Shown here: in pieces, positions 1 to 64,000 of the stretch | How the letters are laid out: each line of letters opens with the position of its first letter | Numbering within the stretch: the first letter of the stretch is position 1 | Source: a virus | Taxonomy: Duplodnaviria > Caudoviricetes | DNA: 64,000 nucleotides | Virus record (IMG/VR): IMGVR_UViG_3300042291_001013 | Reading direction: 5' to 3' (one strand) | The notes under the pieces: generated by a model | Databases searched by the model: none | Seen by the model: the letters and a program-made list of their open reading frames with translations, nothing else | What the model was told of the DNA's origin: nothing | Position numbers and translations under genes: made by a program

Positions 1-453
1 TTCCATGCTTGGCGTGCGGGGTTTCGTGAAGGTGTTAAGATGTGTTTGCAACGTGGACGCCGCCCCAGTATTGACGAGTTCAAAGGACAAGTACTTAGAA
101 ATTTGGACAACATGACCATATGGCACAACGTGGGCGCAGATGTTGAATACGGTGAGTGGGCCATTACCGGGGCTAGACAAGGTACCTACATGACCATGCT
201 CACAAACTGGGATCATATACAGGTGCAGGACTTTGACGCTCTTGCTGATCTGTGGTTAACAGTAAAGGACAGTCAGCCTCGTATACTTGCCAACCAGTTG
301 GGTCCAGAACTGGGCACACAACTAGACCTGCCCATGGCCATATTAGAAGCTGAACAATCAGCGTTTTTCAAACATCACTACAATTCACAGTGGCAAAACC
401 GTGGGGTAATGACTCGTGAAATAGATGTAATTAGACAACAAGAAGGATGGTAA
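1..453 (+). CDS. Partial (5'-truncated) glycosyltransferase-like protein
   Basis: Frame 1 is open from base 1 (FHAWRAGFREGVKM); same motif as WMAWRTAFREALKL in 19067..21286. Confidence 0.6.
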   Translation, partial: FHAWRAGFREGVKMCLQRGRRPSIDEFKGQVLRNLDNMTIWHNVGADVEYGEWAITGARQGTYMTMLTNWDHIQVQDFDALADLWLTVKDSQPRILANQLGPELGTQLDLPMAILEAEQSAFFKHHYNSQWQNRGVMTREIDVIRQQEGW

Positions 454-456
454 TCA

Positions 457-1377
457 ATGAAAAAATTAATAGCAACACTTTTGACTGTATTGGCATTGCA
501 GGCCCATGCACAAGTAATCACACTCAAATCTCCATACAATGCACAGCATGCTGGACATTCGGCCATATACAAGATATTTGAGCATGCTAACTCTAGCCAA
601 AAGAAATACACGTTCATGCTAGAACTCAAACCTGGAGGACAAGGTACTATTGCGTTGAAAGACATGGACAGGACTCCAGCCACAGCACTAGGGCTGATTG
701 CCGCGCCCTATGTACAAAATACCATCGACGGTGTATTAAACGAAGCAGACTACGTGCCTGTTACCAGTTTGGGAGATGCTTGTTGGTTCATTATTAGCAA
801 CGTGGGAGATGAAAAAGAAGGGGTCAAGAGTTTGCTATCTGCTTCTCCTGACTTGGTGGGTAGTGTTGTGGGCATTGGTTCAGCAACACACTTGGCAATG
901 ATAGAAATCAGCGACAAATTAAACAGACCTTACAGATACGTTAATTTTAAAAGTGCGGCTGAGGGCAATGTGTTGTTAGCTGGAAACAATGGTGTCAACT
1001 TTGGTATTGCACCCAATGCAGAGTTTTTGAACTTAAAAAATATTAATCCAAGCATGCAACGTCTTGCCATGCATTGCGAACGTAGACATCCACAAGCACC
1101 GCATGTGGCCACCACACGTCAACAAGGTATTGATGCACCGTATGTGTTTAATACTGTGTTGGCCAGTGTAAACATGCCTGTAGAACGCCGACAAGAAATT
1201 AAAACTATACTAGATAACGCTATACTAGCAATTGGGCAAGATCAAATCTTGGCAATTAGTGACTTTAATCCGCCAGTGTTTAGGCAACTCAATGTGGAAG
1301 AATACCACAAACAGAAAATGGTTGCAATGAAACGTGCATTGACCAAACATCGTTCAAAAATTGAGGCTGCAAAATGA
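457..1377 (+). CDS. Bug/TctC tripartite tricarboxylate transporter substrate-binding protein
   Basis: Signal peptide MKKLIATLLTVLALQAHA; KPGGQGTIA, VGIGSATHLA, PYRYVNFK motifs. Confidence 0.8.
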   Translation: MKKLIATLLTVLALQAHAQVITLKSPYNAQHAGHSAIYKIFEHANSSQKKYTFMLELKPGGQGTIALKDMDRTPATALGLIAAPYVQNTIDGVLNEADYVPVTSLGDACWFIISNVGDEKEGVKSLLSASPDLVGSVVGIGSATHLAMIEISDKLNRPYRYVNFKSAAEGNVLLAGNNGVNFGIAPNAEFLNLKNINPSMQRLAMHCERRHPQAPHVATTRQQGIDAPYVFNTVLASVNMPVERRQEIKTILDNAILAIGQDQILAISDFNPPVFRQLNVEEYHKQKMVAMKRALTKHRSKIEAAK

Positions 1378-2459
1378 AAAGAGTAGTACTGGCTGTTCCT
1401 GACCCTTGGAATTATTTTAATCAATTCCCTGACTACAGCCTAGCCATTATTAATCCAGACAGTGATCCTAGCCGCAAACAATATCTATTAGATAATTTAG
1501 ACTGGAGTTTGTTGGTCACGTGTGATAGCGCACAACATCGCGACGGTGGCGATTACGGCAACGAACAAATGGTAATGTACACTTCGGGCACCACTGGAGA
1601 TTCAAAGTTTTTTAGTTATTCTACTACTCAAGTACAGCATGTTGTTGATAACATAATTGCCAGCTACGAATTAACAGCCAATGATCGATTTTTAAGTGTC
1701 ATGCCCTTGTGGCACGGTCACGGACATATCTTAAACTATGTTGTTGCAAAAGTTGGAATGCAGGTACATCATGCTCGGCTGTCCGACTTGAAAAAACCAA
1801 TAGAATTTAGCCCAACTTGGGTGTCTGCAATTCCTGACATACTTAGAGTAATGTCACGCACCCAAAAATTCCCCAACTTGCGTTTTGCTAGATCAGCTAG
1901 TGTTGCATTGCCTGATCAAGTTTTTAATGATTTAAAAACATCTTTTAACACCCCGGTGATTGAATCTTTTGGCATGACTGAAGCATGTAGTCATTGCTTT
2001 ACCAATCCCTTATATGGTGAACAACGTATAGGAACCATTGGACTTCCTGACGGGATCAACGCAGACATACGCAACGGCAGCCTATGGCTGCGCGGCCCAC
2101 AATGTCACACAGCAGATTGGTTTGACACTGAAGACCTGGCCGAGCAAGATTCTGCAGGATATTACAAAATACTAGGGCGTAGGTTAGACCGATTAACGTT
2201 ACATGGGATCAAACTGGATCCATTAAGCATAGAAAATCAATTGTATAATCTCATACCGCAGTTGACCGAAGTTGCGGTGTTTGGAGAAAACAAAACAATG
2301 TGTGTGTATGTTGGCGATGTGGCCCCCAGTCGGGTGCGACAATCATTAAATGATATTTCTGCATATTGCAATCCTAAATTTCTCAAACAAGTTGAAAGCA
2401 TACCTAAAAACACCGCAGGAAAAATATCACGTTCACTGCTAAAGGAAATTTACAATTGA
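1374..2459 (+). CDS. AMP-binding acyl-CoA synthetase family protein (short form)
   Basis: YTSGTTGDSK, FGMTE, TEDLA, PKNTAGKI motifs. Confidence 0.85.
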   Translation: MKRVVLAVPDPWNYFNQFPDYSLAIINPDSDPSRKQYLLDNLDWSLLVTCDSAQHRDGGDYGNEQMVMYTSGTTGDSKFFSYSTTQVQHVVDNIIASYELTANDRFLSVMPLWHGHGHILNYVVAKVGMQVHHARLSDLKKPIEFSPTWVSAIPDILRVMSRTQKFPNLRFARSASVALPDQVFNDLKTSFNTPVIESFGMTEACSHCFTNPLYGEQRIGTIGLPDGINADIRNGSLWLRGPQCHTADWFDTEDLAEQDSAGYYKILGRRLDRLTLHGIKLDPLSIENQLYNLIPQLTEVAVFGENKTMCVYVGDVAPSRVRQSLNDISAYCNPKFLKQVESIPKNTAGKISRSLLKEIYN

Positions 2460-3166
2460 AAATTCTAGTAAACGGACCCAGTGTGTCACGAGGCCCAGGG
2501 TCGTGGCCTTACTTGTTGCAAGAGCACTACACTGCTGACCTTGTTAATTTGAGTCAAGCAGGTGCTGGAAATACCTACATTCACGAAACTACTGTAGCTG
2601 AACTTGCACAACGATCTTATGACCTAGTGGCAATCATGTGGGCAGATCAACAGCGCCTGGACATCAAAGTAAAAAACATTGATTATTTTCAAGATACCAT
2701 CTACACCAGTAAATTCCAAAAAACCATGAACGACTGGCCAGAGAAGATTGTGGAGCCTGTTAACGACCAAGACTATGTACAAGACAACTGGGTGTTTGGT
2801 TGCGGGTATATCAATACCAAGGATCCTTGTTTGGTAGAACTTTTTGACTCTTATTACCAGCACACTGATGTTGACTCTCGCTACTTTAGCAGTATCATCA
2901 AAATGATCAGTCTGCAGGGTGTGCTTAAAAATCTTGGAATAAAGTATGTGTTCTGTGGTGTACGTACTTTGCCATTGTTGGATCGCTACAAACATCTATA
3001 TCAGTTACTGGATTGGAATTGCATAATCAACGACTTTACTCCCCATCACGTGGCCTACCGGGACAACTGCTGGGAACCTGATCAAATCCACCCTGGTCCA
3101 GCCGCACACCGAGAATTTGCCGACCACATGATTGCTCAATTTCAACAAAGACATACAGTTACATAA
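2456..3166 (+). CDS. SGNH hydrolase-like protein
   Basis: NGPS, NLSQAGAGN, DQIHP blocks; TTG start. Confidence 0.6.
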   Translation: MKILVNGPSVSRGPGSWPYLLQEHYTADLVNLSQAGAGNTYIHETTVAELAQRSYDLVAIMWADQQRLDIKVKNIDYFQDTIYTSKFQKTMNDWPEKIVEPVNDQDYVQDNWVFGCGYINTKDPCLVELFDSYYQHTDVDSRYFSSIIKMISLQGVLKNLGIKYVFCGVRTLPLLDRYKHLYQLLDWNCIINDFTPHHVAYRDNCWEPDQIHPGPAAHREFADHMIAQFQQRHTVT

Positions 3167-4152
3167 TGATTAATATTCCGCACATTGATCTTAAGATTTG
3201 GAATCCTGAATTCAAAACAATTGAAATTGTTTCAGAGTTACAACAGCACAGCAGTGTGTCTATCAGCATTGACGGCGAAGGATCTGATTGTGAAACGCTG
3301 GGCTTGTATAAACTATTGGATGCAGTATGCAGTAACTTAGGTTACACCCCCGACGCCATAAGCATACACACTTGCAATCAATTAGAACATCATCCTTGCT
3401 ATAAAATTATCAAGCATCCACCGTTGTATATTCCCAGCGGGCAACAGTTTGCAACTCAGCACACGCTACCAGGGAAGCGTTGGGACACATTGAAACATTT
3501 TGGTATGTTTATTGGGCGTAGCAGTTGGCAACGACTGTGGATGGCCAGTCACACATGGAGTAACTACAGCGATAAAACTGTTATGACGTATCACTATGAC
3601 AGTAGTGTTGACTATCATCGCACACATTTAAGTTTTGATGAACTAGCACATCAAATAGGATTGCCCAAGGCAGTTGATACAGCTGGTAAGTTTATGCAAC
3701 AATTACCTATCAAAAACGAAGCTGTTGACAGCTATCCTATTCTAACTCCGGCACACTTTGCCATATCCAAACTGTACCCTGATTTTTTTGTGGAAATAGT
3801 ATGTGAAACTTTTTTAAGCGGTAACAGCTTCTACCCCACAGAAAAAACCTGGAGACCTTTTATATGTCGTACACCGTTTTTGACTCTGGGCCCACGTGGC
3901 TTTTTGGCAAACTTACATACGCTGGGGTTTAAAACATTCTCTCAGTGGTGGGACGAAAGCTACGATCAAGACGCAGACCTAGACAACGGACGGGTAGCTA
4001 TCAACTGCATACAGCAAACACAACAACGCTTGAGCAAATTGAGCACAGTAGAACTAGAAGGTATGTATATTGACATGAAAGATACTTTAGATTATAACTA
4101 TCAACACTTCATGCAGTTAAAAGAAAAGGACTTTGCAAAAATATGGCCATGA
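3166..4152 (+). CDS. GT10-like TEK-motif protein
   Basis: EIVCETF..FYPTEKTWRPF..GFKTF..DESYD. Confidence 0.55.
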   Translation: MINIPHIDLKIWNPEFKTIEIVSELQQHSSVSISIDGEGSDCETLGLYKLLDAVCSNLGYTPDAISIHTCNQLEHHPCYKIIKHPPLYIPSGQQFATQHTLPGKRWDTLKHFGMFIGRSSWQRLWMASHTWSNYSDKTVMTYHYDSSVDYHRTHLSFDELAHQIGLPKAVDTAGKFMQQLPIKNEAVDSYPILTPAHFAISKLYPDFFVEIVCETFLSGNSFYPTEKTWRPFICRTPFLTLGPRGFLANLHTLGFKTFSQWWDESYDQDADLDNGRVAINCIQQTQQRLSKLSTVELEGMYIDMKDTLDYNYQHFMQLKEKDFAKIWP

Positions 4153-5552
4153 ACAAAGGCGACGAAACAGTAGACAACAAGAGCCAGTTCCTAAACTCTG
4201 CTGAACAAATGGCAGAGAATCTAGGACCTGCACTGTGCTTGGCCAAGTGGAAGCAAGTAAGTCTGCACTTGCCCACAGGACTCAACAACTCATGCTACCA
4301 TCCTCCCTTGCACTCAATACCCATTGATGCTATTCAACGCAATCCCAGTGCCCTACACAATACTGAACACAAGAAAGCTCAACGACAGCAAATGCTGGCA
4401 GGCAACCGCCCTGCAGAATGCTCCTACTGTTGGAACATGGAAGATCAAGGCAAACTCAGCGACAGACACTATAGATCTGGGGAGCCCTGGGCCGCAGTGG
4501 ACTTTGAAAAGATTAAAAACTCCACTGGAGACGAAGATGATGTTATACCCAGTTATGTTGAGGTTAATTTCAACAACGCTTGTAACCTCAAGTGCAGTTA
4601 TTGCAGTCCCCAGTTTAGCTCTAGCTGGTCAGACGAAGCTAACCGTCTTGGTGCTTTCCCTACTTCTGCACCACATAATGCTCCTGAACACTTTACAGGG
4701 GCTAGACGTGTTATTCCCGCCAGGGAACACAATCCCTATGTTGAAGCATTTTGGCAGTGGTGGCCCACACTATACCCTGAGCTTAAACACTTTAGAATGA
4801 CTGGCGGGGAACCCTTGCTAGATCGAAACACCTACAGAGTATTTGACTATGTACTGGAACATCCCAAGCCTGATCTGCATCTAAACGTTACATCAAATTT
4901 TTCAGTGGACGAAAAGTCATGGCAACGGTACTTGGGCTATGTAAAACGCCTGTGCCAAGAGGGCAACCTAGAGCATTTTATGCAGTACGTGAGCCTGGAT
5001 GCCTGGGGCACACAAGCCGAGTACATACGCAATGGTTTGAATTTTGATCTGCTGTGGGACAGAGTAAATCAATTCTTGACCGAGGTACCCAGCTACAATT
5101 CATTAACGTTTATTGTTACCATGAACAATCTTTCAGTGTGCAGTCTTGAAAATCTTTTTGCCGGCATTTTGGGCCTGCGACAGACCTACTCAAAGACCTA
5201 TCAACGTGTGTGGTTTGATACGCCTGTGCTACGTGAGCCTGTGTGGCAAAGTTTACAAATCTTACCCGAAAGCTATGCTGAAAGACTGGAACACTTGTGG
5301 GCCTGGATGATACGCCAAAGCGAACAACCCAGCGACCCATTTCACGGGTTTAAAGATTATGAACTGGCTAGGTTGGACAGAGACATTGCTTGGATGCGAG
5401 CAGGGCAGGAAAAAGATCATGCCGTTGCCAAAGCAGACTTTTATAGATTCTTTAGTGAACACGATCGTCGACGCGGAACTGATTTTCTAGCAACTTTTCC
5501 TGAAATGCGAGCCTGGTGGGAGGAGTGTGCATATCATGCTAGGCAAACGTAA
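4143..5552 (+). CDS. Radical SAM protein with N-terminal twitch/SPASM-like domain
   Basis: CNLKCSYC, TGGEP; N-terminal C..SCYH..CSYCW. Confidence 0.9.
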   Translation: MAMNKGDETVDNKSQFLNSAEQMAENLGPALCLAKWKQVSLHLPTGLNNSCYHPPLHSIPIDAIQRNPSALHNTEHKKAQRQQMLAGNRPAECSYCWNMEDQGKLSDRHYRSGEPWAAVDFEKIKNSTGDEDDVIPSYVEVNFNNACNLKCSYCSPQFSSSWSDEANRLGAFPTSAPHNAPEHFTGARRVIPAREHNPYVEAFWQWWPTLYPELKHFRMTGGEPLLDRNTYRVFDYVLEHPKPDLHLNVTSNFSVDEKSWQRYLGYVKRLCQEGNLEHFMQYVSLDAWGTQAEYIRNGLNFDLLWDRVNQFLTEVPSYNSLTFIVTMNNLSVCSLENLFAGILGLRQTYSKTYQRVWFDTPVLREPVWQSLQILPESYAERLEHLWAWMIRQSEQPSDPFHGFKDYELARLDRDIAWMRAGQEKDHAVAKADFYRFFSEHDRRRGTDFLATFPEMRAWWEECAYHARQT

Positions 5553-6639
5553 GATCATTGTGGATGAATGGGCCGAAGTATGGGACTTGCTAAAGCCCCA
5601 TGCTGATGCTAGTTTTTGGCAGTGGCCCGACACACCTGATTTAGATGCAGTGTACGTTGTGGGCCGTGTGGTGCTACGTGATCGCTGGGCTGACATCACA
5701 GCCTGGGCAGACCAGCATCCAGGACAGGTTGTTTTTTCAAACCCTGCTGAAGGTTCTGAAACCATACTGCTACAGCTTCGACGACTGCGTATTACCGAGC
5801 ACATAATGGATCGGCGCATGGGATTGTTAACGTCGGGCAACTTAGGCATAGATTTGCCTTACTGCCAAACTGACTGTTACTTTTCAAACATTGTTGAATA
5901 CTTAGAGAATTTACGAGCACATGAAAGTGTGCCGCAGATGCGTCACAAAACACACAAGCCCTATAGCTTTCTCATGCTGAATGGTCGATTAAGACCGCAC
6001 CGCAAGGCCATGATTGATGCCTTGCGTGAGCGTGATTTACTGGATCAAGCACTATGGACCAATCTAAATGCCCAGGTTGAAATGGCCTTTACCAGCCAGC
6101 TGGTGACAGCGCAGACCGAGCCCATTAGACTGTTACCGCCCGAATACGAAATTGAACGTGCTCGACCCAACATGAGCACAGCACCTGAACATGTGTTTGC
6201 CAAGCATCATTTGTTTGGCGACACCTGGGGCGATGCCATTGTGAATCCTGATGCGTACATTGACACTTACTTTAGTGTGGTAACCGAAACCATTTATGAC
6301 TATCCGCACACGTTTAGAACTGAAAAGATCTGGAAGCCCATGATAATGGAGCACCCATTTGTTGTGGCAGCCAATGCTGGCTATTATCGTGACCTGCATC
6401 AGGCCGGATTTCAAACGTTCCACAAGTTAATTGACGAGAGTTTTGACAGTATAGCGGACCCACAGCAACGATTGGATCGCATAGTTGACACTGTGGCGGA
6501 TATCTGCTATAATGGTGCTAGTAGTTTCATGGCAGCAGCCGCAGATGTTTGTAAATACAATTATCTACATCTTCGCGAACACAACCGCCGCGAACGACAA
6601 CAGCTTCCTGAGCAATTGGCAAAATACATCAATGAATGA
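5527..6639 (+). CDS. GT10-like TEK-motif protein
   Basis: FSVVTET..FRTEKIWKP..HPF..GFQTF..DESFD. Confidence 0.55.
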   Translation: MHIMLGKRKIIVDEWAEVWDLLKPHADASFWQWPDTPDLDAVYVVGRVVLRDRWADITAWADQHPGQVVFSNPAEGSETILLQLRRLRITEHIMDRRMGLLTSGNLGIDLPYCQTDCYFSNIVEYLENLRAHESVPQMRHKTHKPYSFLMLNGRLRPHRKAMIDALRERDLLDQALWTNLNAQVEMAFTSQLVTAQTEPIRLLPPEYEIERARPNMSTAPEHVFAKHHLFGDTWGDAIVNPDAYIDTYFSVVTETIYDYPHTFRTEKIWKPMIMEHPFVVAANAGYYRDLHQAGFQTFHKLIDESFDSIADPQQRLDRIVDTVADICYNGASSFMAAAADVCKYNYLHLREHNRRERQQLPEQLAKYINE

Positions 6640-7978
6640 TTTGGAATTTAGACAGCAGGTGCTAGACCCTATTAGTTCTAGTTTTTGTGCGGCCAAGTGG
6701 TACAATGCGACCATTTGGTTGGGGTCAGGCATGACAACAAGTTGTCACCATCCCCCGGCCCATTTGGTGGACAAAGATAAAGTCCGTGCCAACCCTAGGC
6801 TCCTGCACAATACTGATCAAAAGAAAGCAGATCGTGCGCAAATGCTTGCTGGAGAGCGCCCAGCAGGTTGCGAGTACTGCTGGAAAATTGAAGACATGGG
6901 ACGCGATGCTGTGAGCGACCGTGTGTACAAAAGCAAAATATACTCCATCAAGGCACTAGATGACGCTAGAAATACACCCGCCAATAACGACGTTAACCTA
7001 CGCACCCTGGAGATTGCTTTTGATCGTACTTGCCAGTTTGCTTGTAGCTATTGCAACCCTGCATTTAGCACAACATGGGTTAATGATATTCGACGTAACG
7101 GAGCCTATACCAACCTTGTTAGTGATGGGCGCAACCATTTCACTCACACTCATGACAGTAGTCAGAAGTACAAAATTACAGAAGCTAATCCATACATTGA
7201 TTCTTTTTTTGCATGGTGGGACTCGGATCTGCATCACACACTGCAAGAGCTCAGAATCACAGGCGGAGAGCCCCTTATGTCAGCCCACACCTGGAGACTC
7301 ATTGACTGGTTTAAAGAGCATAAGGGCAAGAGTACTACACGCTTGGCTATCAATAGTAACCTGGGAACTGATGTCGATATTGACCGTTTACTCTCGAGTA
7401 CTCAGGGCATGCAAATAGACCTGTACACTTCAAACGAAGCACTAGGATCGCAGGCCGAATACATACGCGATGGCTTGGTTTGGGCGGACTGGGTCAACAA
7501 TGTCAATCGCTTGTTAGACAGCAAACAGTTCCGTGGTATACATGTGATGTGTACCATTAATGCCTTGTGCTTGGACAGTTTAGATAGTCTATTAGATTGC
7601 ATACTAAATTGGAAAACCAAATACGGACGTGAAGCCATTAGTTTCACATTGAACATCTTGCGTTTCCCCAGCTTTCAAAGCCCGCTGATACTGCCCACAG
7701 CATCGAAAACACACTATAAAACAGTGTTGGAAACTTGGTTGTTACAAAACAGTCACAGTGAATTCTTGCACGAACACGAGATCAATCATTTACAAAGATT
7801 AATTGATTACTTGGATGTGGTAAAAACTCCGCACTCAGACACATTTGAAATGCCCAAGCTACTGAATGACTTTAAACAGTTCTTCTCACAGTATGATCAA
7901 CGTCGCGGCAAAGACTTTGGCACTGCGTTTCCCAATTTAAAAGACTGGTATGACTCAATACAAATACAACAGCACTGA
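6632..7978 (+). CDS. Radical SAM protein with N-terminal twitch domain
   Basis: CQFACSYC, TGGEP, SCHH..CEYCW; start moved to ATG 6632, overlapping the upstream stop. Confidence 0.9.
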   Translation: MNDLEFRQQVLDPISSSFCAAKWYNATIWLGSGMTTSCHHPPAHLVDKDKVRANPRLLHNTDQKKADRAQMLAGERPAGCEYCWKIEDMGRDAVSDRVYKSKIYSIKALDDARNTPANNDVNLRTLEIAFDRTCQFACSYCNPAFSTTWVNDIRRNGAYTNLVSDGRNHFTHTHDSSQKYKITEANPYIDSFFAWWDSDLHHTLQELRITGGEPLMSAHTWRLIDWFKEHKGKSTTRLAINSNLGTDVDIDRLLSSTQGMQIDLYTSNEALGSQAEYIRDGLVWADWVNNVNRLLDSKQFRGIHVMCTINALCLDSLDSLLDCILNWKTKYGREAISFTLNILRFPSFQSPLILPTASKTHYKTVLETWLLQNSHSEFLHEHEINHLQRLIDYLDVVKTPHSDTFEMPKLLNDFKQFFSQYDQRRGKDFGTAFPNLKDWYDSIQIQQH

Positions 7979-9212
7979 TCTAGTTCGTGCCACAGAGCTA
8001 ACTGACCGTGAAGAATTCTTGTTAAAAGAATCCAAAACCTTCTGCATGTATCCTTGGATTCATTTGCATGCCTATCCCACCGGCGAAGCATATCCTTGTT
8101 GTCATGCTGAAATGAAGCCAGGCATTGTGGGCAACTGTAGAACCAACACACTAGCGGAAATATGGCAGGACCAGCCCATGCAAAAGCTACGTGCAGACAT
8201 GTTGAGCGAAACTCCCCATGCCGCCTGCACACGCTGTTATGAACAAGAAGAGTCGGGCTTTTTTAGTGGCCGTAAGAGTGCAAACAAGCATCATGGACAT
8301 CACATAAAGAAGCTGGCGGAAAATCCTTTTGAAATGACCTATTGGGATATTCGTTTCAGTAACCTATGCAACCTAAAGTGTCGTAGCTGTGGACATATCT
8401 TTAGCTCACAATGGTATCAGGATCAAGCCAAGCTGGCAGGGCCAGAATGGAAAGCTCGCAACACAGTTCTTAACTATGCTGGCCGTACAGAAACAGACAT
8501 ATGGTCGCAACTGGAGCCCCATTTAGACTATGTGGAACAGATATACTTTGCAGGTGGTGAGCCATTATTAATGGAAGAACACTACAGAATCTTGGAAGAA
8601 CTTGTTAGACGCGGCCGCTTTGATGTGCGTTTAATATACAACACCAACTTCACACACACTGATTTAAAGGGCCGTAGTGTATTTGATTACTGGAAGCAGT
8701 TTCGATCAGTAGCAGTGGGTGCTAGCCTAGACGATTCAGGCACCAGAGGCGAATACATACGCAAAGGCACTGACTGGGCTCAAGTAGAACAGAACCGCAG
8801 AGACATGTTGCGTGTGTGTCCCGAAGTGGACTTCTATATCAGCCCTACCCTGAGCATCTTGAATGCTCTGCACTTGCCGGACTTTCATCGTGACTGGGTG
8901 GAAAAGGGCTTGATTCGCGCTCAGGACTTGAATGTAAATATCCTACAAGACCCTGCATACTATAGAATAGACATAGCGCCTGCCGAATACAAAGGCGTGT
9001 TGCTGGCCCGATACCGCGAACATATTGAATGGCTTCGCAATCAAGACCCCTTGCAACGAGCCACAGTGGGTTTTGAAAGCGCCATTACTTTTATGACAGC
9101 CACAGACAATACTCATTTAATAGACTCTTTCTGGCGTAAAACACATGAGCTTGATGCCATAAGAAATGAATCAATATTGGATACAATTCCAGAATTACGA
9201 GCACTAAAATGA
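7950..9212 (+). CDS. Radical SAM protein with N-terminal SPASM/twitch domain
   Basis: CMYPW..PCC..CTRC; CNLKCRSC; AGGEP. Confidence 0.9.
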   Translation: MTQYKYNSTDLVRATELTDREEFLLKESKTFCMYPWIHLHAYPTGEAYPCCHAEMKPGIVGNCRTNTLAEIWQDQPMQKLRADMLSETPHAACTRCYEQEESGFFSGRKSANKHHGHHIKKLAENPFEMTYWDIRFSNLCNLKCRSCGHIFSSQWYQDQAKLAGPEWKARNTVLNYAGRTETDIWSQLEPHLDYVEQIYFAGGEPLLMEEHYRILEELVRRGRFDVRLIYNTNFTHTDLKGRSVFDYWKQFRSVAVGASLDDSGTRGEYIRKGTDWAQVEQNRRDMLRVCPEVDFYISPTLSILNALHLPDFHRDWVEKGLIRAQDLNVNILQDPAYYRIDIAPAEYKGVLLARYREHIEWLRNQDPLQRATVGFESAITFMTATDNTHLIDSFWRKTHELDAIRNESILDTIPELRALK

Positions 9213-10423
9213 ATATACCACATGACAAATTCTGTGTACTGCCCTGGGTGAGCCTAGAAGCCTCACCCATAGGTACTGTGCGCCCTTGCTGTTTGGCCGA
9301 TGATGAAATTGTGGACAATGCAGGCCGCAAGTTTGAATTGAGCACTGCTGACTTTGCAGACATACAAAACAGTGATCACATGCGTGGGTTGCGAGAAGAA
9401 TTTTTGGCAGGCAACAAGCCACAAACATGTAGAAAATGCTGGAATGAAGAACGTGGTGGTCGTACTTCAAAACGCATGCACACCTTGGACAGACTCAAGC
9501 ACAGTATTGCACACACTGAATGGACAGCAGATGCCAAGCCGCTAATGTTCTTGGATCTCAAGCTGGGCAACATCTGCAATTTAAAATGCCGTATCTGCGG
9601 TTCATGGTCGAGTAGCCAGTTTGCCGCAGAAGAAATTGCACAGTTGCCCCCTGAAGAAAAGAAAAAGTCACACGCTTATACTATGCTACGAGCCGGGGCT
9701 TGGCCCAGAGAGAACACTCAGTTCTGGCAGCAGATTGATTCAGTTGTAAATGACATACGCTATATAGAGTTTACTGGTGGTGAGCCGTTCATGATTGAAG
9801 AACACTTTGCAATGTTGCAGGGCATAGTGGATCGTGGTATTGCGCATCAAGTGGAAATACACTACAACACAAATGGCACACAGTATCCTGAGGCAGCAGA
9901 GGCAATATGGCGGCATTTTAAAACAGTAGAAATAGCATTCAGCTTGGACGACGTGGGTGAGCGCTTTGAATATCAACGCACAAACGCTGTGTGGGCAGAT
10001 GTGTGTGCCAACCTAGATCGTTTCCGTGACTTAAAAGAAATCCACCCCAATATTGAACTGCAAGTATGCACCACAGTGAATGTGTTTAACGTGCGTTACC
10101 TTGGGGACATTGCAGCCTGGTTAGAACGCAATCGCAAAAGTTTTACGTTTGTGTACTGGAATATGATGCACGATGCTTGGTACTTCAGTATCGCTTGCTT
10201 GCCTGACAGGGTCAAACGGGCCATTACTGAATATCTCAATGGTGTTGACACCATTTACAGATCAGAATTTGATCGCATAAGAGACTTTATGAATTCAGGT
10301 GCGTCAACTGATGGGTTCATGACTAGAATGAAAATAGCAGATCTAGACCGCAAACGCAATCAGGATCTACAGGCTGTAGCGCCAGAGTTAGCTGAGCTGA
10401 TTGAGTACAATAAAAATGCCTAA
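9209..10423 (+). CDS. Radical SAM protein with N-terminal SPASM/twitch domain
   Basis: CVLPW..PCC..CRKCW; CNLKCRIC; TGGEP. Confidence 0.9.
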   Translation: MNIPHDKFCVLPWVSLEASPIGTVRPCCLADDEIVDNAGRKFELSTADFADIQNSDHMRGLREEFLAGNKPQTCRKCWNEERGGRTSKRMHTLDRLKHSIAHTEWTADAKPLMFLDLKLGNICNLKCRICGSWSSSQFAAEEIAQLPPEEKKKSHAYTMLRAGAWPRENTQFWQQIDSVVNDIRYIEFTGGEPFMIEEHFAMLQGIVDRGIAHQVEIHYNTNGTQYPEAAEAIWRHFKTVEIAFSLDDVGERFEYQRTNAVWADVCANLDRFRDLKEIHPNIELQVCTTVNVFNVRYLGDIAAWLERNRKSFTFVYWNMMHDAWYFSIACLPDRVKRAITEYLNGVDTIYRSEFDRIRDFMNSGASTDGFMTRMKIADLDRKRNQDLQAVAPELAELIEYNKNA

Positions 10424-11294
10424 GTTAGTTTATGAATCTCCAGGATCGTTAAATTCACAATGGATTCAGCCCATTGTGGAACAATACTTTACGGTAGAGC
10501 CATACCGGGCTGATCAATATTATGATCGTCACACATTGCTAGTGCAAAATCAACCTGCCATAACACCTGCTGGACAACGCATTCAAGATCAGGGCGGCAC
10601 AATAGTATTTGATAATTTATGGGAACAGCCTTGTTCATGGACCGGTGGGTATAGACTGGAACACGCCAATTGGTTCTGGTACAACGAAAGTCTGCACTAT
10701 CAACATCTAGGTTACGATCAGTATGAACCTGTTCGCAGTTATGACTATTTGGCACTGATTCCCATGCGTAAAATACACCCACACAGAGACTGGTTGTTGC
10801 GGGCCCTTGAGCCCTGGCTAGATCAATGCGTTTGGAGTTACTTGGAACGCGGACGCAGTCTGCCCAATGATACAGACACTTCTGATCTAAAAGGACAACG
10901 TTACATGAATCCCGAGTGGTACAACCGCACTTGTTTTAGCATAGTGGCAGAAAGCACTGTGAGTGCCAGGGAAATTTTTATCACTGAAAAGACATTCAAA
11001 CCCATGGCATTTCAACATCCGTTTGTGGTGTGGGCGCAGGCAGGTGTGCTGAAAAGACTACAAGATCTAGGATTTGAAACGTTTAAAAACTTATTTGATC
11101 AAGCATATGATTCTGAGCCAAATGATCGCCGGCGCTTGGCTCTGCTGGTTGATGCAGTAAATGATTTCAAGCCAATAGAGTACAGCAAAGAAACTGTGCA
11201 AAAATTACAGCACAATCACAATCATTTCTTCAGCAACACCGTTGCCCAGCGTGTGCAAAAAGAAATAGTAGAACCATTAACAGCACTGATATGA
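10416..11294 (+). CDS. GT10-like TEK-motif protein
   Basis: FSIVAES..FITEKTFKP..HPF..GFETF..DQAYD; start taken at ATG 10416. Confidence 0.55.
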   Translation: MPKLVYESPGSLNSQWIQPIVEQYFTVEPYRADQYYDRHTLLVQNQPAITPAGQRIQDQGGTIVFDNLWEQPCSWTGGYRLEHANWFWYNESLHYQHLGYDQYEPVRSYDYLALIPMRKIHPHRDWLLRALEPWLDQCVWSYLERGRSLPNDTDTSDLKGQRYMNPEWYNRTCFSIVAESTVSAREIFITEKTFKPMAFQHPFVVWAQAGVLKRLQDLGFETFKNLFDQAYDSEPNDRRRLALLVDAVNDFKPIEYSKETVQKLQHNHNHFFSNTVAQRVQKEIVEPLTALI

Positions 11295-12583
11295 ACAAGC
11301 CAGAAAATCTTTGTCTTGCTCCTTGGGTACACACATATCTAAGCCCGCAAACCGAACGGCGTATGTGCTGTGCCAGTCGTGAACCTGCACAGAACTTTGA
11401 ACAGTATATAGACACAGCCGCGGGAACCGGTCGATATATACCCGTGACTCTTGAGGCGCACTGGAACTCGGAGCACATGCGAAGTGTGCGCCGTAGAATG
11501 ATGAACGGGGAGACTCTCCCAGAATGCGAAGTATGCAATGATAAACTGCTTAACACATCCGTATATCGCGATTATTTTTCACAATTATTCGGAGCAAGAA
11601 CTGCTGAAGTATGGGATAACACTCTCCCAGATGGATCGACTAGTATGCGCCCTGTGTCATGGGATTATAGGTTCAGCAACTTGTGTAATTTTAAGTGCAG
11701 AACCTGTGGAGACATGTTATCAAGTGCATGGGAGTCAGAACAAAAGACCTGGAATATGGTTGATGTTTCAAACAGTAAAAACAATTGGATGGTGCCCGAG
11801 ATTCGCAAAGAAATATCTTTATTTCAAGACACGCAAATTGAAGCCGAATTTAATGATGCTGTGGAGCGTCATTCAGTAGAAGAGATCTACTGGGTAGGCG
11901 GGGAACCGCTGATGTATGAACAGCATTGGCGTTACATGAAAAGAATTATAGAATTAGGGGACGGGGACAAATTATATGCAAGGTACAATACTAATCTTAG
12001 TCGTGTGGATTATCGTGGTGTTAATCTTTTTCGGGATATTCTTGTTCATTGCCGTGACTGGCAAATCTGCGCCAGCCTTGACGGAACAGGAGAAATTGGA
12101 GAATACATACGCACAGGCCTGGACTATGGGATATTTTTAGAAAATTTCAAGCAAGGAGTACAATACGCAACAAACCGCAGACAAATGCGTCTTGATTTTA
12201 CTCTTACCCTGCCAGGCATGTTTGAAATACACAACATGGAACAATTGGCCGAAAGCATGGGTGTAGAGTTGTTGGCCAAGGTTATATTCTCATTTACCTC
12301 GGACATTGCAATGAGTCCATTGTGTTTGCCCCGTGAGTTGTTAATGCCCTGGATTGATGAACTGTACTCCGGTGCTTGCACACAGGTCATTCGAGACCTG
12401 CTACAACAGTTGGCCACAAGACCCACATTTGCAGAACAGTGGCCTGATCAATGGCAACAAGGCCTGCGCCAAGGCAAAGCTCGTGTGTTAAAACTGGAAC
12501 AAATAAGAACACAATCAGTCACAATGACTGACATTCTGGGCTCCCGTCCAGAAGTACTTAAATGGTGGATGCAAATTGCTTGA
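11291..12583 (+). CDS. Radical SAM protein with N-terminal SPASM/twitch domain
   Basis: CLAPW..MCC..CEVC; CNFKCRTC; VGGEP. Confidence 0.9.
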   Translation: MNKPENLCLAPWVHTYLSPQTERRMCCASREPAQNFEQYIDTAAGTGRYIPVTLEAHWNSEHMRSVRRRMMNGETLPECEVCNDKLLNTSVYRDYFSQLFGARTAEVWDNTLPDGSTSMRPVSWDYRFSNLCNFKCRTCGDMLSSAWESEQKTWNMVDVSNSKNNWMVPEIRKEISLFQDTQIEAEFNDAVERHSVEEIYWVGGEPLMYEQHWRYMKRIIELGDGDKLYARYNTNLSRVDYRGVNLFRDILVHCRDWQICASLDGTGEIGEYIRTGLDYGIFLENFKQGVQYATNRRQMRLDFTLTLPGMFEIHNMEQLAESMGVELLAKVIFSFTSDIAMSPLCLPRELLMPWIDELYSGACTQVIRDLLQQLATRPTFAEQWPDQWQQGLRQGKARVLKLEQIRTQSVTMTDILGSRPEVLKWWMQIA

Positions 12584-13619
12584 TCAAATCAAAATGACCC
12601 TACGTGGGAACCACAGTGAACTGGACGTTTACATAGACGTTGCTGACAACAGTCTCAGCCGCAAATGGCTGGTTGCGCTTAACAATCTGATAGCTCAAGA
12701 CTGTCATCTTGAAAAGAACTACTGCTGGATGGGCTGGACTGAAAGTGCAAGAAACGCTGAGTATCTATGCACACAGATCAATCGCAGTATACACGCAATC
12801 AATGCCAGCGACCTGGGCTACAGGATTGTAAACTGGTTCTCACCCGCCAATGTAATACAACCGGACCTTGATGTTGATCACGAGCGTATGAATCAGTTGC
12901 ACAGGTATTTTGAAGACCTACAGGGCTGGAGTGGCGGTATCAGCACGTACTATCAGCAGGCCACACCCGAAACACGCTGGCACATACGGCAGTTAAACTT
13001 GCTGTGCCATGAACTAGAAAATCTTGTGCTGAGCATGCGTAAAGTTGTACAAGCACCTGAATGGCGCCGCCCCAGCCAGCTGATGTGCTGGCTCAATGCA
13101 CCGCGTTTTGCGCTTGAAGAGTCTGATTACGAGTTGTTTGGTATTGATACAATCAACAGAAAGCTGGGCGGAGTCTACGTGGGTGTAAATAAAGCAGTGG
13201 GCAAGCACCACTGGGAGGTATTCAATGATGAAGGAAGAGACAGCAGGATTGCCGAATTGGTTACAACCGGACTTCGAGTCCAGACTGAAGCCGCTGGTGA
13301 CTTTGATATTGAATGGGCCCGTGATCCCGGCGCTTACCATTGGCAACAGCAAAAGCTCACGGAGTTCCGAGATTGGCTCCGAGCAAATGATTTTGATCCT
13401 GAGGAAAAAGCTCTCACTATTGGCCATCCGCAGGTTGCGCAAGTGGATCTTGAGCGAAGTTTTGGCACCCAGGATTATCAAGCAATCTGGCGCCAGCTAG
13501 CTGATCACATGGATGTGTATAAAATTCAAACTGCTGATGCCAAAGCTACATATGAGTATCGCTGGAGTGATCCAGACTATGCAGATCAACAAATAAGGAA
13601 ACTATCATGCACTGGTTAA
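12576..13619 (+). CDS. Hypothetical protein (347 aa) in the radical SAM operon
   Basis: Long ORF overlapping both neighbours; no motif recognised. Confidence 0.7.
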   Translation: MLDQIKMTLRGNHSELDVYIDVADNSLSRKWLVALNNLIAQDCHLEKNYCWMGWTESARNAEYLCTQINRSIHAINASDLGYRIVNWFSPANVIQPDLDVDHERMNQLHRYFEDLQGWSGGISTYYQQATPETRWHIRQLNLLCHELENLVLSMRKVVQAPEWRRPSQLMCWLNAPRFALEESDYELFGIDTINRKLGGVYVGVNKAVGKHHWEVFNDEGRDSRIAELVTTGLRVQTEAAGDFDIEWARDPGAYHWQQQKLTEFRDWLRANDFDPEEKALTIGHPQVAQVDLERSFGTQDYQAIWRQLADHMDVYKIQTADAKATYEYRWSDPDYADQQIRKLSCTG

Positions 13620-13708
13620 GAAAAATTTGGGACAGAATCACACTAGAGATTCGCTATCGTAAAAAACTAAAAGAACTGCGCAAAAGAGATCCGTTTATCT
13701 ACAAATGA
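13607..13708 (+). CDS. 33-aa basic peptide MHWLRKIWDRITLEIRYRKKLKELRKRDPFIYK
   Basis: Below ORF-track cutoff; AAGGAA upstream; ATGA overlap with the carbamoyltransferase start. Confidence 0.65.
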   Translation: MHWLRKIWDRITLEIRYRKKLKELRKRDPFIYK

Positions 13709-15195
13709 AACACATACTTGGAGTCAGTGCTGGCTTTCATGATGCGGCCCTGACCTTAATCAACGATCATGGTGACATTGAGTTTGCTGGACACAGCGAA
13801 CGCTACAGCAAACTCAAAAACGATGAAAATTTATCATTGGGGTTACTGCACGAAGTAACCAAATACAATATACAGCACATAGCCTACTACGAAAGACCCT
13901 GGGCCAAACAGCTACGACAACTGTACGCAGGTCAAGGGATTGAGTGGAACAAACTGACTGCAAAGCAGATACTAACCCAGCAGATTGGTCAAGAGTTTGG
14001 TGCATTTCCCAGTGACAGAATCAGCACACACAATCATCATTTATCGCATGCGGCGGCTGGATTTCAGACCAGCACATTTGATCGTGCCACTGTGGTGGTA
14101 ATTGACGCTATAGGTGAATGGGACACAATATCAATCTGGGGAGCAGAATATGATTCAAAAGGTCAAGCAGTTTATAAGCGATTGTGGAAACAAACTTACC
14201 CACATTCCATCGGACTCTTTTATAGTGCAATCACTAGCCGCGTTGGCCTACGCCCACTAGACGAAGAATACATTACCATGGGCATGGCAGCCTGGGGCAA
14301 ACCCGCCTGGTACGAAAGCATGAGCATGGCCGTGGTCAAAGACTTAAAGTCAGTGACCATGCACAACAACCATCACACTGGTTTCCCAGACACGTTCCTT
14401 GAAGCCGCCACCAATGAAGACATTGCTTGTGCCGCGCAAATAGTTGCTGAAGATCTAATTGGGCAGGTAATGCAACGTGCTCGTGACTTCAAGTGGAGCA
14501 GTAACCTTGTGTACATGGGCGGTGTGGCGCTGAACTGTTTGGCCAATAGAAACCTGGGCAAATGGTTTGATAGTATTTGGATTATGCCTTGTCCCGGCGA
14601 TGCTGGATCAAGTCTTGGTGCCGCGGCTCTGGTGCATGGCGGACAGATCAACTGGGTCAATGCTTATCTTGGACACAATATACCTGGTAAGTATCCGGTA
14701 CAAGCATTGTTAGACGAATTGGTAACCAATCGCATTGCTGGAGTGGCATCAGGTAGAGCTGAGTTTGGGCCACGTGCTCTGGGCAATAGAAGCTTGCTGG
14801 CCGACCCCAGAGGCAGTAGAATCAAGGATCAAGTAAATGGAATTAAACGCAGACAACAATTCAGACCCTTTGCGCCTGTTATTCTGGAGGAGCTGGTTGA
14901 CATGTACTTTGATATGCCTAGTGGTTTCAGTAACAGTAGGTACATGCAGTCAATCGCTCGTTGCAGGCATCCTGACTTATTTCCTGCTATCATTCACGTT
15001 GACGGCACTAGTCGTGTACAAACAGTACCGCGTGATGGGTCAGGCATACGAAAACTGCTAGAAGCATGGTATGACTTGACTGGGTGCCCAATGCTGTTGA
15101 ACACTAGTTTGAACATACGTGGTGAGCCCATGGTTAATGATCGTGCAGATGCTGACCGCTTTGAACAATTATACGGGGTGCGAGTGTTTTCATGA
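13705..15195 (+). CDS. O-carbamoyltransferase (NodU/CmcH/TobZ family)
   Basis: FHDAA, HHLSHAA, DAIGE, EFGPRALGNRS, FRPFAP, LLNTSLN. Confidence 0.92.
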   Translation: MKHILGVSAGFHDAALTLINDHGDIEFAGHSERYSKLKNDENLSLGLLHEVTKYNIQHIAYYERPWAKQLRQLYAGQGIEWNKLTAKQILTQQIGQEFGAFPSDRISTHNHHLSHAAAGFQTSTFDRATVVVIDAIGEWDTISIWGAEYDSKGQAVYKRLWKQTYPHSIGLFYSAITSRVGLRPLDEEYITMGMAAWGKPAWYESMSMAVVKDLKSVTMHNNHHTGFPDTFLEAATNEDIACAAQIVAEDLIGQVMQRARDFKWSSNLVYMGGVALNCLANRNLGKWFDSIWIMPCPGDAGSSLGAAALVHGGQINWVNAYLGHNIPGKYPVQALLDELVTNRIAGVASGRAEFGPRALGNRSLLADPRGSRIKDQVNGIKRRQQFRPFAPVILEELVDMYFDMPSGFSNSRYMQSIARCRHPDLFPAIIHVDGTSRVQTVPRDGSGIRKLLEAWYDLTGCPMLLNTSLNIRGEPMVNDRADADRFEQLYGVRVFS

Positions 15196-15761
15196 ACGTA
15201 ACCAGAGTATCACTGCCAACCAAGAGCCAGGTGTTGATTCTTGAAGACTTTTTCCCACAACATACTTTGCAACACTTGCACGACTTGTGCAGGGAATGGC
15301 ATCCAACACTGAATACTGATTGGGTGCAACCTTATGAGTTTGCCGGGCGTCCTAGATGGAACTATCAAGGCAATCATCATGGGTGGCAAGAAGCCAAATT
15401 ATTCATGAGCAGTGAACATGTGCTGAGCAGACTGCAAGGCGAAATACAAAGCGACCGCTTGGCTTTTGACAGTGCAGTGATGTGGATGGATCAAGCGGGC
15501 TTTGGTACCTTAGGCCCGCATCAAGAAAACAGCGGCACGTATCTTGCACAGATTTACCTAGCTGAAACAGAGCATCCTTACACAGGCACAACCATACACA
15601 ACAGCAACAAACAGATCTTGTTTCAGTTGCCCTATCGTGACAACATGGGCTGGTTCTTTGACACTGGACGTACAGTAATGCATGGTAGAGAACACGATGT
15701 TCCCGAAGGTATCAACAGATTTACCTTGATGGCTTGGTTCAAGCCGTTAGTTGAGGGTTAA
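15192..15761 (+). CDS. Putative 2OG-Fe(II) oxygenase
   Basis: PHQE..MHG..RFTL resembles the HxD/E..H..R facial triad pattern. Confidence 0.55.
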   Translation: MNVTRVSLPTKSQVLILEDFFPQHTLQHLHDLCREWHPTLNTDWVQPYEFAGRPRWNYQGNHHGWQEAKLFMSSEHVLSRLQGEIQSDRLAFDSAVMWMDQAGFGTLGPHQENSGTYLAQIYLAETEHPYTGTTIHNSNKQILFQLPYRDNMGWFFDTGRTVMHGREHDVPEGINRFTLMAWFKPLVEG

Positions 15762-16798
15762 AGATAAGACTCTAGTCCGCCACGACGTCGGATATCTTGT
15801 GTACAGCAACTAATACCACCATCCCAGAAATAGCTGTGACGCAGTTCTGAAATAATGGGATTGATACGATGTTTTTTACAGTAGTCAAACACTTCTTTGT
15901 TGTAGGCTGAGAAGATAACATTTTCTTCGTCTAGAACCAAGCAGTTCACATCAAACACAGTTTCAGCAACAAAGCCAGTCCACTTGGTTAGATAAGTGTC
16001 CACAAACTGTGTGAACTCAGGAGTGGGTGTTTGTCCTTGCACATACCAAGCACCGGGTGATTGTTCATACTTGAACTTGCCCACTTCCATTGCGGCCCAG
16101 ATTGAGCTATCCCAAATCTTGCACACATCCCAGCCCGGGAAGTCACGGGCTAGATCCAAGTTAACATCGTGCTTTGAACTCAGCAACACTCCGGGCTTGA
16201 GAATAGCAAACACAGCGTCGCCATGGCCATCAGTGATAGCTTCATGGATCCGATATTCAGGACCTAGCACATTGTCCACAATCCAACGAGTCTGTTCAGG
16301 CTTTAGGAAGTCTGAGTTATCAAAGAATACATCACGGCCAACACGAACAATACAGCTGGCACTTGCACCGTTGAGTATGCAATTTTCATCCCAGCCTGTG
16401 GGGCCGTGTGGGTTGATGACTGATCCCGGTTGCGCAGTTTCGTATTCATTGCATATACCATCCAGTTCTTGCATGGCCAACACACGCAACAGTTTGTCAC
16501 CAAGCGTGATTTGCCAGTCTCTGGGAGTAAGTGGTGGAAGTGCTACCCCACTTCCACTAACTTGATTTTCTTGAAACCAGTCTTTATTGGGTAGGTCTGG
16601 TCGTCGAACTCGAGCACCCGACTTTTCTATTGTTTTCTGCAAGTTGGTAAGGTCTTCCGCAGTCTCAGCAAGGATTTGCTGAAGTTGGTTGCGCACTTGT
16701 GCGTTTTCTATGAAGTCAAAGTAATCAGGTGTGTACGCACGGCCTACAATGACTTCTTCAAGTGGCTGCCAACTGGTGTAAGAGTTAATAGGATTCAT
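15758..16798 (-). CDS. Amidinotransferase (GATM/StrB1 family)
   Basis: NSYTSWQPLEEVIVG, PRD, GHGD, GGISCCTQD. Confidence 0.85.
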   Translation of the reverse strand: MNPINSYTSWQPLEEVIVGRAYTPDYFDFIENAQVRNQLQQILAETAEDLTNLQKTIEKSGARVRRPDLPNKDWFQENQVSGSGVALPPLTPRDWQITLGDKLLRVLAMQELDGICNEYETAQPGSVINPHGPTGWDENCILNGASASCIVRVGRDVFFDNSDFLKPEQTRWIVDNVLGPEYRIHEAITDGHGDAVFAILKPGVLLSSKHDVNLDLARDFPGWDVCKIWDSSIWAAMEVGKFKYEQSPGAWYVQGQTPTPEFTQFVDTYLTKWTGFVAETVFDVNCLVLDEENVIFSAYNKEVFDYCKKHRINPIISELRHSYFWDGGISCCTQDIRRRGGLESYL

Positions 16799-17966
16799 TT
16801 AGTTGCTCGAGTAGAATATTTAAGCGTTGTGTCTTGTGTTGTAAAAATAACTGCTGGTTGTGTTCTATGTCTGCTCTAGAAACTTCAAAGCGATCCTTTA
16901 ACCGGTATTGTGATTGTTCAATGGCACCGCACAATTTTTTCCAGCGTTCGGTGTGATCGGGAATACGATCATATGAGTTATCAAGTATAGTATCAAACAC
17001 CCGATAGCCCATATCCCGTAGCAGTTGCAAGCTACCCGCAGGACCAGCAATAAAGAATAACTGCCCATGCTTGATGGGCTTGAACGTTTTTTCTGTTAGG
17101 AATATACCTGCACAACCATCTGCATCAAAGTGTGTTTCCATCACAATGTTACAGTATGCATTGGCAAAGTACTTGGGCTCTTGTATGCTGTGGTTGTTGC
17201 GTTGCTCCATACTGAGCTCATCGCTGATATACGGTGCCCCTGCAAGAAACTGATCAGTATCCGCACGTAAGTTTTTGAATGCATCTATTTGTATGGGATT
17301 GTCTGCATCTACTATACTGCCAGTTTCGCAATAACTCCAGTAGGAGTTTGATAGTAGTCCTTGACGATGCATGTCTGCCATTGCAGTAGCACGCCAGCTC
17401 TTGTGCAATCGGTTCAGCACCGTGAAGTCACGCTCACGTGGCTCAGCATGTATCTTCATTGCAGGCACGTGCTCGTTGCGTTGCCAGTACCATAACTCAA
17501 AGTCATTGAAATAAACAAAATCAGGAATATCACGTGCGGCTGTATTGGCACCGACAAACACATAACATCTCTTGGGCAATTGATGTTGTTCAGCTAGAGC
17601 ATCCAGTCTTTGTTTTATACGTTTAGGATTGTCTCCTTCGTGGTAATAAAACAATATGCGAATATGACTATGCCATAACTCAGTAAACACACGCTCAGGC
17701 AACAGATCAAAATAGTCTATGCCAAAATCAAAGAATCCCAGACCTATTGGATAAAACGCATCAGCTGGCCAAGCACTTGACAAGTCCACAATGTTTAGTT
17801 TAACGTTGTGGTGATCGCAATATTCTTGCAATCGCAAAGGAATGGTGTAAGGCCAGTGTGAGCCAAACTCACGCCAGCTGTGTGTATATGGTCTGCCTTC
17901 GTGTTGAGCAAACGCAGGGTATATTTTACCCTTGACTATTCGGTCCGCTATCAGTGTCAATGCCAT
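16785..17966 (-). CDS. GT10-like TEK-motif protein
   Basis: CNIVMET..FLTEKTFKP..GYRVFD..DNSYD. Confidence 0.55.
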   Translation of the reverse strand: MALTLIADRIVKGKIYPAFAQHEGRPYTHSWREFGSHWPYTIPLRLQEYCDHHNVKLNIVDLSSAWPADAFYPIGLGFFDFGIDYFDLLPERVFTELWHSHIRILFYYHEGDNPKRIKQRLDALAEQHQLPKRCYVFVGANTAARDIPDFVYFNDFELWYWQRNEHVPAMKIHAEPRERDFTVLNRLHKSWRATAMADMHRQGLLSNSYWSYCETGSIVDADNPIQIDAFKNLRADTDQFLAGAPYISDELSMEQRNNHSIQEPKYFANAYCNIVMETHFDADGCAGIFLTEKTFKPIKHGQLFFIAGPAGSLQLLRDMGYRVFDTILDNSYDRIPDHTERWKKLCGAIEQSQYRLKDRFEVSRADIEHNQQLFLQHKTQRLNILLEQLNESY

Positions 17967-19068
17967 TCAACATCTCCTTTAGTTCGTCCCACAAAACAGC
18001 TTCAAACCCGCCACCATAAAAGTGATTCCAGTTGTGCTCTATAACTTCTTGTGCGGCTTCAAACAAGTCTTGTTTGCCTTCTGGGGGCAACTCGTCCAAG
18101 CTACGCAACAAACTGGCAATGCGCTCAATCCGAACATCATCTTTAGCGTTATCATAGCTTTCGTCCCAGATGCCTTCAAACGTGCGGAATCCATAACTGC
18201 GCAAGTACGCAAGACTGCCTTGAGTGCCCACAATCACAAACGGCATGCCCAGGGCAATTGGCTTGAAAGTCTTTTCAGTGATGTGATGTCTACGTCCTGT
18301 GGCCACAGTTTCTGTCACAAGATACAATAGACTTTCAGCCGACTGATCAAACAAACTTAACCAGCATGAATGCATGGGATGATCTGTTTCGTCCTTGAAG
18401 TTCATGGGCAATGGTGCATTGGCAAACACAGTTTCAATATCAGGATATTTTGCAACCAAGGGCCGGACTGCATCCAGAATGCTGATGTTTTCTGCCGGAC
18501 AAGTTTCTGGACAACTAATATGATTGTCTAGCATGCCGTTACGGAATATGTGATACAACACTTCTAGTCTGTGCTGGCGTTCACCTGCAATGATACGATT
18601 GGGTGCAATGAACGTTTTGGTTATGATTCTTTTGTGCCATGGCTGGATCAAAAACGTTTTGTCGTAGCCACGATACCAATCCAATGCGGCCCAGCCATGA
18701 AAGAAATAGTACATTGGTTTCCACCGATATTGGGCACAAAGCGTGTCTACATTGTCACTGTCACGTTCGCTGGTCAGTAAGTATCCGCCCGGATCAGTTT
18801 GTGGGTTAGTTGGGCCATTTTTGTGAGTGATATCTTTGTTCCTACGTTGCACTTCATCAAAAGTGGGCATGTGTATGTTCAAATGAATAGGCTCTTGGTC
18901 AAAAAAGAATATATAATTGTGTTCGTGTACATCATCTCTACCATAATTAACAACACTGTCAGGGTCACTACGACCAAAAGGGTCACACACAAACGCTCTA
19001 ACTCCAGGACGATTATCTCGGATCCAAGGCCAAAAAGTGTTGTTGTAAATTTCATCTATTCTAAGCAT
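17926..19068 (-). CDS. GT10-like TEK-motif protein
   Basis: YLVTET..ITEKTFKP..GFRTF..DESYD. Confidence 0.55.
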   Translation of the reverse strand: MLRIDEIYNNTFWPWIRDNRPGVRAFVCDPFGRSDPDSVVNYGRDDVHEHNYIFFFDQEPIHLNIHMPTFDEVQRRNKDITHKNGPTNPQTDPGGYLLTSERDSDNVDTLCAQYRWKPMYYFFHGWAALDWYRGYDKTFLIQPWHKRIITKTFIAPNRIIAGERQHRLEVLYHIFRNGMLDNHISCPETCPAENISILDAVRPLVAKYPDIETVFANAPLPMNFKDETDHPMHSCWLSLFDQSAESLLYLVTETVATGRRHHITEKTFKPIALGMPFVIVGTQGSLAYLRSYGFRTFEGIWDESYDNAKDDVRIERIASLLRSLDELPPEGKQDLFEAAQEVIEHNWNHFYGGGFEAVLWDELKEMLNGIDTDSGPNSQG

Positions 19069-21286
19069 GTTTGACGTTTTCTATTCAGGGAAGAAGCCTA
19101 ATTGTTTTGCGCATGAGCGTGAAGCAAAAAGCCTTGAGCATGCACAACAGTTGAGTCGCACTAGATACTTCTGGTGGATCTCATACTTATGTGATTATAG
19201 CACATTCAACTGGGATTTTCAACCACCACCTTGGCAAGCAGAGTACACACACGCATGGCCCAGTAACTTCTATGATTTTTCTGGCACGTATCTTGTGCCT
19301 CGGTCAGGTGCCATTGACTATCACTTCCATACCAAAACAATACCCAATCAAGACAGACCCATGGAGTTTACGGACCTGGTACAGTCCTGTGTGTTTGACA
19401 CAGCATGGTCGCCACACCCCATGGATCCGCCTTATATCTATGTGTTTGGTAATCAGTGGTATCCTGCAGAAAAAATGCCCACTGTGGAATATCATGTGCC
19501 GGGTGCAACACAACGCAAGTACATGAGTCAGCCCAAGGCTAAACTACTGGAACGGCATGACAATCACTGGCATACTCGAATAGACTGTGAGTGGGATTAC
19601 TCCTGGCGCCCTGATCCTGGTGACCCGCCCTTGATCTATGTGTTTGGCAATCAGTGGTGGCCAGCTGAAAAGATGCCTACTGTGGAGTACACCGTACCGG
19701 GTGCAACTGATCGCAAGTACATGAGCTGGCCACGTGCGCAGTTGTTGCCCGATCACACAAACTGGACCATCCCTGATAACATTGCCTGGACTGATGTAGA
19801 TACTTCATGGGCACCAGATCCTGGTGATCCACCTTACCGCTATCAATTTGCCACTCAGCATCAAAAAACAGGCGGGCCAGTGTACACAGTACCGGGTGCA
19901 ACAGAAACAAAATATCTAGCTGAACTAAAGATACGCACAGTGGGCAAAACCACAGCAGTTGTTGAAATAGATCACTTGGATGGTGCCGCAGGTGCTATTC
20001 CCAACACCGCCAAGCGAGTGCGGTACTTTGACAACTATCGCGACACCCTGGTACGTATTGCAAAGAGCTTGGCCAATGAACATGAATATATCTGGGTGTG
20101 CAGTAGCATTTGTGACTACACAGACTTTGACTTCTCCTGGCACCCTGAACAATGGCAAGCCACAATGCTTCATGTGTTTGCTAGCGACGGCGAGAAGTTT
20201 GGGGACACATTCTTCATGCACGTTCCCACCTTTGCTGAGTACGGAGACCGCAAAGCCTTGCTGGAATGGTATGATGTGAACTTTGTCACAACCAGCGTAC
20301 CACGTAGACCCATGCCAGTAATTGTGCATGATTACGATAGCCAAGCCGAAGCAGTTCAAACATTACCATTTGATGGTCCGCTAGCATTGTATACCACAAC
20401 AGATTTTGTGTCGGGCAACTTGGCCACAGTCCCGTTATGGCGAACAGAAACCAAAACTATTGTGCCACTCAGTGCAGGTGCAACATCAGTAATTGTGCCC
20501 AAAACAGCAGTAGGTGATATCCGTACACAGTTGTATGATTACCCTTTCATAGACCGAACACATCGTATATTAAAGGAACAGCCCTTGGACATTGTGTTTA
20601 TATCCAATGGTGAACCCAATGCCAAGTCTAATTATTTGCAGATGACAATGTATCTGGCCAACGAGTCAAGGTACACAAACCGCGTTCATGTGGTAGAAGG
20701 AGTAAATGGACGGGTGGCAGCATATCATGCTGCCGCTAGAGCCAGCACTACGCCTTGGTTCTTTGCTGTGTTTGCCAAGCTAGAAGTGACTCAAATGTTT
20801 GATTGGACCTGGCAACCTGATCGTATGCAACAAGCCAAGCACTATATCTTTCATGCTGGTAATCCTGTGAATGGATTAGTGTACGGTCACCAGGCCATGA
20901 TTGCGTACAATAAAAAACTGGCATTAGAGAACACAGGTGTTGGGTTAGATTTTACACTGGATCAAGCACACGAAGTTGTGCCTATTCTTAGTGGCACGGC
21001 CAACTATGCTGAAACACCTTGGATGGCTTGGCGTACAGCTTTCCGTGAAGCACTCAAACTACGTGCAAGTTTGCCCGACGTGGAAAATGAATATAGACTA
21101 AAGGTCTGGTTAAAAGAAGATTCTGGCACCATTGCCCATGGACACTGGAGTCATAAAGGTGCACAGGATGCGGTGGAGTTTTATGAAGAAGTCAACGGTG
21201 ATCCCACTGAACTCCGCAAGAGCTACGAGTGGGCGTGGCTAGCAAGCTATGCGTTCTTCAAACGCAGTCTAGCACCTGATCAATGA
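19067..21286 (+). CDS. Large glycosyltransferase-like protein with internal repeats
   Basis: C-terminal DIVFIS..VNGRVAAYHAAA..AWRTAFRE domain; three Pro/aromatic repeats. Confidence 0.6.
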   Translation: MFDVFYSGKKPNCFAHEREAKSLEHAQQLSRTRYFWWISYLCDYSTFNWDFQPPPWQAEYTHAWPSNFYDFSGTYLVPRSGAIDYHFHTKTIPNQDRPMEFTDLVQSCVFDTAWSPHPMDPPYIYVFGNQWYPAEKMPTVEYHVPGATQRKYMSQPKAKLLERHDNHWHTRIDCEWDYSWRPDPGDPPLIYVFGNQWWPAEKMPTVEYTVPGATDRKYMSWPRAQLLPDHTNWTIPDNIAWTDVDTSWAPDPGDPPYRYQFATQHQKTGGPVYTVPGATETKYLAELKIRTVGKTTAVVEIDHLDGAAGAIPNTAKRVRYFDNYRDTLVRIAKSLANEHEYIWVCSSICDYTDFDFSWHPEQWQATMLHVFASDGEKFGDTFFMHVPTFAEYGDRKALLEWYDVNFVTTSVPRRPMPVIVHDYDSQAEAVQTLPFDGPLALYTTTDFVSGNLATVPLWRTETKTIVPLSAGATSVIVPKTAVGDIRTQLYDYPFIDRTHRILKEQPLDIVFISNGEPNAKSNYLQMTMYLANESRYTNRVHVVEGVNGRVAAYHAAARASTTPWFFAVFAKLEVTQMFDWTWQPDRMQQAKHYIFHAGNPVNGLVYGHQAMIAYNKKLALENTGVGLDFTLDQAHEVVPILSGTANYAETPWMAWRTAFREALKLRASLPDVENEYRLKVWLKEDSGTIAHGHWSHKGAQDAVEFYEEVNGDPTELRKSYEWAWLASYAFFKRSLAPDQ
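19406..19920 (+). repeat. Three coding repeats W.P.P.DPP...PAEKMPTVEY.VPGAT..KY
   Basis: Units start at 19406, 19604 and 19808 (periods 66 and 68 codons); the third is more diverged. Confidence 0.9.
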
Positions 21287-22334
21287 TGTATTCTACTTCT
21301 AGGTCAGTAAGCTCAGGATATATGGGCAAGCTCAAACAGCGACGGCTTAGAGCATAACTGGCCGCCAACATGTCTGGACCTTGATAATGCTGGAATGCCG
21401 GTAGTTCTTGCACGGGCTCTGCATAGTGTATTTTGGTTTCAATCTTGCGCAAGTTAAGATTTTGTTGCAGAATATCCCGGTTGTTGACTTCAATCACAAA
21501 CTTGTGATAGCAATGCTTATCAACATTGTTGTCATCAATTAACGTTCTAATTGCAGTGTTTTTCAAACGTTCAATCCAGTGACGAGCAACGGTTCCACGA
21601 CGATGTTGCCAAGCATCTAGGTGTCGTGTTTTGACTATCATTTGCGCACAGTCAACTTCGCTCATGCGACTATTTGTACCAATATCAGAATGCCGTGTAT
21701 GTTTGCCGTTGGCCACAAAGTCACGTGCAAATTCGTTGAGTTCAAATCGATCAGTCACCACTGCACCGCCATTGCCGTAGTTGGCAAAATTCTTTGTGGG
21801 ATCAAAACTGATTGCGGCAGCCACACTGTGTCGACGACATCGATCTGCTAGCCAGTGTTGTGCGGCATCTTCGATTACTATATCACCATGATTTTTCCAC
21901 TGTCGATCCACACTGTGTCCATACAAACCTACCAAACATACTGCTTGGTAACTTACGTCTTTTGACAGTTTTTTGTAGTCCATCTGACCATTATGGTCAG
22001 TGTCCAAGATGTGAATATTCCAGCCAGCTCGAATCCAAGCATTGGCAGTGGCCGGATAGGTCAGCGCAGGTATGATCACAGTGGGTGGTGTGATGCCAAT
22101 TTTACTTCTAAAATATTCGGCAATGATTTCCAAGGCCTGTGTGCCAGAGTGACACAGTGTAGCATGCTTTACACCGTTCTTACGAGACAACCAATGAGCA
22201 AACTCTGCGGTGTAGTTGCCATCCATAAGCCGGCCGCTACGCAAAACCTCATCAGTTACTTCTAAGATTTCACTTCTTAGATTGTTGTACTGTTTTTTTA
22301 GACCAGTAAATGGAATTGTAAGACCGGTAGTCAT
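21258..22334 (-). CDS. DegT/DnrJ/EryC1/StrS sugar aminotransferase
   Basis: SGTQAL, EDAAQ, SFDPTKN (PLP Lys), SLPIYP. Confidence 0.92.
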   Translation of the reverse strand: MTTGLTIPFTGLKKQYNNLRSEILEVTDEVLRSGRLMDGNYTAEFAHWLSRKNGVKHATLCHSGTQALEIIAEYFRSKIGITPPTVIIPALTYPATANAWIRAGWNIHILDTDHNGQMDYKKLSKDVSYQAVCLVGLYGHSVDRQWKNHGDIVIEDAAQHWLADRCRRHSVAAAISFDPTKNFANYGNGGAVVTDRFELNEFARDFVANGKHTRHSDIGTNSRMSEVDCAQMIVKTRHLDAWQHRRGTVARHWIERLKNTAIRTLIDDNNVDKHCYHKFVIEVNNRDILQQNLNLRKIETKIHYAEPVQELPAFQHYQGPDMLAASYALSRRCLSLPIYPELTDLEVEYIIDQVLDCV

Positions 22335-22510
22335 CCATTCTTTGCCCAGGCAACATACCCACCATTGGTATCACTCCATGGACAGTATTGTTCCCACAGT
22401 GCTTTACATGTGTCGGGATTGTCTTTCATGAGTTTATCCAGTGTGGGTCTAGTTAGATATCCAGCATGACTCCAGTCATGATTTTTTATTGCAGTTTCTA
22501 AATCAGTCAT
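22331..22510 (-). CDS. 59-aa hypothetical protein MTDLETAIKNHDWSH...
   Basis: Hand translation; fills the gap and has an ATGA overlap with the aminotransferase. Confidence 0.65.
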   Translation of the reverse strand: MTDLETAIKNHDWSHAGYLTRPTLDKLMKDNPDTCKALWEQYCPWSDTNGGYVAWAKNG

Positions 22511-22522
22511 TTTGTTTATCTT

Positions 22523-23491
22523 TTAAAGAGTTTTTTTCCAATAAGATGACTCACTTAACCACTTGAAGTAATTCTGAAATCCCTCTTCTACATCTACTTT
22601 AGGGTCATACCCTAAGATAGTTCTTGCACGATCAATATTTAATGCACCACGGCTGGGAAAGTCTGCATCTTTGTCTCGAACTTCAATGGTGCCGTTGCCC
22701 ACAATTTTAACAATCATTTCGGCAGCTTCTAATAGGCTTACTGAATGACTCTTGGTAATGTTGTAAGTGCTGTTCCTAGACATGATACGAGTTGCGGCAG
22801 CTACAATCCCATCCGCGGCATCGTCCACATAGGTAAAGTCTAAGGTTTCGCCTGCGCCGTTTACCTTGAGAGTTTCTCCGCGCATAGCGGCGAGCATAAA
22901 TTTTGCAACAACTCGGTCCTCAACGTCAAGCGGTCCATAAACAGCACTGGGACGTAAAATAGCATAATCAAAAGCGCCACGACGATGATAATCTTTAACA
23001 ATATCTTCTCCACATAATTTCATAATACCGTACTGCCCAATGGGATGACAGTCATCATCTTCTAGTACTTGATCTTCAAAGTCACCGTACACCATTGAGC
23101 TTGAAATGTAAACCACACGCTCTACTCGGTGTTTTTTGGCACTCTCGCAAACATTGATCAAGCCTTCCATCATGACTCTAGCACCGTTAGCAGGGTTTGC
23201 ATTAACAACCTTTTGTCTAGGAAAGCTAGCCATGTGAATGATAACTTCGGGCAGTGTTTTCTCCACAGCCTTGTCCATGGCTTCTGCGTCTGCAATGTTT
23301 TCCATGAACACCAAGGTGTCTGGAGCCAGCTTCTTTTGACGCTCAGTCATCAAGTAGTGCAATTCCTCTTCGGGAATGATACCGTAGTTGGTGCAGTTGT
23401 CAACAATGCTGACATCGTGTCTCATGCCTTGCAATTTATTTACTACATTGTGTCCAATGAGGCCCATGCCTCCAGTTACTAAAATTTTCAT
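22523..23491 (-). CDS. NAD-dependent nucleotide-sugar epimerase/dehydratase
   Basis: TGGMGLIG, SSSMVYG, YGIMK, DFTYVDD. Confidence 0.92.
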   Translation of the reverse strand: MKILVTGGMGLIGHNVVNKLQGMRHDVSIVDNCTNYGIIPEEELHYLMTERQKKLAPDTLVFMENIADAEAMDKAVEKTLPEVIIHMASFPRQKVVNANPANGARVMMEGLINVCESAKKHRVERVVYISSSMVYGDFEDQVLEDDDCHPIGQYGIMKLCGEDIVKDYHRRGAFDYAILRPSAVYGPLDVEDRVVAKFMLAAMRGETLKVNGAGETLDFTYVDDAADGIVAAATRIMSRNSTYNITKSHSVSLLEAAEMIVKIVGNGTIEVRDKDADFPSRGALNIDRARTILGYDPKVDVEEGFQNYFKWLSESSYWKKTL

Positions 23492-24201
23492 ATGTATTGC
23501 TTTTCTTTCAAAAATGGTAGAATAACTTGATCTGTAAATAATTTGTGTTGCTCAGAACTGGGATGACGATCTCCGTTGATAGGAAACTCTAGTCCCGAAC
23601 TATCACGGCACCATTCGTACTCTCCATCCACTGGCAGAAATTGATCAAAATCAATCTGCTCATACAAATATTTTATGTCAGGGTATATACGCTGTTGGAA
23701 CACGTTGTTAGTATACGTAGTCATGAAGTATTTGATATTATGGAGTTTTAAAAACCATTGAGTTCTAAGTATATGCTCGTTGCTGTATATATATTGTCCT
23801 ATCATGTCATGATAATGCTGGTAATAATTTTGTGACAACTCAGTTTGCCAATTGTGACTCATTATAGTCCAACTACCATTGCTTTCGGGAACAAATTTAG
23901 TAGGATTTTCCATGTAGCCGTCTTCTTTAACCAACGGCGGAGTTTTTTGAAAGTATACGTCGTGCCTATCTGGCCCTGACCACATAATACCAACTAAAAG
24001 GTCGTTAGAATTGTATTCTTTAAGTGACTGAATAACCTGATAAATTACACGTCTACTGATCAAACCGTTGCCTTGACTGCCCATTCCGGTACTCTCATGA
24101 GTATATTCAGTCAATGATCTTGCAAGATGTTTTGGCCACGTGTCAATCCAGGGAGATAAACATTCGCTAAAACTACACCCACCGGTGATCAGTTGCTTCA
24201 T
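23488..24201 (-). CDS. SGNH hydrolase-like protein
   Basis: GGCSFS, GSQGN, DRHP. Confidence 0.6.
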   Translation of the reverse strand: MKQLITGGCSFSECLSPWIDTWPKHLARSLTEYTHESTGMGSQGNGLISRRVIYQVIQSLKEYNSNDLLVGIMWSGPDRHDVYFQKTPPLVKEDGYMENPTKFVPESNGSWTIMSHNWQTELSQNYYQHYHDMIGQYIYSNEHILRTQWFLKLHNIKYFMTTYTNNVFQQRIYPDIKYLYEQIDFDQFLPVDGEYEWCRDSSGLEFPINGDRHPSSEQHKLFTDQVILPFLKEKQYI

Positions 24202-24530
24202 TTAATGTTTCCCCATTTAAGTGTCCAAAAAGTTTCGTTTTGTTCGCTGAGTCTTGCTATGATACGATACAGATGTCCGTATGTGGTGGGGTCTGCATGT
24301 CTAGTCCAATAAGGCGGGTCTTCAGCATGTTCCATTACAAACTTGCCAGAGTCACTATTTTGCCAGTCCCAAATTGGACTTGCCACACACAAGTCTGGGT
24401 CCTCCACATCGCCCATGCGAATTTCATGCACACATACATCACGAAACCGCACTGGCTTCTCGTCAATGATCTTTGTCATTTCAGGTTGCCAGTGCCGGTA
24501 TTCAGCTAGTTCGTTGTGCGTTATTGCCAT
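24198..24530 (-). CDS. Hypothetical protein
   Basis: Operon-packed ORF; TATAAT 5 nt upstream of ATG. Confidence 0.7.
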   Translation of the reverse strand: MAITHNELAEYRHWQPEMTKIIDEKPVRFRDVCVHEIRMGDVEDPDLCVASPIWDWQNSDSGKFVMEHAEDPPYWTRHADPTTYGHLYRIIARLSEQNETFWTLKWGNIK

Positions 24531-24546
24531 AACACATTATAGCAGA

Positions 24547-25233
24547 TTAAGCTACTAGAGTCGAGGTCATTGGAAAAATTGCTGTAATGGCCTGAGCACA
24601 AGCACGAGCAATATCCATGTGTTCCTTTTGGGTGCCATTGCTGGCACGAAGTTCAATGTAGTGAATCCAGCTACGCAGGGTACCGTTCATGTACATGCGG
24701 CTTACAGTAAGTCCTTCAGGTAACACAGCACGAGCTTGTTCTTTGGCAATACCATTGTCAATAGCCCACTTGTACTCTTTCTTCACAGCATACAACACAC
24801 GCTTCTGAGCACGTTCCCATTCATAAGCAAGAAGCTTTTGTGCCTCATCTGTCATGTCCAAGTCTACGCTATTCTGTCTATTCTGGGTGTCTTGGAATCG
24901 TGCCTCACGTAGCACAAACGCCTCATCGAGTTCAGCTGTAGGATCAGCATATCGCTGGGAGAACTCTTGAAAGCTGAAACTTCTGTGACGTAGAATCTGT
25001 CGGGCAATATCACGGGTGGTTGTGATTTCGAGACAGGCTGAGACCATTTCGAGTGGGCTCCAGTGCTGGTGCTTGATAAGGTATCTGATAAGTTTTTCGC
25101 TTGTGTCTGTGTTGAATTGATTGGCAGGGTTGGACACACGGGCGCAATAGGCAATGAGTTCCTGAGCGTCATCAACACCCTGGGATCTAAATGACTCAGT
25201 TGGTTGACTGTGGGATAAAAGGGTAACATTCAT
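24547..25233 (-). CDS. thyX: FAD-dependent thymidylate synthase
   Basis: HWSPLE, RHRSFSFQEFSQRY, TQKEH. Confidence 0.95.
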   Translation of the reverse strand: MNVTLLSHSQPTESFRSQGVDDAQELIAYCARVSNPANQFNTDTSEKLIRYLIKHQHWSPLEMVSACLEITTTRDIARQILRHRSFSFQEFSQRYADPTAELDEAFVLREARFQDTQNRQNSVDLDMTDEAQKLLAYEWERAQKRVLYAVKKEYKWAIDNGIAKEQARAVLPEGLTVSRMYMNGTLRSWIHYIELRASNGTQKEHMDIARACAQAITAIFPMTSTLVA

Positions 25234-25535
25234 TTAAGATTGCTTAAAAGTTTATCAGTTTCGGGTTGAACAATCTCAGCAACAGCCGCCGCATCAACAA
25301 TAAAGTCAATGTCACGAACCTCGTCGCCAAACTCGGTCAGAGTACGGGTCAAGACAATTTCTAATTCCACAATGTCAAGTCCCTGTCGTTTTAATGTGTT
25401 CAGATTGATGGTTTTTTGACGTTTACCATGCAATCTAATCACCACTTTTTTAATGCATTCAAGCGGGACTTCGGTCTTGTTTACTTCATCAATGATGTGT
25501 TCCCACTTGGCAAGGAACTCATCACTGAACTGCAT
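25230..25535 (-). CDS. Hypothetical protein
   Basis: Overlap-packed ORF. Confidence 0.7.
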   Translation of the reverse strand: MQFSDEFLAKWEHIIDEVNKTEVPLECIKKVVIRLHGKRQKTINLNTLKRQGLDIVELEIVLTRTLTEFGDEVRDIDFIVDAAAVAEIVQPETDKLLSNLK

Positions 25536-26262
25536 TGGCAGGCACCGCCACTTTCTTGGGACGACCGCGCTTGGGAGCCTCGGTAGTGGGTTGTGCCTGT
25601 TTTGGAGTCACAAAGCCATCTAGTTTTACACTGGGATGAAGACCTTGTGCTTGCTTTTTCATTCTGGCTGCTTCGGCAATCATGCCTTTGGCTTCAATTT
25701 CCATGCGTTTGGCCTGAGCCAACATGTTAACAGCCAAGGACTTGTCATCCAAGGCGCCGTCAACTGATTGCAATGGTGGAACATAAGGGGTTCTTGTGTC
25801 TTGTGCCTTGCGCTCTTGTTCGCGTTTGTATTCTGCTTCGGCCTTGCGTTTTTGTGCAGGATCAACAAACCCAGTTGAGTTATCAATTTCTTGCAATCGC
25901 TTGACAGCATCAGCACCTTGCTCCATCTCTTTAACAATCCTGTTGAGCTCATCCAGTTTGACCGAGCTAGAAGGAGTGGGAGTAACAATCACTTGGTTGG
26001 TAGGAATTTTCTTGATCATGCCTTCTCGGTGCAGAGCTTCCAACTGAGGACGACCATCGGGCAACAGTCTACGATGCAACGCATCGGCCAATTGTGTAGC
26101 AGCCTGACCTTCAGTGCTTTCTACTGACTGCATGATTGAATCATGAATGTGTGTGGGCATGACTTCTGGGTACACCACAAGGCACATATGGTCCTCGTTA
26201 GGAACTTCTCTCCATAAAATAGCAACCTTGCGGTCACCGTGTCGTCCAATATGTTTAAGCAT
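25522..26262 (-). CDS. Hypothetical protein with coiled-coil, basic C-terminus
   Basis: 246-aa ORF overlapping neighbours. Confidence 0.75.
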   Translation of the reverse strand: MLKHIGRHGDRKVAILWREVPNEDHMCLVVYPEVMPTHIHDSIMQSVESTEGQAATQLADALHRRLLPDGRPQLEALHREGMIKKIPTNQVIVTPTPSSSVKLDELNRIVKEMEQGADAVKRLQEIDNSTGFVDPAQKRKAEAEYKREQERKAQDTRTPYVPPLQSVDGALDDKSLAVNMLAQAKRMEIEAKGMIAEAARMKKQAQGLHPSVKLDGFVTPKQAQPTTEAPKRGRPKKVAVPANAVQ

Positions 26263-26473
26263 TTTCTTCTCCTTGTGGTAGTTGTGCTTCTGACTGCTGA
26301 GCTTGTTCCTGCTGTTCAGCCTGCTGTTTTACAGCCTCGAGAAACCGGGTAAGTTTGTCGTATGTTTCGCCAACAGCTCGCATTTCTGACGCTTTGAAAG
26401 CACCGCGTGTGCAAGCCGCGTCAATGAGTTGATGTATTGATGCCAAGTCGGCAATTGTAAGTTGTGTGTCCAT
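26255..26473 (-). CDS. Small hypothetical protein
   Basis: TAAATA 5 nt upstream of ATG. Confidence 0.75.
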   Translation of the reverse strand: MDTQLTIADLASIHQLIDAACTRGAFKASEMRAVGETYDKLTRFLEAVKQQAEQQEQAQQSEAQLPQGEENA

Positions 26474-26535
26474 ATAGATATTTAATGTCTAAATACCTAC
26501 AGAAATAATTTTAAATGCGATTTTGGGCAAATTGA

Positions 26536-26847
26536 TCACAGCCAAGCATGGGCTGTGCGTGTGTTAAGATAGCGCATACTGGCCTGGCCCGCACTAGCAA
26601 AATATCGCTTTTCAAACAGTTGATAGGCACTCCTCCAACGAAGCCGTACAGGTTCGGGTGCATGGCAAGCCCGATAGTGCAAGCACTGAAACGTGCGAAT
26701 AATAAATTGGCGGTTGATCCCGTCCTTGGCTCGGTTCCAACGCACTCTGCTCTGCCAATTGTAGTTGATCGTGCGCCCGTGTTTTAGACGGTGTTTCAGT
26801 TGGTATAATTTGCCTATGTCTCGTGGCCTAAATTTGCTCAGTTCCAT
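26536..26847 (-). CDS. Hypothetical basic protein (uncertain)
   Basis: Fills gap in operon orientation; atypical composition. Confidence 0.4.
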   Translation of the reverse strand: MELSKFRPRDIGKLYQLKHRLKHGRTINYNWQSRVRWNRAKDGINRQFIIRTFQCLHYRACHAPEPVRLRWRSAYQLFEKRYFASAGQASMRYLNTRTAHAWL

Positions 26848-27122
26848 GCTTTTAAATCCTTGGGACCAACAAAAATTATCTGCGTTACAATACCATTGTG
26901 CTTGATCGGCAAATCCAAGTGTACACTAACCCTGGGACCTTGCCGTTCATTGATCAAGGTATCGTTGCCCACAGTGCCCACAAAAGGAATTTTGTTCCAC
27001 TTGCCATGCACACGATCTCCAATGTCCCAAGTGGCCTTGTATCGGTTCTGTGCAAAGTATTCGGCAAGATTACCCACGTGGTTGTCTCCACTGCTCACGT
27101 GCCAATTTGGTTTCTTCTGCAA
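26838..27122 (-). CDS. Hypothetical protein, possible SH3-like fold
   Basis: WDIGDRVHGKW..FVGTVG; start uncertain. Confidence 0.55.
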   Translation of the reverse strand: MQKKPNWHVSSGDNHVGNLAEYFAQNRYKATWDIGDRVHGKWNKIPFVGTVGNDTLINERQGPRVSVHLDLPIKHNGIVTQIIFVGPKDLKAWN

Positions 27123-27215
27123 TTCTTTTGCTCAAAGACCAAAGTGGTTGCCAGAAATAACCAATTACAAATCCACCGACCAAGCAAGTCAGAGCAATCT
27201 TTATTTCTTCCCAGT

Positions 27216-27431
27216 TCATACAATTTTTCCTATGCCCAAATAGATTAGTTCATCTAGCTCACGCTGGTAGTCTTGACTCAATCGACGTTTTAGATAGATT
27301 GCTGTAAGCAGTTCAGTTCCAGACTGGCTAGCCATGCCCTTGCCACGACTTTCTAATTCTTCAACAAGATCTTCAGTGTCAAAATCGTGCAACCCTACGT
27401 CAACTTCAACTTCTGTGTATACTGTTGGCAT
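27216..27431 (-). CDS. Hypothetical protein
   Basis: Start MPTVY at a TAATG overlap with the upstream stop. Confidence 0.65.
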   Translation of the reverse strand: MPTVYTEVEVDVGLHDFDTEDLVEELESRGKGMASQSGTELLTAIYLKRRLSQDYQRELDELIYLGIGKIV

Positions 27432-27778
27432 TATGCCACCTCCGTTAGTTTTTTCCAAACAGCCTTCTTTTCTAGCTCGGTGCGATATGTAGTACGACAG
27501 CCGCCTAAATCATCACGCCACATTTCGATTGCCTTGTAACTGCCACGTGATTGAGTAGGCATACTCTCGTTGATCCACATGGCAATGGCCCAGAACATTT
27601 GACGGTTGGCAGTATCAGCTGAGTATAAGGCACGTTCGTAATCCTTGGCAATCATTGACTCAACAAAGCCACCTGGGGCCCAGCCCCGTAGCAGGTAGTT
27701 ACTGATTGTGTCACGAGTATGACCAGGCACTTCCATGCCCATGTGCTTGGGATCGAGATTATCAAAGTCAATCATCAC
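27431..27778 (-). CDS. Hypothetical protein
   Basis: Overlap-packed ORF. Confidence 0.7.
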   Translation of the reverse strand: MMIDFDNLDPKHMGMEVPGHTRDTISNYLLRGWAPGGFVESMIAKDYERALYSADTANRQMFWAIAMWINESMPTQSRGSYKAIEMWRDDLGGCRTTYRTELEKKAVWKKLTEVA

Positions 27779-29073
27779 TCAGCCTCGTCGTAGTAGGCGT
27801 GTTGACCCCAAGGTGGCTCAATAGTTGTGGTACCATGCAGTATCCAAACAGTATCTGCATAATTCTCATCGCCCCAAGAACCAAACGGATATCCGTCTGT
27901 AAACACAACCAGGCGCTTGGGTTCAATCTCGTTTTCTTTGAGATAGGTAAAGATACAATCAAAGTCTGTGCCACCACCACCTTTGACTTCGTAGTCGCAA
28001 ATGTCATCCAGGTTGTCTGAGTCATATTGTGCAGGATTATATGCTTCAGTATCAAACGTAATAACATGAATCTTGTAAGCAGGGAACGAGTCCATGATGC
28101 CTTGTATCTCGCCCAAGAAGTCCTTGAGCATGCTTTCGCTAATTGACCCAGAAGCGTCCAGGGCCACAGCAATATCGATCATGGGATCTTGTTTCATGCC
28201 CGGCATTACTGCATCCATGTGCCAGCCACGTCGGCTTGCTCGCATCCAAGTGTAGTCACTCTTGATAGTGCTTTCTAACTGCATGCGGAGCAGTTCGCGC
28301 CAGTTCATCTTGGGCTCAGTAAGCTCTTGAATCAGACGCTTGACACCTGCAGGCAAGTTACCTGCACCGTCCACAGTAGCGGCAGCCGCCAGCATGGCTT
28401 CCTTGATCTCATCGCGGATCTGTTGCTTTTCAGCATCGCTAAGTTTGGGACGACCCTTGCCTTCGCCTTCTTCTCCGTCACCGTCACCTTCGCCATCCAA
28501 GTGCTCGTCCAACATCTTGTCAATAAGATCACCCAAATTGATTTTCTGCACGTTCTTCATCAAGTCGTCGTAGACTTCTTCAGAGCTAAACCCATCATAC
28601 TTGCGGTCGTACAAACAAGGCACTGTGGTAATCTTTTCACCTACATTGTGTTTGACAAGGTCGCCGTTGACACAGAAGTCGTTAGCAATGTTCCAGATCT
28701 GCGGATCTCGATCACCACGACGTCCAAAGTGATCATAAACACAATGCAACACCTCGTGCCCAAACAAGAACTCAATTTCTTTGGGCTTGAGCATTTTAAT
28801 AAAGCGACTATTGTAATAGAAGTGGCGTCCGTCCGTTGCGGCAGTACCACACCATTCGTCAGCGTTTACTAACTTGAGTCGAGTAGCAAGGTTGCCAAAG
28901 AAACTGGCCTTGAGCAACAAGCCCACACGGGCAGTAATCAACATTTCGCGTACTTCGCGATCCAGTTTGGGTTCCATGGGACCAATTAGATTGGCAAATT
29001 TTTGTTTGTCTTCTTTAGTAGCAGTGGTACCGCTAGCTTTTGCATATAGCACGTCGGGAGTAAAATAGTGCAT
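27775..29073 (-). CDS. Metallopeptidase + VWA-like domain protein (DUF2201 type)
   Basis: HEVLH (HExxH), DASGS MIDAS, GGGGTDF, VFTDG. Confidence 0.88.
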   Translation of the reverse strand: MHYFTPDVLYAKASGTTATKEDKQKFANLIGPMEPKLDREVREMLITARVGLLLKASFFGNLATRLKLVNADEWCGTAATDGRHFYYNSRFIKMLKPKEIEFLFGHEVLHCVYDHFGRRGDRDPQIWNIANDFCVNGDLVKHNVGEKITTVPCLYDRKYDGFSSEEVYDDLMKNVQKINLGDLIDKMLDEHLDGEGDGDGEEGEGKGRPKLSDAEKQQIRDEIKEAMLAAAATVDGAGNLPAGVKRLIQELTEPKMNWRELLRMQLESTIKSDYTWMRASRRGWHMDAVMPGMKQDPMIDIAVALDASGSISESMLKDFLGEIQGIMDSFPAYKIHVITFDTEAYNPAQYDSDNLDDICDYEVKGGGGTDFDCIFTYLKENEIEPKRLVVFTDGYPFGSWGDENYADTVWILHGTTTIEPPWGQHAYYDEAE

Positions 29074-29100
29074 GTGGGTCCTTTGTTGCGTTATGTGTAT

Positions 29101-29129
29101 ATTATAGCAGAATGCAATTTATTGGTCAA
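29101..29129 (-). promoter_or_regulatory. Promoter TTGACC-17-TATAAT
   Basis: Direct match upstream of the VWA gene. Confidence 0.85.
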
Positions 29130-29152
29130 GTTGTAAGTGTAGCACTTGAGTA

Positions 29153-29437
29153 CTACAAATTCAAGTACTTTAGTTGAAACCATGACTGTGCCTGCTCACT
29201 GTAAAAGTCCAAACAAACTTGGTCTTGGTAGTGCATTTTTGGTCCATTTGGGGTTGGGTGGTCAATTGGCACAAGTCCTTGGTGGTAGCGATACATAAAC
29301 CCTAGCTCACGCTTTAGTTTTGGTCTAATGGCCATGCTCATGCCGTACTGTTGCAAAATTTTAGCATAGATATCTGCCCACTCACCAGGGTTGTGAAAGA
29401 TGATCAGGTTCTTTTTTATTGTGATGCGGGATGACAT
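29153..29437 (-). CDS. Hypothetical protein
   Basis: Start taken at MSSRITIKK. Confidence 0.6.
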   Translation of the reverse strand: MSSRITIKKNLIIFHNPGEWADIYAKILQQYGMSMAIRPKLKRELGFMYRYHQGLVPIDHPTPNGPKMHYQDQVCLDFYSEQAQSWFQLKYLNL

Positions 29438-29745
29438 AACACAAACCAACTCAGTGTTTTATCTTCGTCTACATAGATGCGATAGTCGCCGTACTTGACA
29501 GCATAGGCCCAGACAGGATTGATGTCGTTGTCTTGATATACTTCACGGTGGTTGCGTTTATTTTGCATCATTTGACTGCGAGTCTCAACATCCTGACTCC
29601 AACCAAAATGTTCGTTGAACCAGCGTCGGCATCGATCAAAATCTAGCACGCCAGTGCCACGGCCAACATCTTTTTTGAACTCAATAAGGTATCGGTATCC
29701 ATGTCTGGAATACCTGCCATCCATCTTGATAATTTTGTAATGCAT
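29416..29745 (-). CDS. Hypothetical protein
   Basis: Start taken at MHYKIIK (29745). Confidence 0.6.
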   Translation of the reverse strand: MHYKIIKMDGRYSRHGYRYLIEFKKDVGRGTGVLDFDRCRRWFNEHFGWSQDVETRSQMMQNKRNHREVYQDNDINPVWAYAVKYGDYRIYVDEDKTLSWFVLCHPASQ

Positions 29746-29812
29746 AGTTATAAAAAGAAAAGGAGCCGTGTGCCACACAGCCCGTGTATTTAATACACAC
29801 GGCCCCTTTAAC

Positions 29813-30898
29813 TTAGGCTGAAGCCTGCAAGATGTACTTGCCAAATCGCGAGTGGAACTCGTCAAAGTGCTTGAGCTTGGTGGGCAGGAAGGGCAAGTCG
29901 TATGTGGTAAGAGCAATACGAGCACCCATCACAGTGAGCTCAGTCTCAAAGTTCTTCATCATGTATGCCAGGAAGTTGTCTGCCATGTTATGGAACTCCT
30001 TGCTGTCAACTTTCTTCTCAACAGCATCCTTGAGCTCGTAGCACATGGAGATCACCAGACTGTACATGGCACTCACTTCTTTTACGTTCAAGTCCTTGAC
30101 CTTGCCATCCAAGATGTCCTTGGGGTTGGGCATACGTCCAGCAACCTTGCGGTGGCTCATGAACTTAACTGCAAGGCCTTCGCCCACAGTACCTGCAATC
30201 AGATTAGTTAGAGTCTCGTCGTCAGTGGACTCGTCGTTTAACAGCTGGCTCACAAAAGTCCATGAACGCGGAGTAGCAAATGCACGTGAGCTAGACTTGG
30301 CGTCAAAGTCGTACAAGTCCTGCTTGGCAAAACTCAAGTAACCCACAACGTCTTTGTGGATCTTGTTCATCACAGCCCACTCTTGGTAGCTGGCAAAGTC
30401 CACCTTCATCTCTTGGTGAATAAAGCGGTTTGCCAGCGGTGTTGGCATGCGATATGTAACACCCTTGTCCGACTCACGGTTACCTGCGGCAACCATCACA
30501 ACATTGTCGGGTAACTTATACTTGCCAATACGTCGATTCAAGATCAGCTGATACGCCGCGGCCTGTACACTAGCCGGAGCCGAGTTCAGTTCGTCCAAGA
30601 ACAGCACCACAATGGGATACTGGCTGGCAAGTTCGTCGTCGGGCAGTTCCACAGGAGGTGCCCAATCCATCTTGCCAAGGTCCTTGTTGTAATACGGAAT
30701 ACCGCGAATGTCTGTGGGTTCCATCTGACCCAGGCGCAAGTCAATCATAAGACCATTAAGGTCATTAGTGATGCCTTCAACAAGTTCACTCTTGCCAATG
30801 CCGGGAGGACCCCACAAGAACAAAGGACGTTTGACTTGGAATGCCTTGAGCAGACTTTTGCGAGCTTGCAGGGCGGTAACGGTGCGTGATTCTGACAT
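29813..30898 (-). CDS. MoxR-like AAA+ ATPase
   Basis: GPPGIGKS, LFLDE, AAGNR, LANRF, TPRSW. Confidence 0.9.
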   Translation of the reverse strand: MSESRTVTALQARKSLLKAFQVKRPLFLWGPPGIGKSELVEGITNDLNGLMIDLRLGQMEPTDIRGIPYYNKDLGKMDWAPPVELPDDELASQYPIVVLFLDELNSAPASVQAAAYQLILNRRIGKYKLPDNVVMVAAGNRESDKGVTYRMPTPLANRFIHQEMKVDFASYQEWAVMNKIHKDVVGYLSFAKQDLYDFDAKSSSRAFATPRSWTFVSQLLNDESTDDETLTNLIAGTVGEGLAVKFMSHRKVAGRMPNPKDILDGKVKDLNVKEVSAMYSLVISMCYELKDAVEKKVDSKEFHNMADNFLAYMMKNFETELTVMGARIALTTYDLPFLPTKLKHFDEFHSRFGKYILQASA

Positions 30899-30934
30899 GG
30901 GCTGTGCCTTTTAAAAAATTGTTGCTAAGTCGTT

Positions 30935-30963
30935 ATTGTAGTTGATCTTGATTTAATGGTCAA
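30935..30963 (-). promoter_or_regulatory. Promoter TTGACC-17-TACAAT
   Basis: Direct match upstream of the AAA ATPase. Confidence 0.8.
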
Positions 30964-31142
30964 CTGTTCATTGTTGCAAAAGGGCTAAGAACTTCTTCAG
31001 TTTCTCCATCCATCTCCTGCGCCTCGTAGACCCAGTTCACTGGAATCTCCAGCTCACGGGCCACGTCCATGGGAGTATTGCCTGCTTTCAGCAAGTACTC
31101 GATGTCTAGTACTAGTTCGCTCATCTTACTCATGTTATTCAC
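30960..31142 (-). CDS. Small hypothetical protein
   Basis: Acidic 60-aa ORF in an early block. Confidence 0.6.
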   Translation of the reverse strand: MNNMSKMSELVLDIEYLLKAGNTPMDVARELEIPVNWVYEAQEMDGETEEVLSPFATMNS

Positions 31143-31148
31143 CTTAAA

Positions 31149-31376
31149 TTAAGCCGGAACTCGAGCATCCATCATTTCTGACAGGATAAATTTGGCAATG
31201 TTGATTTGCTTGCGAGCAGTTTCAGTCTGGCCCATGGCCATTAGTTCTTGTGCATCACTCAGCACACCCATAGCAACCATTTCAAGTCCAGTGAACTTTG
31301 CTGTGATGCTTTCCATGTACTGCTCACGGATATCAGCTTCAGACATACCGTAGCACTTGTTTTCAAATTCTGTCAT
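31149..31376 (-). CDS. Hypothetical early protein
   Basis: Directly downstream of a consensus promoter; AAGGAA RBS. Confidence 0.7.
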   Translation of the reverse strand: MTEFENKCYGMSEADIREQYMESITAKFTGLEMVAMGVLSDAQELMAMGQTETARKQINIAKFILSEMMDARVPA

Positions 31377-31407
31377 TTCAAGTTCCTTTGTGTTTCAATA
31401 TGTGTAT

Positions 31408-31436
31408 ATTATAGCAAATTGGGCGTTTTTGGTCAA
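31408..31436 (-). promoter_or_regulatory. Promoter TTGACC-17-TATAAT
   Basis: Direct match. Confidence 0.85.
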
Positions 31437-31663
31437 ATCAGAGCTTTGAATAACCCTACAATGCCAATGGTCAAAGAAATCAGGTTGACCATTAATTGGG
31501 GACGATTTTTAACCCGTGCCGCCCAGATCAAAAACAATACAGTGCCCAGGGCAAATGTCACAATGTTGTAAGGGTAAACTGAGGGTCCGATTGCGTTGAG
31601 AGTATGGCCAGCCACAATTGCTATGGCCCCTGCCCACTGTATTGCTTCATTTGTTTTGTTCAT
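31433..31663 (-). CDS. Small membrane protein, leaderless
   Basis: Hydrophobic segments; ATG 6 nt after TATAAT. Confidence 0.7.
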   Translation of the reverse strand: MNKTNEAIQWAGAIAIVAGHTLNAIGPSVYPYNIVTFALGTVLFLIWAARVKNRPQLMVNLISLTIGIVGLFKALI

Positions 31664-31669
31664 GCCACA

Positions 31670-31698
31670 ATTATAGCATTTTGGGAATAATTGGTCAA
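31670..31698 (-). promoter_or_regulatory. Promoter TTGACC-17-TATAAT
   Basis: Direct match; leaderless ATG follows. Confidence 0.85.
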
Positions 31699-31753
31699 CC
31701 AAAGAAAAGGCCTGCATAGGGCAGGGTTTTTGTAGTACTTGAGTATTAGTTTT

Positions 31754-32701
31754 TTATTTGACTTTTTCGGTAAGTTTGACCCACGTTTTTCCATCGCTAA
31801 TAGCTTGCTGAGCAAAGTTCTTAGGGGTAGGGGCGTTTGGGTCAACTAACCCACGTTGCACTAGCTCATCCACAGACTGTTCGTATGCAAGTGCAACATC
31901 TTCTCTAAGAGTTTTAAGAATTGCAGGCGGGGTTTTTGCTGGTGCAAAAATAGCATAGTTGGTGTGAATATTTGGGAACTGTCTCAGACCCAGTCCAACC
32001 ATGGTTGGGGTATCAGGCAGACTTGGTACCCTACGATCACCTACCACTGCAATTGGTATTAACGTTCCGGCCTTGATGTGTTGTATAACCTGTGCTGGTG
32101 GTGCAAAAATCATGTCAAGATTACCGGCCACTACGTCCAACACAGCAGGCGGAGCAGCCTTGTAAGGTACATGTACGCCCTTGACTCCCAACACATGTAC
32201 AAACCACTCACCATAGATATGGAACGGGCCACCAGTACCAGCACTGCCGTAAGTGAGTCCTTTGTTCTGAGCATATGCCTTGAGCTCCGGCACAGTTTTA
32301 ACATTGAGCTTGGCACTTACTGCCAGTACAAAAGGTGGCGCCGACCCAATGTATGCAACTGGTACCAAGTCAGTTTCCCAATCATAGGGTACCTGATCCA
32401 GTAACACAGATGACGACGCTAAAATATTGGGCTGAGCCGACAATAGCGTGTAGCCATCTGCGTCACTTTTGGCTACAAAATTTGCACCAATGGTTGTTTG
32501 CCCACCAGCTTTGTTTTCAACAATAACCGGTTGCTTCCAGTTAGCTGAAAGCCGTTGGGCTACAATCCTGGCAATAACATCGTTGCCACCTCCGGGTGAT
32601 AGGGGCACAACAATTTTGACTGTTCGATCAGGAAACGCAGTCTGCGCCTGTGCCAATGACACCCCTAGCAGAGCTAGCACAAATAAAATTTTTCTAAACA
32701 T
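31754..32701 (-). CDS. Bug/TctC substrate-binding protein
   Basis: Signal peptide; FPDRTVKIVVPLSPGGGND, ENKAGG, YGSAGTG, HVPYK. Confidence 0.93.
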   Translation of the reverse strand: MFRKILFVLALLGVSLAQAQTAFPDRTVKIVVPLSPGGGNDVIARIVAQRLSANWKQPVIVENKAGGQTTIGANFVAKSDADGYTLLSAQPNILASSSVLLDQVPYDWETDLVPVAYIGSAPPFVLAVSAKLNVKTVPELKAYAQNKGLTYGSAGTGGPFHIYGEWFVHVLGVKGVHVPYKAAPPAVLDVVAGNLDMIFAPPAQVIQHIKAGTLIPIAVVGDRRVPSLPDTPTMVGLGLRQFPNIHTNYAIFAPAKTPPAILKTLREDVALAYEQSVDELVQRGLVDPNAPTPKNFAQQAISDGKTWVKLTEKVK

Positions 32702-32719
32702 GATAAGTTCCTTGTAATA

Positions 32720-33325
32720 TTACATTGTAGGACCGTTGCCGTTCCTAAATCCAATCTCACCACCTTCTGCTGTGATACGCTTATAAACGTCTTCCAACAA
32801 GATAGGTGCAAAATCTGTTTGCTCCACGCATACGCAATGGTAACGCACATCAATTTCGTTACTGTACAATACTGTACCAGTTTTGGCATCAACCCCACGT
32901 GCTCTCTTAACACGGCTGGCATGCAAGTGTCCGTGAATGTTCACACCAAAGCGACCAATGCTGGCCTCATGCACAGGAATGTGACTCAAGATCATGCCGT
33001 TCAACACATGATACGCTCGCAACTCACGAAAGTACTCACGGTACTCGTCATCACGAAAAATGTCATGGTTGCCGCGGATCAATACTTTGTCGCCGTTCAA
33101 GCGAGCCAATGTTTTCAAGGCCTTGCGGTTGATAACAACATCACCCAAGTGGTAAATCTTGTCGCCGGGACGAACAGTATCGTTCCATCGACGGATCATT
33201 TCCTCATCCATCTCATCAGGATCATCCCATGGACGCAACTTCACGGTGTCGTCATCAGGATGTGTAAACTTACACACCCCAGCATGACCAAAGTGCGTGT
33301 CACTGACTAAAAATACTGCTGGCAT
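32720..33325 (-). CDS. Calcineurin-like metallophosphoesterase
   Basis: SDTHFGH, HLGD, GNHD, HGHLH. Confidence 0.9.
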   Translation of the reverse strand: MPAVFLVSDTHFGHAGVCKFTHPDDDTVKLRPWDDPDEMDEEMIRRWNDTVRPGDKIYHLGDVVINRKALKTLARLNGDKVLIRGNHDIFRDDEYREYFRELRAYHVLNGMILSHIPVHEASIGRFGVNIHGHLHASRVKRARGVDAKTGTVLYSNEIDVRYHCVCVEQTDFAPILLEDVYKRITAEGGEIGFRNGNGPTM

Positions 33326-33326
33326 A

Positions 33327-33800
33327 TTATTCTCCTACTATCCAAATTTCTTTAAAACCTTCATCTAACGATGGGGGTTCAAAACCTGTAATCATCTTTT
33401 CCATCACATCTGCTGGAATGTTCTTACCAGGGCGATTTGCCAATCTACGTACCAACTCTTGTGGCCCAGGCACTTTGAATACCACAGCAATGTGTTCGTA
33501 TTGTGAAGGCAACAGTGTGTTAAACTTCTTTTTACGACTTGCTACTGTAGTGCTTGTTTGGTCCCAGATAAAGTCCAAGTTGTTAGCTTGACAAGTCAAC
33601 GCATGGTTCACCATCAAACGAACTGCAATAGGCATGTATTCGTCAAACACTTCACTATATGTTTTACCCTGGCGGTGTGCCTCTATTTCAACATACATAT
33701 CAGTACCAACCACTGGCATACCTAAAGCCCAGATTTGATTTTTAATCCAAGTACTTTTACCCGAGCCCGGGACCCCGATTAATTGATAACACTTGTTCAT
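33327..33800 (-). CDS. P-loop polynucleotide kinase-like protein
   Basis: GVPGSGKST, DQT, RLANR lid; start at 33800 after AAGGAG. Confidence 0.8.
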   Translation of the reverse strand: MNKCYQLIGVPGSGKSTWIKNQIWALGMPVVGTDMYVEIEAHRQGKTYSEVFDEYMPIAVRLMVNHALTCQANNLDFIWDQTSTTVASRKKKFNTLLPSQYEHIAVVFKVPGPQELVRRLANRPGKNIPADVMEKMITGFEPPSLDEGFKEIWIVGE

Positions 33801-34288
33801 ATATCTCCTTCGCGGGCTTTTGGGATCACAAAGCCCCAATCTGTTGTTTCACCATTGATGGTGTGTTTTTCGTCTTCGTCGTAAGTCCAACCCAACACCT
33901 TCATCATCCGGTGCTTGACCAACAAGTTGGGGCTACGGAACGATTCAGTATCCTTGAATCCTAACATCACACCAATCTCACAAACTGCACCTGAACGACA
34001 CACACCTGCATGACAATGCACGATGACATTCATGCGTTGCTCTTGTGCATGTTGCAATAGTCGAACCAGTTCTTGTGCCTGTTCATCTGTGCATTTGCAC
34101 TCGTCAGGGAAAAATTTATCGTCCTGTTCGGCATCCAAGAATTCAAACTGGTGAACTTCGCGGAACTGATACTTGGGTACAGGGAATTCGTATGCAGGAT
34201 CCACAATCTGAATCAGCATGGAATTAACGCCAGGGTCAATATGAAACCCCTGCCGAATGTCACTCATGCTAACGTTTTGAATCCACAT
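33797..34288 (-). CDS. Cysteine (PTP/DSP-like) phosphatase
   Basis: HCHAGVCRS (CX5R). Confidence 0.8.
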   Translation of the reverse strand: MWIQNVSMSDIRQGFHIDPGVNSMLIQIVDPAYEFPVPKYQFREVHQFEFLDAEQDDKFFPDECKCTDEQAQELVRLLQHAQEQRMNVIVHCHAGVCRSGAVCEIGVMLGFKDTESFRSPNLLVKHRMMKVLGWTYDEDEKHTINGETTDWGFVIPKAREGDI

Positions 34289-34310
34289 ACGAAATCTCCA
34301 TTAATGCGTT

Positions 34311-34339
34311 ATTATAGCACTAATGGAGAATTTGGTCAA
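34311..34339 (-). promoter_or_regulatory. Promoter TTGACC-17-TATAAT
   Basis: Direct match upstream of the phosphatase/kinase/phosphoesterase block. Confidence 0.85.
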
Positions 34340-34343
34340 CCGC

Positions 34344-35630
34344 TTAGTATCTATAGGTGTCGGGTTTGTACGGGCCGTCAACTGTGACACCAATATACGC
34401 GGCCTGCTTGAGTGTCATTGCAGTGAGCTCCGCACCAATCTGCTCCAGATGTAGTCGTGCAACTTTTTCATCCAGGTGCTTGGGCAACAGGTACAGTCGA
34501 CCTGTTTCGTATCGACTGGTGTTGGTGTAAAGATCAATTTGTGCCATGACTTGGTTGGTAAAACTGTTACTCATCACAAAGCTGGGATGGCCAGTGCCAC
34601 AACCCAAGTTAACCAGTCTGCCTTCTGCTAGCAAAATAATACGTTTGCCACTGGGGAAAATAACATGGTCCACTTGTGGCTTGATGTTTTCCCACTCACA
34701 GTCCTTGATACCTGCAACATCAATTTCAGTATCAAAGTGACCAATGTTACACACAATAGCATTGTTCTTCATGGCGTCCATGTGTGCGCGAGTGATAACA
34801 TCTACGTTGCCAGTGGCAGTTACAAAGATGTCACACTTGTCTGCCGCGTATTCCATTGTGACCACACGATAACCTTCCATTGCCGCTTGCAGGGCACAGA
34901 TAGGATCTGCTTCTGTAACCCAAACTTGTGCAGAGAGTGCTCGCAGAGCTTGTGCAGAGCCCTTGCCCACGTCTCCATAGCCGGCTACCACTGCAACCTT
35001 ACCGGCAATCATGACGTCAGTGGCACGTTTGATAGCGTCTACAAGACTTTCTCTGCAACCATACAAGTTGTCAAACTTGGTCTTGGTTACAGAATCGTTT
35101 ACATTGATAGCAGGCATCCGCAGTGTGCCAGCCGCAATGCGCTCTAGTAACTTGTGAATACCTGTTGTGGTTTCTTCTGTGACACCTCGGATACCAGGAA
35201 CTAGATCAGGGTGTTTGTCATGGATGTACCCAGTTAAGTCATGTCCATCATCAAGGATCATGTTGGGAGTCCAACCATCTGCACCACGCACAGTCTGCTC
35301 AATGCACCACCAGTATTCCGCTTCTGTTTCGCCCTTCCAAGCAAAAACAGGAATACCTTTTGCAGCCAAAGCAGCCGCGGCTTGGTCTTGTGTGGAGAAG
35401 ATGTTGCAACTACTCCAACGCACACTAGCACCAAGTTCAATTAGTGTTTCGACCAGCACAGCCGTTTGAATGGTCATGTGCAAACTGCCCACAATACGTG
35501 CGCCTGCCAAGGGCTTTGAGCCAGCATACTCACGACGGATTGCCATCAAGCCAGGCATTTCGTGCTCGGCGATAGCAATCTCTTTGCGGCCCCAATCTGC
35601 AAGGCCAATATCTCTAATTTTGTAATCCAT
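34344..35630 (-). CDS. ahcY: Adenosylhomocysteinase (SAH hydrolase)
   Basis: [40 protein letters not shown]; start MDYKI at 35630. Confidence 0.97.
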
Positions 35631-35631
35631 G

Positions 35632-35895
35632 TTACCTCGATTCTTTGTATCTACGTCGCGGTTCGATATCAATTTCTTTGTACAGATAATCTCTAGTGAC
35701 GTGTCCAGCTTCAATTTCCAGCAGTGCTGTTACTGCATGATTGTGCTTGATAGCACTGGCAATTTTTGGCATATCGCCTCGACCCAATTCTCGCATGCGA
35801 CGAGCGCCTACTAGTACCAAATCGTATCTATTTCCAATTGCTTCCACAGCGAGTTCGCTTGTGAGCCCAGCAGTTTCAGGTGTGGTCATATTCAT
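35632..35895 (-). CDS. rpoZ: RNA polymerase omega subunit homolog
   Basis: [30 protein letters not shown]. Confidence 0.75.
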
Positions 35896-36197
35896 GTTAG
35901 ATCCTTAGGGTTGATTAATCCATTACTGTGCTTGTCTTTGATCTTGTCAAGATCTTGGAACAAACGTTTTTCTTGTTGCGTCAATTTATCCTTGTGCGTT
36001 TTGCGAGGATTTCCACACAAATAACATTTTGGATTACCACAATCCATAGCATGGTGTTTGGCCAAGCGATGTGTTTGTTTGATATTGAGCTCATTGAATG
36101 AACTATGACTCTTGGCAATTTTAACTTGCCTTGAAATCGCAACATCAGTTTTGTGGCGTCTACGTGAATTAATAAATTTTGCTAGATCGTTACTCAT
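35892..36197 (-). CDS. Basic hypothetical protein with Cys/His cluster
   Basis: HHAMDCGNPKCYLC; TAAATA 5 nt before ATG 36197. Confidence 0.7.
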   Translation of the reverse strand: MSNDLAKFINSRRRHKTDVAISRQVKIAKSHSSFNELNIKQTHRLAKHHAMDCGNPKCYLCGNPRKTHKDKLTQQEKRLFQDLDKIKDKHSNGLINPKDLT

Positions 36198-36222
36198 ACA
36201 GTTATTTAATTGTGTAGAACTT

Positions 36223-36251
36223 ATTATAGCAAGTTCTACACAAAAGGTCAA
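36223..36251 (-). promoter_or_regulatory. Promoter TTGACC-17-TATAAT
   Basis: Direct match upstream of the rpoZ-ahcY block; TAAATA at 36203-36208. Confidence 0.85.
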
Positions 36252-36754
36252 TTGTTTAGAACACGAGCAACACTAGTAATTACCGCCGCAATTCGCCCAA
36301 TATCGCGAAGTTGTTCTACGGTGTAGCCTTCTGTCTTGAGTGTTTCGTAGTGTGCCTTGACACAGAAATGGCACTTGCCCACAATTGACGCTGCCAAACT
36401 AAATGCTTCAAAATTTGCTTTAGTTGTGCCACCATGACTTGCAATAGCATTCATACGCAACTGCGCTGGCAATCCTTTAAGGGCAGGATCATCTGCCATT
36501 TCAACGTAGGGATACCATACGTTGTTCTGTGCCATGATGCTGGCCGCTGTCATTGCTGACTCTGCGTGAACAGGAGCATCTGCCAACAACACCGCAAGTA
36601 CCTTGCCGTTGCCAGTTGCAGCCAGCGCGGCCACAGCACAACCCATGGCCACATCTGCATCTAGTGTACTACGAAGTAGCACAGCGTCAAGATTTAACTT
36701 GGTGTCTTTTGCGTAGTCTGGCAACGCACCTTTTACTGATTCAATAAAACTCAT
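36248..36754 (-). CDS. ahpD: Alkyl hydroperoxide reductase AhpD (CMD family)
   Basis: LPDYAKDTKLNL, MAQNNVWY, CHFCVKAH. Confidence 0.9.
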   Translation of the reverse strand: MSFIESVKGALPDYAKDTKLNLDAVLLRSTLDADVAMGCAVAALAATGNGKVLAVLLADAPVHAESAMTAASIMAQNNVWYPYVEMADDPALKGLPAQLRMNAIASHGGTTKANFEAFSLAASIVGKCHFCVKAHYETLKTEGYTVEQLRDIGRIAAVITSVARVLNN

Positions 36755-36755
36755 T

Positions 36756-37406
36756 TTAATATTTTCCTGATGCTAATACGATTTGACAAATGTGTTCCAA
36801 TCGTTCAATATGTTCAAATGCTCGCCACGGGCTGGTGTCAATAGCAACAACACCGTGTCCTTTGATGCCCACAATGTCATACTCAATATTACCAGCATCG
36901 TCCAACTGCAAGTTCCTGTGGCACTCATCGCCCAGTTCTTGACTAATTGGGGCCACATCACCAACATTAGGTGCCACCCGAGTATAACGACTGAGTTCTG
37001 GAAAGTCGTTAGCAAGACTACTTAACTCAATGCCACGATGCATGGCAGCAACACAGTAGGTAGGATGTAAGTGAACTACCACCCTAACATCTGTACTGTG
37101 CTGACCCATTGCTCGTTGTAGTCCAAAGTGTAAGGGAATCTCTCCACTAGGCTTTAGATTAGTACTGATGTCTGTGTAGAATTCTTCTTCCCAAGATTTA
37201 GATAGGAAAGGTGGAATGGCACTAATCTTGTCAATCAATTTAATTTTCTTGAACTGATCCGGTTGCATTGTTTGCTTGCGAACGCCACTGGGTGTGATAT
37301 AAAAGTGATCACGGTCGTGATGACGAATACTAACATTGCCATCACGACTGGTAATCCAGTTGCGTCTATATGCTTCGACTAATGTGTCGCATATAGTTTC
37401 TAACAT
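36756..37406 (-). CDS. Class II aldolase/adducin family protein
   Basis: GNVSIR, ITPSG, KPSGE..H, HLHP, GHG. Confidence 0.85.
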   Translation of the reverse strand: MLETICDTLVEAYRRNWITSRDGNVSIRHHDRDHFYITPSGVRKQTMQPDQFKKIKLIDKISAIPPFLSKSWEEEFYTDISTNLKPSGEIPLHFGLQRAMGQHSTDVRVVVHLHPTYCVAAMHRGIELSSLANDFPELSRYTRVAPNVGDVAPISQELGDECHRNLQLDDAGNIEYDIVGIKGHGVVAIDTSPWRAFEHIERLEHICQIVLASGKY

Positions 37407-37963
37407 TACAGAGTCTCGCCACCAACTGTGCGGTTACAAGCACATAGTTCGCCAGTTTGTAACGCATCTAATACACGAAGTGTTTCTTCTGGGCTACGAC
37501 CCACGTTCAAGTTGTTGACAGTAACGTGTTGGATAACGTTGTCTGGGTCAACGATGAATGTAGCACGTAATGCCGCCCCTGCTGGAGCATAGAACACGCC
37601 TAGCTGTGCAATCAAACTCAAGTTGTCGCCAGTTTCTGGATTGTAACGCTGTGTGTCAGCAAACTGGTTGTGTGTGATCTTGATCAAGTCACTGTGGCTC
37701 TTTTGCCATGCTACTTTACAAAACTCATTGTCTGTGCTTCCTGTGAGCAATACTGCATCACGGTCAGCAAAGTCACTTGCTAGTTTGTCATAGGCTACAA
37801 TCTCTGTAGGACAAACGAATGTAAAGTCCTTTGGGTAGTAAACAATTATTTTCCACTTGCCTTCAAATGACTTTTCTGTAATGTCAAAGAAAGCATCTTC
37901 TGGCTGTCCTGGCTTGACACCTGTAACCACAAACGGTTCTAACTTATCACCAACTGTTTTCAT
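37406..37963 (-). CDS. ahpC: Peroxiredoxin
   Basis: YPKDFTFVCPTE, GRSPEE, GELCAC. Confidence 0.95.
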   Translation of the reverse strand: MKTVGDKLEPFVVTGVKPGQPEDAFFDITEKSFEGKWKIIVYYPKDFTFVCPTEIVAYDKLASDFADRDAVLLTGSTDNEFCKVAWQKSHSDLIKITHNQFADTQRYNPETGDNLSLIAQLGVFYAPAGAALRATFIVDPDNVIQHVTVNNLNVGRSPEETLRVLDALQTGELCACNRTVGGETL

Positions 37964-38010
37964 TTATATCTCCTATTAAAAAATGATCATAGTGTTTCTA
38001 CTATGTGTAT

Positions 38011-38039
38011 ATTGTAATAGTATATAGCAATGAAGTCAA
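38011..38039 (-). promoter_or_regulatory. Promoter TTGACT-17-TACAAT
   Basis: Direct match upstream of ahpC. Confidence 0.8.
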
Positions 38040-38092
38040 GCAAAAATCAAGTTTTTCCTATTGATTGTTTCTATGCTGGAGTTTAATAAAAT

Positions 38093-38245
38093 TTATGATG
38101 GTATTAGTTTTGGCAAATACGGAACTGCTCTAGGCCCGTAGCGTGTTTGTAGCAGTAAGCGAGCTTCTTGGGCGGTTTGAGCCCCAACTCGATCTTTAAA
38201 TTCCTTGCCGTCTGATGTGCGTATAGTTGCTTCAAAAAGTTTCAT
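38093..38245 (-). CDS. 50-aa hypothetical protein MKLFEATIRT...
   Basis: TAAATA 5 nt before ATG; the longer track ORF runs into tRNAs. Confidence 0.7.
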   Translation of the reverse strand: MKLFEATIRTSDGKEFKDRVGAQTAQEARLLLQTRYGPRAVPYLPKLIPS

Positions 38246-38257
38246 GCAACTATTTAG

Positions 38258-38332
38258 TGGTAGGCCTTGAGAGGATCGAACTCCCACCGCTTGTTTCGAA
38301 GACAAGCATGATATCCATTTCACCAAAGGCCT
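38258..38332 (-). tRNA. tRNA-Arg(UCG)
   Basis: Cloverleaf; loop CTTCGAA; CCA encoded. Confidence 0.92.
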
Positions 38333-38335
38333 ATG

Positions 38336-38409
38336 TGGTGCTCTCAACAAGAATTGAACTTGTGTTTCATCCTTACCAAGGATGTGTAATGCCATTATAC
38401 TATGAGAGC
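38336..38409 (-). tRNA. tRNA-Thr(GGU)
   Basis: Loop TTGGTAA; CCA. Confidence 0.92.
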
Positions 38410-38413
38410 TAAG

Positions 38414-38487
38414 TGGAGCAGGATACCAGAATCGAACTGGTGACTGGACCTTGGCAAGGTTCTATTTTACCCCTAAACTAATCCTGC
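38414..38487 (-). tRNA. tRNA-Gly(GCC)
   Basis: Loop TTGCCAA; U73-CCA. Confidence 0.9.
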
Positions 38488-38500
38488 AATTTTTTACTTA

Positions 38501-38974
38501 TTAGGCTGCTCGTAGACTTTTGAATCTATCTGCCGCGTATGATGCCGCAAATGCTTCTGGCTTCACAAACGGGATCACATTGCATGTTCCTTTAATGTAG
38601 CCTACAGCTTGTGAAATCACACAGCTTGATCCGTGCATTTCGTTTGGGTTGATGTCCAAGTGAACTTCAACTTCACGGCCTTCTAGCACATCGGCCAGCT
38701 TCAAATACAATTCGCTAACCTTGTATACTTCTGTCATGAGTCGCATGGCCGGCTTGCTTGGTTTTTGATCGTAAACACGTTCTCGGTGTACTTCGCCAAA
38801 CAGTTTGCAACCGTTGTTGCCGTTGATGTGTACCACAATGGCCAGCACATAGTCAGCATACCAAGCACCGTCAATTTTGATTCGTTCCGAGTCGCAGCCA
38901 AGATAGATTCGAGTTTCGGGTGTTTGGGCCCGGATAAACTCTGCTACTTGATTGATGTCTAGTTTTTTCATCAT
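38501..38974 (-). CDS. RNase H-like YkuK (DUF458) family protein
   Basis: IYLGCDS, EVHLDIN, FAASYAAD; start MMKKL at 38974. Confidence 0.8.
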   Translation of the reverse strand: MMKKLDINQVAEFIRAQTPETRIYLGCDSERIKIDGAWYADYVLAIVVHINGNNGCKLFGEVHRERVYDQKPSKPAMRLMTEVYKVSELYLKLADVLEGREVEVHLDINPNEMHGSSCVISQAVGYIKGTCNVIPFVKPEAFAASYAADRFKSLRAA

Positions 38975-39014
38975 TGTCTTTCTATTTAACTCGGGAACCG
39001 TTACAGTTTTATTA

Positions 39015-39094
39015 TGGTACCCCTGCTCAGATTCGAACTGAGAACATATACTCCCTTTTGAGGAGAGTGACTTTACCAATTTGTCCACAGGGGC
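39015..39094 (-). tRNA. tRNA-Leu(CAA), short variable region
   Basis: Loop CTCAAAA; 8-nt variable region. Confidence 0.85.
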
Positions 39095-39109
39095 ACAGCG
39101 TTTGAAATT

Positions 39110-39186
39110 TGGTGCCCCAGGGGAGACTCGAACTCCCAAAATTTGGCTTCTAAGACCAACACGTATACCAATTCCGTCACCGGGGC
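39110..39186 (-). tRNA. tRNA-Leu(UAG), short variable loop
   Basis: Loop CTTAGAA; 5-nt variable loop. Confidence 0.88.
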
Positions 39187-39197
39187 TTAAATACAAT

Positions 39198-39413
39198 ATG
39201 CACGAAAAGGAAAAAATCTATGTTAAAGATCTCTACAGATTGTTCTGTACAGAACTTTACACAACTACCGCAAGTTGGGTAACCGCAAAACACTTTGTGG
39301 CCGACCCTTTGCTGGATCTGAAAAAAGAATTTATTCCTGATGCTACATTGGTACCAGGAGACGGGATCGAACCGCCCACACCTTGTGCTTCAAACAAGTG
39401 CTCTACCAACTGA
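39198..39413 (+). CDS. Possible antisense micro-ORF MHEKEKIY...
   Basis: TAAATA 4 nt before ATG; 3' part overlaps tRNA-Phe in antisense. Confidence 0.35.
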   Translation: MHEKEKIYVKDLYRLFCTELYTTTASWVTAKHFVADPLLDLKKEFIPDATLVPGDGIEPPTPCASNKCSTN

Positions 39414-39424
39414 GCTATCCTGGC
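39349..39424 (-). tRNA. tRNA-Phe(GAA)
   Basis: Loop TTGAAGC. Confidence 0.93.
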
Positions 39425-39430
39425 AATATT

Positions 39431-39505
39431 TGGTACCTGGTCACGGTTTCGAACCGCGGACCCTCTCCGTGTAAAGGAGACGCTCTACCCCTGAGCTAAC
39501 CAGGC
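39431..39505 (-). tRNA. tRNA-Val(UAC)
   Basis: Loop TTTACAC. Confidence 0.93.
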
Positions 39506-39514
39506 AAACTATTT

Positions 39515-39606
39515 TGGCGGAAGACGGAGGAGTCGAACCCCATCCCTGTTAAGAGAACCTGGTTTTCAAGGCCAGTCGCGGGACCAACCCCACTGCATCA
39601 TCTTCC
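39515..39606 (-). tRNA. tRNA-Ser(UGA), probable 8/4 fold
   Basis: Loop CTTGAAA; GGAAGATG/CGTCTTCC acceptor; 4-bp T-stem; long variable arm; G73. Confidence 0.85.
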
Positions 39607-39611
39607 ATATA

Positions 39612-39688
39612 TGGTCGGAATGACACGGTTCGAACGTGCGACCACTGCGTCCCAAACGCAGAGCTCTACCAGGCTGAGCTACATTCCG
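39612..39688 (-). tRNA. tRNA-Pro(UGG)
   Basis: Loop TTTGGGA; C1-G72. Confidence 0.93.
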
Positions 39689-39696
39689 AATTAAAC

Positions 39697-39915
39697 TTAC
39701 TTTAACTTGGGATCAATTGACTTATCAACTTCGTGCGGTTCTGCAAACCTAGGAGTTGGCTGATCCCAATACGCTGGAAAGATCTTCCAGCCAAAACTTT
39801 TCCAGTAACGATGAATGATGTTGTTTATCACAACAACCCCAGCCACGATTACAATTACACCTGTCATTGTTAAAACACTGCCGGCTAAAAATACTGCCGC
39901 TTGATCCATATCCAT
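39697..39915 (-). CDS. Small single-pass membrane protein
   Basis: Hydrophobic N-terminal helix. Confidence 0.65.
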   Translation of the reverse strand: MDMDQAAVFLAGSVLTMTGVIVIVAGVVVINNIIHRYWKSFGWKIFPAYWDQPTPRFAEPHEVDKSIDPKLK

Positions 39916-39939
39916 ATTTGTAAATCCTTTGGAGTTGTG

Positions 39940-40557
39940 TTATTTCAGCATCAATTCCACAGGATCAATAATGGGCATGGTTGCCAGCATGATCCTGGGA
40001 TATTTTGCATCAGGCCCCGGCATAACCCTGTGAGGGATATAACTGTTGAAAACAATAGGATGCTCATGCATGTTATACCTCAGCAAACAAGGATACTGAT
40101 CTTGTACAGTGTGATGTAACACAGAAAAATTATACTGTTCTGTGCCTGTGTATGGGTTTGTCATAACCGGGAGCCGATTCATGGCTTCCTTGGGAATATC
40201 ATACCACTCTGTATAAACATCCTCAGTGTTGTAGATTGGAAAGTTTATTTTGAAGTTCATGGGCGGTGCATCGTTGTGCAACACAACCCCATCGGTCATA
40301 CCTTCTGTCAGCAATCCCACTGTGATTTCTTTGATAGGCAGGTTGACTCGAAACATAAATCGCAACAAATTTGGACACACCTTGGCCATTTGTTTGTAAT
40401 CTATCAGATGCCAGAACTTTTTTTCTTGTTTTTCGTTTAGAAAATCAGTGTTATCTACAACCCAGTTCATTATCTCTTCTTTGATTTGATCAAGGTTGTC
40501 ACACTCAAGTTCGTGTATACATTTGAAACGACTTTGGTCTGGGATATAATCAATCAT
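39940..40557 (-). CDS. Putative 2OG-Fe(II)/cupin oxygenase within the tRNA array
   Basis: LHND..PHRV..RIML; TAAATA 4 nt before ATG. Confidence 0.55.
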   Translation of the reverse strand: MIDYIPDQSRFKCIHELECDNLDQIKEEIMNWVVDNTDFLNEKQEKKFWHLIDYKQMAKVCPNLLRFMFRVNLPIKEITVGLLTEGMTDGVVLHNDAPPMNFKINFPIYNTEDVYTEWYDIPKEAMNRLPVMTNPYTGTEQYNFSVLHHTVQDQYPCLLRYNMHEHPIVFNSYIPHRVMPGPDAKYPRIMLATMPIIDPVELMLK

Positions 40558-40582
40558 GATATATTTACTACCTACAATTATT

Positions 40583-40656
40583 TGGAGCAGGGTAGGGGAA
40601 TCGAACCCCTCGCTTTAGCTTGGAAGGCTAAGGTATTACCACTATACGAACCCTGC
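40583..40656 (-). tRNA. tRNA-Gly(UCC)
   Basis: Loop CTTCCAA. Confidence 0.94.
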
Positions 40657-40668
40657 GTTGAATTACTT

Positions 40669-40697
40669 ATTATACAGCATCTTAGCAATACTGTAAA
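40669..40697 (-). promoter_or_regulatory. Promoter TTTACA-17-TATAAT
   Basis: Direct match upstream of tRNA-Gly(UCC). Confidence 0.75.
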
Positions 40698-40704
40698 GCA
40701 ATTT

Positions 40705-40779
40705 TGGTAGCCATGGACAATTTCGAAATGTCGACCTAACGCTTATCAAGCGTTTGCTCTTCCTCTGAGCTACACGGCT
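40705..40779 (-). tRNA. tRNA-Ile(GAU)
   Basis: Loop TTGATAA. Confidence 0.88.
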
Positions 40780-40788
40780 AAATATTGA

Positions 40789-40962
40789 ATGCACATTGAC
40801 GTCTATCTACAAAAACAGTTGTACTGCACCATTGAACTAAGTCAGCCCGGTTACAATGTGCCTGCTATCTTGGATCAAATCCAAAGTGATCGCGAAGCTG
40901 GCAACTTGACCTGGGTACAGTGGGATCAGCCGCTTGACTTTGAAGTCAAATACTTTGAATAA
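40789..40962 (+). CDS. 57-aa antisense-oriented protein MHIDVYLQKQ...
   Basis: Fills an inter-tRNA spacer exactly; TAAATA 4 nt before ATG. Confidence 0.6.
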   Translation: MHIDVYLQKQLYCTIELSQPGYNVPAILDQIQSDREAGNLTWVQWDQPLDFEVKYFE

Positions 40963-40964
40963 CT

Positions 40965-41038
40965 TGGCACGGGAACTAGGGCTCGAACCTAGAATGACAG
41001 AGTCAAAGTCTGTAGTGTTACCATTACACTATTCCCGA
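40965..41038 (-). tRNA. tRNA-Gln(UUG)
   Basis: Loop CTTTGAC; 1-72 mismatch; G73. Confidence 0.92.
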
Positions 41039-41046
41039 ACAAAACT

Positions 41047-41121
41047 TGGTGGATGTAAGTAGATTCGAACTACTGACCTGCCGCGTATGAAGCGAATGCA
41101 CTACCGCTGTGCTATACATCC
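41047..41121 (-). tRNA. tRNA-Met(CAU), probably elongator
   Basis: Loop TTCATAC; G1-C72; Met versus Ile2 is an inference. Confidence 0.75.
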
Positions 41122-41124
41122 GAT

Positions 41125-41199
41125 TGGGGTATCCAATGAGAATTGAACTCATGATAGCGGAATCACAATCCGCGGTTTTACCACTAAACTATGGACACC
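41125..41199 (-). tRNA. tRNA-His(GUG)
   Basis: Loop TTGTGAT; G-1 opposite C73. Confidence 0.93.
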
Positions 41200-41200
41200 A

Positions 41201-41314
41201 TATAGGAGCACTCTCAACAGCAGGCCTAGGAGGCAATCTGGTTGCTGAAACTTTTGCATCTGCAGATACTAGGCTTCTTCTCCCGCGTTGACTTACGCCA
41301 AGAATGCTTTTATA
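41201..41314 (-). ncRNA. Stem-enclosed structured spacer RNA
   Basis: 12/14-bp closing stem; GNRA (GUAA) hairpin; GCCTAG/CTAGGC helix. Confidence 0.5.
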
Positions 41315-41388
41315 TGGTAGGGGTGTTCGGGAACGATCCGAATTTTACTGGTTAAAAGCCAGTTACTTCACCTTAAAGTTTCACCCCC
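41315..41388 (-). tRNA. tRNA-Lys(UUU), non-canonical core
   Basis: Loop CTTTTAA; A8/U14 and A54/U58. Confidence 0.85.
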
Positions 41389-41417
41389 ATAGGTTTATCA
41401 CTCTTGTCACTAGTCAT
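41373..41417 (-). CDS. 14-aa mini-ORF MTSDKSDKPMGVKL overlapping the tRNA-Lys 5' end
   Basis: AAGGAG 7 nt upstream of ATG. Confidence 0.4.
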   Translation of the reverse strand: MTSDKSDKPMGVKL

Positions 41418-41439
41418 GACAGATCTCCTTTTAAAAAAT

Positions 41440-41516
41440 TGGTACCACCTGAGAGATTCAAACTCCCGACCCCTAAGTTCGTAGCCTAGTGCTCTGTTCA
41501 GCTGAGCTAAGGTGGT
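41440..41516 (-). tRNA. tRNA-Arg(ACG)
   Basis: Loop CTACGAA; T-loop TTTGAAT. Confidence 0.88.
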
Positions 41517-41520
41517 GTGT

Positions 41521-41596
41521 TGGTGCCCCTTGTCCGACTCGAACAGACCACCTACTGCTTACAAAACAGTTGCTCTACCGGATGAGCTAAAGGGGC
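41521..41596 (-). tRNA. tRNA-Thr(UGU)
   Basis: Loop TTTGTAA. Confidence 0.92.
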
Positions 41597-41603
41597 AAAT
41601 TGT

Positions 41604-41693
41604 TGGCGGTGCGAAAGAGACTCGAACTCTTAAAGCGGCTTTCACCACTCGACGGATTAGCAATCCGCTCCAATACCATTATGGGACCGCACC
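41604..41693 (-). tRNA. tRNA-Ser(GCU)
   Basis: Loop TTGCTAA; long variable arm; 7/5 fold. Confidence 0.92.
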
Positions 41694-41700
41694 TCAAATT

Positions 41701-41776
41701 TGGCTCCCCAGCGTGGGATCGAACCACGGACACCTTGATTAACAGTCAAGTGCAACTACCGCTGTGCTACTAGGGA
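41701..41776 (-). tRNA. tRNA-Asn(GUU)
   Basis: Loop CTGTTAA. Confidence 0.93.
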
Positions 41777-41786
41777 ATAATCTACT

Positions 41787-41808
41787 TAGTAGGCACTCAT
41801 GCCTACTA
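41787..41808. other. Perfect 9-bp spacer hairpin
   Basis: TAGTAGGCA-CTCA-TGCCTACTA. Confidence 0.7.
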
Positions 41809-41817
41809 TCAAAAACT

Positions 41818-41894
41818 TGGCGACCCGGGAAGGATTTGAACCTCCGACATTTGGTTTTGGAGACCAACGTTCTGCCAGACTGAACTACCGAGCC
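41818..41894 (-). tRNA. tRNA-Trp(CCA)
   Basis: Loop CTCCAAA; G73. Confidence 0.92.
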
Positions 41895-41899
41895 ATATT

Positions 41900-41974
41900 T
41901 GGTGGAGGATAAGAGAATTGAACTCTTTTGACCTACGTGCAAGGCAGGCATAATACCCAGTATATGAATCCCCC
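41900..41974 (-). tRNA. tRNA-Ala(UGC)
   Basis: Loop CTTGCAC; G3-U70. Confidence 0.9.
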
Positions 41975-42004
41975 AAATTTTCAAACACACTGTTTCCAAT
42001 GTGT

Positions 42005-42060
42005 GTATTAAAGCACTCTAAAATACTTAGGCTGCCTGTTCGTAAAGAATGCTTTAATAC
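42005..42060 (-). ncRNA. 15-bp processing-type stem in spacer
   Basis: GTATTAAAGCATTCT pairs with AGAGTGCTTTAATAC. Confidence 0.6.
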
Positions 42061-42156
42061 GCTGTAATTTTTTATCTCACAAAAGAGACTCTATCCTACA
42101 GGCCGCCCATTTGTAGTTTAGAGTGATACCGGCTCTCGTTGCCATTGCACTAAATG

Positions 42157-42185
42157 AAAAACCCTGGAGTGTTTAGTTCCAGGGT
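42157..42185 (-). terminator. Intrinsic terminator of attenuator B
   Basis: ACCCTGGA-9nt-TCCAGGGT followed by TTTT. Confidence 0.85.
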
Positions 42186-42208
42186 CTTGTTGAATTTGTC
42201 AGTTACTT

Positions 42209-42343
42209 TTATGCGTAACCTGCACCTTCAATAGACCCCGACATCCCTAGAATACTATTCACGCGACCAGAGGCGTGTGACCAGGTAAATGTTGCCTGGA
42301 GCATCGCGGGTTTTGTCGACAGTGAACGGAATGTTGTTTTCAT
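42209..42343 (-). CDS. 44-aa leader peptide B (MKTTFRSLST...GAGYA)
   Basis: Promoter and AGGA RBS upstream; stop sits in the loop of the putative antiterminator. Confidence 0.65.
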   Translation of the reverse strand: MKTTFRSLSTKPAMLQATFTWSHASGRVNSILGMSGSIEGAGYA

Positions 42344-42353
42344 CTTAAGTCCT

Positions 42354-42382
42354 ATTGTAGTTTATTTATGATTGTTTGTCAA
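42354..42382 (-). promoter_or_regulatory. Sigma70 promoter TTGACA-17-TACAAT with embedded TAAATA
   Basis: Direct sequence match. Confidence 0.85.
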
Positions 42383-42398
42383 TCACAAATGGTAAAAT

Positions 42399-42473
42399 TG
42401 GTTGCGGGTGAAGGATTCGAACCTCCGTCTTCTAGGTTATGAGCCTAGTAGTCTACCACTGACGTAACCCGCG
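42399..42473 (-). tRNA. tRNA-fMet(CAU)-like
   Basis: C1-A72 mismatch; loop CTCATAA; only two G-C pairs next to the loop. Confidence 0.85.
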
Positions 42474-42491
42474 TTAACTTTTATTTATATC

Positions 42492-42567
42492 TGGAGTAGG
42501 TGACAGGACTCGAACCTGCATTTTACGGATTTGCAATCCGGCGCCTAACCATTCGGCACACACCTAC
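42492..42567 (-). tRNA. tRNA-Cys(GCA)
   Basis: Loop TTGCAAA; U73. Confidence 0.88.
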
Positions 42568-42577
42568 ACTAATTGAA

Positions 42578-42790
42578 TTTGCAAGTAGTTGCTCCATCGT
42601 TATAGCAACCATTCACCCGTGTAATAAACTCGAGCGGGACTCGGTACGTCACTTGGGATACTAGTCCAGTTTGTCTCCGTTACAGACACCACCCTTGCGA
42701 GTGGTTGGGAGTTGAACCCATCACCTTCTACTGTTTTGGTCCTTCGAAGAAACCTAGACAGCATGACATTCTCTTGCTGACACTTACAAA
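42578..42790 (-). ncRNA. Unassigned ~210-nt structured RNA with a T-arm-like hairpin
   Basis: 10-bp terminal stem TTTGTAAGTG/TACTTGCAAA; TGGG-TTCAACT-CCCA; several internal hairpins. Confidence 0.65.
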
Positions 42791-42793
42791 ACT

Positions 42794-42868
42794 TGGCGAT
42801 GCATGGGAGAATCGAACTCCCGTCTCCGGATAGACAATCCGGGATAATGACCATTATATGAATGCACC
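42794..42868 (-). tRNA. tRNA-Asp(GUC), canonical core
   Basis: Loop TTGTCTA; G73. Confidence 0.9.
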
Positions 42869-42875
42869 TTAAACT

Positions 42876-42950
42876 TGGCGGTCCCAGGGGGTAACGATCC
42901 CCCTCTTCAGCAGTGACAGTGCTGTGTGCGTCCATGAACACCTTGAGACC
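42876..42950 (-). tRNA. tRNA-Asp(GUC), non-canonical core
   Basis: Loop CTGTCAC; A8/U14 and A54/U58. Confidence 0.82.
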
Positions 42951-42957
42951 AATTTTT

Positions 42958-43100
42958 ATAGTTAAGCACCGAGAATGCCAATTTAGGAGTCCGGTGCTTC
43001 TGTTCCAAAGCCGATGCAGTTATATCAGGATCAGTCGCCGGCCGCTGTGACCCGAATAGTGTAAGCGTCCTTACACGATACCTTATCGGTGCTTAACTAT
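42958..43100 (-). ncRNA. Stem-enclosed structured RNA
   Basis: Perfect 15-bp inverted repeat ATAGTTAAGCACCGA; inner GTGTAAG/CTTACAC hairpin. Confidence 0.6.
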
Positions 43101-43110
43101 AAAAACAAAA

Positions 43111-43310
43111 ATGCTCTGCATCCCCCGGCGGTAATTGTAGTACATCAAGATACGACGCTATCGTACCCATCACACGTACCTTCCACCCGCTTCCCGACAG
43201 GGACCGTTATCGCATTGCTAGCGGCCTTTGGGTTCAAAGACTACCACCCGTAGCTGTCACGCTACTTCTCATCGTGTGGGTCACACTATCCGGAGACACC
43301 CGGAACGTTC
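43111..43310 (-). ncRNA. Candidate GC-rich structured RNA directly after tRNA-Tyr
   Basis: Hairpins TCCGG/CCGGA, GTAGC/GCTAC, CTTTG/CAAAG, TACGA/TCGTA; no plausible ORF. Confidence 0.5.
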
Positions 43311-43311
43311 T

Positions 43312-43397
43312 TGGTGGAGATGGATGGATTTGAACCACCGCGCTTTTTACAGAACAGATTTACAGTCTGCCGCCTTCAACCACTCGGCCACATCTCC
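43312..43397 (-). tRNA. tRNA-Tyr(GUA)
   Basis: Loop CTGTAAA; long variable arm. Confidence 0.93.
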
Positions 43398-43405
43398 AAA
43401 AAAGG

Positions 43406-43468
43406 GAGAGCTACGGTTGCAGGACCTAGTGCCTCTTGCGAGGGAAGTATCCAGGCGATGTAGCTCTC
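43406..43468 (-). ncRNA. 63-nt rod-like spacer RNA
   Basis: GAGAGCTAC/GTAGCTCTC, CCTGG/CTAGG, CCTC-GCAA-GAGG. Confidence 0.5.
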
Positions 43469-43472
43469 AAAC

Positions 43473-43547
43473 TGGTAGAGCGTAGGAGAGTCGAACTCCT
43501 CTTATGCGGATGAAAACCGCATGTCCTAACCGATAGACGAACGCTCC
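43473..43547 (-). tRNA. tRNA-Glu(UUC)
   Basis: Loop TTTTCAT. Confidence 0.92.
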
Positions 43548-43553
43548 ATAGTT

Positions 43554-43813
43554 CACTATATGAAAACACATTAGGATGTTTGATAGAAGTAACAGTTTTG
43601 AACCTGCCCTACTGTGTCGTCCACAGATTTGTCTATCAACCACATTACGGGCCAACTAGATCCGGCGCGCTTCGCTCTTTCGAGTCTGCTTTCGTGTAGT
43701 CCAAGTAGAGCCTAGCCGTCACTAGGATTTAGTTCTCTACTTGGGTACCTACCGGAGTTGGTAACCCAATGCGTTTACATATAGTGCCCAGAACTGAATC
43801 TGGGTACACTATA
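43554..43813 (-). ncRNA. Unassigned ~230-260-nt multi-helix RNA
   Basis: 18/19-bp closing stem; 10-bp CCAAGTAGAG helix; GAAA tetraloop; T-loop-like GTTCAAAA. Confidence 0.7.
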
Positions 43814-43881
43814 CAAAATTAAATTTTTAACGAACTCCAAAGTAGCTTCGATCAACTGTCTTTGTTTTCTAACTTGTATCT

Positions 43882-43910
43882 AGTATAACATCTTGTGCTA
43901 TTCTGGTCAA
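43882..43910 (-). promoter_or_regulatory. Sigma70 promoter TTGACC-17-TATACT
   Basis: Direct match upstream of the ncRNA/tRNA block. Confidence 0.8.
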
Positions 43911-43920
43911 CTTGTTTTGT

Positions 43921-43945
43921 AAAAGCCCCGCCTTGTTGCAGGGTC
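43921..43945 (-). terminator. Second terminator-like hairpin below attenuator A
   Basis: CCCTGC/GCGGGG followed by CTTTT; also preceded by AAAGAC. Confidence 0.55.
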
Positions 43946-44021
43946 TTTACAAACTTTGCTGTGTTACTTCCTAACTAGTCTCTAGTATAACATGATTCCA
44001 ATTCTTTGCCTAACACATAAA

Positions 44022-44045
44022 GAAAAACCCTGCTCGGTGCAGGGT
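44022..44045 (-). terminator. Intrinsic terminator of attenuator A
   Basis: ACCCTGC-ACCGA-GCAGGGT followed by TTTT. Confidence 0.85.
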
Positions 44046-44069
44046 CTTTGTAGATGTAGTACGAAATAC

Positions 44070-44156
44070 TTACACACAAAGACCCCGAGATGGATCATAC
44101 TCACGCTCGCATGTGAATGCCATTGAATTGAGGATGATTGCGAAAGTTTGTTTCAT
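44070..44156 (-). CDS. 28-aa leaderless leader peptide A (MKQTFAIILNSMAFTCEREYDPSRGLCV)
   Basis: ATG 6 nt after TATAAT; last codons carry the anti-terminator strand. Confidence 0.65.
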   Translation of the reverse strand: MKQTFAIILNSMAFTCEREYDPSRGLCV

Positions 44157-44162
44157 AAGTGT

Positions 44163-44191
44163 ATTATATATGACAGCAGACAAAAAGTCTA
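44163..44191 (-). promoter_or_regulatory. Sigma70 promoter TAGACT-17-TATAAT
   Basis: Direct match; predicted +1 at the A of the leader ATG. Confidence 0.75.
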
Positions 44192-44204
44192 CTGTTTTGG
44201 TAAA

Positions 44205-44545
44205 ATTGGATAGGTTTATTCTGTTACGAGGAAAACCTATCAAAACCCTAGGCAGTGTTTAGGCTGCCAATGCGAACTGTTCGTCGTTTGCGTTTACGTT
44301 TTTTGCTTCTACGACCGGGAAACCCCAACCCTACGGCTTTCACATTGCCGAGCTGTCCACTCTGTTACTCTTTGCCCTGTCGAAACCATGGCAGGCCCAT
44401 TATAAAACATACTCAAACGGGTCTTTTCGCCTATCCCCGTGCCGTGGCTTGCAAGGATAGGGCTGAATATGCTTTATGGTGGACCTGGCGGGAGTCGAAC
44501 CCGCGTCCAGAACACTTTTCTCTTTGCTTCATACAGCAATAACCT
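44205..44545 (-). ncRNA. ssrA: Circularly permuted (two-piece) tmRNA, tag ANDEQFALAA
   Basis: Acceptor piece ending GGTTCGACTCCCGCCAGGTCCACCA (44477) precedes the 5' piece GGGCCTG (44398); G3-U70; tag at 44259-44291. Confidence 0.95.
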
Positions 44546-44547
44546 AT

Positions 44548-44576
44548 ATTATATTAGGCTTTCTGAATTTTGTCAA
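44548..44576 (-). promoter_or_regulatory. Consensus promoter TTGACA-17-TATAAT for tmRNA
   Basis: Perfect consensus. Confidence 0.9.
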
Positions 44577-45498
44577 CCAAACCGGCACTGAATGTGTTGG
44601 CAAATTGATCATATACTTTGGCAGTTACCTTGCGAAAAGTTTGCTCATCAGCATCGCTAAATTTAATAACACGAATGCCATCTTGCTCACAACGTGCCTT
44701 GGTAGGCTCAACTTCGGCCACAGCCACAGCACGCTCAAAACGTCCAGCTTCTAATGCCGCATCTTTCATGACCTGTTGCAGGTCTGCAGACAAGCCAGCC
44801 AAGAAGTTCTTGTTCACAATGATGTTAGTCAACAACAAGCGATGGTTGGGTTCCAAGATAGATTCAGCAACTTCGTTTTGTTGGCAAGCATAGATACGTG
44901 GCCATGAGCTTTCGCCGCCATCAATAGCACCATCTCGGATGCCTTCGGCCACACGTTCAACGTCCATCACAACTGGATCAGCGCCCAGGGCAGTCCATGT
45001 AGCGGCTGCAACTGGTGAATTTGACACACGCACTTTAACGCCGGCCATTTCACTTAGACTTGCAACGTCACGATTCATGGGCATGTTCATAAAGCCACCT
45101 GAGTAGGTAAATGCCATGCCTTTGATGTTGCTGTTCTTGGCGTAACCATCCAGCAAACTCTCGCCAATTTCACTTTCAAACACACGTGCCGCGTGATCGT
45201 GATCACGGAACAAGAAAGGCAAATCAAGTGCGTCAAGATCATTGTTGTACTTGCTGAGTACATAAGTGTACATCTGGCTCATTTCAATAGCGCCAGTGTC
45301 CATAACATCCAACAGGTTATGTTTGGTGATTGGTTCACCATGATTGTACTTGCTGGTATACTCGCTTAGAGTCAGCACTTCAATCTCAAACTGTCCTGGT
45401 GCACGGGCTTCTACTACTTCAGTAAATTTTTCAGCGGCACGAATAAAAATGTCAATAGGTTCATGGGCTAATACCCATTTGATGTGGATAGGTTTCAT
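44554..45498 (-). CDS. TRAP transporter substrate-binding protein (DctP family), no visible signal peptide
   Basis: LDLPFLFRD, GVKVRV, LGADPV, IDGGE; start may be 45528. Confidence 0.85.
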   Translation of the reverse strand: MKPIHIKWVLAHEPIDIFIRAAEKFTEVVEARAPGQFEIEVLTLSEYTSKYNHGEPITKHNLLDVMDTGAIEMSQMYTYVLSKYNNDLDALDLPFLFRDHDHAARVFESEIGESLLDGYAKNSNIKGMAFTYSGGFMNMPMNRDVASLSEMAGVKVRVSNSPVAAATWTALGADPVVMDVERVAEGIRDGAIDGGESSWPRIYACQQNEVAESILEPNHRLLLTNIIVNKNFLAGLSADLQQVMKDAALEAGRFERAVAVAEVEPTKARCEQDGIRVIKFSDADEQTFRKVTAKVYDQFANTFSAGLVDKIQKA

Positions 45499-45683
45499 AA
45501 TATTTTTTCCTTGAGTAATAGCTTGCATGTGTATGCTACGGTGGGCGTTCTAGGTATTGTGCTAGTAAAGGGCATTGCCCAAGCGTCCATTATTTCCGAC
45601 GTCAGCCCCTGCTGGCGTTGCTAGAATTATTTAGCTTTTGCAAGCGTCTTGTATAGCATTTTTAAGGCATTAGTGCGCAATTG

Positions 45684-46868
45684 TTAAAATTTAAAATGAT
45701 TGTTGATACCTGAGCTTTCAAAGTCAGCTTCGCCCAGGTAATAAAAGGGTGATAAAAACCCCACAAAGCCAACTGCTTGCCCCATTTCTCTGTTGAAGTA
45801 CTTGCTGTCAATAGTTTTTACTAGATGTGCAAGACCCGCTTGCCATTTGGCATACTGTGCAGTTTCTTTAAAGTTGGTATAAAACCAATGATCCATCTCG
45901 TTGTAAAAACTGTTGGTTGGTTTACTGGTCTGGAATGTTTCTTGATTGTACTGTGGGTAGATTAACGGCTTGATCAAGTGCTCGTATGTTGTTCGATGGG
46001 TGTAGCTGTAGTTTGGCCAACGGCACACATACTGCATGTGTTTGTTGTGCTCTAGCATAAACCAGTTCTTGACCATGTGGCATTGTTTGATAAACATCTC
46101 TGGCAAGTCAGGCGTCCAATAAAAATATTCGTTGGTCATGTTGGTATAATCACCAAAATCACCCATGCTATGATTGGCCATAACATCAATAAAGTAAGCG
46201 TACCACTTTTTGTCCTTGATGCATAGCTTGGGCTTGTCTACCCCGTACAAGATGCAAATGCGTTGACCAGTGTCTGCTAGCTTTTTGTGACCTACATAGC
46301 CTGTAGCTGAGTGCTTGAACGCATGTCCAGGTTGGAAATAATCTTTAGTTTTCATAACCCAAGATTCATCATACACTTGAGTTAACATGTTTTCACTGTA
46401 GTCGTGCATGGTAATTTTTGTGCGAGGTGAAGCAGTGGTCAACCAGTTCAGCACAGGATATGCCGCATAACGTGCTTCGCTTAGAGTGTTCTCAGGTTTG
46501 CAGTTAAACGGATCGTCGCTAACATCTTTCTCACCAGTCTTGGGATATCGAAAAACAACCTCATCAAGGTGTATTCCGTTGTTGATAAAGCTATACAATG
46601 CTGTAGTCGAATCTCCCCCACCAGAAAATTCTAAACGAATGTAATCGTACTTGTCCCGTAATTGTTGCGCACGAATTCGATACAGGTCTAGGATATTGAT
46701 ATTGGGTTCAACTAGCCAATTTTCGGCACCAAATATTTCGTTGCTGAAATTCCATTCGGGAAACTGATTGGTTTCTGTTGCCTTGGTCAGTGCCATGGGC
46801 TTGCTAAAAAACTTTTCAGTTCCTACAGTGTAGTACCCCAACTTGGGGTTTTGTTCAATCTTGATCAT
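45684..46868 (-). CDS. PP-loop (adenine nucleotide alpha hydrolase-like) protein
   Basis: DKYDYIRLEFSGGGDS. Confidence 0.6.
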   Translation of the reverse strand: MIKIEQNPKLGYYTVGTEKFFSKPMALTKATETNQFPEWNFSNEIFGAENWLVEPNINILDLYRIRAQQLRDKYDYIRLEFSGGGDSTTALYSFINNGIHLDEVVFRYPKTGEKDVSDDPFNCKPENTLSEARYAAYPVLNWLTTASPRTKITMHDYSENMLTQVYDESWVMKTKDYFQPGHAFKHSATGYVGHKKLADTGQRICILYGVDKPKLCIKDKKWYAYFIDVMANHSMGDFGDYTNMTNEYFYWTPDLPEMFIKQCHMVKNWFMLEHNKHMQYVCRWPNYSYTHRTTYEHLIKPLIYPQYNQETFQTSKPTNSFYNEMDHWFYTNFKETAQYAKWQAGLAHLVKTIDSKYFNREMGQAVGFVGFLSPFYYLGEADFESSGINNHFKF

Positions 46869-48478
46869 TGTGAGGTTCCAAAAAAGTTGTTGTACCAGTT
46901 GTTGGCTGACTGTGCATGCTTGGCTTGTATTTTATTTTTGCTGTTAAAGTAGTCAAAAAAGTTTATGGCCAGTTGTTCAGTTTCGTTGTCAATGTCTATT
47001 TGCCAGGGCAGATCTATGCCATAGTACATGGCCATGTTTGCTAAAGGACCTTGATACCAAAAGTGCTGAAGTTTATCATTATAGTGTCGTCTTGATTCAG
47101 ACACAACAGTGTCCTGCAGCCATTCCTTGATGCAAAGCTCTTGACCAACAGAATTCATCAATTGCCAGTATGGAGTATCGTTTTTTGGCGCTAGATACAT
47201 ACCAACTTGAATACGTTTCAGCACGTCATTATTGATGTTGTTAACAAACTGATTGTACGAATCTTTCCAGTCAAACGTTCGATCATGATCCTGCTTGATG
47301 TAATCAACCAATTGATTAATAAAAGCCAACTGAGTTGAAAATCCATTGGCGTCATATACGTCAGTAAACCCGCTGGAGATACCCAGCGTCACACAATTAG
47401 CCACAAATGTTTGTTCAAAGAATCCGGCCTGCCAAGATATTTTTCTTTTGATTGCACCCTTCATCCACGGGAACCGCTGATCAAACTCGTCAATCAACTG
47501 CTGTTCATCAGTAGTAAAGTTTTTGTTGTACACATAACCATTGCCACTGCGCCCTGGTTGTGGCAGACCAAACACCCATCCTTGACTCATGGCATAATGT
47601 CTGGACACACAATCTGATGGATTTTCTAGATCATGACGATTTGGTCCCTGCCCAACTATTGCGGCATTGTTAATAGTATCTTCAACCGGACGCCAACGAA
47701 ACGGTACAAACTGCGAAAACAATCTCTTGAACCCGGTACAGTCAACAAACAGATCTGCATGCACCTGTGAATCGTCTTCACCTACTAGGTGAGTAACTCT
47801 GGTCCCATCAAACACCACATTCTTAATTCGCAGAGCTTGAACTTTGACTCCGCAAGGAATGCCCACGCTTTCGTGAATTACGTCTTTGACATAATCAGCA
47901 TTGAAATGAAAACTTGAAACCAATCGCTTCTGTGGCAGATGCTGTTTGTTCATGATTGTTTTGTAATAGCTATACCAATAGCTTTCGCTTAGGTCGCCAG
48001 CCCTGTTTTCATTTTTACGCAGTCCTTTGTTGTATAGGTGTAACCATACGTCCCACAATGTGTATTTGTCATCTTCGGCACCCGATGCTGGACCCAGAGG
48101 TTTTGTTCTATGCCCATAGGTGTCTGTTATAGATTGTGTAATTATCTTGGCACTAGGATTCCACTGGAATCCAGAGACCATGGGTGTCTCGGTGCCATCA
48201 AATCCAAAAAATGCCACACCATACTTGTAGCTAGAATTTGATTTTTTCATCCAGTCATAAGAGCTCTCGTCATCAATGCCAAACAGTTTGCGCATAACAT
48301 CACGACAGTTAAACGCAATGCTTTCTCCGACACCGATGTAAGGAGTGTTGGGATCATGTACAATAGTCACATCAGTTCCTGGACAATTTCTTTTTATGGC
48401 GGCGGCTGCAAAATATCCAGCGGCTCCGGCGCCCACAATCACAACTTTGAGTGGCTTGGCTTCAGCATTTTTTATCAT
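46865..48478 (-). CDS. Flavin-dependent tryptophan-halogenase family protein
   Basis: VGAGAAG, IGVGES, FVDCTGF, GWVFGLP (WxWxIP-like). Confidence 0.8.
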   Translation of the reverse strand: MIKNAEAKPLKVVIVGAGAAGYFAAAAIKRNCPGTDVTIVHDPNTPYIGVGESIAFNCRDVMRKLFGIDDESSYDWMKKSNSSYKYGVAFFGFDGTETPMVSGFQWNPSAKIITQSITDTYGHRTKPLGPASGAEDDKYTLWDVWLHLYNKGLRKNENRAGDLSESYWYSYYKTIMNKQHLPQKRLVSSFHFNADYVKDVIHESVGIPCGVKVQALRIKNVVFDGTRVTHLVGEDDSQVHADLFVDCTGFKRLFSQFVPFRWRPVEDTINNAAIVGQGPNRHDLENPSDCVSRHYAMSQGWVFGLPQPGRSGNGYVYNKNFTTDEQQLIDEFDQRFPWMKGAIKRKISWQAGFFEQTFVANCVTLGISSGFTDVYDANGFSTQLAFINQLVDYIKQDHDRTFDWKDSYNQFVNNINNDVLKRIQVGMYLAPKNDTPYWQLMNSVGQELCIKEWLQDTVVSESRRHYNDKLQHFWYQGPLANMAMYYGIDLPWQIDIDNETEQLAINFFDYFNSKNKIQAKHAQSANNWYNNFFGTSQ

Positions 48479-49701
48479 GTTATCCTATAAGTGTTTTTTA
48501 AATTAACGTAACAGCCGTTGAGTGACTTGGTACCGGCAATTTCGTCCCAGTGCTTGGGTGCAATGGTTTTTACATGATTCCTAAGCCACGCAAACCCTCG
48601 TGCATAATAATTTTGTCCTAGATCAGGAGACAAACTATTCCATAACCATTCGTCACGTTGTGGCCAACTGGTGCATAATGGTTTTTTAGCCACAACAGCA
48701 TCGGGCATCCAATCTTGGTAAATTAACCTGTGCATTCCGCCCATGGTCAAGGTATAAGGTTTGTTGTTGTGGGTAAAATACACCGCTGCCAATCCTGCTG
48801 TGTCGTTAAACGAAAGGTGCAGAGATCTTGAAATTTTGCCTTCAACTACATGTTTACCATCACAGTGGCCTGGGTCAAATTTTTCACAGTAGTTTTTGAT
48901 CACATGCGCTTGTTTGCAAGGCAACATTGGAAAATCAGCACCCCAATAAAAGTACTCGTCGTATTCGCCAGGTCGATTCAGCATCTGAGCATAGCCACTA
49001 ACGCCGTGATCAAGTCCATCTCTAAAATTAACAAACCAATCTGTGCCTTGCTGTGTTATCATGGGCTTTTCAATTCCCCAAATAAAACACAGGCGTTTAC
49101 CTTGATTGATGATATTGGCGTAGTCGGGTATGTCCTGTCTAAATTGATGTCTTGACAAAGTAACTGGAGAGAAGTAATTGTTGACTCTGTAAAAGTGATC
49201 CCAGCGAGTGTTGTAATCCTTTAACAGTTTGATTTCCATGTCAGTAATATCAACCAGTCGATGTTTAGTGTTGCGATACACAGGATTGTTAGCCAGCAAC
49301 TGCTGGGTGATTGGTATACTAGTCTGTGCTAGCTCTTCATGAAAAAAAGTGGTCTTGTCATCGTGTGCGGCTTTCATGTTGGTGTACTGCGCAATCTCAT
49401 CTATAAAGATATTGTTGCGTACAAAGGTCTGCAGGATATTGTGACTGTCAGCACCGCCACTAAACCACAGCACAATGTAATCATACTGATCTCTAATTTG
49501 CCTAGCACGTTGCTCGTACCAAAAATCTAAACTGCCCGGAGGTTCCTGGGACCAGTCAACGGATTGATAGGTGTCTTGATTGTAGTGCCATTCTACTGGC
49601 AGTTTTGATTGTGCGCTGTGCTCAATTGCTTCTAGTTTGCTGTAGGTTTTACGTGGACCCACAGTGTAGAATCCATATCGATCGCGATTGTCTAGAGACA
49701 T
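48475..49701 (-). CDS. PP-loop protein, paralog of 45684..46868
   Basis: DQYDYIVLWFSGGADS; shared GFYTVG..EYFYW; start MSLDN. Confidence 0.6.
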   Translation of the reverse strand: MSLDNRDRYGFYTVGPRKTYSKLEAIEHSAQSKLPVEWHYNQDTYQSVDWSQEPPGSLDFWYEQRARQIRDQYDYIVLWFSGGADSHNILQTFVRNNIFIDEIAQYTNMKAAHDDKTTFFHEELAQTSIPITQQLLANNPVYRNTKHRLVDITDMEIKLLKDYNTRWDHFYRVNNYFSPVTLSRHQFRQDIPDYANIINQGKRLCFIWGIEKPMITQQGTDWFVNFRDGLDHGVSGYAQMLNRPGEYDEYFYWGADFPMLPCKQAHVIKNYCEKFDPGHCDGKHVVEGKISRSLHLSFNDTAGLAAVYFTHNNKPYTLTMGGMHRLIYQDWMPDAVVAKKPLCTSWPQRDEWLWNSLSPDLGQNYYARGFAWLRNHVKTIAPKHWDEIAGTKSLNGCYVNLKNTYRIT

Positions 49702-49702
49702 A

Positions 49703-50605
49703 TCAACGTCGAACGCCTTGGGCGGCTTGTTGCCAGTGCCTATTTTCCTGGGCAAAACGTTTTTCCACTTCGGCAAGACTGAGAACAGGGGTTGACAAAT
49801 ATGCATTGGCCTGACGTTGTTGTATGCCTGAGTCTGTGGCCAGCACCTCTAGGTCTCGACGATATTGAGCAATATCTGCCTCTGGAGTAGCGGCAGGCAC
49901 CAGTAACCAAAGATTGAGCACAAAATTTTCTAGTCCACGCATGCCAAGGCTGGCAAATGTGGGAATGCCTCGATGACTGCGAGTGCCTGTAATAGCGATT
50001 GGAAACAGTTGTCCACCATCAATCCAGCCTTCGCTATCAGCCAAGAATTCACTGGTTAGATCAATGTGTCCGCCTATAGCATCACGTGTGGCTTCGATGC
50101 CTCCAGGATAAAACGCCAACACCAGTTCAGTGTTGGGAAGATGTTGTTGCATGGCAATGGCCATAAGATGCGATATACTGCCCGGAACAACCCCAATGGT
50201 CAATGTGCGTTGTTGGCGTAGTTCAGCCCAGCTACGATATTTTTTGCTCATTAATACCGGCGCTTGGTCGCCAGCAAACATCATGATAGGACGGAACTGT
50301 TCAACTCGATGCGCTTCAGTTTCTTTAAACAGCAAAGGCCTGATCATAAAACTGCTGGATGCGGCCAGCACTTCTGGACGCTGTGCATTGGCCACAGAGT
50401 TTGCGGCAATACTACCACCAGCACCTGGCCGGGTTGCAAACACATAGGTGCGTTGTGTCTGTGTTTTGTTGGCCAGTGCAGTGCCTTGTCGCAACACATT
50501 GGCTGTATTGCTACCGGGACTGAATCCCCATACCACTGAAACAGTTTCAGCACTGGCGGTCACTGCCATCACACTCAAAATCAAAGTTAATAAAAATTTA
50601 TTCAT
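49703..50605 (-). CDS. Bug/TctC substrate-binding protein
   Basis: Signal peptide MNKFLLTLIL..; WGFSPGS, RPGAGGSIAA. Confidence 0.8.
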   Translation of the reverse strand: MNKFLLTLILSVMAVTASAETVSVVWGFSPGSNTANVLRQGTALANKTQTQRTYVFATRPGAGGSIAANSVANAQRPEVLAASSSFMIRPLLFKETEAHRVEQFRPIMMFAGDQAPVLMSKKYRSWAELRQQRTLTIGVVPGSISHLMAIAMQQHLPNTELVLAFYPGGIEATRDAIGGHIDLTSEFLADSEGWIDGGQLFPIAITGTRSHRGIPTFASLGMRGLENFVLNLWLLVPAATPEADIAQYRRDLEVLATDSGIQQRQANAYLSTPVLSLAEVEKRFAQENRHWQQAAQGVRR

Positions 50606-51152
50606 TGTCATTATTCTCCACAGGGATCCACCCCAATTTAAAAAAATCCTCTTGGATCTCGTCAGTGACATGACCTTCGCCCACAAAGTGTTTGTCATAC
50701 CACTCAATTCTTGCTCGTTGCTCACTAGTCAACTCCGCATCATCTGTTGCGGCACCACCACGTATGCCCGAACAATACCAGTCCATGTAGTCGCCTTGTT
50801 CACGCATGTCGGCCACAATACCCCCGGCGTAGCGCCACGAGCACGACCAAGTTTGGCCCTTCAACAATGGCCACACTGCGTTGCGTTGCCAGTCTTGATT
50901 GCACAAGGCCGCGTAGATGTTTTGTGCATACTCTTCTCGTGCTTTGGCCTTGGCACAGATCCACTCGGTACTGCGTAGATCGTATTCAAGATTGTTTTTC
51001 TTCCACTCCTCGTCAGCGTCGCGGGCAAGATCATGTGCCTTGGCATCTTCGTACATGTTCAAGTAATCCTGATTGGGCTCCTCGCCAGTTTCTTCACAGC
51101 GTTTGATATAGTTTTCTGCTTGAAAGGTATGACGTTCTTTGCTACGATTCAT
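50598..51152 (-). CDS. Hypothetical protein
   Basis: 184-aa ORF overlapping the next start. Confidence 0.75.
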   Translation of the reverse strand: MNRSKERHTFQAENYIKRCEETGEEPNQDYLNMYEDAKAHDLARDADEEWKKNNLEYDLRSTEWICAKAKAREEYAQNIYAALCNQDWQRNAVWPLLKGQTWSCSWRYAGGIVADMREQGDYMDWYCSGIRGGAATDDAELTSEQRARIEWYDKHFVGEGHVTDEIQEDFFKLGWIPVENNDNE

Positions 51153-51165
51153 GTGTGTTTTTGTT

Positions 51166-51251
51166 TGGTACCAGAGACGGGACTCGAACCCGTATGCCCT
51201 TGCGAGCGGCAGATTTTAAGTCTGCTGTGTATACCATTCCACCACTCTGGC
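51166..51251 (-). tRNA. tRNA-Leu(UAA)
   Basis: Loop CTTAAAA; long variable arm. Confidence 0.94.
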
Positions 51252-51260
51252 GAGTGTTTG

Positions 51261-51437
51261 TTAACCGCCTCGGCCGGCTGCTTTGCGAACTGGTTTACCT
51301 GCGGGTGCTAGCGGAGCAGAACGTTTGGCGGCCTTTTGCTGAGTCTTTGATAACTTTGCATCAGGATGCGCAGAGGCATTCTTTCGATCTAGTGCTTGTT
51401 TCACTGCTGTGATAAAAGGTACTGGCGTTTTTGACAT
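51261..51437 (-). CDS. 58-aa Lys/Ala-rich basic protein
   Basis: Hand translation MSKTPVPF..RKAAGRGG; GGAG RBS; TAAATA upstream. Confidence 0.65.
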   Translation of the reverse strand: MSKTPVPFITAVKQALDRKNASAHPDAKLSKTQQKAAKRSAPLAPAGKPVRKAAGRGG

Positions 51438-51450
51438 TGTTGCTCCAAGT

Positions 51451-51684
51451 TTATTTAGCGGTCAGTTGTGCCCAGGCCAACCATTGCTTAAATGCATTAT
51501 ACACTGTTTCTGCTTCTTTGTCATCCACTGGCACTCGAACTCCACGTACATAGAATCCTTCTGGAGTGACCTTTATCATTTCATCTCCATCATTTAATGT
51601 CCATGAAATTGTATTGTTATGATACAAGCCTTCGGTACTGCCGCCCATGTCTACCTGTAGTGTCTGCGGTTTGATAGGTGTCAT
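51451..51684 (-). CDS. Hypothetical protein
   Basis: Start MTPIK; an upstream extension would overlap a tRNA. Confidence 0.6.
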   Translation of the reverse strand: MTPIKPQTLQVDMGGSTEGLYHNNTISWTLNDGDEMIKVTPEGFYVRGVRVPVDDKEAETVYNAFKQWLAWAQLTAK

Positions 51685-51693
51685 GCTAGTCCT

Positions 51694-51768
51694 TGGTCCG
51701 GCGTGCAAGAATCGAACTCACATTCAAGAGGTAGAAGCTCTTTGTATTATCCATTATACTAACGCCAG
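51694..51768 (-). tRNA. tRNA-Arg(UCU)
   Basis: Loop CTTCTAC. Confidence 0.9.
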
Positions 51769-51770
51769 GT

Positions 51771-51845
51771 TGGTGGGACCACTTGGAATTGAACCAAGAC
51801 TCAATCGATTATGAGTCGACTGCTTTACCATTAAGCTATGATCCC
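51771..51845 (-). tRNA. tRNA-Ile2(CAU) (lysidine type, inferred)
   Basis: GTCGA-CTCATAA-TCGAT arm resembles the E. coli ileX arm. Confidence 0.75.
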
Positions 51846-51854
51846 AATGATTGT

Positions 51855-51883
51855 ATTATAGCAGGAAAATTATTTAGTGTCAA
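51855..51883 (-). promoter_or_regulatory. Promoter TTGACA-17-TATAAT with embedded TAAATA
   Basis: Direct match upstream of tRNA-Ile2. Confidence 0.88.
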
Positions 51884-52250
51884 CAGTGCCGTCAGCCAGG
51901 TGGTCTTGCTTGATTTCAGTCACAGGGTGTCCCAGGATACGTGCAATTGAGTTTTTGTATGTGATTCGCTTGTTGTTGTGATCACGTATGGCAATTGCCC
52001 TGCGCCCAATTTCTGCCAAACTAAGCATTTGTTCAACGCCGGATTTGAGTTGCCATTCTAAATCCCAGATGGCATGGTGGATGTCGGTCATGGCCTGGAT
52101 GTCTGCATCCAGCTCAGGACTTTGTGGTAGCTGACGGTATTTGTCTTCATACCAATCAAGTTCTACTTGGTTTGCACCATTGGTGCGTATGTGCTTTACT
52201 CTGGCAATGCAGAGTCGGTCTATTAGTTCAAGTGCGGGTAAAAATTCCAT
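51870..52250 (-). CDS. Hypothetical helical protein
   Basis: 126-aa ORF downstream of a consensus promoter. Confidence 0.7.
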   Translation of the reverse strand: MEFLPALELIDRLCIARVKHIRTNGANQVELDWYEDKYRQLPQSPELDADIQAMTDIHHAIWDLEWQLKSGVEQMLSLAEIGRRAIAIRDHNNKRITYKNSIARILGHPVTEIKQDHLADGTVDTK

Positions 52251-52269
52251 AGTTCACCTTTAAAAATTT

Positions 52270-52298
52270 ATTATAACACGTATGTCAACCAGTGTCAA
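52270..52298 (-). promoter_or_regulatory. Promoter TTGACA-17-TATAAT
   Basis: Direct match. Confidence 0.85.
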
Positions 52299-52603
52299 GC
52301 CTGTATCCAATTTACGCTGTCACGTTTTTCAATGCTTTCGTTGCCATCGTATTCGTTTACTTGAAACTGTGTTCCTTCAGGGATCCACTCAATTTGTAAA
52401 TCATGCATACCACCATTGTAGATATCTGGGTACTTGAGCACAAGAAACGCTCGTAACTCGTCCCATTTTTCCTGTTCTACTAACTCAACTATGGCAGGAT
52501 CAAACAAGATTTCTGGCCGGCTGGTATTCCAAGAGAACCATCCTGCACCATAGCCGGGCGAGTATAACACTGCTACCTTGCCATCACGTATAACCTTGTC
52601 CAT
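52295..52603 (-). CDS. Hypothetical protein
   Basis: YSPGYGAGW motif; operon-packed. Confidence 0.7.
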   Translation of the reverse strand: MDKVIRDGKVAVLYSPGYGAGWFSWNTSRPEILFDPAIVELVEQEKWDELRAFLVLKYPDIYNGGMHDLQIEWIPEGTQFQVNEYDGNESIEKRDSVNWIQA

Positions 52604-52605
52604 TT

Positions 52606-52719
52606 TTATTTTGTCACAATTCTATATCTTGAATGAGGGTATTTTGCTTGCAACCACTCTAGCAATCCAGGCTCGTACGGTAACTCAATGGTGTTGTTGT
52701 AGTTGGCAATGTATGTCAT
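52606..52719 (-). CDS. 37-aa hypothetical protein MTYIANYNN...
   Basis: GGAG RBS plus ATGA coupling. Confidence 0.6.
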   Translation of the reverse strand: MTYIANYNNTIELPYEPGLLEWLQAKYPHSRYRIVTK

Positions 52720-53093
52720 TCTTCAACTCCTTCAACTTCCTCTACGGGTTGATTGGGAATGTTTTCTGTATCACCATCTTGTGCAACAACAAAGCCCATG
52801 CCTAACATTATTTCAGTTTCAAAAGGCGTGCAGTGAGGGCGAAACACAAACAGTCTACAAGTGAGATTATCTTGGCTGTAGTAAATCCTGTATCTAACCG
52901 ATTCTATGCCCAAAGTGTCAGCCAGTTCCTGCGATGAGAATGTTTCAGGCCAAGACTCGTTCACACTGGCCCGGGTCTTTTCAAAGTAGAAGTCCTGCAT
53001 ACGTTGTACACCAGAACCCCTGCCCCAAAATGCATTTTGCTTGCACCATGCAATCTTGCGGTCTAGCATTTCTGTTGTGATTTCATTGATCAT
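52716..53093 (-). CDS. Hypothetical protein
   Basis: ATGA coupling at both ends. Confidence 0.7.
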   Translation of the reverse strand: MINEITTEMLDRKIAWCKQNAFWGRGSGVQRMQDFYFEKTRASVNESWPETFSSQELADTLGIESVRYRIYYSQDNLTCRLFVFRPHCTPFETEIMLGMGFVVAQDGDTENIPNQPVEEVEGVEE

Positions 53094-53254
53094 TCTTCAA
53101 CTCCGAAATGTTCTTTGATCCTACGGTTAATCTCCGCTAATACCTCTTCGGTAACATCTTTGACCTCGCCTGTTGGAACACAAGGTTCACATTCCCAAGT
53201 GCAGATTGTTTTACTTTTTCCATCTTGCTCAACCACAACCGATAGTTTCATCAT
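53090..53254 (-). CDS. 54-aa hypothetical protein ending IKEHFGVEE
   Basis: Hand translation; ATGA coupling. Confidence 0.65.
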   Translation of the reverse strand: MMKLSVVVEQDGKSKTICTWECEPCVPTGEVKDVTEEVLAEINRRIKEHFGVEE

Positions 53255-53451
53255 TCAACTCCGAAATATTTTTTGATAGCATTCATATGATAATCTTCGT
53301 TGTAGCCACCGACATTTTTTACGGCCTGGATACATTCCCGCACAATCAACTCGGCAAACTTTGGTACGTCAAAACTTTGATTGCGGTCATATATATCGGG
53401 ATCGCTTCTAAAGCCGCATTGTTCAGCAAGTAGTTTGATTTGTTCATTCAT
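53251..53451 (-). CDS. MNE..LA..KFAELIV..FGVE family protein
   Basis: Paralog of 53645..53881. Confidence 0.75.
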   Translation of the reverse strand: MNEQIKLLAEQCGFRSDPDIYDRNQSFDVPKFAELIVRECIQAVKNVGGYNEDYHMNAIKKYFGVE

Positions 53452-53648
53452 TTTGTAAACCTCGGCATGTTAGCAGTACCGCCAGCGTATTCAAAACTTG
53501 TCAACATGGGCAACAAACCCGCTAGATCCTCTGCAGGATGACGTTCAATCACAGTCATAGCATCACCGTCTTTGAGCATAAAGTACAATTTCTCAGTACC
53601 TTCTTCAATTTGATTTTGAAATATATGTTCTAAATCTTCAATGGTCAT
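53448..53648 (-). CDS. Hypothetical protein
   Basis: ATGA coupling. Confidence 0.65.
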   Translation of the reverse strand: MTIEDLEHIFQNQIEEGTEKLYFMLKDGDAMTVIERHPAEDLAGLLPMLTSFEYAGGTANMPRFTK

Positions 53649-53881
53649 TCTTTAACTCCGAAATGTTCTTTAACAAACAATTTAATTTCCTGAATTGGTA
53701 ACTCGTCATCGTCACCATATCGTTTTATCATACTATGAATTAAATCTTGCACAATCAACTCGGCGAACTTTTTGTATGCTACTTCACATTCCTCGGCACT
53801 CATCCATTTAGGCCAAGGGTTACCATTAAGGTCCACATACATTCCTGCTTCTTGAGCAAGTTGTTGAATTCGTTCGTTCAT
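53645..53881 (-). CDS. MNE..LA..KFAELIV..FGVKE family protein
   Basis: Paralog of 53251..53451. Confidence 0.75.
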   Translation of the reverse strand: MNERIQQLAQEAGMYVDLNGNPWPKWMSAEECEVAYKKFAELIVQDLIHSMIKRYGDDDELPIQEIKLFVKEHFGVKE

Positions 53882-54147
53882 TACAAATCACCTTTGAGGG
53901 TGTGCCATACCTTGGGGTCACAACCCAAGTAGATGTGATACTTGACGTGATTGCGCCAGCGACTGAATCTATTTACTCGACCTTCAACCCAGTTGAACAT
54001 ACTGTCCCTGAACCATAGTGGGTTTACAATAGCAACTATCAGCAACACAGCCAAAAAGGGCATGCACACAATTACTGTAACCCAGTGAAAGGTCATGGCC
54101 CGATAAAAGCGGCCGCCTTCGGGTGTGAGTGTAATTTCTTTGTTCAT
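53881..54147 (-). CDS. Small membrane protein
   Basis: One hydrophobic helix; GAGG RBS. Confidence 0.65.
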   Translation of the reverse strand: MNKEITLTPEGGRFYRAMTFHWVTVIVCMPFLAVLLIVAIVNPLWFRDSMFNWVEGRVNRFSRWRNHVKYHIYLGCDPKVWHTLKGDL

Positions 54148-54148
54148 G

Positions 54149-54586
54149 TTATTCCTCTTCAAAACAGTCGTATTCTTCTTCCTCTTCCTCGTCACCAGTT
54201 TCAATTTGAACATGCCCAAACATCAGCAGGCCTTGATCTGATGACACTTCAAAAGGTTCTGTAAATTCAACAAACGCACCGAGTCCTTGCAAAAATTCTT
54301 TGGTGTATTCTGTGTCACGGATATCTTCAACACGGATGCAACCAATTGATCCAGAGTCCACATCGTGCATGGTGCCAACATTGGACCTGTAAGTACCGTC
54401 ACCGTATGCAGTACCAAAGCTGGCAAAACAACGACCGTCCCGGAGTGTGAACTCGCCGTCAACCCCACGTCCAGGAGCACCCGGAGGGAAAAACAATTCG
54501 CAACATTCTTGCCATTCGGGGTGCATAACATAGCACAAGTCACCAATGTAGTATCGTCCTGCGGGCATAGTCATGTTTATCACCAT
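54149..54586 (-). CDS. Hypothetical protein
   Basis: YYIGDLCYV..VDSGSIG; acidic tail. Confidence 0.7.
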   Translation of the reverse strand: MVINMTMPAGRYYIGDLCYVMHPEWQECCELFFPPGAPGRGVDGEFTLRDGRCFASFGTAYGDGTYRSNVGTMHDVDSGSIGCIRVEDIRDTEYTKEFLQGLGAFVEFTEPFEVSSDQGLLMFGHVQIETGDEEEEEEYDCFEEE

Positions 54587-54813
54587 TCTTTCTTGTTGCC
54601 ATTGGCTTCGTTGTCACGATAACCTGCGGTGTAGGCTACGATTTCATGTGCAGTCATCTGTGCCAACTCAATCTTTGGTGAGTTGTAACTGTCACCTACA
54701 AAGTAGTGAGGATTGTACTCACGACCGTAGTAGCTGTCTGCTTGTCCGCGATCATAGGGACCTCCATGGCGTTCAGTGTAGTAACCAGTTTGTGTGTGTT
54801 CTAACAACATCAT
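54580..54813 (-). CDS. Hypothetical early protein
   Basis: AAGGAG RBS; start 54813. Confidence 0.7.
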   Translation of the reverse strand: MMLLEHTQTGYYTERHGGPYDRGQADSYYGREYNPHYFVGDSYNSPKIELAQMTAHEIVAYTAGYRDNEANGNKKEW

Positions 54814-54821
54814 TGAACTCC

Positions 54822-55193
54822 TTAAGCCGCTTTGCGGAAGTAACCATAGGGCAAGCCCTGGGTGAAACAAAAATATTCATGGTCGCCATTGGCGCCTTCG
54901 GCGTCTATGAGCCATGCAATCACACGCTCACGGTTGGTACCGGTGTGCATGAGACTGGTAACACGATCTTCAAACTTCACAATGGCGTCAGCTTCAGCTA
55001 CCTGACGATTGGCGTGTTCACGCTCGATCACAGAGCCCAGACTTGCAAACTCCATCTCAAATTCTGCAAGAGTCCAGGTGCTGGTATCAACACCGCGGGG
55101 ACGAACGCCATAGGCATCCTTGTACATGTCCCAGTACTGGCAAGCATACTGCTCGAGAGTGCTCATTTCTTCCCAGCTTTTGAACTCTTCCAT
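54822..55193 (-). CDS. Hypothetical early protein
   Basis: AAGGAG RBS; downstream of a consensus promoter. Confidence 0.75.
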   Translation of the reverse strand: MEEFKSWEEMSTLEQYACQYWDMYKDAYGVRPRGVDTSTWTLAEFEMEFASLGSVIEREHANRQVAEADAIVKFEDRVTSLMHTGTNRERVIAWLIDAEGANGDHEYFCFTQGLPYGYFRKAA

Positions 55194-55220
55194 CTTTGGC
55201 TCCTTTGTGTCTATGTGTGT

Positions 55221-55249
55221 ATTATAGCAGATTGGGATTAATTGGTCAA
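55221..55249 (-). promoter_or_regulatory. Promoter TTGACC-17-TATAAT
   Basis: Direct match. Confidence 0.85.
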
Positions 55250-55581
55250 ACACCGCGAACATCTGTGTTCAAGTTGGGTCGGTGTGTGCGGATCAAGTCA
55301 CGTTCAAATGTGTGTGCTTCAGTTTTACCGCGCATCACAGCCAAAACGTTCACAGTAAAACCGCCAGTGCCACGCTCACGCATGCACTCATACAGTGCCC
55401 AAGATTTGTCTTCGCTACGTGAGCGATACAAGTGCTTCATGCAACGAGTCATCACGCTCTTTTTCACAGTGCTTGCAGTCTTGGCAGTTACGCCAATGTA
55501 AAAATCGCTACCGCTTGTGAGCATGTAAACAATGTGAGTACGATCTGTACGTTTTTTACGGGCTACTGTTTTTGTGTTCAT
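55246..55581 (-). CDS. GIY-YIG nuclease-domain protein, leaderless
   Basis: HIVY..FYIGVT..R..H..E..LN; ATG 6 nt after TATAAT. Confidence 0.65.
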   Translation of the reverse strand: MNTKTVARKKRTDRTHIVYMLTSGSDFYIGVTAKTASTVKKSVMTRCMKHLYRSRSEDKSWALYECMRERGTGGFTVNVLAVMRGKTEAHTFERDLIRTHRPNLNTDVRGV

Positions 55582-55587
55582 GTGTAT

Positions 55588-55616
55588 ATTATAACCGATC
55601 TTGCGTTTTTGGTCAA
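55588..55616 (-). promoter_or_regulatory. Promoter TTGACC-17-TATAAT
   Basis: Direct match; leaderless GIY-YIG ORF follows. Confidence 0.85.
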
Positions 55617-55630
55617 CCAGTTTTCACATG

Positions 55631-55658
55631 AAAAGTAGTACTAAAAAGTACTACTTTT
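55631..55658. terminator. 11-bp hairpin, possible bidirectional terminator or operator
   Basis: AAAAGTAGTAC-TAAAAA-GTACTACTTTT. Confidence 0.6.
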
Positions 55659-55688
55659 TGGGGCTAAAAAGTGTTGTTTTTATGCTAC

Positions 55689-55717
55689 AGTATAAACGAT
55701 CGGGGTATTTTGGTCAA
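55689..55717 (-). promoter_or_regulatory. Promoter TTGACC-17-TATACT
   Basis: Direct match; no ORF immediately downstream. Confidence 0.65.
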
Positions 55718-55729
55718 GTAAATACCCCT

Positions 55730-56683
55730 ATGGATTACTCGGTTTTTATTGATCAAACATTGACCAAATATAACATTCCCTTTCATGCAGAGTTCAGTGC
55801 ATATTACACAAACTTTCATCCTGACCGTGGTTGGCCCGTAAAAATGCCCGACATTGAGCCAGGCAAATTTTTGGTCTTGCACTTGCCCGACTACATTACT
55901 TGGAAAGGTCGTCGCATACTTGAGCTGGAACAAATTGAACAACGTTATGGTGCTGACGCCAACCGAGTGATTGTACACTATTGGAATCATGGCCTGAGCC
56001 GATACTACGCAGGGCCACTCAACATTATTGAGTTTAGCAATCACAATCATGGTACTGCAAACAGCCTGCGAGACATTTATCCCGAGTGGAAAGATATTCT
56101 AAATCCTCGACGCACAAGATGGCAATGTTTGAACGGTCGCTATTGTCAACATCGCAGACGTGCGGTGGATGTTCTACAGCACTGGCCTCATGGTGTTCTA
56201 AGTTATGGTACAGAAATACCACTACCGGACTGGGGGTATGATCACTACATGGGTTGTAACAATCAAGAAAACTTTTTAAAATTAAAGTGGGTTTATGAGT
56301 CAGCGGCAATCAACATTGTGACTGAAACCATGTATGATGATGCTCCGGGTATTGTGACTGAAAAAACACAAATGGCTTTTGCCGCAGAACAAATACCCAT
56401 TGTGATTGGCCACCAAGGTATTGTACAAGACTGTCGTGAACTGGGCTTTGATATGTTTGATGATTTGGTAGATACCAGTTACGATATGTTGCCCAATGAT
56501 ATACGAGTAGAAGAAGCCCTGCGCAGAAATCAAGACCTTATCTTGGGTCGCGTTGACCTTGAACCTTATCGTGCTAGACTACAGCGTAATAGAGTATTCT
56601 TGCTTGACGAGTTTCCTGAACGTTGCCGATACAATTATGACCGTCAAGTTGCGGCCCTGGCCATGCGTCTAGGTACGATTTAA
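55730..56683 (+). CDS. GT10-like TEK-motif protein
   Basis: NIVTET..VTEKT..GFDMFDD..DTSYD; TAAATA 5 nt before ATG 55730. Confidence 0.55.
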   Translation: MDYSVFIDQTLTKYNIPFHAEFSAYYTNFHPDRGWPVKMPDIEPGKFLVLHLPDYITWKGRRILELEQIEQRYGADANRVIVHYWNHGLSRYYAGPLNIIEFSNHNHGTANSLRDIYPEWKDILNPRRTRWQCLNGRYCQHRRRAVDVLQHWPHGVLSYGTEIPLPDWGYDHYMGCNNQENFLKLKWVYESAAINIVTETMYDDAPGIVTEKTQMAFAAEQIPIVIGHQGIVQDCRELGFDMFDDLVDTSYDMLPNDIRVEEALRRNQDLILGRVDLEPYRARLQRNRVFLLDEFPERCRYNYDRQVAALAMRLGTI

Positions 56684-57034
56684 ATATCTCAAAAACTTTT
56701 CAAGATCGCCGTACAAGGAATACGTTGTGGCTTCCTTGCTACCAAACAATAATAGTTTGGGCTTCTTGCCAAGAAAGATGTAGTAAGGACAGGTGAGCTT
56801 GCGATCAAATGTTAGCAGTTGGCCTGGCAATGCAGGCATACTAGCAGGAATATCAAACTCGTAGTGTGCAATTTCTAACTGACTAAAAACAAAAAAGCCC
56901 TCGGCAGTTAAGCGTAAGCCTGCATGTTCGTCGGGATTTTTCCACCACTCTTGTAGTGCTTGATCTAATGTGGGATTGATCTCCCACTTGAGCTGATCTA
57001 ATATCTGTTGAGTTAGAGAGATCTTATTGAACAT
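56669..57034 (-). CDS. Hypothetical protein
   Basis: Operon-packed ORF. Confidence 0.7.
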   Translation of the reverse strand: MFNKISLTQQILDQLKWEINPTLDQALQEWWKNPDEHAGLRLTAEGFFVFSQLEIAHYEFDIPASMPALPGQLLTFDRKLTCPYYIFLGKKPKLLLFGSKEATTYSLYGDLEKFLRYLNRT

Positions 57035-57320
57035 TGGGGTACACTTGCGCCCCTTGCGTCAAGAGCACAACTGTGAATTTGTCGGTCTTGAACTGTGTGT
57101 TGAGTTTCTTGGCCAGGTTCTTGGCATGCCCTGGATTTGAAAAGCTGACCTTTTTGTACTTGGGGCCAGGATATTGAGTCAGTAGATTTGACGTCTTGAG
57201 GTTGATGGGTTTGGAATCGTAGAACACCGCCCACACACCTTCTGAAGCCAGTACTTGCTCAGTCTTGTATGTTTGTTTGTCAGTGTGCTCAACCAGCACT
57301 AATGGCTTGGGTCTACTCAT
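57024..57320 (-). CDS. Hypothetical protein
   Basis: TAAATA plus GGAG RBS. Confidence 0.75.
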   Translation of the reverse strand: MSRPKPLVLVEHTDKQTYKTEQVLASEGVWAVFYDSKPINLKTSNLLTQYPGPKYKKVSFSNPGHAKNLAKKLNTQFKTDKFTVVLLTQGAQVYPNVQ

Positions 57321-57351
57321 CGTTATCTCCGTAGTTTATTTATCTCAAAAA

Positions 57352-57564
57352 CTACGTGCTTTTGAAACTCCCACCCACAAGTTCAATCTCAACAACTTCT
57401 TCTTTGGCGGCTGGAATTCCACGCAAGATTTCCAAGGTCAGCAACAATTTGGTAATGTCACTGTGTAAATCCTTGGCATCTCGCAAGGTCATTGTTAAAT
57501 CGCGTTGATTGCGACTCTCTGCGGCTTTGATAGCGTCAACAAATCGATTTATATGCAAGCTCAT
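57352..57564 (-). CDS. Hypothetical protein
   Basis: ATGA coupling. Confidence 0.7.
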   Translation of the reverse strand: MSLHINRFVDAIKAAESRNQRDLTMTLRDAKDLHSDITKLLLTLEILRGIPAAKEEVVEIELVGGSFKST

Positions 57565-57953
57565 TTTGTTTGCAAGTATGGATCATTTTTGTGAAGATGT
57601 GGTTTCAAGTCCGGTGCTGTCCAGCCCACAGGCTTGAGTACCTTGCCATCTTCGCGCTTGCGAACTTTGCCAGTTTCTCGATCAATCTTGGCAAAGTTAG
57701 TGCGCATGACTTCTTTCCAGCCACCTTCAGCGTCCATGCCTGCTGAGTGGATGGCACCAATTGTCACAACAAGAATATCCAGCAAGGCATCTAAGATTTC
57801 TTCATCGTTGTTGTCAACTAGAGCTTGTTTGAGTTCTTTGTGTTCTTCTTCAATCAAGGAACAGTACATGTCAAACTGTGTGCCATTGAACTTTTCAACC
57901 GACTGGTCGCAGGCCCGCATGAATTTTTCTTGATCACGAAACGGATTGGTCAT
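57561..57953 (-). CDS. MazG/PRA-PH-like NTP pyrophosphohydrolase
   Basis: EEHKEL..DALLDILVV..RTNFAK..GKVLKP. Confidence 0.85.
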   Translation of the reverse strand: MTNPFRDQEKFMRACDQSVEKFNGTQFDMYCSLIEEEHKELKQALVDNNDEEILDALLDILVVTIGAIHSAGMDAEGGWKEVMRTNFAKIDRETGKVRKREDGKVLKPVGWTAPDLKPHLHKNDPYLQTK

Positions 57954-58386
57954 TTGCTTCTTCTTTGGTATGGAAAGGACCTGCATACTTGTAGCGTTGC
58001 AAGGTAATGAGCTTGGGGTGCTGTATAGTCTTCCAAGTTCGATGTTGTTTAACACTATACCAACCTGCCGCATACCAGCTCTTGCTTTTGTTGTCACGAG
58101 TGAACAATGGTAACTTTAACTGTACATTCCACAAGGGATTGTACACTTGTCCAGTAACTTCAAAGCCATGAACAATGTTGGCCGGTACTGGGTGAGATTC
58201 TACTAAAGGTTCAAACTCAATATTGGCCGCTTGACGGGCCATTTTGATAGTTTTGTATTGTGCTACGCTATCGTTAATTCGTATGGTGCAGTTACCATTC
58301 TCGGCTACTTCAAGTTGACCAACCTTGCGGTTATCCTGCTTGAGTATCCAAAACTGGTTCTCTACTACGGGTTTGGCTAATATCAT
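57934..58386 (-). CDS. Hypothetical protein
   Basis: 150-aa ORF in operon orientation. Confidence 0.7.
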   Translation of the reverse strand: MILAKPVVENQFWILKQDNRKVGQLEVAENGNCTIRINDSVAQYKTIKMARQAANIEFEPLVESHPVPANIVHGFEVTGQVYNPLWNVQLKLPLFTRDNKSKSWYAAGWYSVKQHRTWKTIQHPKLITLQRYKYAGPFHTKEEANDQSVS

Positions 58387-59380
58387 CTAGTACTCCTTTA
58401 TATGTTTCGTTGAGCCAACGACTAACTTGATCTGCATTGTCACTAAGTTTGGTCAGCTCGTATTTGCCACAGAACTTTAGAAAGTGTGCGCCTACCATGC
58501 CTACATCCTTGTGTGAAATTTGTTCATGGATGCAAGAATCCACTGTGGCTTTGATATCTGCAGGTTGTGCTGTAAGATCAACCAAGGTACAATTACGCTC
58601 GTAGTCATCCAACACACGATGTTCTTCACCATTGTGGTCAGTCCAACGTTGCAACATTAGATTGTTCCACGAGTAGCCTTTTTTGTCTCGATCCCCATAG
58701 GCTTCCTCGAGACCAACTTTATTCTTTGTGCCTTTAGTACGTACTCCCGGATATGCAGAAAAGACATTGTCGGATGTGTCTCCACGCATACACTTCTCAA
58801 ATAACAGCCAGGATGGATCCGGAATCGTTTTTGGCTGTTTAGTTTTCTTATCATTGACACGGTTACCTTTAGCATCAAATATGCCCTCCAGAGTAAGTAG
58901 TTCATCTGAGATACCATTGTACTGCGTGACATTGGCGGCCAATAACTGTACAAAGTCAGTGTCTGAGCTTACGATTGTGTGTTCATCTTGGGGGTGTAAT
59001 GCAATCCAACGTGCTATGATATCATCTGCTTCAGCAGTGGCACAACGGATAACGCTACAATTTGTTTTTGCAGACAAGTATTTAGTCAGCTCATCATACG
59101 TTTCCCAGAACAGCTTGTCCTCTTCTGCTTCTGTTTCAGTCATTGCACCACGTGCTACTGCTCGGTTTGCTTTGTAAGGCTTGTAAAAATCCTTGCGCCA
59201 GCTACGACCTTCCAGTGCGAATACAACATGGTCTGCTTGAAAACGCTTGGCCACTTTGTTGGCAGCCATGATTGTGACATGCAGGGCAAAGCCCAGTTTG
59301 GTCCATGTGTCGCTGGCACGATGTGCGCTGTGGCGAGCACGAAAAAACATGTTGGCAGTGTCAATCAGTAGGTATTTCAT
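58331..59380 (-). CDS. 5'-3' exonuclease / flap endonuclease (T4 RNase H-like)
   Basis: LIDTAN, YKANR, EADD, SSDTDF, GDTSDN. Confidence 0.92.
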   Translation of the reverse strand: MKYLLIDTANMFFRARHSAHRASDTWTKLGFALHVTIMAANKVAKRFQADHVVFALEGRSWRKDFYKPYKANRAVARGAMTETEAEEDKLFWETYDELTKYLSAKTNCSVIRCATAEADDIIARWIALHPQDEHTIVSSDTDFVQLLAANVTQYNGISDELLTLEGIFDAKGNRVNDKKTKQPKTIPDPSWLLFEKCMRGDTSDNVFSAYPGVRTKGTKNKVGLEEAYGDRDKKGYSWNNLMLQRWTDHNGEEHRVLDDYERNCTLVDLTAQPADIKATVDSCIHEQISHKDVGMVGAHFLKFCGKYELTKLSDNADQVSRWLNETYKGVLDDISQTRSREPVLDTQAG

Positions 59381-60089
59381 TTGTGGAAATCAAGTTGTTA
59401 TCGTTGATGTATTGTAACACATAATCAGCCCAAAGTCTATGACTTTTGGCATCAAAGTGATAACTTGCGGCATTTGCGTATGTGCCACCGTTGTTTATTA
59501 GCCAATTATGGTAGGATTCTTCCCGAATATATGGGTGCATATAATTCTTACCCCAATTATAGTGATTTTGGATATCACTGAATGTACTATGCCCGTTAAA
59601 GAACAAGTGGCGTATACCTTGTTCTTTAAGATATTGGTGCATGGTCCAAATCTTGTTGTGTGCCTCGGGAGTCTTGATATTCCAATCTACACTAATCACA
59701 AAGTGTTTATAACGTTCTTGTAACTCATCTGGTACAGTATCTATGCCCGATGCATTGACCTGATACCACTTTCCATTGTGAAGCCATTCTTCACGTTCCC
59801 ATGTAGTCCACTGCAACACCATAAAGGTGTCTTGAAGTTTATCAGGGTTGTTTTCTATCCAGTTTAGTGTAGTTCGGATTGTGCGGTCATTACTACCACC
59901 CGAGCTGGCTTCACAAACTAATTCAGCACTTAACTTGTCAGCAACACGCTTACCATAACTGACTGCTAGATTAGCAGGATGTGGTTCGGTGCCCATCTTC
60001 CATAGTTGTCCATCATCGCAAGCCCATGCATGAGGAACAGCGGCTTCGGCCCCCGCAGAGTGACTGCAACCATTCACATACAGTATCAT
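59361..60089 (-). CDS. SGNH hydrolase-like protein
   Basis: NGCSH, GGSN, C-terminal His. Confidence 0.6.
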   Translation of the reverse strand: MILYVNGCSHSAGAEAAVPHAWACDDGQLWKMGTEPHPANLAVSYGKRVADKLSAELVCEASSGGSNDRTIRTTLNWIENNPDKLQDTFMVLQWTTWEREEWLHNGKWYQVNASGIDTVPDELQERYKHFVISVDWNIKTPEAHNKIWTMHQYLKEQGIRHLFFNGHSTFSDIQNHYNWGKNYMHPYIREESYHNWLINNGGTYANAASYHFDAKSHRLWADYVLQYINDNNLISTNEIPTD

Positions 60090-60562
60090 TTTTGTGGTGA
60101 TACTTTTTCAGACTCTGCGGCAACCACACGTTTGCGCAGGCTTGAGCTTGAAAAACTATGATCACGCTTGTTGTAAACGTGTTCAATTTGACGTCCGTGT
60201 CCTTCGCTACGACCAGTAAAGTTGGTATCTTCGTATTCTTCTCCAAGGATCCGCACATCAAGTGGCAGTGTAAGGATCAAGTCGATCAAATCTTGTTCTG
60301 TGGTGTACACAACAATTTCATCTACAAAACGGCAAGCACTCAATTGAATCTGACGCTCGATGATACTTTGCACCGGGGGATTTTTAACACCCGGGCGATC
60401 AATTGATGCATCAGTTTGCAGGCCTGCAATCAAGTAATCACAATGATTCTTGGCTTCTGCTAACATAGCAATATGCCCTGCATGTAGCATGTCAAATTGA
60501 CTGAATGTGATGCCGATTTTTTTACCCTCGGCTTTGAGTTCTTTGATGTGATTGAATATCAT
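60086..60562 (-). CDS. Cytidylyltransferase (TagD-like)
   Basis: FDMLHAGH, LQTD, SSSSLR. Confidence 0.85.
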   Translation of the reverse strand: MIFNHIKELKAEGKKIGITFSQFDMLHAGHIAMLAEAKNHCDYLIAGLQTDASIDRPGVKNPPVQSIIERQIQLSACRFVDEIVVYTTEQDLIDLILTLPLDVRILGEEYEDTNFTGRSEGHGRQIEHVYNKRDHSFSSSSLRKRVVAAESEKVSPQK

Positions 60563-60951
60563 GATACTTCACTCCGTCCGTTACCAATATCTGTAGTCTT
60601 AACATATATGCCCGATTGTCGCATGGCTTGCTCTTGTTCCCAAGTTTCCATTACAACGTGTCTACACACATTTTGGAACCAACGATCTACAATCTCTCCG
60701 TCGGTGTCTGTAGGCTTCATCATGTAGCCGGCTTTGACCAAGCGAGCCACAAAGATTTCATTCCAGTCTAGTTCAAATGCACCTTGATGCAAGTTGTTTG
60801 GATCCACATCCATACTCAGCACAGCTACATAAGGTTCACCTTTTTCGGTAGCAATCTGCTTGGCAGACTTTTCAGTTGCCTTAGTTACTCGTGGTGTTTT
60901 TTCTGTACGCACTGGCGGCGGTGCAACTTTTTTCTTTAACCAATCAAACAT
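60559..60951 (-). CDS. Hypothetical protein
   Basis: Start MFDWLKKK. Confidence 0.7.
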   Translation of the reverse strand: MFDWLKKKVAPPPVRTEKTPRVTKATEKSAKQIATEKGEPYVAVLSMDVDPNNLHQGAFELDWNEIFVARLVKAGYMMKPTDTDGEIVDRWFQNVCRHVVMETWEQEQAMRQSGIYVKTTDIGNGRSEVS

Positions 60952-60983
60952 TTCAAATGCTCCATCCAAATACATTATTCAAT

Positions 60984-61700
60984 TTACCCATTTAATGGGT
61001 GTATCCAATCTTTCAACATTACAGCAAAATTTTTATGCCCTTGCTCACTTAAATGTCCAGTAACTGGATGACTGGCTGCATCGTTTTGTTGAGCCCATTG
61101 TAACATACAAAAATCATGTAACTGATGAATATTTTTGTTTTCAGAACACCACTTGACTTGGTGCAATGATTCAATATAAGGAAAACTCTGTATAGGTATT
61201 TCGATATTTTTAGCTGCCGAAAAACAAAAAAACTCACAACCCAATGACTTGATAGTGTGTGCCAGCATGTACAAATCTGTATAAAAATCTGTCAGTTGCT
61301 TGTGAACAAACAGATCTTCAGATATCAAACACTTTTGTTCTATAGTAGCTTCTCCTAACGAAGTAAGAACATCTAACGTTACTAACTTTGGCTGAAGATG
61401 ATCCGGAGCAGAAGTACGATCTGGAATTCGTCCTATAACTCGTGGATTATTACCGTAATACCATACTTCGATCCGTCTAATAAAACTCCATCCTATAATA
61501 ACTAGTGGATTTGAAAAAGTTTTTTTTAATTCTAATAAATTTTCAAGAGTGCTTCTTACAATCCGTTTGTTATTACTACCGGCTTTTGCAATATTAATAA
61601 TTGGTATAGCTAAACTCTCAGCTAAAAATTCACTGTACACTCTGTGTTCAGGAGTTAATTGACTGTAACTATCACCGTTTACTAACACGCAATCAAACAT
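60984..61700 (-). CDS. SGNH hydrolase-like protein
   Basis: NGDSY, AGSNN, TGHL; TGATG overlap with queE. Confidence 0.65.
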   Translation of the reverse strand: MFDCVLVNGDSYSQLTPEHRVYSEFLAESLAIPIINIAKAGSNNKRIVRSTLENLLELKKTFSNPLVIIGWSFIRRIEVWYYGNNPRVIGRIPDRTSAPDHLQPKLVTLDVLTSLGEATIEQKCLISEDLFVHKQLTDFYTDLYMLAHTIKSLGCEFFCFSAAKNIEIPIQSFPYIESLHQVKWCSENKNIHQLHDFCMLQWAQQNDAASHPVTGHLSEQGHKNFAVMLKDWIHPLNG

Positions 61701-62545
61701 CACTTGCCCCAGCCGTTGCCCCAAAGATCAACGTGCAGTCGGGGACTGTACCAGTAACCACGTTTGAGTGCTTCGTCAGCAACGTTGATACGATTACCAT
61801 CATACACTGACACCACACCGCCCACAGGCATCACAAACACAGGACCAGCAAAGTCACGCAAGCGATATTCATCCACGGCACGATCCAACTCGTCAAAGTC
61901 TTCCATCTTTTCAACCACAAATTTAAGATATGTGACACCTGAGGTTTCGTAGTCCCACACAATCTCGGGCTTGATAGCATCTTCCCAGGTCTCACCACTG
62001 ACACTGAGCTTGGGGCTAACTGAAAATGTAATTTCACCATGCCAGCCACGCAGATACTCTTTGAAGTCTCTATGAAGTTCTTGGGTGCCGTTGGTTTCAA
62101 AAGTGATGTGTCGCAGTCCATTACGATGCAACACATCCAACAACTCTGGATAGGCTTTTTGCCAGCCCAACAGCGGCTCACCGCCAGTGATCACAAGATG
62201 CACAGGATTGCCATTGGGTTGCAACCAATGCTGGTGCGGCAACAATGCTGTGATTTTTTCAACTAGTTCTTCAACTTTGTAGGTGGGGCTTAGATGTTTG
62301 AATGCTGGATGCCATGAAGCATAGCTGTCACAGCCAGTGTTTACCAGCGGAAGTTCTTCAAACGTCTTGTACAGACTCACAGTCTTTGCAACTTCGTCCG
62401 CTTCGGGACTCTTCTTACCGGGCTTGCAGCCAAACCCCGAGCAGGTAAAGTTGCATCCAAACATACGCAAGAACACGCTGGGAACACCAACATAGCGTCC
62501 TTCGCCTTGTGCTGAATAAAATAATTCGCTTACTTTAAATTTCAT
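61700..62545 (-). CDS. queE: 7-carboxy-7-deazaguanine synthase (radical SAM)
   Basis: SELFYSAQGEG, GCNFTC..GCDS, ITGGEP, ETNGT, VSPK, PRLH. Confidence 0.88.
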   Translation of the reverse strand: MKFKVSELFYSAQGEGRYVGVPSVFLRMFGCNFTCSGFGCKPGKKSPEADEVAKTVSLYKTFEELPLVNTGCDSYASWHPAFKHLSPTYKVEELVEKITALLPHQHWLQPNGNPVHLVITGGEPLLGWQKAYPELLDVLHRNGLRHITFETNGTQELHRDFKEYLRGWHGEITFSVSPKLSVSGETWEDAIKPEIVWDYETSGVTYLKFVVEKMEDFDELDRAVDEYRLRDFAGPVFVMPVGGVVSVYDGNRINVADEALKRGYWYSPRLHVDLWGNGWGK

Positions 62546-63201
62546 AGTCTTGTTACCTTTGTCATTCCCGACTTGCGGGGATCTTTATTTAGATTGATAC
62601 TCTCTTCATGCATTATAACACGAGTAGATTGTTTTGTCACCCAGCCAGGCAATACTGCATCCAAATAGGCCAAATGCTCCGCAGGGCTGGGATGTGGATC
62701 ACCGTTTCTGTTGGGCCAACTGTTTTGAAACATCACGTTTTGATAGCTAGGCAAAATGCAATCTACAACATCTTGATAGATATTTAGAGAATTGAAATGA
62801 TCCATGGATAAAAATTTCCATTGCACTTGCCGGGTTTCTAACAATGTTTTTACTGCTTTGATATAAGCTAGGGTTTTTATTAACAGGCCTCTCTCATCAA
62901 CGTGTGACGCAAGGTAGTCTTTGTTGTATATCGGGCAACTAAACATATTGCCTAATGTGTGCCAGCGGTCGTTAACATATCTATCTTCTCGTGTGGCAGT
63001 AGTCCAACATACTATCACAGTATCTTGCGGGCCAAATTGCTGACGCTGATCGGCTTCCATCACGCTGTTGAATATAAATTCGTTGCCTGCCCCGCTCTGT
63101 CCCCAGTTTTCAAAATAATCAAATTCTGGGGCAAGGCAGTCGGCCCAGGTGCTCCAACGATAGTTAGTAAAACTGCAACCAAATGCAAACAGTCTTTGCA
63201 T
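62542..63201 (-). CDS. SGNH hydrolase-like protein
   Basis: FGCSF, GAGN, DPHP. Confidence 0.65.
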   Translation of the reverse strand: MQRLFAFGCSFTNYRWSTWADCLAPEFDYFENWGQSGAGNEFIFNSVMEADQRQQFGPQDTVIVCWTTATREDRYVNDRWHTLGNMFSCPIYNKDYLASHVDERGLLIKTLAYIKAVKTLLETRQVQWKFLSMDHFNSLNIYQDVVDCILPSYQNVMFQNSWPNRNGDPHPSPAEHLAYLDAVLPGWVTKQSTRVIMHEESINLNKDPRKSGMTKVTRL

Positions 63202-63204
63202 GTA

Positions 63205-63732
63205 TCAATTGTTCCACCAGTTTTCCCAGGGAAACACTATCCACTCATCACGTTCACGTTTGTTGATCTGTTTGGCATGGTAGTTGACTCTGGTCATAGA
63301 GTTGCTGGCAGCGTTGTTGTATAAACAAGCAACTCGAACATTGTGACCCCAGATACTGTTCCAGTCTGGGTCATTTGGCATGCAACCACTGGGCCAATCC
63401 TCGCGGATCCAGTTTAGGGTTGCCCCACTGTCATTGATGTCATCTACAATTAAAATATTTTTTCTAAGCTCGGGCACACTCTTGCCATCTTGGTAGCCAA
63501 ATGCATCCTCGGCCATCCAAAGATTACTTTCACACTCGCCGCCATCACGCAGGCTAATTTTGAGTGTTTCCATTCTGCAATGTAGATAGTGCGCTATCAT
63601 AGTAGCGGGCACTAGGCCGCCTTTGGTTATCCCAACAATATAATCAGGATACCACTGATCCGAGTGCAGTTCCCTGCACAAGGTTTGTACCTGTTGTTCC
63701 ACGTCTTGCCATGTTAGATGCGTTTGTATCAT
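63205..63732 (-). CDS. Purine phosphoribosyltransferase
   Basis: GITKGG, LIVDDINDSGAT, WIVFPWE. Confidence 0.88.
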   Translation of the reverse strand: MIQTHLTWQDVEQQVQTLCRELHSDQWYPDYIVGITKGGLVPATMIAHYLHCRMETLKISLRDGGECESNLWMAEDAFGYQDGKSVPELRKNILIVDDINDSGATLNWIREDWPSGCMPNDPDWNSIWGHNVRVACLYNNAASNSMTRVNYHAKQINKRERDEWIVFPWENWWNN

Positions 63733-64000
63733 TGCCCATTCTTTCTACAGTTGATTTACCAAAATTTCTTCGTCTAGCAAAGTAAAACAGTTCCAGGAAC
63801 TTGGGAAAGCTCATGGCCTTGTCCTCGGGAAAGTCCAGTTCGTATGTCACTTGATTTTTTTCCAAGGGACGATCAAATGTCAAGTACTCCCAGATGTTGT
63901 AGTCTAGCTCTAACTTCTGTGGATACTCAGCAACAGCATCATACGCAATCAAATACTTGCGCTGAAACTTCATGGCGCTTTCCAACAAGTCTTCAGGCAG
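63644..64000 (-). CDS. 3' end of a gene running off the window
   Basis: Frame stays open to base 64000; product not identifiable. Confidence 0.5.
   Translation of the reverse strand: MPEDLLESAMKFQRKYLIAYDAVAEYPQKLELDYNIWEYLTFDRPLEKNQVTYELDFPEDKAMSFPKFLELFYFARRRNFGKSTVERMGNDTNASNMARRGTTGTNLVQGTALGSVVS

What the first reader, a model, noticed from the sequence alone, without database searches (positions are those of the whole stretch)
41201..44476. Shared closing stem brackets ncRNA cargo between tRNAs and the tmRNA intervening segment
Five long inverted repeats share a core 5'-AA(A)(G/C)CA...TG(C/T)TT-3' with AT-rich outer flanks: 41201-41314 (12/14 bp), 42005-42060 (15 bp), 42958-43100 (15 bp, perfect), 43554-43786 (18/19 bp) and the tmRNA intervening segment 44403-44476 (12 bp). 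Two start right after an encoded CCA, and most end just before the next 5' G. The intervening segment of a permuted tmRNA must be excised (established). Inference: a common double-strand processing signal (RNase III-like) lets the tRNA operon act as an expression vector that releases discrete small RNAs.
Basis: partly seen in the sequence, partly recalled or inferred. Interest (0 to 1): 0.8.

Follow-up and report, generated by a model that had tools for sequence, protein, structure and literature searches.

The report
Shared closing helix in phage tRNA array
A giant lake-water phage closes the non-tRNA inserts of its tRNA gene array and the removable segment of its split tmRNA gene with the same kind of RNA helix; over a hundred related phages do the same, so this looks like a general way of packaging and releasing extra RNAs, and even small protein genes, from tRNA-type transcripts.

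Summary
All five inverted repeats exist, on the tRNA-sense (minus) strand. Four of them (41199-41314, 42005-42060, 43554-43786 and the tmRNA intervening segment 44399-44476), plus an unlisted cargo-less hairpin at 41985-42004, share the core AAARYAYAUU/ARURURYUUU. The stem at 42953-43105 is similar in shape only.

In IMG/VR relatives, 72 of 75 tmRNA intervening segments have this stem, starting at the first base after CCA. A profile built from tRNA-spacer stems recognises them (p=2e-35). G·U outnumbers A·C 58:3, so the pairing is selected in RNA.

The cargo is very diverse. It includes 61 unrelated short loops, two covarying structured RNAs, and in 28 relatives real ORFs whose Shine-Dalgarno sequence and stop codon lie in the stem arms.

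My best reading (0.5) is that the flanking tRNA-like ends are cut by ordinary tRNA-processing enzymes, and the helix seals and insulates the excised piece. RNase III as the common enzyme is untested and unlikely to be universal: some stems have only 8-10 bp, and five complete relatives encode no RNase III.

RNA evidence comes from assembled contigs only. One contig hints at a circular form of the 43554-43786 RNA.

First-reader notes from this scan describe similar stems in other genomes. I rate this a new variant of a known kind.

The parts
44171..44590 (-). Circularly permuted (two-piece) tmRNA gene: acceptor piece, intervening segment, then coding piece with tag ANDEQFALAA
   Evidence: ARAGORN. 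Rfam RF04321 at 123 bits and RF01850 at 112 bits, both over the full model.
44548..44576 (-). Promoter of the tmRNA gene (TTGACA-17-TATAAT, 12 of 12 matches)
   Evidence: Consensus scan. This is a consensus match only.
44399..44476 (-). tmRNA intervening segment (78 nt). The closing stem UAAAGCAUAUUCA / UGAGUAUGUUUUA starts at the first base after CCA and is followed by a 4-nt UAAU leader before G1.
   Evidence: z -4.2. The same layout is seen in 72 of 75 relatives, against 1 of 75 shuffled controls. The core scores at the 99.9th percentile.
43554..43786 (-). Insert 4 ('E4'): a conserved structured RNA of about 230 nt with a 22-bp closing stem that carries the family core (UAAACGCAUU)
   Evidence: z -6.5. 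Covariation in 11 sequences, with 20 of 38 pairs showing double changes, including pairs in the closing stem. In relatives it exactly fills tRNA-to-tRNA spacers. RNA contigs of depth 3,700-5,100 in two studies.
42953..43105 (-). Insert 3 ('E3'): a conserved structured RNA of about 150 nt with a 20-23 bp closing stem. The stem covaries but does not carry the family core.
   Evidence: Covariation in 14 sequences, 28 of 36 pairs with double changes. Weight-matrix score at the 87th percentile only.
42005..42060 (-). Insert 2: a 15-bp hairpin with the family core (AAAGCAUUCU) and a 26-nt loop, in the leader of tRNA-Ala
   Evidence: z -5.2. Core at the 99.2nd percentile. Conserved in L011 and four other loci.
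41985..42004 (-). Cargo-less core hairpin ACACAUUG-GAAA-CAGUGUGU, 10 nt upstream of tRNA-Ala.
   Evidence: 8 bp, z -2.6. Also present in L011 and L008.
41199..41314 (-). Insert 1: a hairpin that exactly fills the spacer from tRNA-Lys(UUU) to tRNA-His. Outer stem UAUAAAAGCAUUCUUGG / UUGAGAGUGCUCCUAUAU.
   Evidence: The orthologous slot in relatives holds stems with the consensus UAUAAAAACACAUU and unrelated interiors.
43882..43910 (-). Promoter (TTGACC-17-TATACT) of the unit that begins with E4 and tRNA-Glu
   Evidence: Consensus match only.
42354..42382 (-). Promoter (TTGACA-17-TACAAT) upstream of a small ORF and terminator, followed by insert 2 and tRNA-Ala
   Evidence: Consensus match only.

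Best explanation
The stems are RNA helices formed by the first and last bases of whatever lies between two tRNA-type ends: the CCA of an upstream tRNA or of the tmRNA acceptor piece, and the 5' G of the next tRNA or of the tmRNA coding piece.

I infer that the cuts are made by the host's ordinary tRNA-processing enzymes, guided by the flanking tRNA-like domains. RNase P cuts at the 3' side of the insert. An endonuclease of the RNase Z/BN or RNase E type, followed by exonuclease trimming, acts at the CCA side.

The helix does three things. (1) It keeps the insert from mispairing with the neighbouring tRNA bodies; in the permuted tmRNA it also clamps the two strands of the acceptor stem together across inserts of up to 382 nt. 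(2) It leaves the excised piece with paired, protected ends, so a structured RNA such as E4 can accumulate. (3) It defines a slot with fixed borders into which almost anything can be placed: a short loop, a structured RNA, or a small ORF whose ribosome-binding site and stop codon sit in the two arms.

Shown here: the stems, their exact borders, their conservation and RNA-level selection, and the diversity of the cargo. Inferred: which enzymes cut, that the excised pieces are released intact, and why the 10-bp core sequence itself is conserved. The conserved core may reflect leader and trailer preferences of the processing enzymes, or an unknown binding factor.
For: Border precision. In 72 of 75 intervening segments the stem starts 0-2 nt after CCA (53 of them at the first base) and ends 4-5 nt before G1, against 1 of 75 shuffled controls. 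There are 73 unique tRNA-spacer stems that run from the first base after CCA to within 2 nt of the next tRNA.

RNA-level selection on the tRNA-sense strand. Under a scoring that treats both alike, G·U versus A·C is 58:3 in intervening segments and 112:58 in spacers. Closing stems of E3 and E4 covary.

The same core appears in both contexts. The spacer consensus is UAUA-AAAACACAUU and the intervening-segment consensus is nAAGnAnAUU, in the same register. Cross-scoring gives p=2e-35.

The stem does not depend on what it encloses. There are 61 unrelated interiors among 72 hairpins. The interiors range from structured RNAs to ORFs of 21-122 aa, with AAGGA in the 5' arm and the stop at the UGA of the UGAU leader. 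These ORFs are shown to be coding by a Pfam PF03692 match and third-codon-position bias, and they lie inside tmRNA genes that Rfam recognises across the insert. ORF-type stems are weaker than non-ORF stems, as translation would require.

The Rfam consensus for bacterial permuted tmRNA also has an A-rich then U-rich palindromic segment right after CCA. [quoted passage not shown]

ORFs that fill tRNA-to-tRNA spacers end to end occur in 58 of 501 unique spacers of 80 nt or more. That fits tRNA-guided punctuation as the general rule in these arrays.
Against: No RNA ends were mapped. The only RNA data are assembled contigs, which cannot show ends or rank parts of a gene.

A helix that pairs the leader right up to position -1 should, from established knowledge of RNase P, hinder rather than help cleavage.

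In this window E4 and insert 2 have no tRNA directly upstream, so their 5' ends cannot be set by tRNA 3' processing.

Insulation or end protection does not explain conservation of the core sequence, nor of an A·C mismatch at stem position 5.

The core also occurs as a bare 8-bp hairpin with no cargo, which looks more like a recognition site.
Confidence: 0.5

Rival explanations
1. The stem itself is the cleavage signal. A double-strand-specific or sequence-specific endoribonuclease (host RNase III or an unidentified phage enzyme) recognises the conserved core and cuts both arms at its outer edge. RNase P and exonucleases then trim the short tails left on the tRNAs.
For: The core sequence is conserved whatever the flanks or cargo, including sites with no upstream tRNA (E4, insert 2 and the bare hairpin at 41985-42004). 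E1, E3 and E4 have stems of about 20 bp or more. One RNA contig (X18, 234 nt) joins the 3' arm of an E4 relative to its 5' arm exactly at the outer edge of the core. That is what cutting both arms there and then joining the ends would produce. The junction was found in no IMG/VR or JGI metagenome contig. Precedents: RNase III excises stem-closed intervening sequences from 23S rRNA (PMC8708148) and releases tRNA-Met from the metY-nusA transcript (reference 46 in PMC5371410).
Against: Mean stem length is 12 bp in intervening segments. Several relatives have whole segments of 23-30 nt with 8-10 bp stems, and the ORF-type stems are weak (-5 to -12 kcal/mol). No RNase III gene was found in five relatives that are 95-100% complete, while the control search found it in 8 of 14 reference genomes. 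The circular-junction evidence is a single contig of depth 16 from a relative, and the matching linear variant itself has only one hit in IMG/VR, so absence of the junction in DNA carries little weight. No candidate phage nuclease was found next to the array.
Confidence: 0.25
2. The arms are chiefly DNA-level module borders. Conserved short sequences at the exact ends of tRNA genes would let hairpin, RNA or ORF cassettes be exchanged or moved by recombination, comparable to promoter-stem-loop cassettes of T4-type phages, attC sites or miniature inverted-repeat elements. The RNA helix would then be a by-product.
For: Hairpins with the same interior sit between different tRNA pairs in related phages. 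Seven of 10 multi-member interior clusters occur in more than one context, and in 4 of them both neighbours differ. tRNA order differs strongly between relatives. Another report of this scan describes DNA-conserved linkers used for module shuffling in this same phage (e1-5340194, not re-tested here).
Against: The strong excess of G·U over A·C on the transcribed strand (58:3) and the compensatory changes show selection on RNA pairing. Such selection would not act on a DNA recombination site. Copies within one genome are not near-identical, there are no target-site duplications, and the attC core GTTRRRY is absent. Orthologous interiors drift gradually rather than being swapped.
Confidence: 0.1
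3. The core helix is a binding site for a trans-acting factor, such as an RNA chaperone, an antitermination or decoy protein target, or a defence or counter-defence protein. It would regulate or titrate that factor rather than direct excision.
For: The core is conserved in sequence and carries a conserved A·C mismatch. It occurs as a bare hairpin in a tRNA leader. There is a preferred slot after tRNA-Lys(UUU), 35 of 62 unique spacers.
Against: No partner gene was identified. The position inside the tmRNA segment, which must be removed, and the exact fit to tRNA ends are explained more simply by processing.
Confidence: 0.1

Closest known systems
Intervening segment (IVS) of circularly permuted, two-piece tmRNA genes (alpha- and beta-proteobacteria, cyanobacteria, aquatic phages)
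   Same: One of the five elements is exactly this: it lies between the CCA of the acceptor piece and G1 of the coding piece. Phage-encoded two-piece tmRNAs are already known (PMC9004378). The Rfam consensus segment is also A-rich and then U-rich.
   Different: Rfam models treat the segment as an unpaired loop. Here a sequence-conserved closing helix is nearly universal (72 of 75). It recurs outside the tmRNA, between ordinary tRNAs. In 28 relatives the segment holds a protein-coding gene. The tmRNA database paper mentions only a tRNA gene and a repetitive element as unusual segment contents (PMC11915505).
RNase III processing stalks: 16S/23S rRNA stalks, 23S rRNA intervening sequences, T7 R1.1, the metY-nusA hairpin
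   Same: A long helix formed by the two flanks of an RNA that is cut out of a longer transcript. The insert is dispensable and variable, as in the 100-200-nt 23S intervening sequences (PMC8708148).
   Different: Cleavage by RNase III is not shown here. Many stems are shorter than one to two helical turns. The borders coincide with tRNA ends rather than lying inside a long duplex.
Stable small RNAs encoded in the phage T4 tRNA gene cluster (species 1 and species 2 RNAs, rnaC/rnaD); cited from memory, papers not held
   Same: Non-tRNA stable RNAs co-transcribed with phage tRNAs and released by the tRNA-processing machinery. Their function is unknown. This phage is T4-like according to other reports of this scan.
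   Different: No sequence comparison was possible. The shared closing helix, its use in a tmRNA gene and the ORF cargo are not features I know from T4.
tRNA punctuation of polycistronic transcripts (mitochondria; bacterial tRNA-mRNA operons)
   Same: RNAs and ORFs abut tRNAs without spacers and would be released by RNase P and RNase Z-type cuts.
   Different: Here a dedicated helix seals the excised piece, and the system sits in a phage tRNA array and inside a tmRNA gene.
Mobile hairpin-type cassettes (integron attC, miniature inverted-repeat elements, T4-type promoter-stem-loop cassettes)
   Same: Inverted-repeat borders around variable content. The same cassette is found in different contexts.
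   Different: Selection acts on RNA pairing. There are no duplications of the target and no attC core, and the copies are not near-identical.

Membership tests
Permuted tmRNA intervening segment | Lies between the 3' CCA of the acceptor piece and the 5' G of the coding piece of a permuted tmRNA gene | tested here: met
   Rfam RF04321 and RF01850 alignments place 44399-44476 there. The same parse succeeds for 82 unique relatives.
Permuted tmRNA intervening segment | Absent from the mature two-piece tmRNA | tested here: inconclusive
   Contig depth over the bin that holds the segment is 10-25 times lower than over the coding piece in three runs. Contig depth cannot rank parts of a gene, and the acceptor piece is equally shallow.
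RNase III processing stalk | Continuous double-stranded stem of about one to two helical turns (11-22 bp or more) | tested here: inconclusive
   Met by E1, E3 and E4 (about 20-23 bp with mismatches). Borderline for insert 2 (15 bp) and the window's tmRNA segment (13 bp). Not met by the 8-bp core hairpin or by the 8-10-bp stems of short segments in relatives.
RNase III processing stalk | Cuts on both strands staggered by 2 nt, leaving 5'-phosphate and 3'-hydroxyl | not testable with these tools
   Only assembled contigs could be laid, and no read ends are available. One contig junction near the edge of the core is compatible with a near-blunt double cut, but it is a single observation.
RNase III processing stalk | An RNase III enzyme is available | tested here: inconclusive
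   No PF14622 match in five relatives that are 95-100% complete. A host enzyme is probable, but the host is unknown.
Miniature inverted-repeat element or other mobile DNA | Several near-identical copies in one genome, terminal inverted repeats and target-site duplication | tested here: not met
   The five window copies differ in both arms and interiors. There are 61 interior clusters among 72 hairpins. No flanking duplications are present; the borders are CCA and the next tRNA.
Integron attC site | Conserved R/L boxes (RYYYAAC ... GTTRRRY) and an integrase | tested here: not met
   The arm consensus UAUAAAAACACAUU / AAGUGUGUUUnnAUAU lacks GTTRRRY. No search for an integrase was made.
Intrinsic terminator | G+C-rich hairpin followed directly by a run of U | tested here: not met
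   None of the five stems is among the terminator-like sites found on the minus strand. The terminators found lie at 44023-44049 and elsewhere.
Any curated RNA family (Rfam 15) | Match of the cargo RNAs to a covariance model | tested here: not met
   No match to E1-E5 up to E=5. Only tRNA and tmRNA families were matched.

The most novel reading that the evidence does not exclude
The 10-bp core (AAARYAYAUU paired with ARURURYUUU) may be the recognition element of an undescribed, sequence-specific RNA excision system of giant freshwater phages. It would cut both arms at the outer edge of the core, wherever the core is placed: between tRNAs, in tRNA leaders or in the tmRNA gene. It would release cargo RNAs and small mRNAs, and for at least the E4 RNA the ends would then be joined into a circle.
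Probability: 0.15. Interest if true: 0.85.

Novelty: new variant of a known kind. Interest (0 to 1): 0.6.

Why it matters
It ties together two things that have been treated separately: the removable segment of split tmRNA genes and the unexplained non-tRNA inserts of large-phage tRNA arrays. One structural rule now covers both, and it is documented in more than a hundred uncultured phage genomes.

It shows that a tmRNA gene can carry a protein-coding gene inside the part that is cut out. The helix arms double as ribosome-binding site and stop codon. I did not find this described in the papers I could search.

It marks several abundant, conserved phage RNAs of unknown function (E3, E4, E5) as well-bounded targets.

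It turns the question of how permuted tmRNA and phage tRNA arrays are processed into a set of simple in vitro and mutant tests.

The fixed-border slot could also serve as a design for releasing RNAs from tRNA scaffolds.

Tried and rejected
1. Cultured relatives. GenBank phages share only tRNA and T-arm matches with the region and with the tmRNA, so there is no system to point to for experiments.

2. Whole genome of the window. None is held.

3. Host-type intervening segments. A 17-mer scan of genome contigs returned mostly standard tmRNAs or chance hits and one permuted tmRNA in a metagenome bin. A search for beta_tmRNA in 151 genomes of the class of a Polaromonas genome gave no match over the cut-off. 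The host and its segment therefore remain unknown. One listed genome (G052) is unpublished, and nothing here rests on it.

4. Within-genome matching of the tmRNA-segment stem to the spacer stems. Only 5 loci held both. One close relative (L073) pairs the window-type spacer stem with an ORF-type segment, so there is no strict concordance. Complete relatives have the tmRNA far from the tRNA array.

5. Phage RNA ligases, as support for circular RNA. No T4 Rnl1 or RtcB was found, and an RNA_ligase domain occurs in only 1 of 5 genomes.

6. The circular junction in DNA. It is absent from IMG/VR and JGI contigs, but the control shows the variant is rare there, so this is weak.

7. RNA contig cover. 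Low or missing cover over inserts 1-3 and the tmRNA segment is not evidence of absence.

8. Distance-to-tRNA enrichment of the 3' core. The loci fetched with the hairpin pattern are biased, and the tmRNA-fetched loci hold too few tRNAs to be informative. The unbiased figure is 9 exact-fill stems among 83 spacers, 6-7 of them family members.

9. Promoter readings of the arms (T4 late TATAAATA, MotA box). Rejected by inspection: the spacing and strand do not fit, and relatives have ACACA in place of AGCA.

10. Papers on T4 stable RNAs and on the first two-piece tmRNA reports are not held.

Full report
**Setting.** The window carries 29 tRNA genes and a circularly permuted (two-piece) tmRNA gene, all on the minus strand. 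They lie at 38258-44590, with three more tRNAs at 51166-51845. All tRNAs encode CCA. Neighbouring genes are auxiliary metabolic genes typical of a large phage. No GenBank phage is close and no whole genome is held. DNA of this stretch is found in many lake-water metagenomes. Other reports of this scan describe the genome as an uncultured T4-like lake phage of about 350 kb. Consensus scans suggest at least three transcription units in the region of the finding. One is the tmRNA gene with its own 12-of-12 promoter. One starts at 43882-43910 and reads E4, Glu, Tyr, Asp and onward. One starts at 42354-42382. The region is therefore not a single operon.

**The observation.** All five inverted repeats are real. 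Each forms the closing helix of the minimum-energy and centroid folds of the tRNA-sense RNA. Z-scores run from -1.7 (insert 1, weak on its own) to -6.5 (insert 4). Insert 1 fills the Lys-to-His spacer exactly. The tmRNA segment starts at the first base after CCA, and its stem ends 4 nt before G1. The shared core is not a chance resemblance: three of the nine AAAGCAU words on this strand of the 64-kb window lie in 5' arms of the five stems. I also found a sixth member, an 8-bp hairpin made of the core alone (41985-42004), 10 nt before tRNA-Ala.

**Relatives.** A 20-nt arm of insert 3 retrieved five IMG/VR contigs with the same gene order: tmRNA, Glu, Tyr, insert, Asp. In each of them the spacer in front of tRNA-His or tRNA-Met holds a hairpin. 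Its arms read UAUAAAAACACAYUG ... CARUGUGUUUCUAUAU, while the interiors are unrelated in sequence and length. In one of them (L009) the tmRNA segment is closed by the same words.

This gave 249 loci, 2.1 Mb and 2,299 tRNA genes.

**Statistics on spacers.**
- Of 664 unique tRNA-to-tRNA spacers of 36 nt or more, 25% have a terminal stem, against 5% of chimeras that pair the 5' end of one spacer with the 3' end of another.
- 73 unique stems run from the first base after CCA to within 2 nt of the next tRNA. Their consensus is 5' UAUAAAAACACAUU and 3' AAGUGUGUUUnnAUAU, at about 1 bit per position.
- These numbers are inflated by the way half of the loci were fetched. In loci fetched by other probes, 9 of 83 spacers of 40 nt or more have such a stem and 6-7 of those belong to the family, all in the slot after tRNA-Lys(UUU) or tRNA-Arg and before tRNA-His or tRNA-Met (slot preference).

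**Statistics on the tmRNA segment.** These loci were fetched without reference to the stem.
- I parsed 82 unique segments of 23-382 nt. All but one are followed by the conserved 5' part of the coding piece.
- Of the 75 that are 40 nt or longer, 72 have a closing stem that begins 0-2 nt after CCA (53 at the first base) and ends 4-5 nt before G1 (leader UGAU or UAAU). Only 1 of 75 shuffled sequences does.
- Their consensus, nAAGnAnAUU ... ARURURYUUUnU, has the register of positions 5-14 of the spacer stems.
- A weight matrix built only from spacer stems, excluding the window, scores the 5' ends of the segments far above control windows (Mann-Whitney p=2e-35). 76% of the non-ORF segments exceed the 95th control percentile.
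- In the window, inserts 1, 2 and 4 and the tmRNA segment score at or above the 99th percentile. Insert 3 scores at the 87th.

**RNA or DNA.** Under a scoring that treats G·U and A·C alike, the non-Watson-Crick positions inside the stems are G·U on the tRNA-sense strand 58 times and A·C 3 times in the segments (p=3e-14). In the spacers the counts are 112 and 58 (p=4e-5). The exception is a recurrent A·C at stem position 5 of the ACAC-type spacers, which looks like a conserved feature. The closing stems of inserts 3 and 4 keep pairing through double changes. The helices are therefore selected in the transcribed RNA.

**What is enclosed.** There are three classes of content.
- Hypervariable loops. 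The 72 exact-fill hairpins fall into 61 unrelated interior clusters, so here only the stem is conserved. Some interiors contain T-arm-like hairpins.
- Conserved structured RNAs. Insert 4 (E4, about 230 nt, 11 sequences) has 20 of 38 pairs with compensatory changes. In relatives it exactly fills spacers such as Glu-to-Lys, with arms UACUAAAGCAUAUUAGG ... that carry the family core. Insert 3 (E3, about 150 nt, 14 sequences) has 28 of 36 such pairs. Neither matches any Rfam family up to E=5.
- Protein-coding genes. In 28 relatives the tmRNA segment holds an ORF of 21-122 aa. The 5' arm supplies AAGGA 5-8 nt before the start codon. In most, the stop is the UGA of the UGAU leader, one base before the tmRNA 5' end, so the 3' arm encodes the C-terminus. 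One ORF family matches Pfam CxxCxxCC above the curated cut-off. Three pairs of homologues differ mostly at third codon positions (36 against 13 and 11; 23 against 13 and 7; 15 against 7 and 3). Rfam's permuted-tmRNA model spans four such genes from end to end at 83-114 bits. ORF-type stems are weaker than the others.

ORFs that fill tRNA-to-tRNA spacers end to end are also common, 58 of 501, but those are not closed by stems.

**RNA evidence.** Four freshwater metatranscriptomes could be laid, but only as assembled contigs. By the tool's own warning these cannot show ends, strand or relative level. Within those limits:
- Exact or near-exact contigs of very high k-mer depth exist, in two or three independent studies, for E4 (3,700-5,100), for a neighbouring RNA E5 (1,000-1,460, with bins up to 27,500), for the 5' domain of the Tyr-to-Asp spacer, and for the tmRNA coding piece.
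- Contigs over inserts 1-3 and over the tmRNA segment are shallow.
- One 234-nt contig from a relative reads the 3' part of E4, six bases, then the 5' part of E4. The joint lies at the outer edge of the conserved core on both arms. The contig length is about the circle length plus k-1.

A circular RNA, a permuted gene or a tandem copy would each give that contig. The junction occurs in no IMG/VR or JGI metagenome contig. However, the linear variant itself has only one hit there, so this remains a hint.

**Mechanism.** The published view is that permuted tmRNA precursors are cut by tRNA-processing enzymes (PMC11915505). Rfam models the segment as a loop, although its consensus is an A-rich then U-rich palindrome. 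The simplest model that covers all contexts is this. The flanking tRNA-like domains direct the cuts, RNase P at the 3' side and an RNase Z/BN or RNase E-type cut plus trimming at CCA. The helix insulates the insert, clamps the acceptor strands of the tmRNA across long inserts, and gives the excised piece paired ends. This explains why the stems begin at the very first base after CCA, why any content is tolerated, and why stems are weaker when the insert has to be translated.

The model does not explain the conserved core sequence, the A·C mismatch, the bare core hairpin, or the release of E4 where no tRNA lies upstream. RNase III is a poor universal candidate, for two reasons:
- Stems are short. 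The mean is 12 bp in segments and some have only 8-10 bp.
- No RNase III gene was found in five complete relatives. A host enzyme remains possible.

A DNA-level role as a module border is supported only by the same hairpin sitting between different tRNA pairs in related phages. It is contradicted as the main role by the strand asymmetry.

I put 0.5 on tRNA-guided excision with a sealing helix, 0.25 on a stem-directed nuclease, 0.1 on recombination borders and 0.1 on a binding site.

**Comparison and novelty.** Already known:
- Phage two-piece tmRNAs (PMC9004378).
- Excision of their intervening segment.
- RNase III stalks and 23S intervening sequences (PMC8708148).
- RNase III release of a tRNA from metY-nusA (cited in PMC5371410).
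- Stable RNAs in the T4 tRNA cluster (from memory).

What I did not find described:
- A sequence-conserved closing helix shared by tRNA spacers and the tmRNA segment across a large phage clade.
- Protein genes inside the tmRNA segment, with translation signals built into the helix.

First-reader notes of this scan report similar AU-rich closing stems in the tRNA arrays of another genome (e1-5375641) and hairpins related to the tmRNA segment in enterobacterial phages (e1-161273). I did not test those. I class the finding as a new variant of a known kind.

Noticed in passing
window 42568-42793 (-): E5 is a conserved structured RNA of about 226 nt between the second tRNA-Asp and tRNA-Cys. It has 21 unique homologues in varied tRNA contexts, a T-arm-like GGGUUCAACUCCC and an invariant closing stem of a different sequence type (UUUUGU ... 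ACAAA). It gives the deepest RNA-contig signal of the region in three lake metatranscriptomes and matches no Rfam family.
   Followed up: partly
window 43106-43311 (-): The 5' half of the Tyr-to-Asp spacer is a separate conserved element of about 205 nt (14 homologues, sometimes without E3 next to it). Its RNA contigs have depth 1,700-4,400. Identity unknown.
   Followed up: partly
relatives, e.g. L024:2964-3224 (-), L112:10238-10606 (-), L017:1266-1463 (+): In 28 of 75 related phages the tmRNA intervening segment holds an ORF of 21-122 aa. These include small hydrophobic peptides, a CxxCxxCC-domain protein and others. The ribosome-binding site lies in the 5' stem arm and the stop codon one base before the tmRNA 5' end.
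   Followed up: yes
window 43569/43776 (RNA contig of run X18): A 234-nt metatranscriptome contig joins the 3' part of an E4 relative to its 5' part through 6 bases at the edge of the conserved stem core. Its length fits a circle of about 204 nt plus k-1. It could be a circular RNA, a permuted gene or a tandem copy.
   Followed up: partly
window 32720-34288 (-): Three adjacent genes encode a dual-specificity phosphatase-like protein, an AAA_33 (polynucleotide-kinase-like) P-loop protein and a calcineurin-like metallophosphoesterase. The set resembles RNA end-healing enzymes. No matching RNA ligase was found in relatives.
   Followed up: partly
relatives (many loci, e.g. L216, L024, L203, L166): A second, unrelated family of spacer hairpins (UUAGGAUGCUU ... 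AAGCAUCCUGU, starting 3-5 nt after CCA) recurs between many different tRNA pairs. It is not present in this window.
   Followed up: no
relatives, tRNA-to-tRNA spacers: 58 of 501 unique spacers of 80 nt or more are filled end to end by an ORF that starts 5-25 nt after CCA and stops 0-15 nt before the next tRNA. They include GroES-like and several recurrent small-protein families.
   Followed up: partly
window 43398-43472 (-): The Glu-to-Tyr spacer is a conserved 75-nt hairpin (9-bp G+C-rich closing stem, 8 homologues) followed by CCCUUUUUU directly before tRNA-Tyr. It may be a terminator or attenuator inside the array.
   Followed up: no
window 39519-39606 (-): There is a sub-threshold match to the selenocysteine tRNA model (36.9 bits, cut-off 47) between tRNA-Pro and tRNA-Val. 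ARAGORN does not call it. It is possibly an unusual long-arm tRNA.
   Followed up: no

Follow-up and report, generated by a model that had tools for sequence, protein, structure and literature searches.

The window, that is, the whole 64,000-nucleotide stretch of phage DNA that was analysed, carries two blocks of tRNA genes on the minus strand. The main block (38258..43547) contains 26 tRNA genes reported by ARAGORN and one Ser-like gene found by Rfam only. The second, small block (51166..51845) comprises Leu(UAA), Arg(UCU) and Met(CAU), which were found with ARAGORN and all have canonical cores. Jointly, the 29 tRNAs of the window serve all 20 amino acids. Two of them, a tRNA-Lys(UUU) (41388..41315, minus strand) and a second tRNA-Asp(GUC) (42950..42876, minus strand), both in the main block, have an inverted core, and the remaining 27 have U8/A14 and U54/A58 with T-loops of the form UUCRANN.

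The pairs U8-A14 and T54-A58 are usually presented as nearly invariant elements of tRNA. Direct reading of the minus strand bears out the statement of the earlier note that both are inverted in these two genes. In tRNA-Lys(UUU), the only Lys tRNA of the window, A8 lies at 41381, U14 at 41375, A54 at 41337 and U58 at 41333, and its arms read GGGGGUG AA ACUU UAAGGUG AAGU A ACUGG CUUUUAA CCAGU AAAA UUCGG AUCGUUC CCGAA CACCCCU A CCA. In the second tRNA-Asp(GUC), A8 lies at 42943, U14 at 42937, A54 at 42898 and U58 at 42894, and the arms read GGUCUCA AG GUGU UCAUGGAC GCAC A CAGCA CUGUCAC UGCUG AAGA GGGGG AUCGUUA CCCCC UGGGACC G CCA. The canonical U8-A14 pair with A21 is replaced by A8/U14 with G21 (Lys) or C21 (Asp), and the canonical U54-A58 pair with a pyrimidine at position 60 by A54/U58 with C60 (Lys) or A60 (Asp), so that each pair is inverted rather than lost. 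Further features are A15/A48 and A73 in the Lys tRNA, and C15/A48 in the Asp tRNA, which retains G10, G2-C71, C38 and G73, the Asp identity elements of the E. coli type. Both tRNAs have fully paired stems and encode CCA, as had also been noted before, and both retain G18, G19, U55 and C56. The anticodon loops consist of seven nucleotides with U33 and a purine at position 37 (CUUUUAA in Lys, CUGUCAC in Asp), and the anticodons match sense codons.

With canonical class I tRNA (RF00005) the two genes share the cloverleaf of 7, 4, 5 and 5 bp, the combination of G18-G19 with U55-C56, a matching discriminator and the encoded CCA. They differ from it by the two inversions, by the loss of A21, by A48, by A or C at position 60 and by a variable loop of 4 nt, and the Asp gene falls below Rfam detection. 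ARAGORN reports both genes and each takes its place in a family alignment (A1 for Lys, A2 for Asp), whereas the Rfam tRNA model, with a gathering threshold of 29 bits, gives 48.5 bits to the inverted Lys and fails to list the inverted Asp, even when 421 nt are searched with E<=10 allowed.

A further tRNA-Asp(GUC) lies next to the inverted one (42868..42794, minus strand; 53.5 bits with the Rfam tRNA model, with alignment), and had been proposed as a canonical control. Its core is indeed canonical, with U8/A14 and U54/A58, but its anticodon loop UUGUCUA (U32, U37, A38), together with A10 and G2-U71, makes it unsuitable as a clean control. ARAGORN folds it in a shifted, incorrect register. The UUGUCUA loop was seen again in 13 + 5 unique canonical-core Asp tRNAs of related contigs. 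The intergenic stretch at 42568-42793 has no significant fold (z = -1.47).

Both inverted genes are members of phage tRNA families that are conserved and widely distributed. In IMG/VR, 18 contigs contain an exact match to a 38-mer of the Lys gene, and baits derived from the D-arm match at least 118 contigs for Lys and at least 120 for Asp. Among the fetched loci the double inversion was found in Lys(UUU) at 82, in Asp at 122, and in both together at 11. The double inversion in Lys and Asp is far beyond chance and is kept across hundreds of related phage contigs, with compensatory changes in the stems. No close relative of the window phage was found among 50,697 isolate phages. Among isolates, the Lys family is represented only by Synechococcus phage BUCT-ZZ01, whose gene is 78% identical with compensated D, anticodon and T stems, and the Asp family only by Ralstonia phage RSP15, where the gene is unannotated in the RefSeq record. 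Both isolates can be grown in culture, BUCT-ZZ01 on S. elongatus and RSP15 on Ralstonia. The inverted Asp is thus missed both by the Rfam model and by annotation; the tRNA repertoires of phages are consequently counted too low, and a phage with this tRNA may wrongly seem to be devoid of an Asp tRNA. Metatranscriptome contigs from lakes span both inverted genes and hint weakly at their transcription, in data from which level, strand and ends are unreadable and in which DNA carry-over is possible.

Covariation within the families backs the cloverleaf with its 7-bp acceptor, 4-bp D, 5-bp anticodon and 5-bp T stems. Compensatory double changes were found at 14 stem pairs in each family, and 95.5-95.9% of the cells in A1 and A2 are paired, and none of 500 shuffles attained these values; in slid controls, pairing falls to 34-56%. 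The cloverleaf of both families is under purifying selection. Neither family shows any variation at G18, G19, U55 or C56, and R57 is retained. The D-arm invariance in the two alignments is a product of the baits used for collection, and that of the T-loop is independent of the bait. CCA and the identity elements are conserved as well (A73 in Lys; G73, C38, G10 and G2-C71 in Asp). In the 106 phage arrays with at least 18 tRNAs, the inverted form is the sole Asp tRNA in 63 and the sole Lys(UUU) in 27, and most near-complete arrays with an inverted Lys or Asp hold no other tRNA for that amino acid. The covariation, the retained identity elements and CCA, and the status as sole Asp tRNA indicate that these are selected, working tRNAs and not decay products, and the argument of the earlier note for selection over decay is upheld by the compensated helix pairs. 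Judged by conservation, both families look fully functional.

Three other accounts of the genes can be weighed against the same data. The first regards them as decaying pseudogenes or artefacts of gene finding, and the failure of the Rfam model to see the inverted Asp would speak for it; the hundreds of conserved homologues with compensatory changes contradict it, and we regard it as extremely improbable. A second account holds that they are tRNA mimics or decoys, which keep the outline of a tRNA but do not decode and instead act as a sponge for host factors or as a processing or priming element. The T5 array is annotated with tRNA-like stable RNAs of unknown function, and the Rfam failure on the inverted Asp would also fit; however, the standard anticodon loops with U33 and purine 37, the conserved identity elements and CCA, and the lack of any other Lys or Asp tRNA in most near-complete arrays in which they occur make this explanation very unlikely. 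According to the third, A54 and U58 form a Watson-Crick pair that lengthens the T stem and leaves a 3-nt loop, with loss of the elbow and of the L-shape. The A-U combination at 54/58 and one G-C combination in the Lys family are in line with such a fold. Against it stand the invariance of G18, G19, U55 and C56 with R57 retained, the variants G54/G58 and A54/C58 in the families, which suit a Hoogsteen-type but not a Watson-Crick pair, and the covariation of position 60, as the T-loop motif expects. This candidate was rejected on covariation and loop conservation, and we give it very little credence.

The states of the two pairs were counted over 2,696 validated unique tRNAs. Position 54/58 is UA in 2419, AU in 205, AA in 32 and UU in none, and position 8/14 is UA in 2249, AU in 161 and AA in 25. 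Each inversion is common on its own in these phages. Outside Lys and Asp, A8/U14 alone was found in approximately 43 tRNAs and A54/U58 alone in approximately 106, and the two double inversions observed compare with approximately two expected under independence; in these tRNAs the two inversions are statistically independent. Baits for the T-loop only, with no D-arm requirement, recover single- as well as double-inverted forms, including A54/U58 with U8/A14 in 31 unique Lys(UUU) and 10 unique Asp tRNAs. Within the Asp family, revertant T-loops (UUCGAUA, CUCGAUA) occur with A8/U14 retained. The four changes, whose co-occurrence across homologs the earlier note had made its test, go together in most members of both families, but they are separable, as the revertant T-loops and the single forms demonstrate. 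A tree-based test of their coupling offered only 4-5 independent pairs for Lys and one for Asp, too few for inference. On a tree of Ile tRNAs the 54/58 state changes up to approximately 17 times, and such counts of independent origins are rough because trees of 70-nt sequences are poorly resolved.

Each inversion is accompanied by adjustments at a third site. Of the canonical tRNAs, 86% have A21, against 18% of those with A8/U14 alone and approximately 0% of those with the double inversion; besides the loss of A21, A8/U14 is accompanied by a change of position 48 to A and by U13. U60 is present in 84% of the canonical tRNAs and in 0% of the A54/U58 tRNAs, which have A or C there instead. The combinations A54/A58 and A8/A14 are present in the same phages. 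Two large natural double-inverted families with their own third-site adjustments amount to a natural experiment on the construction of the tRNA core.

A search of the literature found no paper on A54-U58 or A8-U14 in tRNA. Phage tRNAs with A54/U58 only, such as tRNA-Asn of RSP15 and Ile(GAU), Glu, His, Asn and Thr(GGU) of IMG/VR contigs, are among the closest counterparts of the window pair. They share the T-loop AUCGU-N-A/C, the change of U60 to A or C, G57, U59 and the enrichment in phages, but retain U8/A14/A21, whereas the window pair has 8-14 inverted too. The tRNA-Thr(UGU) of phage T5 (NC_005859, 28667-28741) resembles the Lys family in A8, A9, U13, U14, G21 and the D-loop end GGUG, and differs from the window's Lys in its canonical T-loop (UUCGAUU) and in being a different isoacceptor. 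The T-loop of the eukaryotic initiator tRNA has A54, A58 and A60, and a selection in vivo by Zagryadskaya et al. in 2003 reportedly yielded G54-A58 and G54-G58 variants. These systems share with the phage families a purine at 54, an altered position 60 and a retained T-loop fold, and the G54/G58 and A54/A58 found in them occur naturally in the phage families too. They retain a purine at 58, in contrast to the true inversion A54/U58 of the phage tRNAs, which to our knowledge that selection did not yield.

The inversions occur often in phages and hardly ever in the cellular genomes sampled. When the Lys D-arm bait was run against the genome_contigs set, 4 of 120 matches were tRNAs, all four in dense phage-like arrays binned into MAGs; the other 116 were chance 17-mers outside tRNAs and were discarded. 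In 401 Pseudomonadota genomes, with five genomes serving as the canonical-pattern control, none of the 22 matches to the A54/U58 Asp pattern lay in a tRNA, and one of the nine matches to the Lys pattern did, in a tRNA with U8/A14. Both numbers of matches are about the chance level.

From these data we consider it probable, with reasonable rather than full assurance, that the two genes encode functioning elongator tRNAs of a large phage from lake water, with tolerated, compensated alternative cores that come from old shared families. Both trans Watson-Crick/Hoogsteen pairs of the core are inverted, U8-A14 to A8-U14 and U54-A58 to A54-U58, so that the Hoogsteen edge of the purine would be contributed by the opposite strand and the L-shape may be kept by a re-packed core, with the retained G18/G19 and U55/C56 serving as the elbow lock. 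Intermediates with A54/A58 and A8/A14 would provide a one-step path between the canonical and the inverted states, and the two inversions arise and revert independently. Alternative cores may become fixed in phage tRNAs because these are less tied to the modification and quality-control enzymes of the host, and we propose that they persist thereafter since any single reversion would be deleterious. We do not read the inversions as a purpose-built device against nucleases. The strong enrichment in phages and the concentration in Lys, Asp, Ile, Glu, His, Asn and Thr tRNAs could, however, equally reflect positive selection.

Bacterial immune systems are now known to target tRNAs; PrrC and colicin E5 act on and recognise the anticodon loop. 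A function in anti-defence would require the inverted core, together with the changes in the D- and T-loops, to make the tRNAs poor substrates for nucleases or toxins that read outside this loop (PARIS-type Toprim nucleases, or tRNases that cut the T-loop or the acceptor), with exemption from host modifications on which such systems rely as a further element. As regards modification, the presence of A at 8 and 54 and of U at 58 would remove the substrates for s4U8, m5U54 and m1A58, as deduced from the targets of the enzymes. The PARIS nuclease AriB cleaves between positions 40 and 41 and reads U36-A-A-U39, and its second subunit contacts the D-loop (U16/U17) and further 'other parts' of the tRNA (preprint 10.1101/2025.02.04.636281), and these contacts are required besides the anticodon stem. 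At the published determinants the window's Lys has C39, which replaces the U39 of the recognised motif, C40, A41 and A16, and it has no U17; on paper, some AriB determinants differ from those of the cleavable E. coli tRNA. The T5 tRNA-Thr(UGU) described above, with its A8/U14/G21, is among the three tRNAs that suffice to neutralise PARIS. The frequency of the inversions in phages as opposed to cellular genomes and the fact that the two Asp tRNAs of the window are altered in different ways are also consistent with anti-defence, as is a P-loop kinase gene that adjoins a metallophosphoesterase gene a few kb from the tRNAs, the domain pair of the RNA-repair protein Pnkp.

Other observations weigh against this function. 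PrrC and colicin E5 target the anticodon loop, which is standard (CUGUCAC) in the inverted Asp, and the odd loop belongs instead to the neighbouring Asp with the canonical core. Only 2 of the 29 tRNAs of the window phage are inverted, and no RNA ligase for tRNA repair was found among the approximately 50 window ORFs scanned. The inversions are independent and toggle repeatedly, as in the roughly counted Ile changes, which a low-barrier alternative state would fit equally well. Anti-defence is a possible but unlikely explanation, and evasion of PrrC, PARIS or colicin E5 by the inverted elbow, as proposed in the earlier note, is only weakly suggested.

More speculatively, one or both inversions may constitute a phage strategy of 'stealth' tRNAs, which the ribosome, EF-Tu and the synthetases would still accept, but which would go unseen by immune nucleases and toxins that recognise U8, the D-loop or the T-loop and by the enzymes for s4U8, m5U54 and m1A58. 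We regard this strategy as rather doubtful; if it were true, it would be realised most fully in the double-inverted Lys and Asp families. The A8/U14 D-arm that is common to the Lys family and the PARIS-rescuing T5 tRNA offers a concrete and testable hypothesis of phage-host conflict. As for the two Asp tRNAs of the window, each departs from the norm at a different place, one in the core and the other in the anticodon loop, which looks like functional differentiation.

The minus strand of the window carries a phage-type array of 29 tRNAs that covers all 20 amino acids (ARAGORN), and a permuted tmRNA is also encoded. At least 14 metagenome runs from lake water contain the stretch, and no close isolate relative was found among 50,697 isolate phage records. 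Direct reading of the minus strand bears out the earlier note's report that both core pairs are inverted in tRNA-Lys(UUU) (41388..41315) and in the second tRNA-Asp(GUC) (42950..42876). In tRNA-Lys, A8/U14 lies at 41381/41375 and A54/U58 at 41337/41333, with the D-loop UAAGGUG and the T-loop AUCGUUC; in tRNA-Asp, the pairs lie at 42943/42937 and 42898/42894, with the D-loop UCAUGGAC and the T-loop AUCGUUA. Both tRNAs have all stems paired, keep G18, G19, U55 and C56, and encode CCA, and the remaining window tRNAs (27/27) have U8/A14 and a UUCRANN T-loop. The double inversion is confirmed as biologically real in these two tRNAs, and no description of it was found in the literature searched.

A 38-mer of the Lys gene recurs unchanged in 18 IMG/VR contigs, and degenerate D-arm baits matched at least 118 contigs for Lys and at least 120 for Asp, with sizes up to ~525 kb. 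Each family is represented by a single phage among the 50,697 isolate records: for Lys, Synechococcus phage BUCT-ZZ01, whose homologue is 78% identical and has compensated stem changes (D, anticodon and T); for Asp, Ralstonia phage RSP15, in which the gene lacks annotation. In the covariation alignments (26 unique sequences for Lys, 57 for Asp), 95.5% and 95.9% of helix cells, respectively, are paired and 14 pairs each have both-sided changes; none of 500 shuffles matched the observed values, and sliding the partner columns by 1–3 lowers pairing to 34–56%. The D-arms are invariant in both alignments because they served as bait, while the T-loops, which lie outside it, have A54/U58 in 23/26 Lys and 56/57 Asp sequences. 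Identity nucleotides of the E. coli type (A73 and U35 for Lys; G73, G34-U35-C36, C38, G10 and G2-C71 for Asp) are conserved in the respective families. In the retrieved loci with at least 18 tRNAs, the inverted Asp is the sole Asp tRNA in 63/106 and the inverted Lys the sole Lys(UUU) in 27/106. Contigs of four lake metatranscriptomes cover both inverted genes, which is weak evidence of their transcription. The proposal of selection, not decay, is upheld by this conservation and covariation, and we conclude from the sequences that both probably represent selected, functional tRNAs.

On genome contigs, 4/120 matches of the Lys D-arm bait were tRNAs, all four within dense phage-like tRNA arrays of MAG contigs. 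No tRNA of 401 Pseudomonadota genomes contained the Asp pattern with inverted T-loop, and one contained the Lys pattern; the canonical-pattern control matched 5/5 genomes. This single cellular tRNA, a tRNA-Lys(UUU) of the 5.4-Mb genome G229 (locus L396, C1:3976513–3979542, positions 1471–1545), combines A54/U58 (AUCGUAC) with U8/A14. In practice, the inverted Asp family is missed by covariance-model tRNA annotation. In RSP15 (NC_030948), ARAGORN finds four tRNAs that are absent from the RefSeq annotation, Glu, Cys, the double-inverted Asp and Val (7415–7493, 7910–7983, 8001–8076 and 10207–10281); the annotated tRNA-Asn has an A54/U58 T-loop, AUCGUAC.

Positions 8/14 and 54/58 were indexed for the retrieved phage loci, which gave 2,696 unique tRNAs of validated structure. 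The 54/58 states are UA (2419), AU (205), AA (32), CA (18), GG (10) and UU (0); those at 8/14 are UA (2249), AU (161), AA (25) and UU (111), a class that may be an indexing artefact. Double inversion occurs in Asp (69), Lys(UUU) (25), Lys(CUU) (3), His (1) and Gly (1), and the two cases outside Lys and Asp equal the ~2 expected under independence. A54/U58 alone is found in Ile(GAU) (42), Glu (17), His (12), Asn (9) and Thr(GGU) (9), and A8/U14 alone in Lys(CUU) (12), Pro (11), Thr(UGU) (7), Gly(UCC) (6) and His (6). A second bait set, with anticodon loop and inverted T-loop fixed and the D-arm left free, recovered unique Asp(GUC) tRNAs with double (11) and single (10) inversion from new loci; the corresponding counts for Lys(UUU) were 17 and 31. 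Near-identical Asp-family sequences retain A8/U14 with the T-loop UUCGAUA or CUCGAUA, and the Lys family includes G54/G58, A54/C58 and G54/C58 variants. Minimum changes at 8/14 and 54/58 on rough trees with the trait columns masked were 1 and 2 (Asp), 5 and 4 (Lys), 0 and 17 (Ile), 0 and 6 (Glu), and 1 and 4 (His), counts that are indicative only because 70-nt sequences give weak trees. The expected co-occurrence of the four changes thus holds within the Lys and Asp families, but single-inverted forms and T-loop revertants show them to be separable; their joint occurrence reflects few lineages, not obligatory coupling.

Neighbouring positions suggest that the core is re-packed around the inversions. 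Position 21 is A in 86% of canonical tRNAs, in 18% of those with A8/U14 alone and in ~0% with double inversion. With A8/U14, position 48 is A in 51–87%, versus 5% in canonical tRNAs, and position 13 is U in 84–100%. tRNAs with A54/U58 never have U at position 60 (84% U in canonical tRNAs) but A or C; they have G at 57 in 99% and usually U at 59. U55, C56, G18 and G19 are retained alongside the inversions. This pattern would fit an inverted trans Watson–Crick/Hoogsteen pair within the retained T-loop and D-loop architecture. The purine-54 variants G-G and A-C speak against an ordinary Watson–Crick 54–58 pair. The A54/A58 and A8/A14 forms of the same phages could provide a single-step route between both states. 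Further unusual cores in the arrays of BUCT-ZZ01 (locus L019, 11859–11933, minus strand) and IMG/VR loci include Glu(UUC) with A54/A58 (T-loop AUCGAAA), an initiator-like Met (A8/A14), Tyr (C8/C14 or C8/U14), and Ser and Cys (both G8/G14).

The s4U8, m5U54 and m1A58 substrates are predicted to be lost, as follows directly from the bases present. The earlier note further proposed that the inverted elbow evades tRNA-directed host nucleases, which we consider rather unlikely. PrrC and colicin E5 act on the anticodon loop, and the inverted Asp has a standard CUGUCAC loop; the odd loop, UUGUCUA, belongs to the neighbouring canonical-core tRNA-Asp (42794–42868, minus strand). AriB, the PARIS nuclease, cleaves between positions 40 and 41 and recognizes U36-A-A-U39, although its second subunit contacts D-loop U16/U17 and other tRNA parts (10.1101/2025.02.04.636281). 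Also in favor of evasion, the window Lys has C39 and lacks U16/U17, and phage T5 tRNA-Thr(UGU), among the three T5 tRNAs that suffice to neutralize PARIS, has A8/U14/G21, sharing A8/U14 with the inverted window tRNAs. Elbow-based evasion of PrrC, PARIS or colicin E5 is not supported by the sequence comparisons made, and the earlier interpretation as a whole is partly supported. The canonical-core Asp, regarded there as a natural control, is not a clean one because its loop UUGUCUA (U37, A38), A10 and G2-U71 are unusual. At least 18 unique Asp tRNAs of related phages share the UUGUCUA loop; a pyrimidine at position 37 is rare, and the U37/A38 change is of a kind to which anticodon nucleases would be expected to respond.

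Between tRNA-Cys and the canonical-core tRNA-Asp (42603–42785), summed contig depth in the four lake metatranscriptomes reaches ~3x10^4, to which look-alikes from other organisms may contribute; the flanking tRNAs have depths of only tens. Exact 86–96-nt metatranscriptome contigs span 42658/42668–42753, a T-arm-like GGGUUCAACUCCC lies within the region, and 42697–42777 weakly matches the tRNA-Sec model (15.8 bits). The region 42603–42785 has no Rfam family match, and the fold computed for the intergenic stretch 42568–42793 is not significant (z = -1.47). The region may encode an abundant small stable RNA comparable to those that the T5 annotation lists in its tRNA region as 'stable RNAs of unknown function'. 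A further type II tRNA-like gene, at 39519–39606 (minus strand) between tRNA-Val and tRNA-Pro, is not called by ARAGORN and scores 36.9 bits with the Rfam tRNA-Sec model, under the gathering score. Its acceptor start GGAAGAU and anticodon loop CUUGAAA (anticodon UGA) make tRNA-Ser(UGA), with an odd D-arm, its most likely identity.

Three adjoining small ORFs at 32720–34288 (minus strand) encode a calcineurin-like metallophosphoesterase, an AAA_33 P-loop kinase and a dual-specificity phosphatase. Pnkp-type RNA end-healing enzymes combine these two domains, kinase and phosphoesterase; the window ORFs scanned included no RNA ligase. Many metabolic-type phage genes occupy 1–37963 and 44554–50725, with five radical-SAM-like ORFs in a row at 4143–12583. 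The metabolic-type genes of the window include a carbamoyltransferase, an AMP-binding enzyme, an NAD epimerase, a MoxR-type AAA protein with a VWA/DUF2201 partner, S-adenosylhomocysteine hydrolase, an AhpC-type peroxiredoxin, a class II aldolase, DctP and TctC solute-binding proteins, and a tryptophan-halogenase-like flavoenzyme.

Follow-up and report, generated by a model that had tools for sequence, protein, structure and literature searches.

A candidate ribosome-coupled transcription attenuator preceding a block of phage tRNA genes

It is proposed that a module of less than 250 nt on the minus strand of the window (the whole stretch of phage DNA that was analysed, 64,000 nucleotides) is a ribosome-coupled transcription attenuator heading a phage tRNA operon. 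We hold this reading, which is built on comparison and folding of related sequences, with moderate confidence; under it, the tRNAs are probably produced when ribosomes fall behind. Why phages carry tRNA genes, and how the products are dosed, has been debated for decades. Current ideas, which include codon compensation and escape from tRNA-targeting defences (PMC10264068), are silent on regulation. No account of an attenuator preceding phage tRNA genes turned up in full-text literature searches, and leader-ORF attenuation applied to viral tRNA arrays, with a defined family of elements, would be new. If the proposal is true, viral tRNA genes gain their first described cis-regulatory logic, leader-peptide attenuation reaches beyond amino-acid and synthetase genes to tRNA genes, and a compact, portable sensor of ribosome performance becomes available.

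A first-pass annotation had placed a promoter, a short ORF and a terminator with an overlapping antiterminator between 42382 and 42157, and all of its listed features were found there on the minus strand (Table 1). The promoter is of the consensus sigma-70 type; most family members share this type as well as the promoter spacer motif CATAAATAAAC. The ATG of the leader ORF begins 11 nt past the -10 hexamer, which puts the AGGA upstream of the likely transcription start site (about 42346) and makes the ORF leaderless or nearly so; AGGA could serve as a Shine-Dalgarno sequence only on transcripts reading in from the upstream tRNA-Cys/Met genes. Codons near the end of the ORF (GGGTCTATTGAA, 42238-42227) are complementary to TTCAACAAGACCC (42194-42182), which overlaps the 5' arm of the terminator, and the inner helix with the stop codon in its loop is present, both as first described. 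S3 is the shared strand that switches between the antiterminator hairpin P2 and the terminator. S1 nearly repeats the sequence of the terminator 3' arm; it can pair with CCTGGAA of S3 and can extend the antiterminator. The core of the terminator consists of ACCCTGGA (42185-42178), a 9-nt loop and TCCAGGGT (42168-42161), followed by T5, and a transcript ending there would be about 190 nt long. The structure exceeds what chance would give, with fold z-scores of -3.4 to -4.4 and an equally good fold in 0-1 of 200 shuffles.

Table 1. Features of the module, its downstream region and its paralog in the window.
Feature	Coordinates	Strand	Remarks
Sigma-70-type promoter TTGACA-17-TACAAT	42354..42382	(-)	11/12 match
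AGGA	42350..42353	(-)	6 nt before ATG; most attB-type orthologs have TACAATAGGACTTATGATG
Leader ORF, 44 codons + TAA	42209..42343	(-)	near-leaderless; ATG frame conserved open
S1, ATTCTAGG (most orthologs ATTCCAGG)	42246..42253	(-)	codons Ile-Pro/Leu-Gly
S2, GGGGTCTATTGAA	42227..42239	(-)	5' strand of the P2 antiterminator, inside the ORF (codons Ser-Gly-Ser-Ile-Glu)
P2 apical hairpin, GGTTAC/GTAACT	42201..42220	(-)	stop codon TAA (42211-42209) in loop
S3, TTCAACAAGACCCT	42181..42194	(-)	3' strand of P2; its GACCCT also starts the terminator 5' arm
Intrinsic terminator, stem AGACCCTGGA / TCCAGGGTTT, 9-nt loop ACTAAACAC, T5 tract	42157..42187	(-)	from folding and pairing conservation
Four-helix spacer RNA	41975..42156	(-)	between terminator and tRNA-Ala; starts about 7 nt past the T tract
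11 tRNA genes: Ala, Trp, Asn, Ser(GCU), Thr(UGU), Arg(ACG), Lys, His, Met, Gln, Ile	40705..41974	(-)	downstream of the module
Paralogous module, attenuator 2	44023..44191	(-)	TAGACT-17-TATAAT, leaderless 28-codon ORF (44156-44070), P2, terminator

In the mechanism that we propose, the strong sigma-70 promoter would start an RNA whose first codons, or nearly so, are those of the leader ORF. As polymerase advances, S2 (GGGGUCU...) would pair with S3 (...AGACCCU) into the long hairpin P2, which would sequester 6-11 nt of the terminator 5' arm. A ribosome keeping pace with polymerase would melt S2 and park on the stop codon at the P2 apex, about 26 nt before the terminator stem; P2 would then be unable to close, S3 would pair with S4 (the terminator 3' arm) and transcription would end at the U tract. 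With the ribosome absent, lagging or stalled early in the ORF, P2 would form first and pre-empt the terminator, and polymerase would go on to transcribe the structured spacer and then the 11 tRNA genes. In net effect, poor translation would lead to more phage tRNA output. We infer both the shift of termination efficiency with ribosome position and the physiological signal that is read; general stalling, as in an anticodon-nuclease defence, may be the input, as the first-pass annotation had suggested.

The module is not confined to the window. At least 35 distinct copies were collected from contigs of uncultured freshwater phages, although many of the orthologs are closely related and these counts overstate the number of independent events. 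Without exception the copies are located within tRNA arrays, with tRNAs downstream of them on the same strand, and the linkage first noted for a single locus holds throughout, the module occurring only at the head of tRNA blocks. A switch motif common to both copies in the window (GGGGTCT ... AGACCCTG ... GGGTTTTT) was used to scan the IMG/VR viral contigs and gave 15 loci against about 1 expected by chance, all 15 being true members; additional divergent copies came from a covariance model. An ORF-anchored scan, which has its anchor only within the ORF and is therefore unbiased for the switch, returned 7 viral loci and 22 real metagenome loci, and a protein search gave eight entries labelled "hypothetical protein", which share 80-93% identity with the leader peptide. 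The first two-anchor motif scan had produced 35 loci, mostly chance matches, among which were the first two true homologs (L019 and L006), and a relative reached via a neighbouring protein (L001) was discarded as too divergent and non-syntenic. Among 185,579 prokaryote species (one genome each), the switch motif had just 2 chance matches, with no tRNAs nearby.

The complementarity of S2 and S3, the ORF and the terminator, which had been proposed from this one copy, are conserved in relatives with compensatory changes. Pairing was assessed in 34 distinct sequences, aligned with a model. For P2 the paired fraction is 83%, seven pairs are altered on both sides, the covariation score was reached by none of 500 shuffles, and the pairing collapses when the partner strand is slid. 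The terminator is 98% paired in the 34 sequences, with three compensated pairs, and keeps an 8-11-bp GC-rich stem followed by a U tract. P2 and the terminator compete for the GACCC(U/C) strand, 6-11 nt of the terminator arm being shared across the family. At the shared column that is either U or C, the pair made in P2 is GU in 17 sequences, AU in 10 and GC in 6, and the pair made in the terminator is UA in 24, CG in 6 and UG in 4; the column is pairable in P2 in 33 of the 34 sequences and in the terminator in all 34. In one divergent copy (L049:5757-5840), an A to G change in S3 (GACCC to GCCC) is matched both in S2 (GGGC) and in S4, the terminator 3' arm (GGGC). The two structures are close in energy: forced P2 is favoured over forced terminator by a mean of 2.3 kcal/mol, and in 26 of 35 elements. 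When the two states described in the first pass were folded for the window, a transcript ending before S4 adopted the full P2 (-28.1 kcal/mol), and one without the ribosome-covered 5' part, which includes the 5' strand of P2, adopted the terminator fold (-23.1 kcal/mol).

The position of the stop codon in relatives, to which the first-pass annotation had drawn attention, tracks the terminator: it lies 26.5 ± 3.6 nt upstream of the terminator arm and is always in or just before P2. The offset from stop codon to S2 ranges from -5 to +34 nt (sd 9.1), and the distance from S2 to S3 has a sd of 8.5. By the established size of the ribosome footprint, a ribosome on the stop codon would cover the P2 apex or 5' strand and end about 10-14 nt before the terminator stem, a placement expected to block P2 and not the terminator. 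This spacing bears on a different reading that we regard as improbable, namely that the module is a self-standing early gene for a micro-protein and ends in an ordinary terminator. Its 37-46-aa peptide would act in trans (for example in tRNA metabolism or host take-over), P2 would only stabilise the 3' end, and the tRNAs would be expressed by fixed, unregulated leakage or from an unrecognised phage promoter. A stop codon whose spacing follows the terminator argues against such a gene, as do a P2 and a terminator that share a strand, are near-isoenergetic and both stay pairable through sequence changes.

Other foldings were considered for the attenuator. Local hairpins are predicted upstream of S2 but are inconsistent among orthologs, and no consistent pause hairpin was found among them upstream of GTGAATAGTATT; ribosome-free folds keep P2. 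For several members, the most stable predicted structure has the terminator 3' arm paired to a segment further upstream, an arrangement that could in principle still act as a long terminator hairpin.

Comparison of the copies indicates that the leader ORF is under selection for translation. The ATG frame is open as far as S2 in 33 of 33 distinct elements, against 2 of 66 for the other two frames; the length differences among orthologs are in-frame indels, with either TAA or TGA as the stop; third codon positions vary synonymously; and in one ortholog (L051) the leaderless start has been replaced by a leader of about 50 nt with AAGGA 7 nt before the ATG. Together these four observations argue that the ORF is translated. 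In nearly all members the ATG is 6-12 nt past the -10 hexamer, and there is no conserved Shine-Dalgarno sequence.

The first-pass annotation expected a peptide that diverges under a conserved RNA, and this proved right between subfamilies and wrong among orthologs. Across subfamilies the peptides are unrelated in sequence and range from 23 to 46 aa, and the ORF traverses the conserved GGGGTCT in all three frames, indicating that the motif is constrained as RNA. The 25 orthologs, in contrast, keep the peptide core AWSRGF..VNSIPG..GS with synonymous variation at third positions. Within these orthologs the Gly codon in S2 is GGG in 24 of the 25, and the remaining Gly codons show free variation, Gly34 using GGG, GGA, GGC and GGT; a variable Gly34 codon beside a frozen S2 codon suggests that peptide-level and RNA-level constraints are both present. 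Amino-acid conservation of the core is more than a plain ribosome-delivery ORF would need, and the peptide may therefore have a separate function. This conservation is what a micro-protein would predict, and gene callers do list the leader ORF as a hypothetical protein in many contigs. The same reading has difficulty with subfamilies whose unrelated peptides accompany an RNA motif kept in three reading frames, and with an S2 GGG codon frozen beyond what the peptide requires; nor does the leader peptide match any Pfam family, or anything in PHROGs better than E = 0.38. The statement that the peptide has no run of a single amino acid is borne out, 18 different amino acids being used.

The conserved core also raises the thought of an arrest-peptide sensor, which we consider quite unlikely. 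Here the switch would be the same, and the decision would be taken by the conserved peptide (W..x10..PG) in the exit tunnel, which would slow elongation or release on a specific signal and would not report general translation speed. The orthologs have an invariant Trp 11-12 residues before Pro-Gly, a spacing that resembles those in TnaC and SecM, and, from the coordinates, a ribosome held at Pro-Gly would reach S2. However, the Trp to Pro/Gly spacing is lost in other subfamilies, the Pro is replaced by Leu in the copy at 42157-42382, and the peptide has none of the known arrest motifs; ATTCCAGG may also owe its conservation to the RNA, as segment S1. As for a codon-based signal under the attenuator proposal, the leader contains a cognate codon for all tRNAs of the block (coverage 12/12, p ~0.02), and its cognate-codon fraction is 0.53, the null value being 0.42 (p = 0.08); the other subfamilies are mostly non-significant. 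The idea that the leader spells out the downstream tRNAs is weakly supported by these values. Among relatives, L063 combines Q-P-Q in the leader with a tRNA-Pro, and L052 has Q-A-Q and no tRNA-Pro in its called block.

For the tRNA genes to be transcribed from the leader promoter, polymerase has to pass the terminator. The block of 11 tRNA genes reported at 41974-40705 was confirmed, and no strong promoter or terminator was found inside it. No consensus promoter had been seen before 40697 in the first pass, where 42000-42150 was named as the interval in which an internal one would matter; on the minus strand from 42157 to 40697 there is no site matching at least 10/12, and no sigma-70-type site of that quality lies between the terminator and the first tRNA. 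Likewise, in about 20 orthologs the stretch from the terminator to the first tRNA (Ala or Trp), which is 173-260 nt long, contains no sigma-70-like promoter of at least 10/12. This interval is occupied in the window by a four-helix RNA in which H1 (GTG..GGC-AACGAGA-GCC..CAC) is followed by a GGGCGG motif and then by H2, H3 (GTATTAAAGCA/TGCTTTAATAC) and H4 (ACACACATTG/CAGTGTGT), with compensatory changes in 18 of 34 pairs. The lack of a sigma-70 promoter after the terminator, together with a covarying RNA that begins so soon beyond it, implies that read-through must occur. A phage-specific, non-sigma-70 promoter may be hidden in the ORF or terminator region. The spacer motifs were rejected as a recurring class of phage promoter, as they do not recur in the 64-kb window, and a 9/12 site in the spacers of some orthologs (TACACA-17-TAAAAT) was set aside because it overlaps H4 and would start inside the tRNA. 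Some relatives have small helical ORFs after the terminator, and a PHROGs search with these gave no significant match.

Some contigs of lake RNA libraries extend across both the terminator and H1, weakly in line with read-through; they come from relatives, do not show transcript ends or levels and may reflect DNA carry-over. In metatranscriptomes the spacer is covered and the ORF part is uncovered in three of four runs, the fourth covering it only by the contig of a divergent relative. Such coverage counts against a very unlikely alternative in which the product of termination acts in trans as a small RNA and carries the ORF incidentally. Attenuator-derived small RNAs are known, rnTrpL being one that is described in a passage of PMC6614838, and the strong promoter, the well-folded RNA (z = -3.4) and the intrinsic terminator would all suit one. 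An incidental ORF would nevertheless hardly be open in all 33 elements when the other frames so rarely are, change length by in-frame indels or gain a Shine-Dalgarno sequence in one ortholog. The transcript has no Rfam match, and neither the leader nor the spacer, nor an abundant RNA at 42572-42780, is matched by any Rfam family.

The second copy in the window, attenuator 2, lies just 3' of a two-piece tmRNA, and its P2 is formed by CGGGGTCTTTGT/ACAAAGACCCTG. Unlike the module at 42157-42382, it is followed by further promoters before tRNA-Glu. Copies of this type have promoters of at least 10/12 after the terminator (e.g. TTGACC-17-TATACT), so that the tRNAs there do not depend on read-through alone; that these copies have their own promoters downstream is a further point for the micro-protein reading. 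The window, which carries 29 tRNA genes and the two-piece tmRNA, comes from a phage genome exceeding 300 kb, and the DNA sequencing runs that contain the stretch are lake-water metagenomes. No close cultured relative was found: a BLAST search of the element and the surrounding 20 kb against 50,697 phage records gave only tRNA-sized matches.

The location of a module beside the phage tmRNA and the presence of a leader codon for every tRNA of the block suggest a translation-rescue regulon. A broader reading of the attenuator, which we offer tentatively as a possibility somewhat short of even, is that a clade of freshwater jumbo phages carries a "coupling sensor" in which the ribosome on a leaderless mini-ORF races polymerase to shut a terminator. 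Impaired host translation would then switch on the tRNA arrays and the four-helix RNA, as a self-regulating viral translation-rescue regulon. Such impairment might result from anticodon nucleases that cleave tRNAs, from starvation or from a shortage of ribosomes late in infection.

Several known systems resemble the proposed attenuator in part. Among the Rfam leaders and riboswitches, the sole match was Thr_leader, at 16.1 bits against a gathering value of 55 (E = 3.5) and to the terminator region only, and no T-box match was obtained at the phage module. T-box riboswitches are alike in tying read-through to the state of the tRNA pool; they differ in binding uncharged tRNA directly, without an ORF, and in controlling synthetase and amino-acid genes. 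In the pyrBI leader of E. coli, the outcome is set by the distance from polymerase to the leading ribosome, and a close ribosome prevents the terminator. The phage module shares this dependence on polymerase-ribosome coupling with opposite logic, since its close ribosome is predicted to permit the terminator. In the orf12 leader of Tn916 tet(M) and the mgtL/mgtP leaders of Salmonella, overall ribosome progress on a short ORF chooses the RNA structure, and transcription continues or not accordingly. These leaders are like the phage module in responding to overall ribosome progress and not to one amino acid; they have other structures, cellular hosts and other cargo, and none of them is known to control tRNA genes. 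The Salmonella mgtCBR leader is presented in a passage of PMC3641672 as a general translation-speed attenuator.

The first-pass annotation had assigned the module the established geometry of the trp/ilv attenuators, and this assignment does not hold. The likeness to trpL, hisL, leuL, thrL, ilvL and pheL of Proteobacteria lies in a short translated ORF followed by a terminator whose 5' arm has an upstream alternative partner in or next to the ORF, and in a stop codon sited so that the terminating ribosome blocks the antiterminator and not the terminator. In contrast to those leaders, the phage leader has no run of regulatory codons, its ORF is mostly leaderless, and its peptide is conserved among orthologs. 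It also shows no clear 1:2 pause or anti-antiterminator hairpin, and the ribosome-free default predicted from folding is therefore antitermination, that is, read-through and not termination. The genes controlled are enzymes there and would be tRNAs here. The phage module would work like the trp/his class but is not a member of it.

One of the features summarized in the table is a stretch of the tRNA region with a very high contig depth. Of four lake metatranscriptome runs, three give a summed contig depth over it of 1,000-80,000 in most bins and the fourth a far lower one, while the adjoining tRNAs are covered to a depth of only about 10-100; 96-nt contigs identical to the window are among those covering the stretch. 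ARAGORN calls no gene here, and the sole Rfam match is a tRNA-Sec-like one of 15.8 bits on a T-arm. There are two explanations for the stretch: an unannotated tRNA-like RNA of very high abundance, or sequence in common with abundant cellular RNAs, the latter being considered because the contigs diverge at 42662 and 42706.

Features of the window and of related phage contigs (L-numbers) that carry members of the leader-module family
Feature	Position	Strand	Remarks
High-depth stretch	42572-42780	minus	between tRNA-Asp (42794-42864) and tRNA-Cys (42492-42567)
tRNA-Sec-like match	39519-39606	minus	between tRNA-Pro and tRNA-Val; Rfam
Two-piece (circularly permuted) tmRNA	44171-44590	minus	ARAGORN and Rfam
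Two promoter-like units in tandem	43860-44012	minus	string ATGTTATACTAGA common to both
Four-helix spacer RNA	41975-42156	minus	between terminator and first tRNA
Metabolic-looking genes	34344-37963 and 44554-48478		flank the tRNA region on both sides
Loci with post-terminator ORF	L046:10476-10650; L040 about 3849-3694; L072; L050; L049:5850-6012; L006:1835-1988	minus (L040)	

A second tRNA-Sec-like match, at 36.9 bits, falls short of the gathering score (47) and is likewise without an ARAGORN call; an unusual long-arm tRNA could lie here. The tmRNA encodes the tag ANDEQFALAA and is matched by the Rfam models tmRNA_permuted (123 bits) and beta_tmRNA (112 bits); at its 3' end it overlaps with the promoter belonging to the paralogous leader module (44023-44191). 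The relative L048 has a permuted tmRNA as well. The tandem promoter-like units are separated by a hairpin, GTAAAGACCCTGC...GGCGGGGCTTTTAC, in which the AAGACCCTG motif of the antiterminator/terminator switch is reused. The metabolic-looking genes flanking the tRNA region, of a kind uncommon in phages, are those for an S-adenosylhomocysteine hydrolase, a class II aldolase, an AhpC/TSA peroxiredoxin, a DctP-type solute-binding protein and a tryptophan-halogenase-like flavoprotein.

The spacer of 173-260 nt that leads from the terminator to the first tRNA is a conserved RNA with four helices in the window and in L019, L048, L052, L054, L038 and L049, in which the hairpin loop AACG(A/C)G is invariant and a GGGCGG motif occurs. 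This RNA has no match in Rfam and is found also behind leaders with other peptide types. Several relatives carry, directly 3' of the terminator, a strong Shine-Dalgarno site and an ORF of 51-60 aa, and their tRNAs follow only after this ORF. The encoded proteins are helical, rich in Lys, Glu and Arg, share the motif L(T/S)xEQK...(F/I)(D/E)RA(R/K) and have no match in PHROGs.

There is an anecdotal hint that tRNA content is tracked by the leader codons: the block of L063, with the leader ..CQPQAW.., contains tRNA-Pro(UGG), whereas that of L052, with ..CQAQAW.., is without tRNA-Pro as called, and the ..HAYGR.. leaders of L053-L056 are followed by blocks with tRNA-Tyr.
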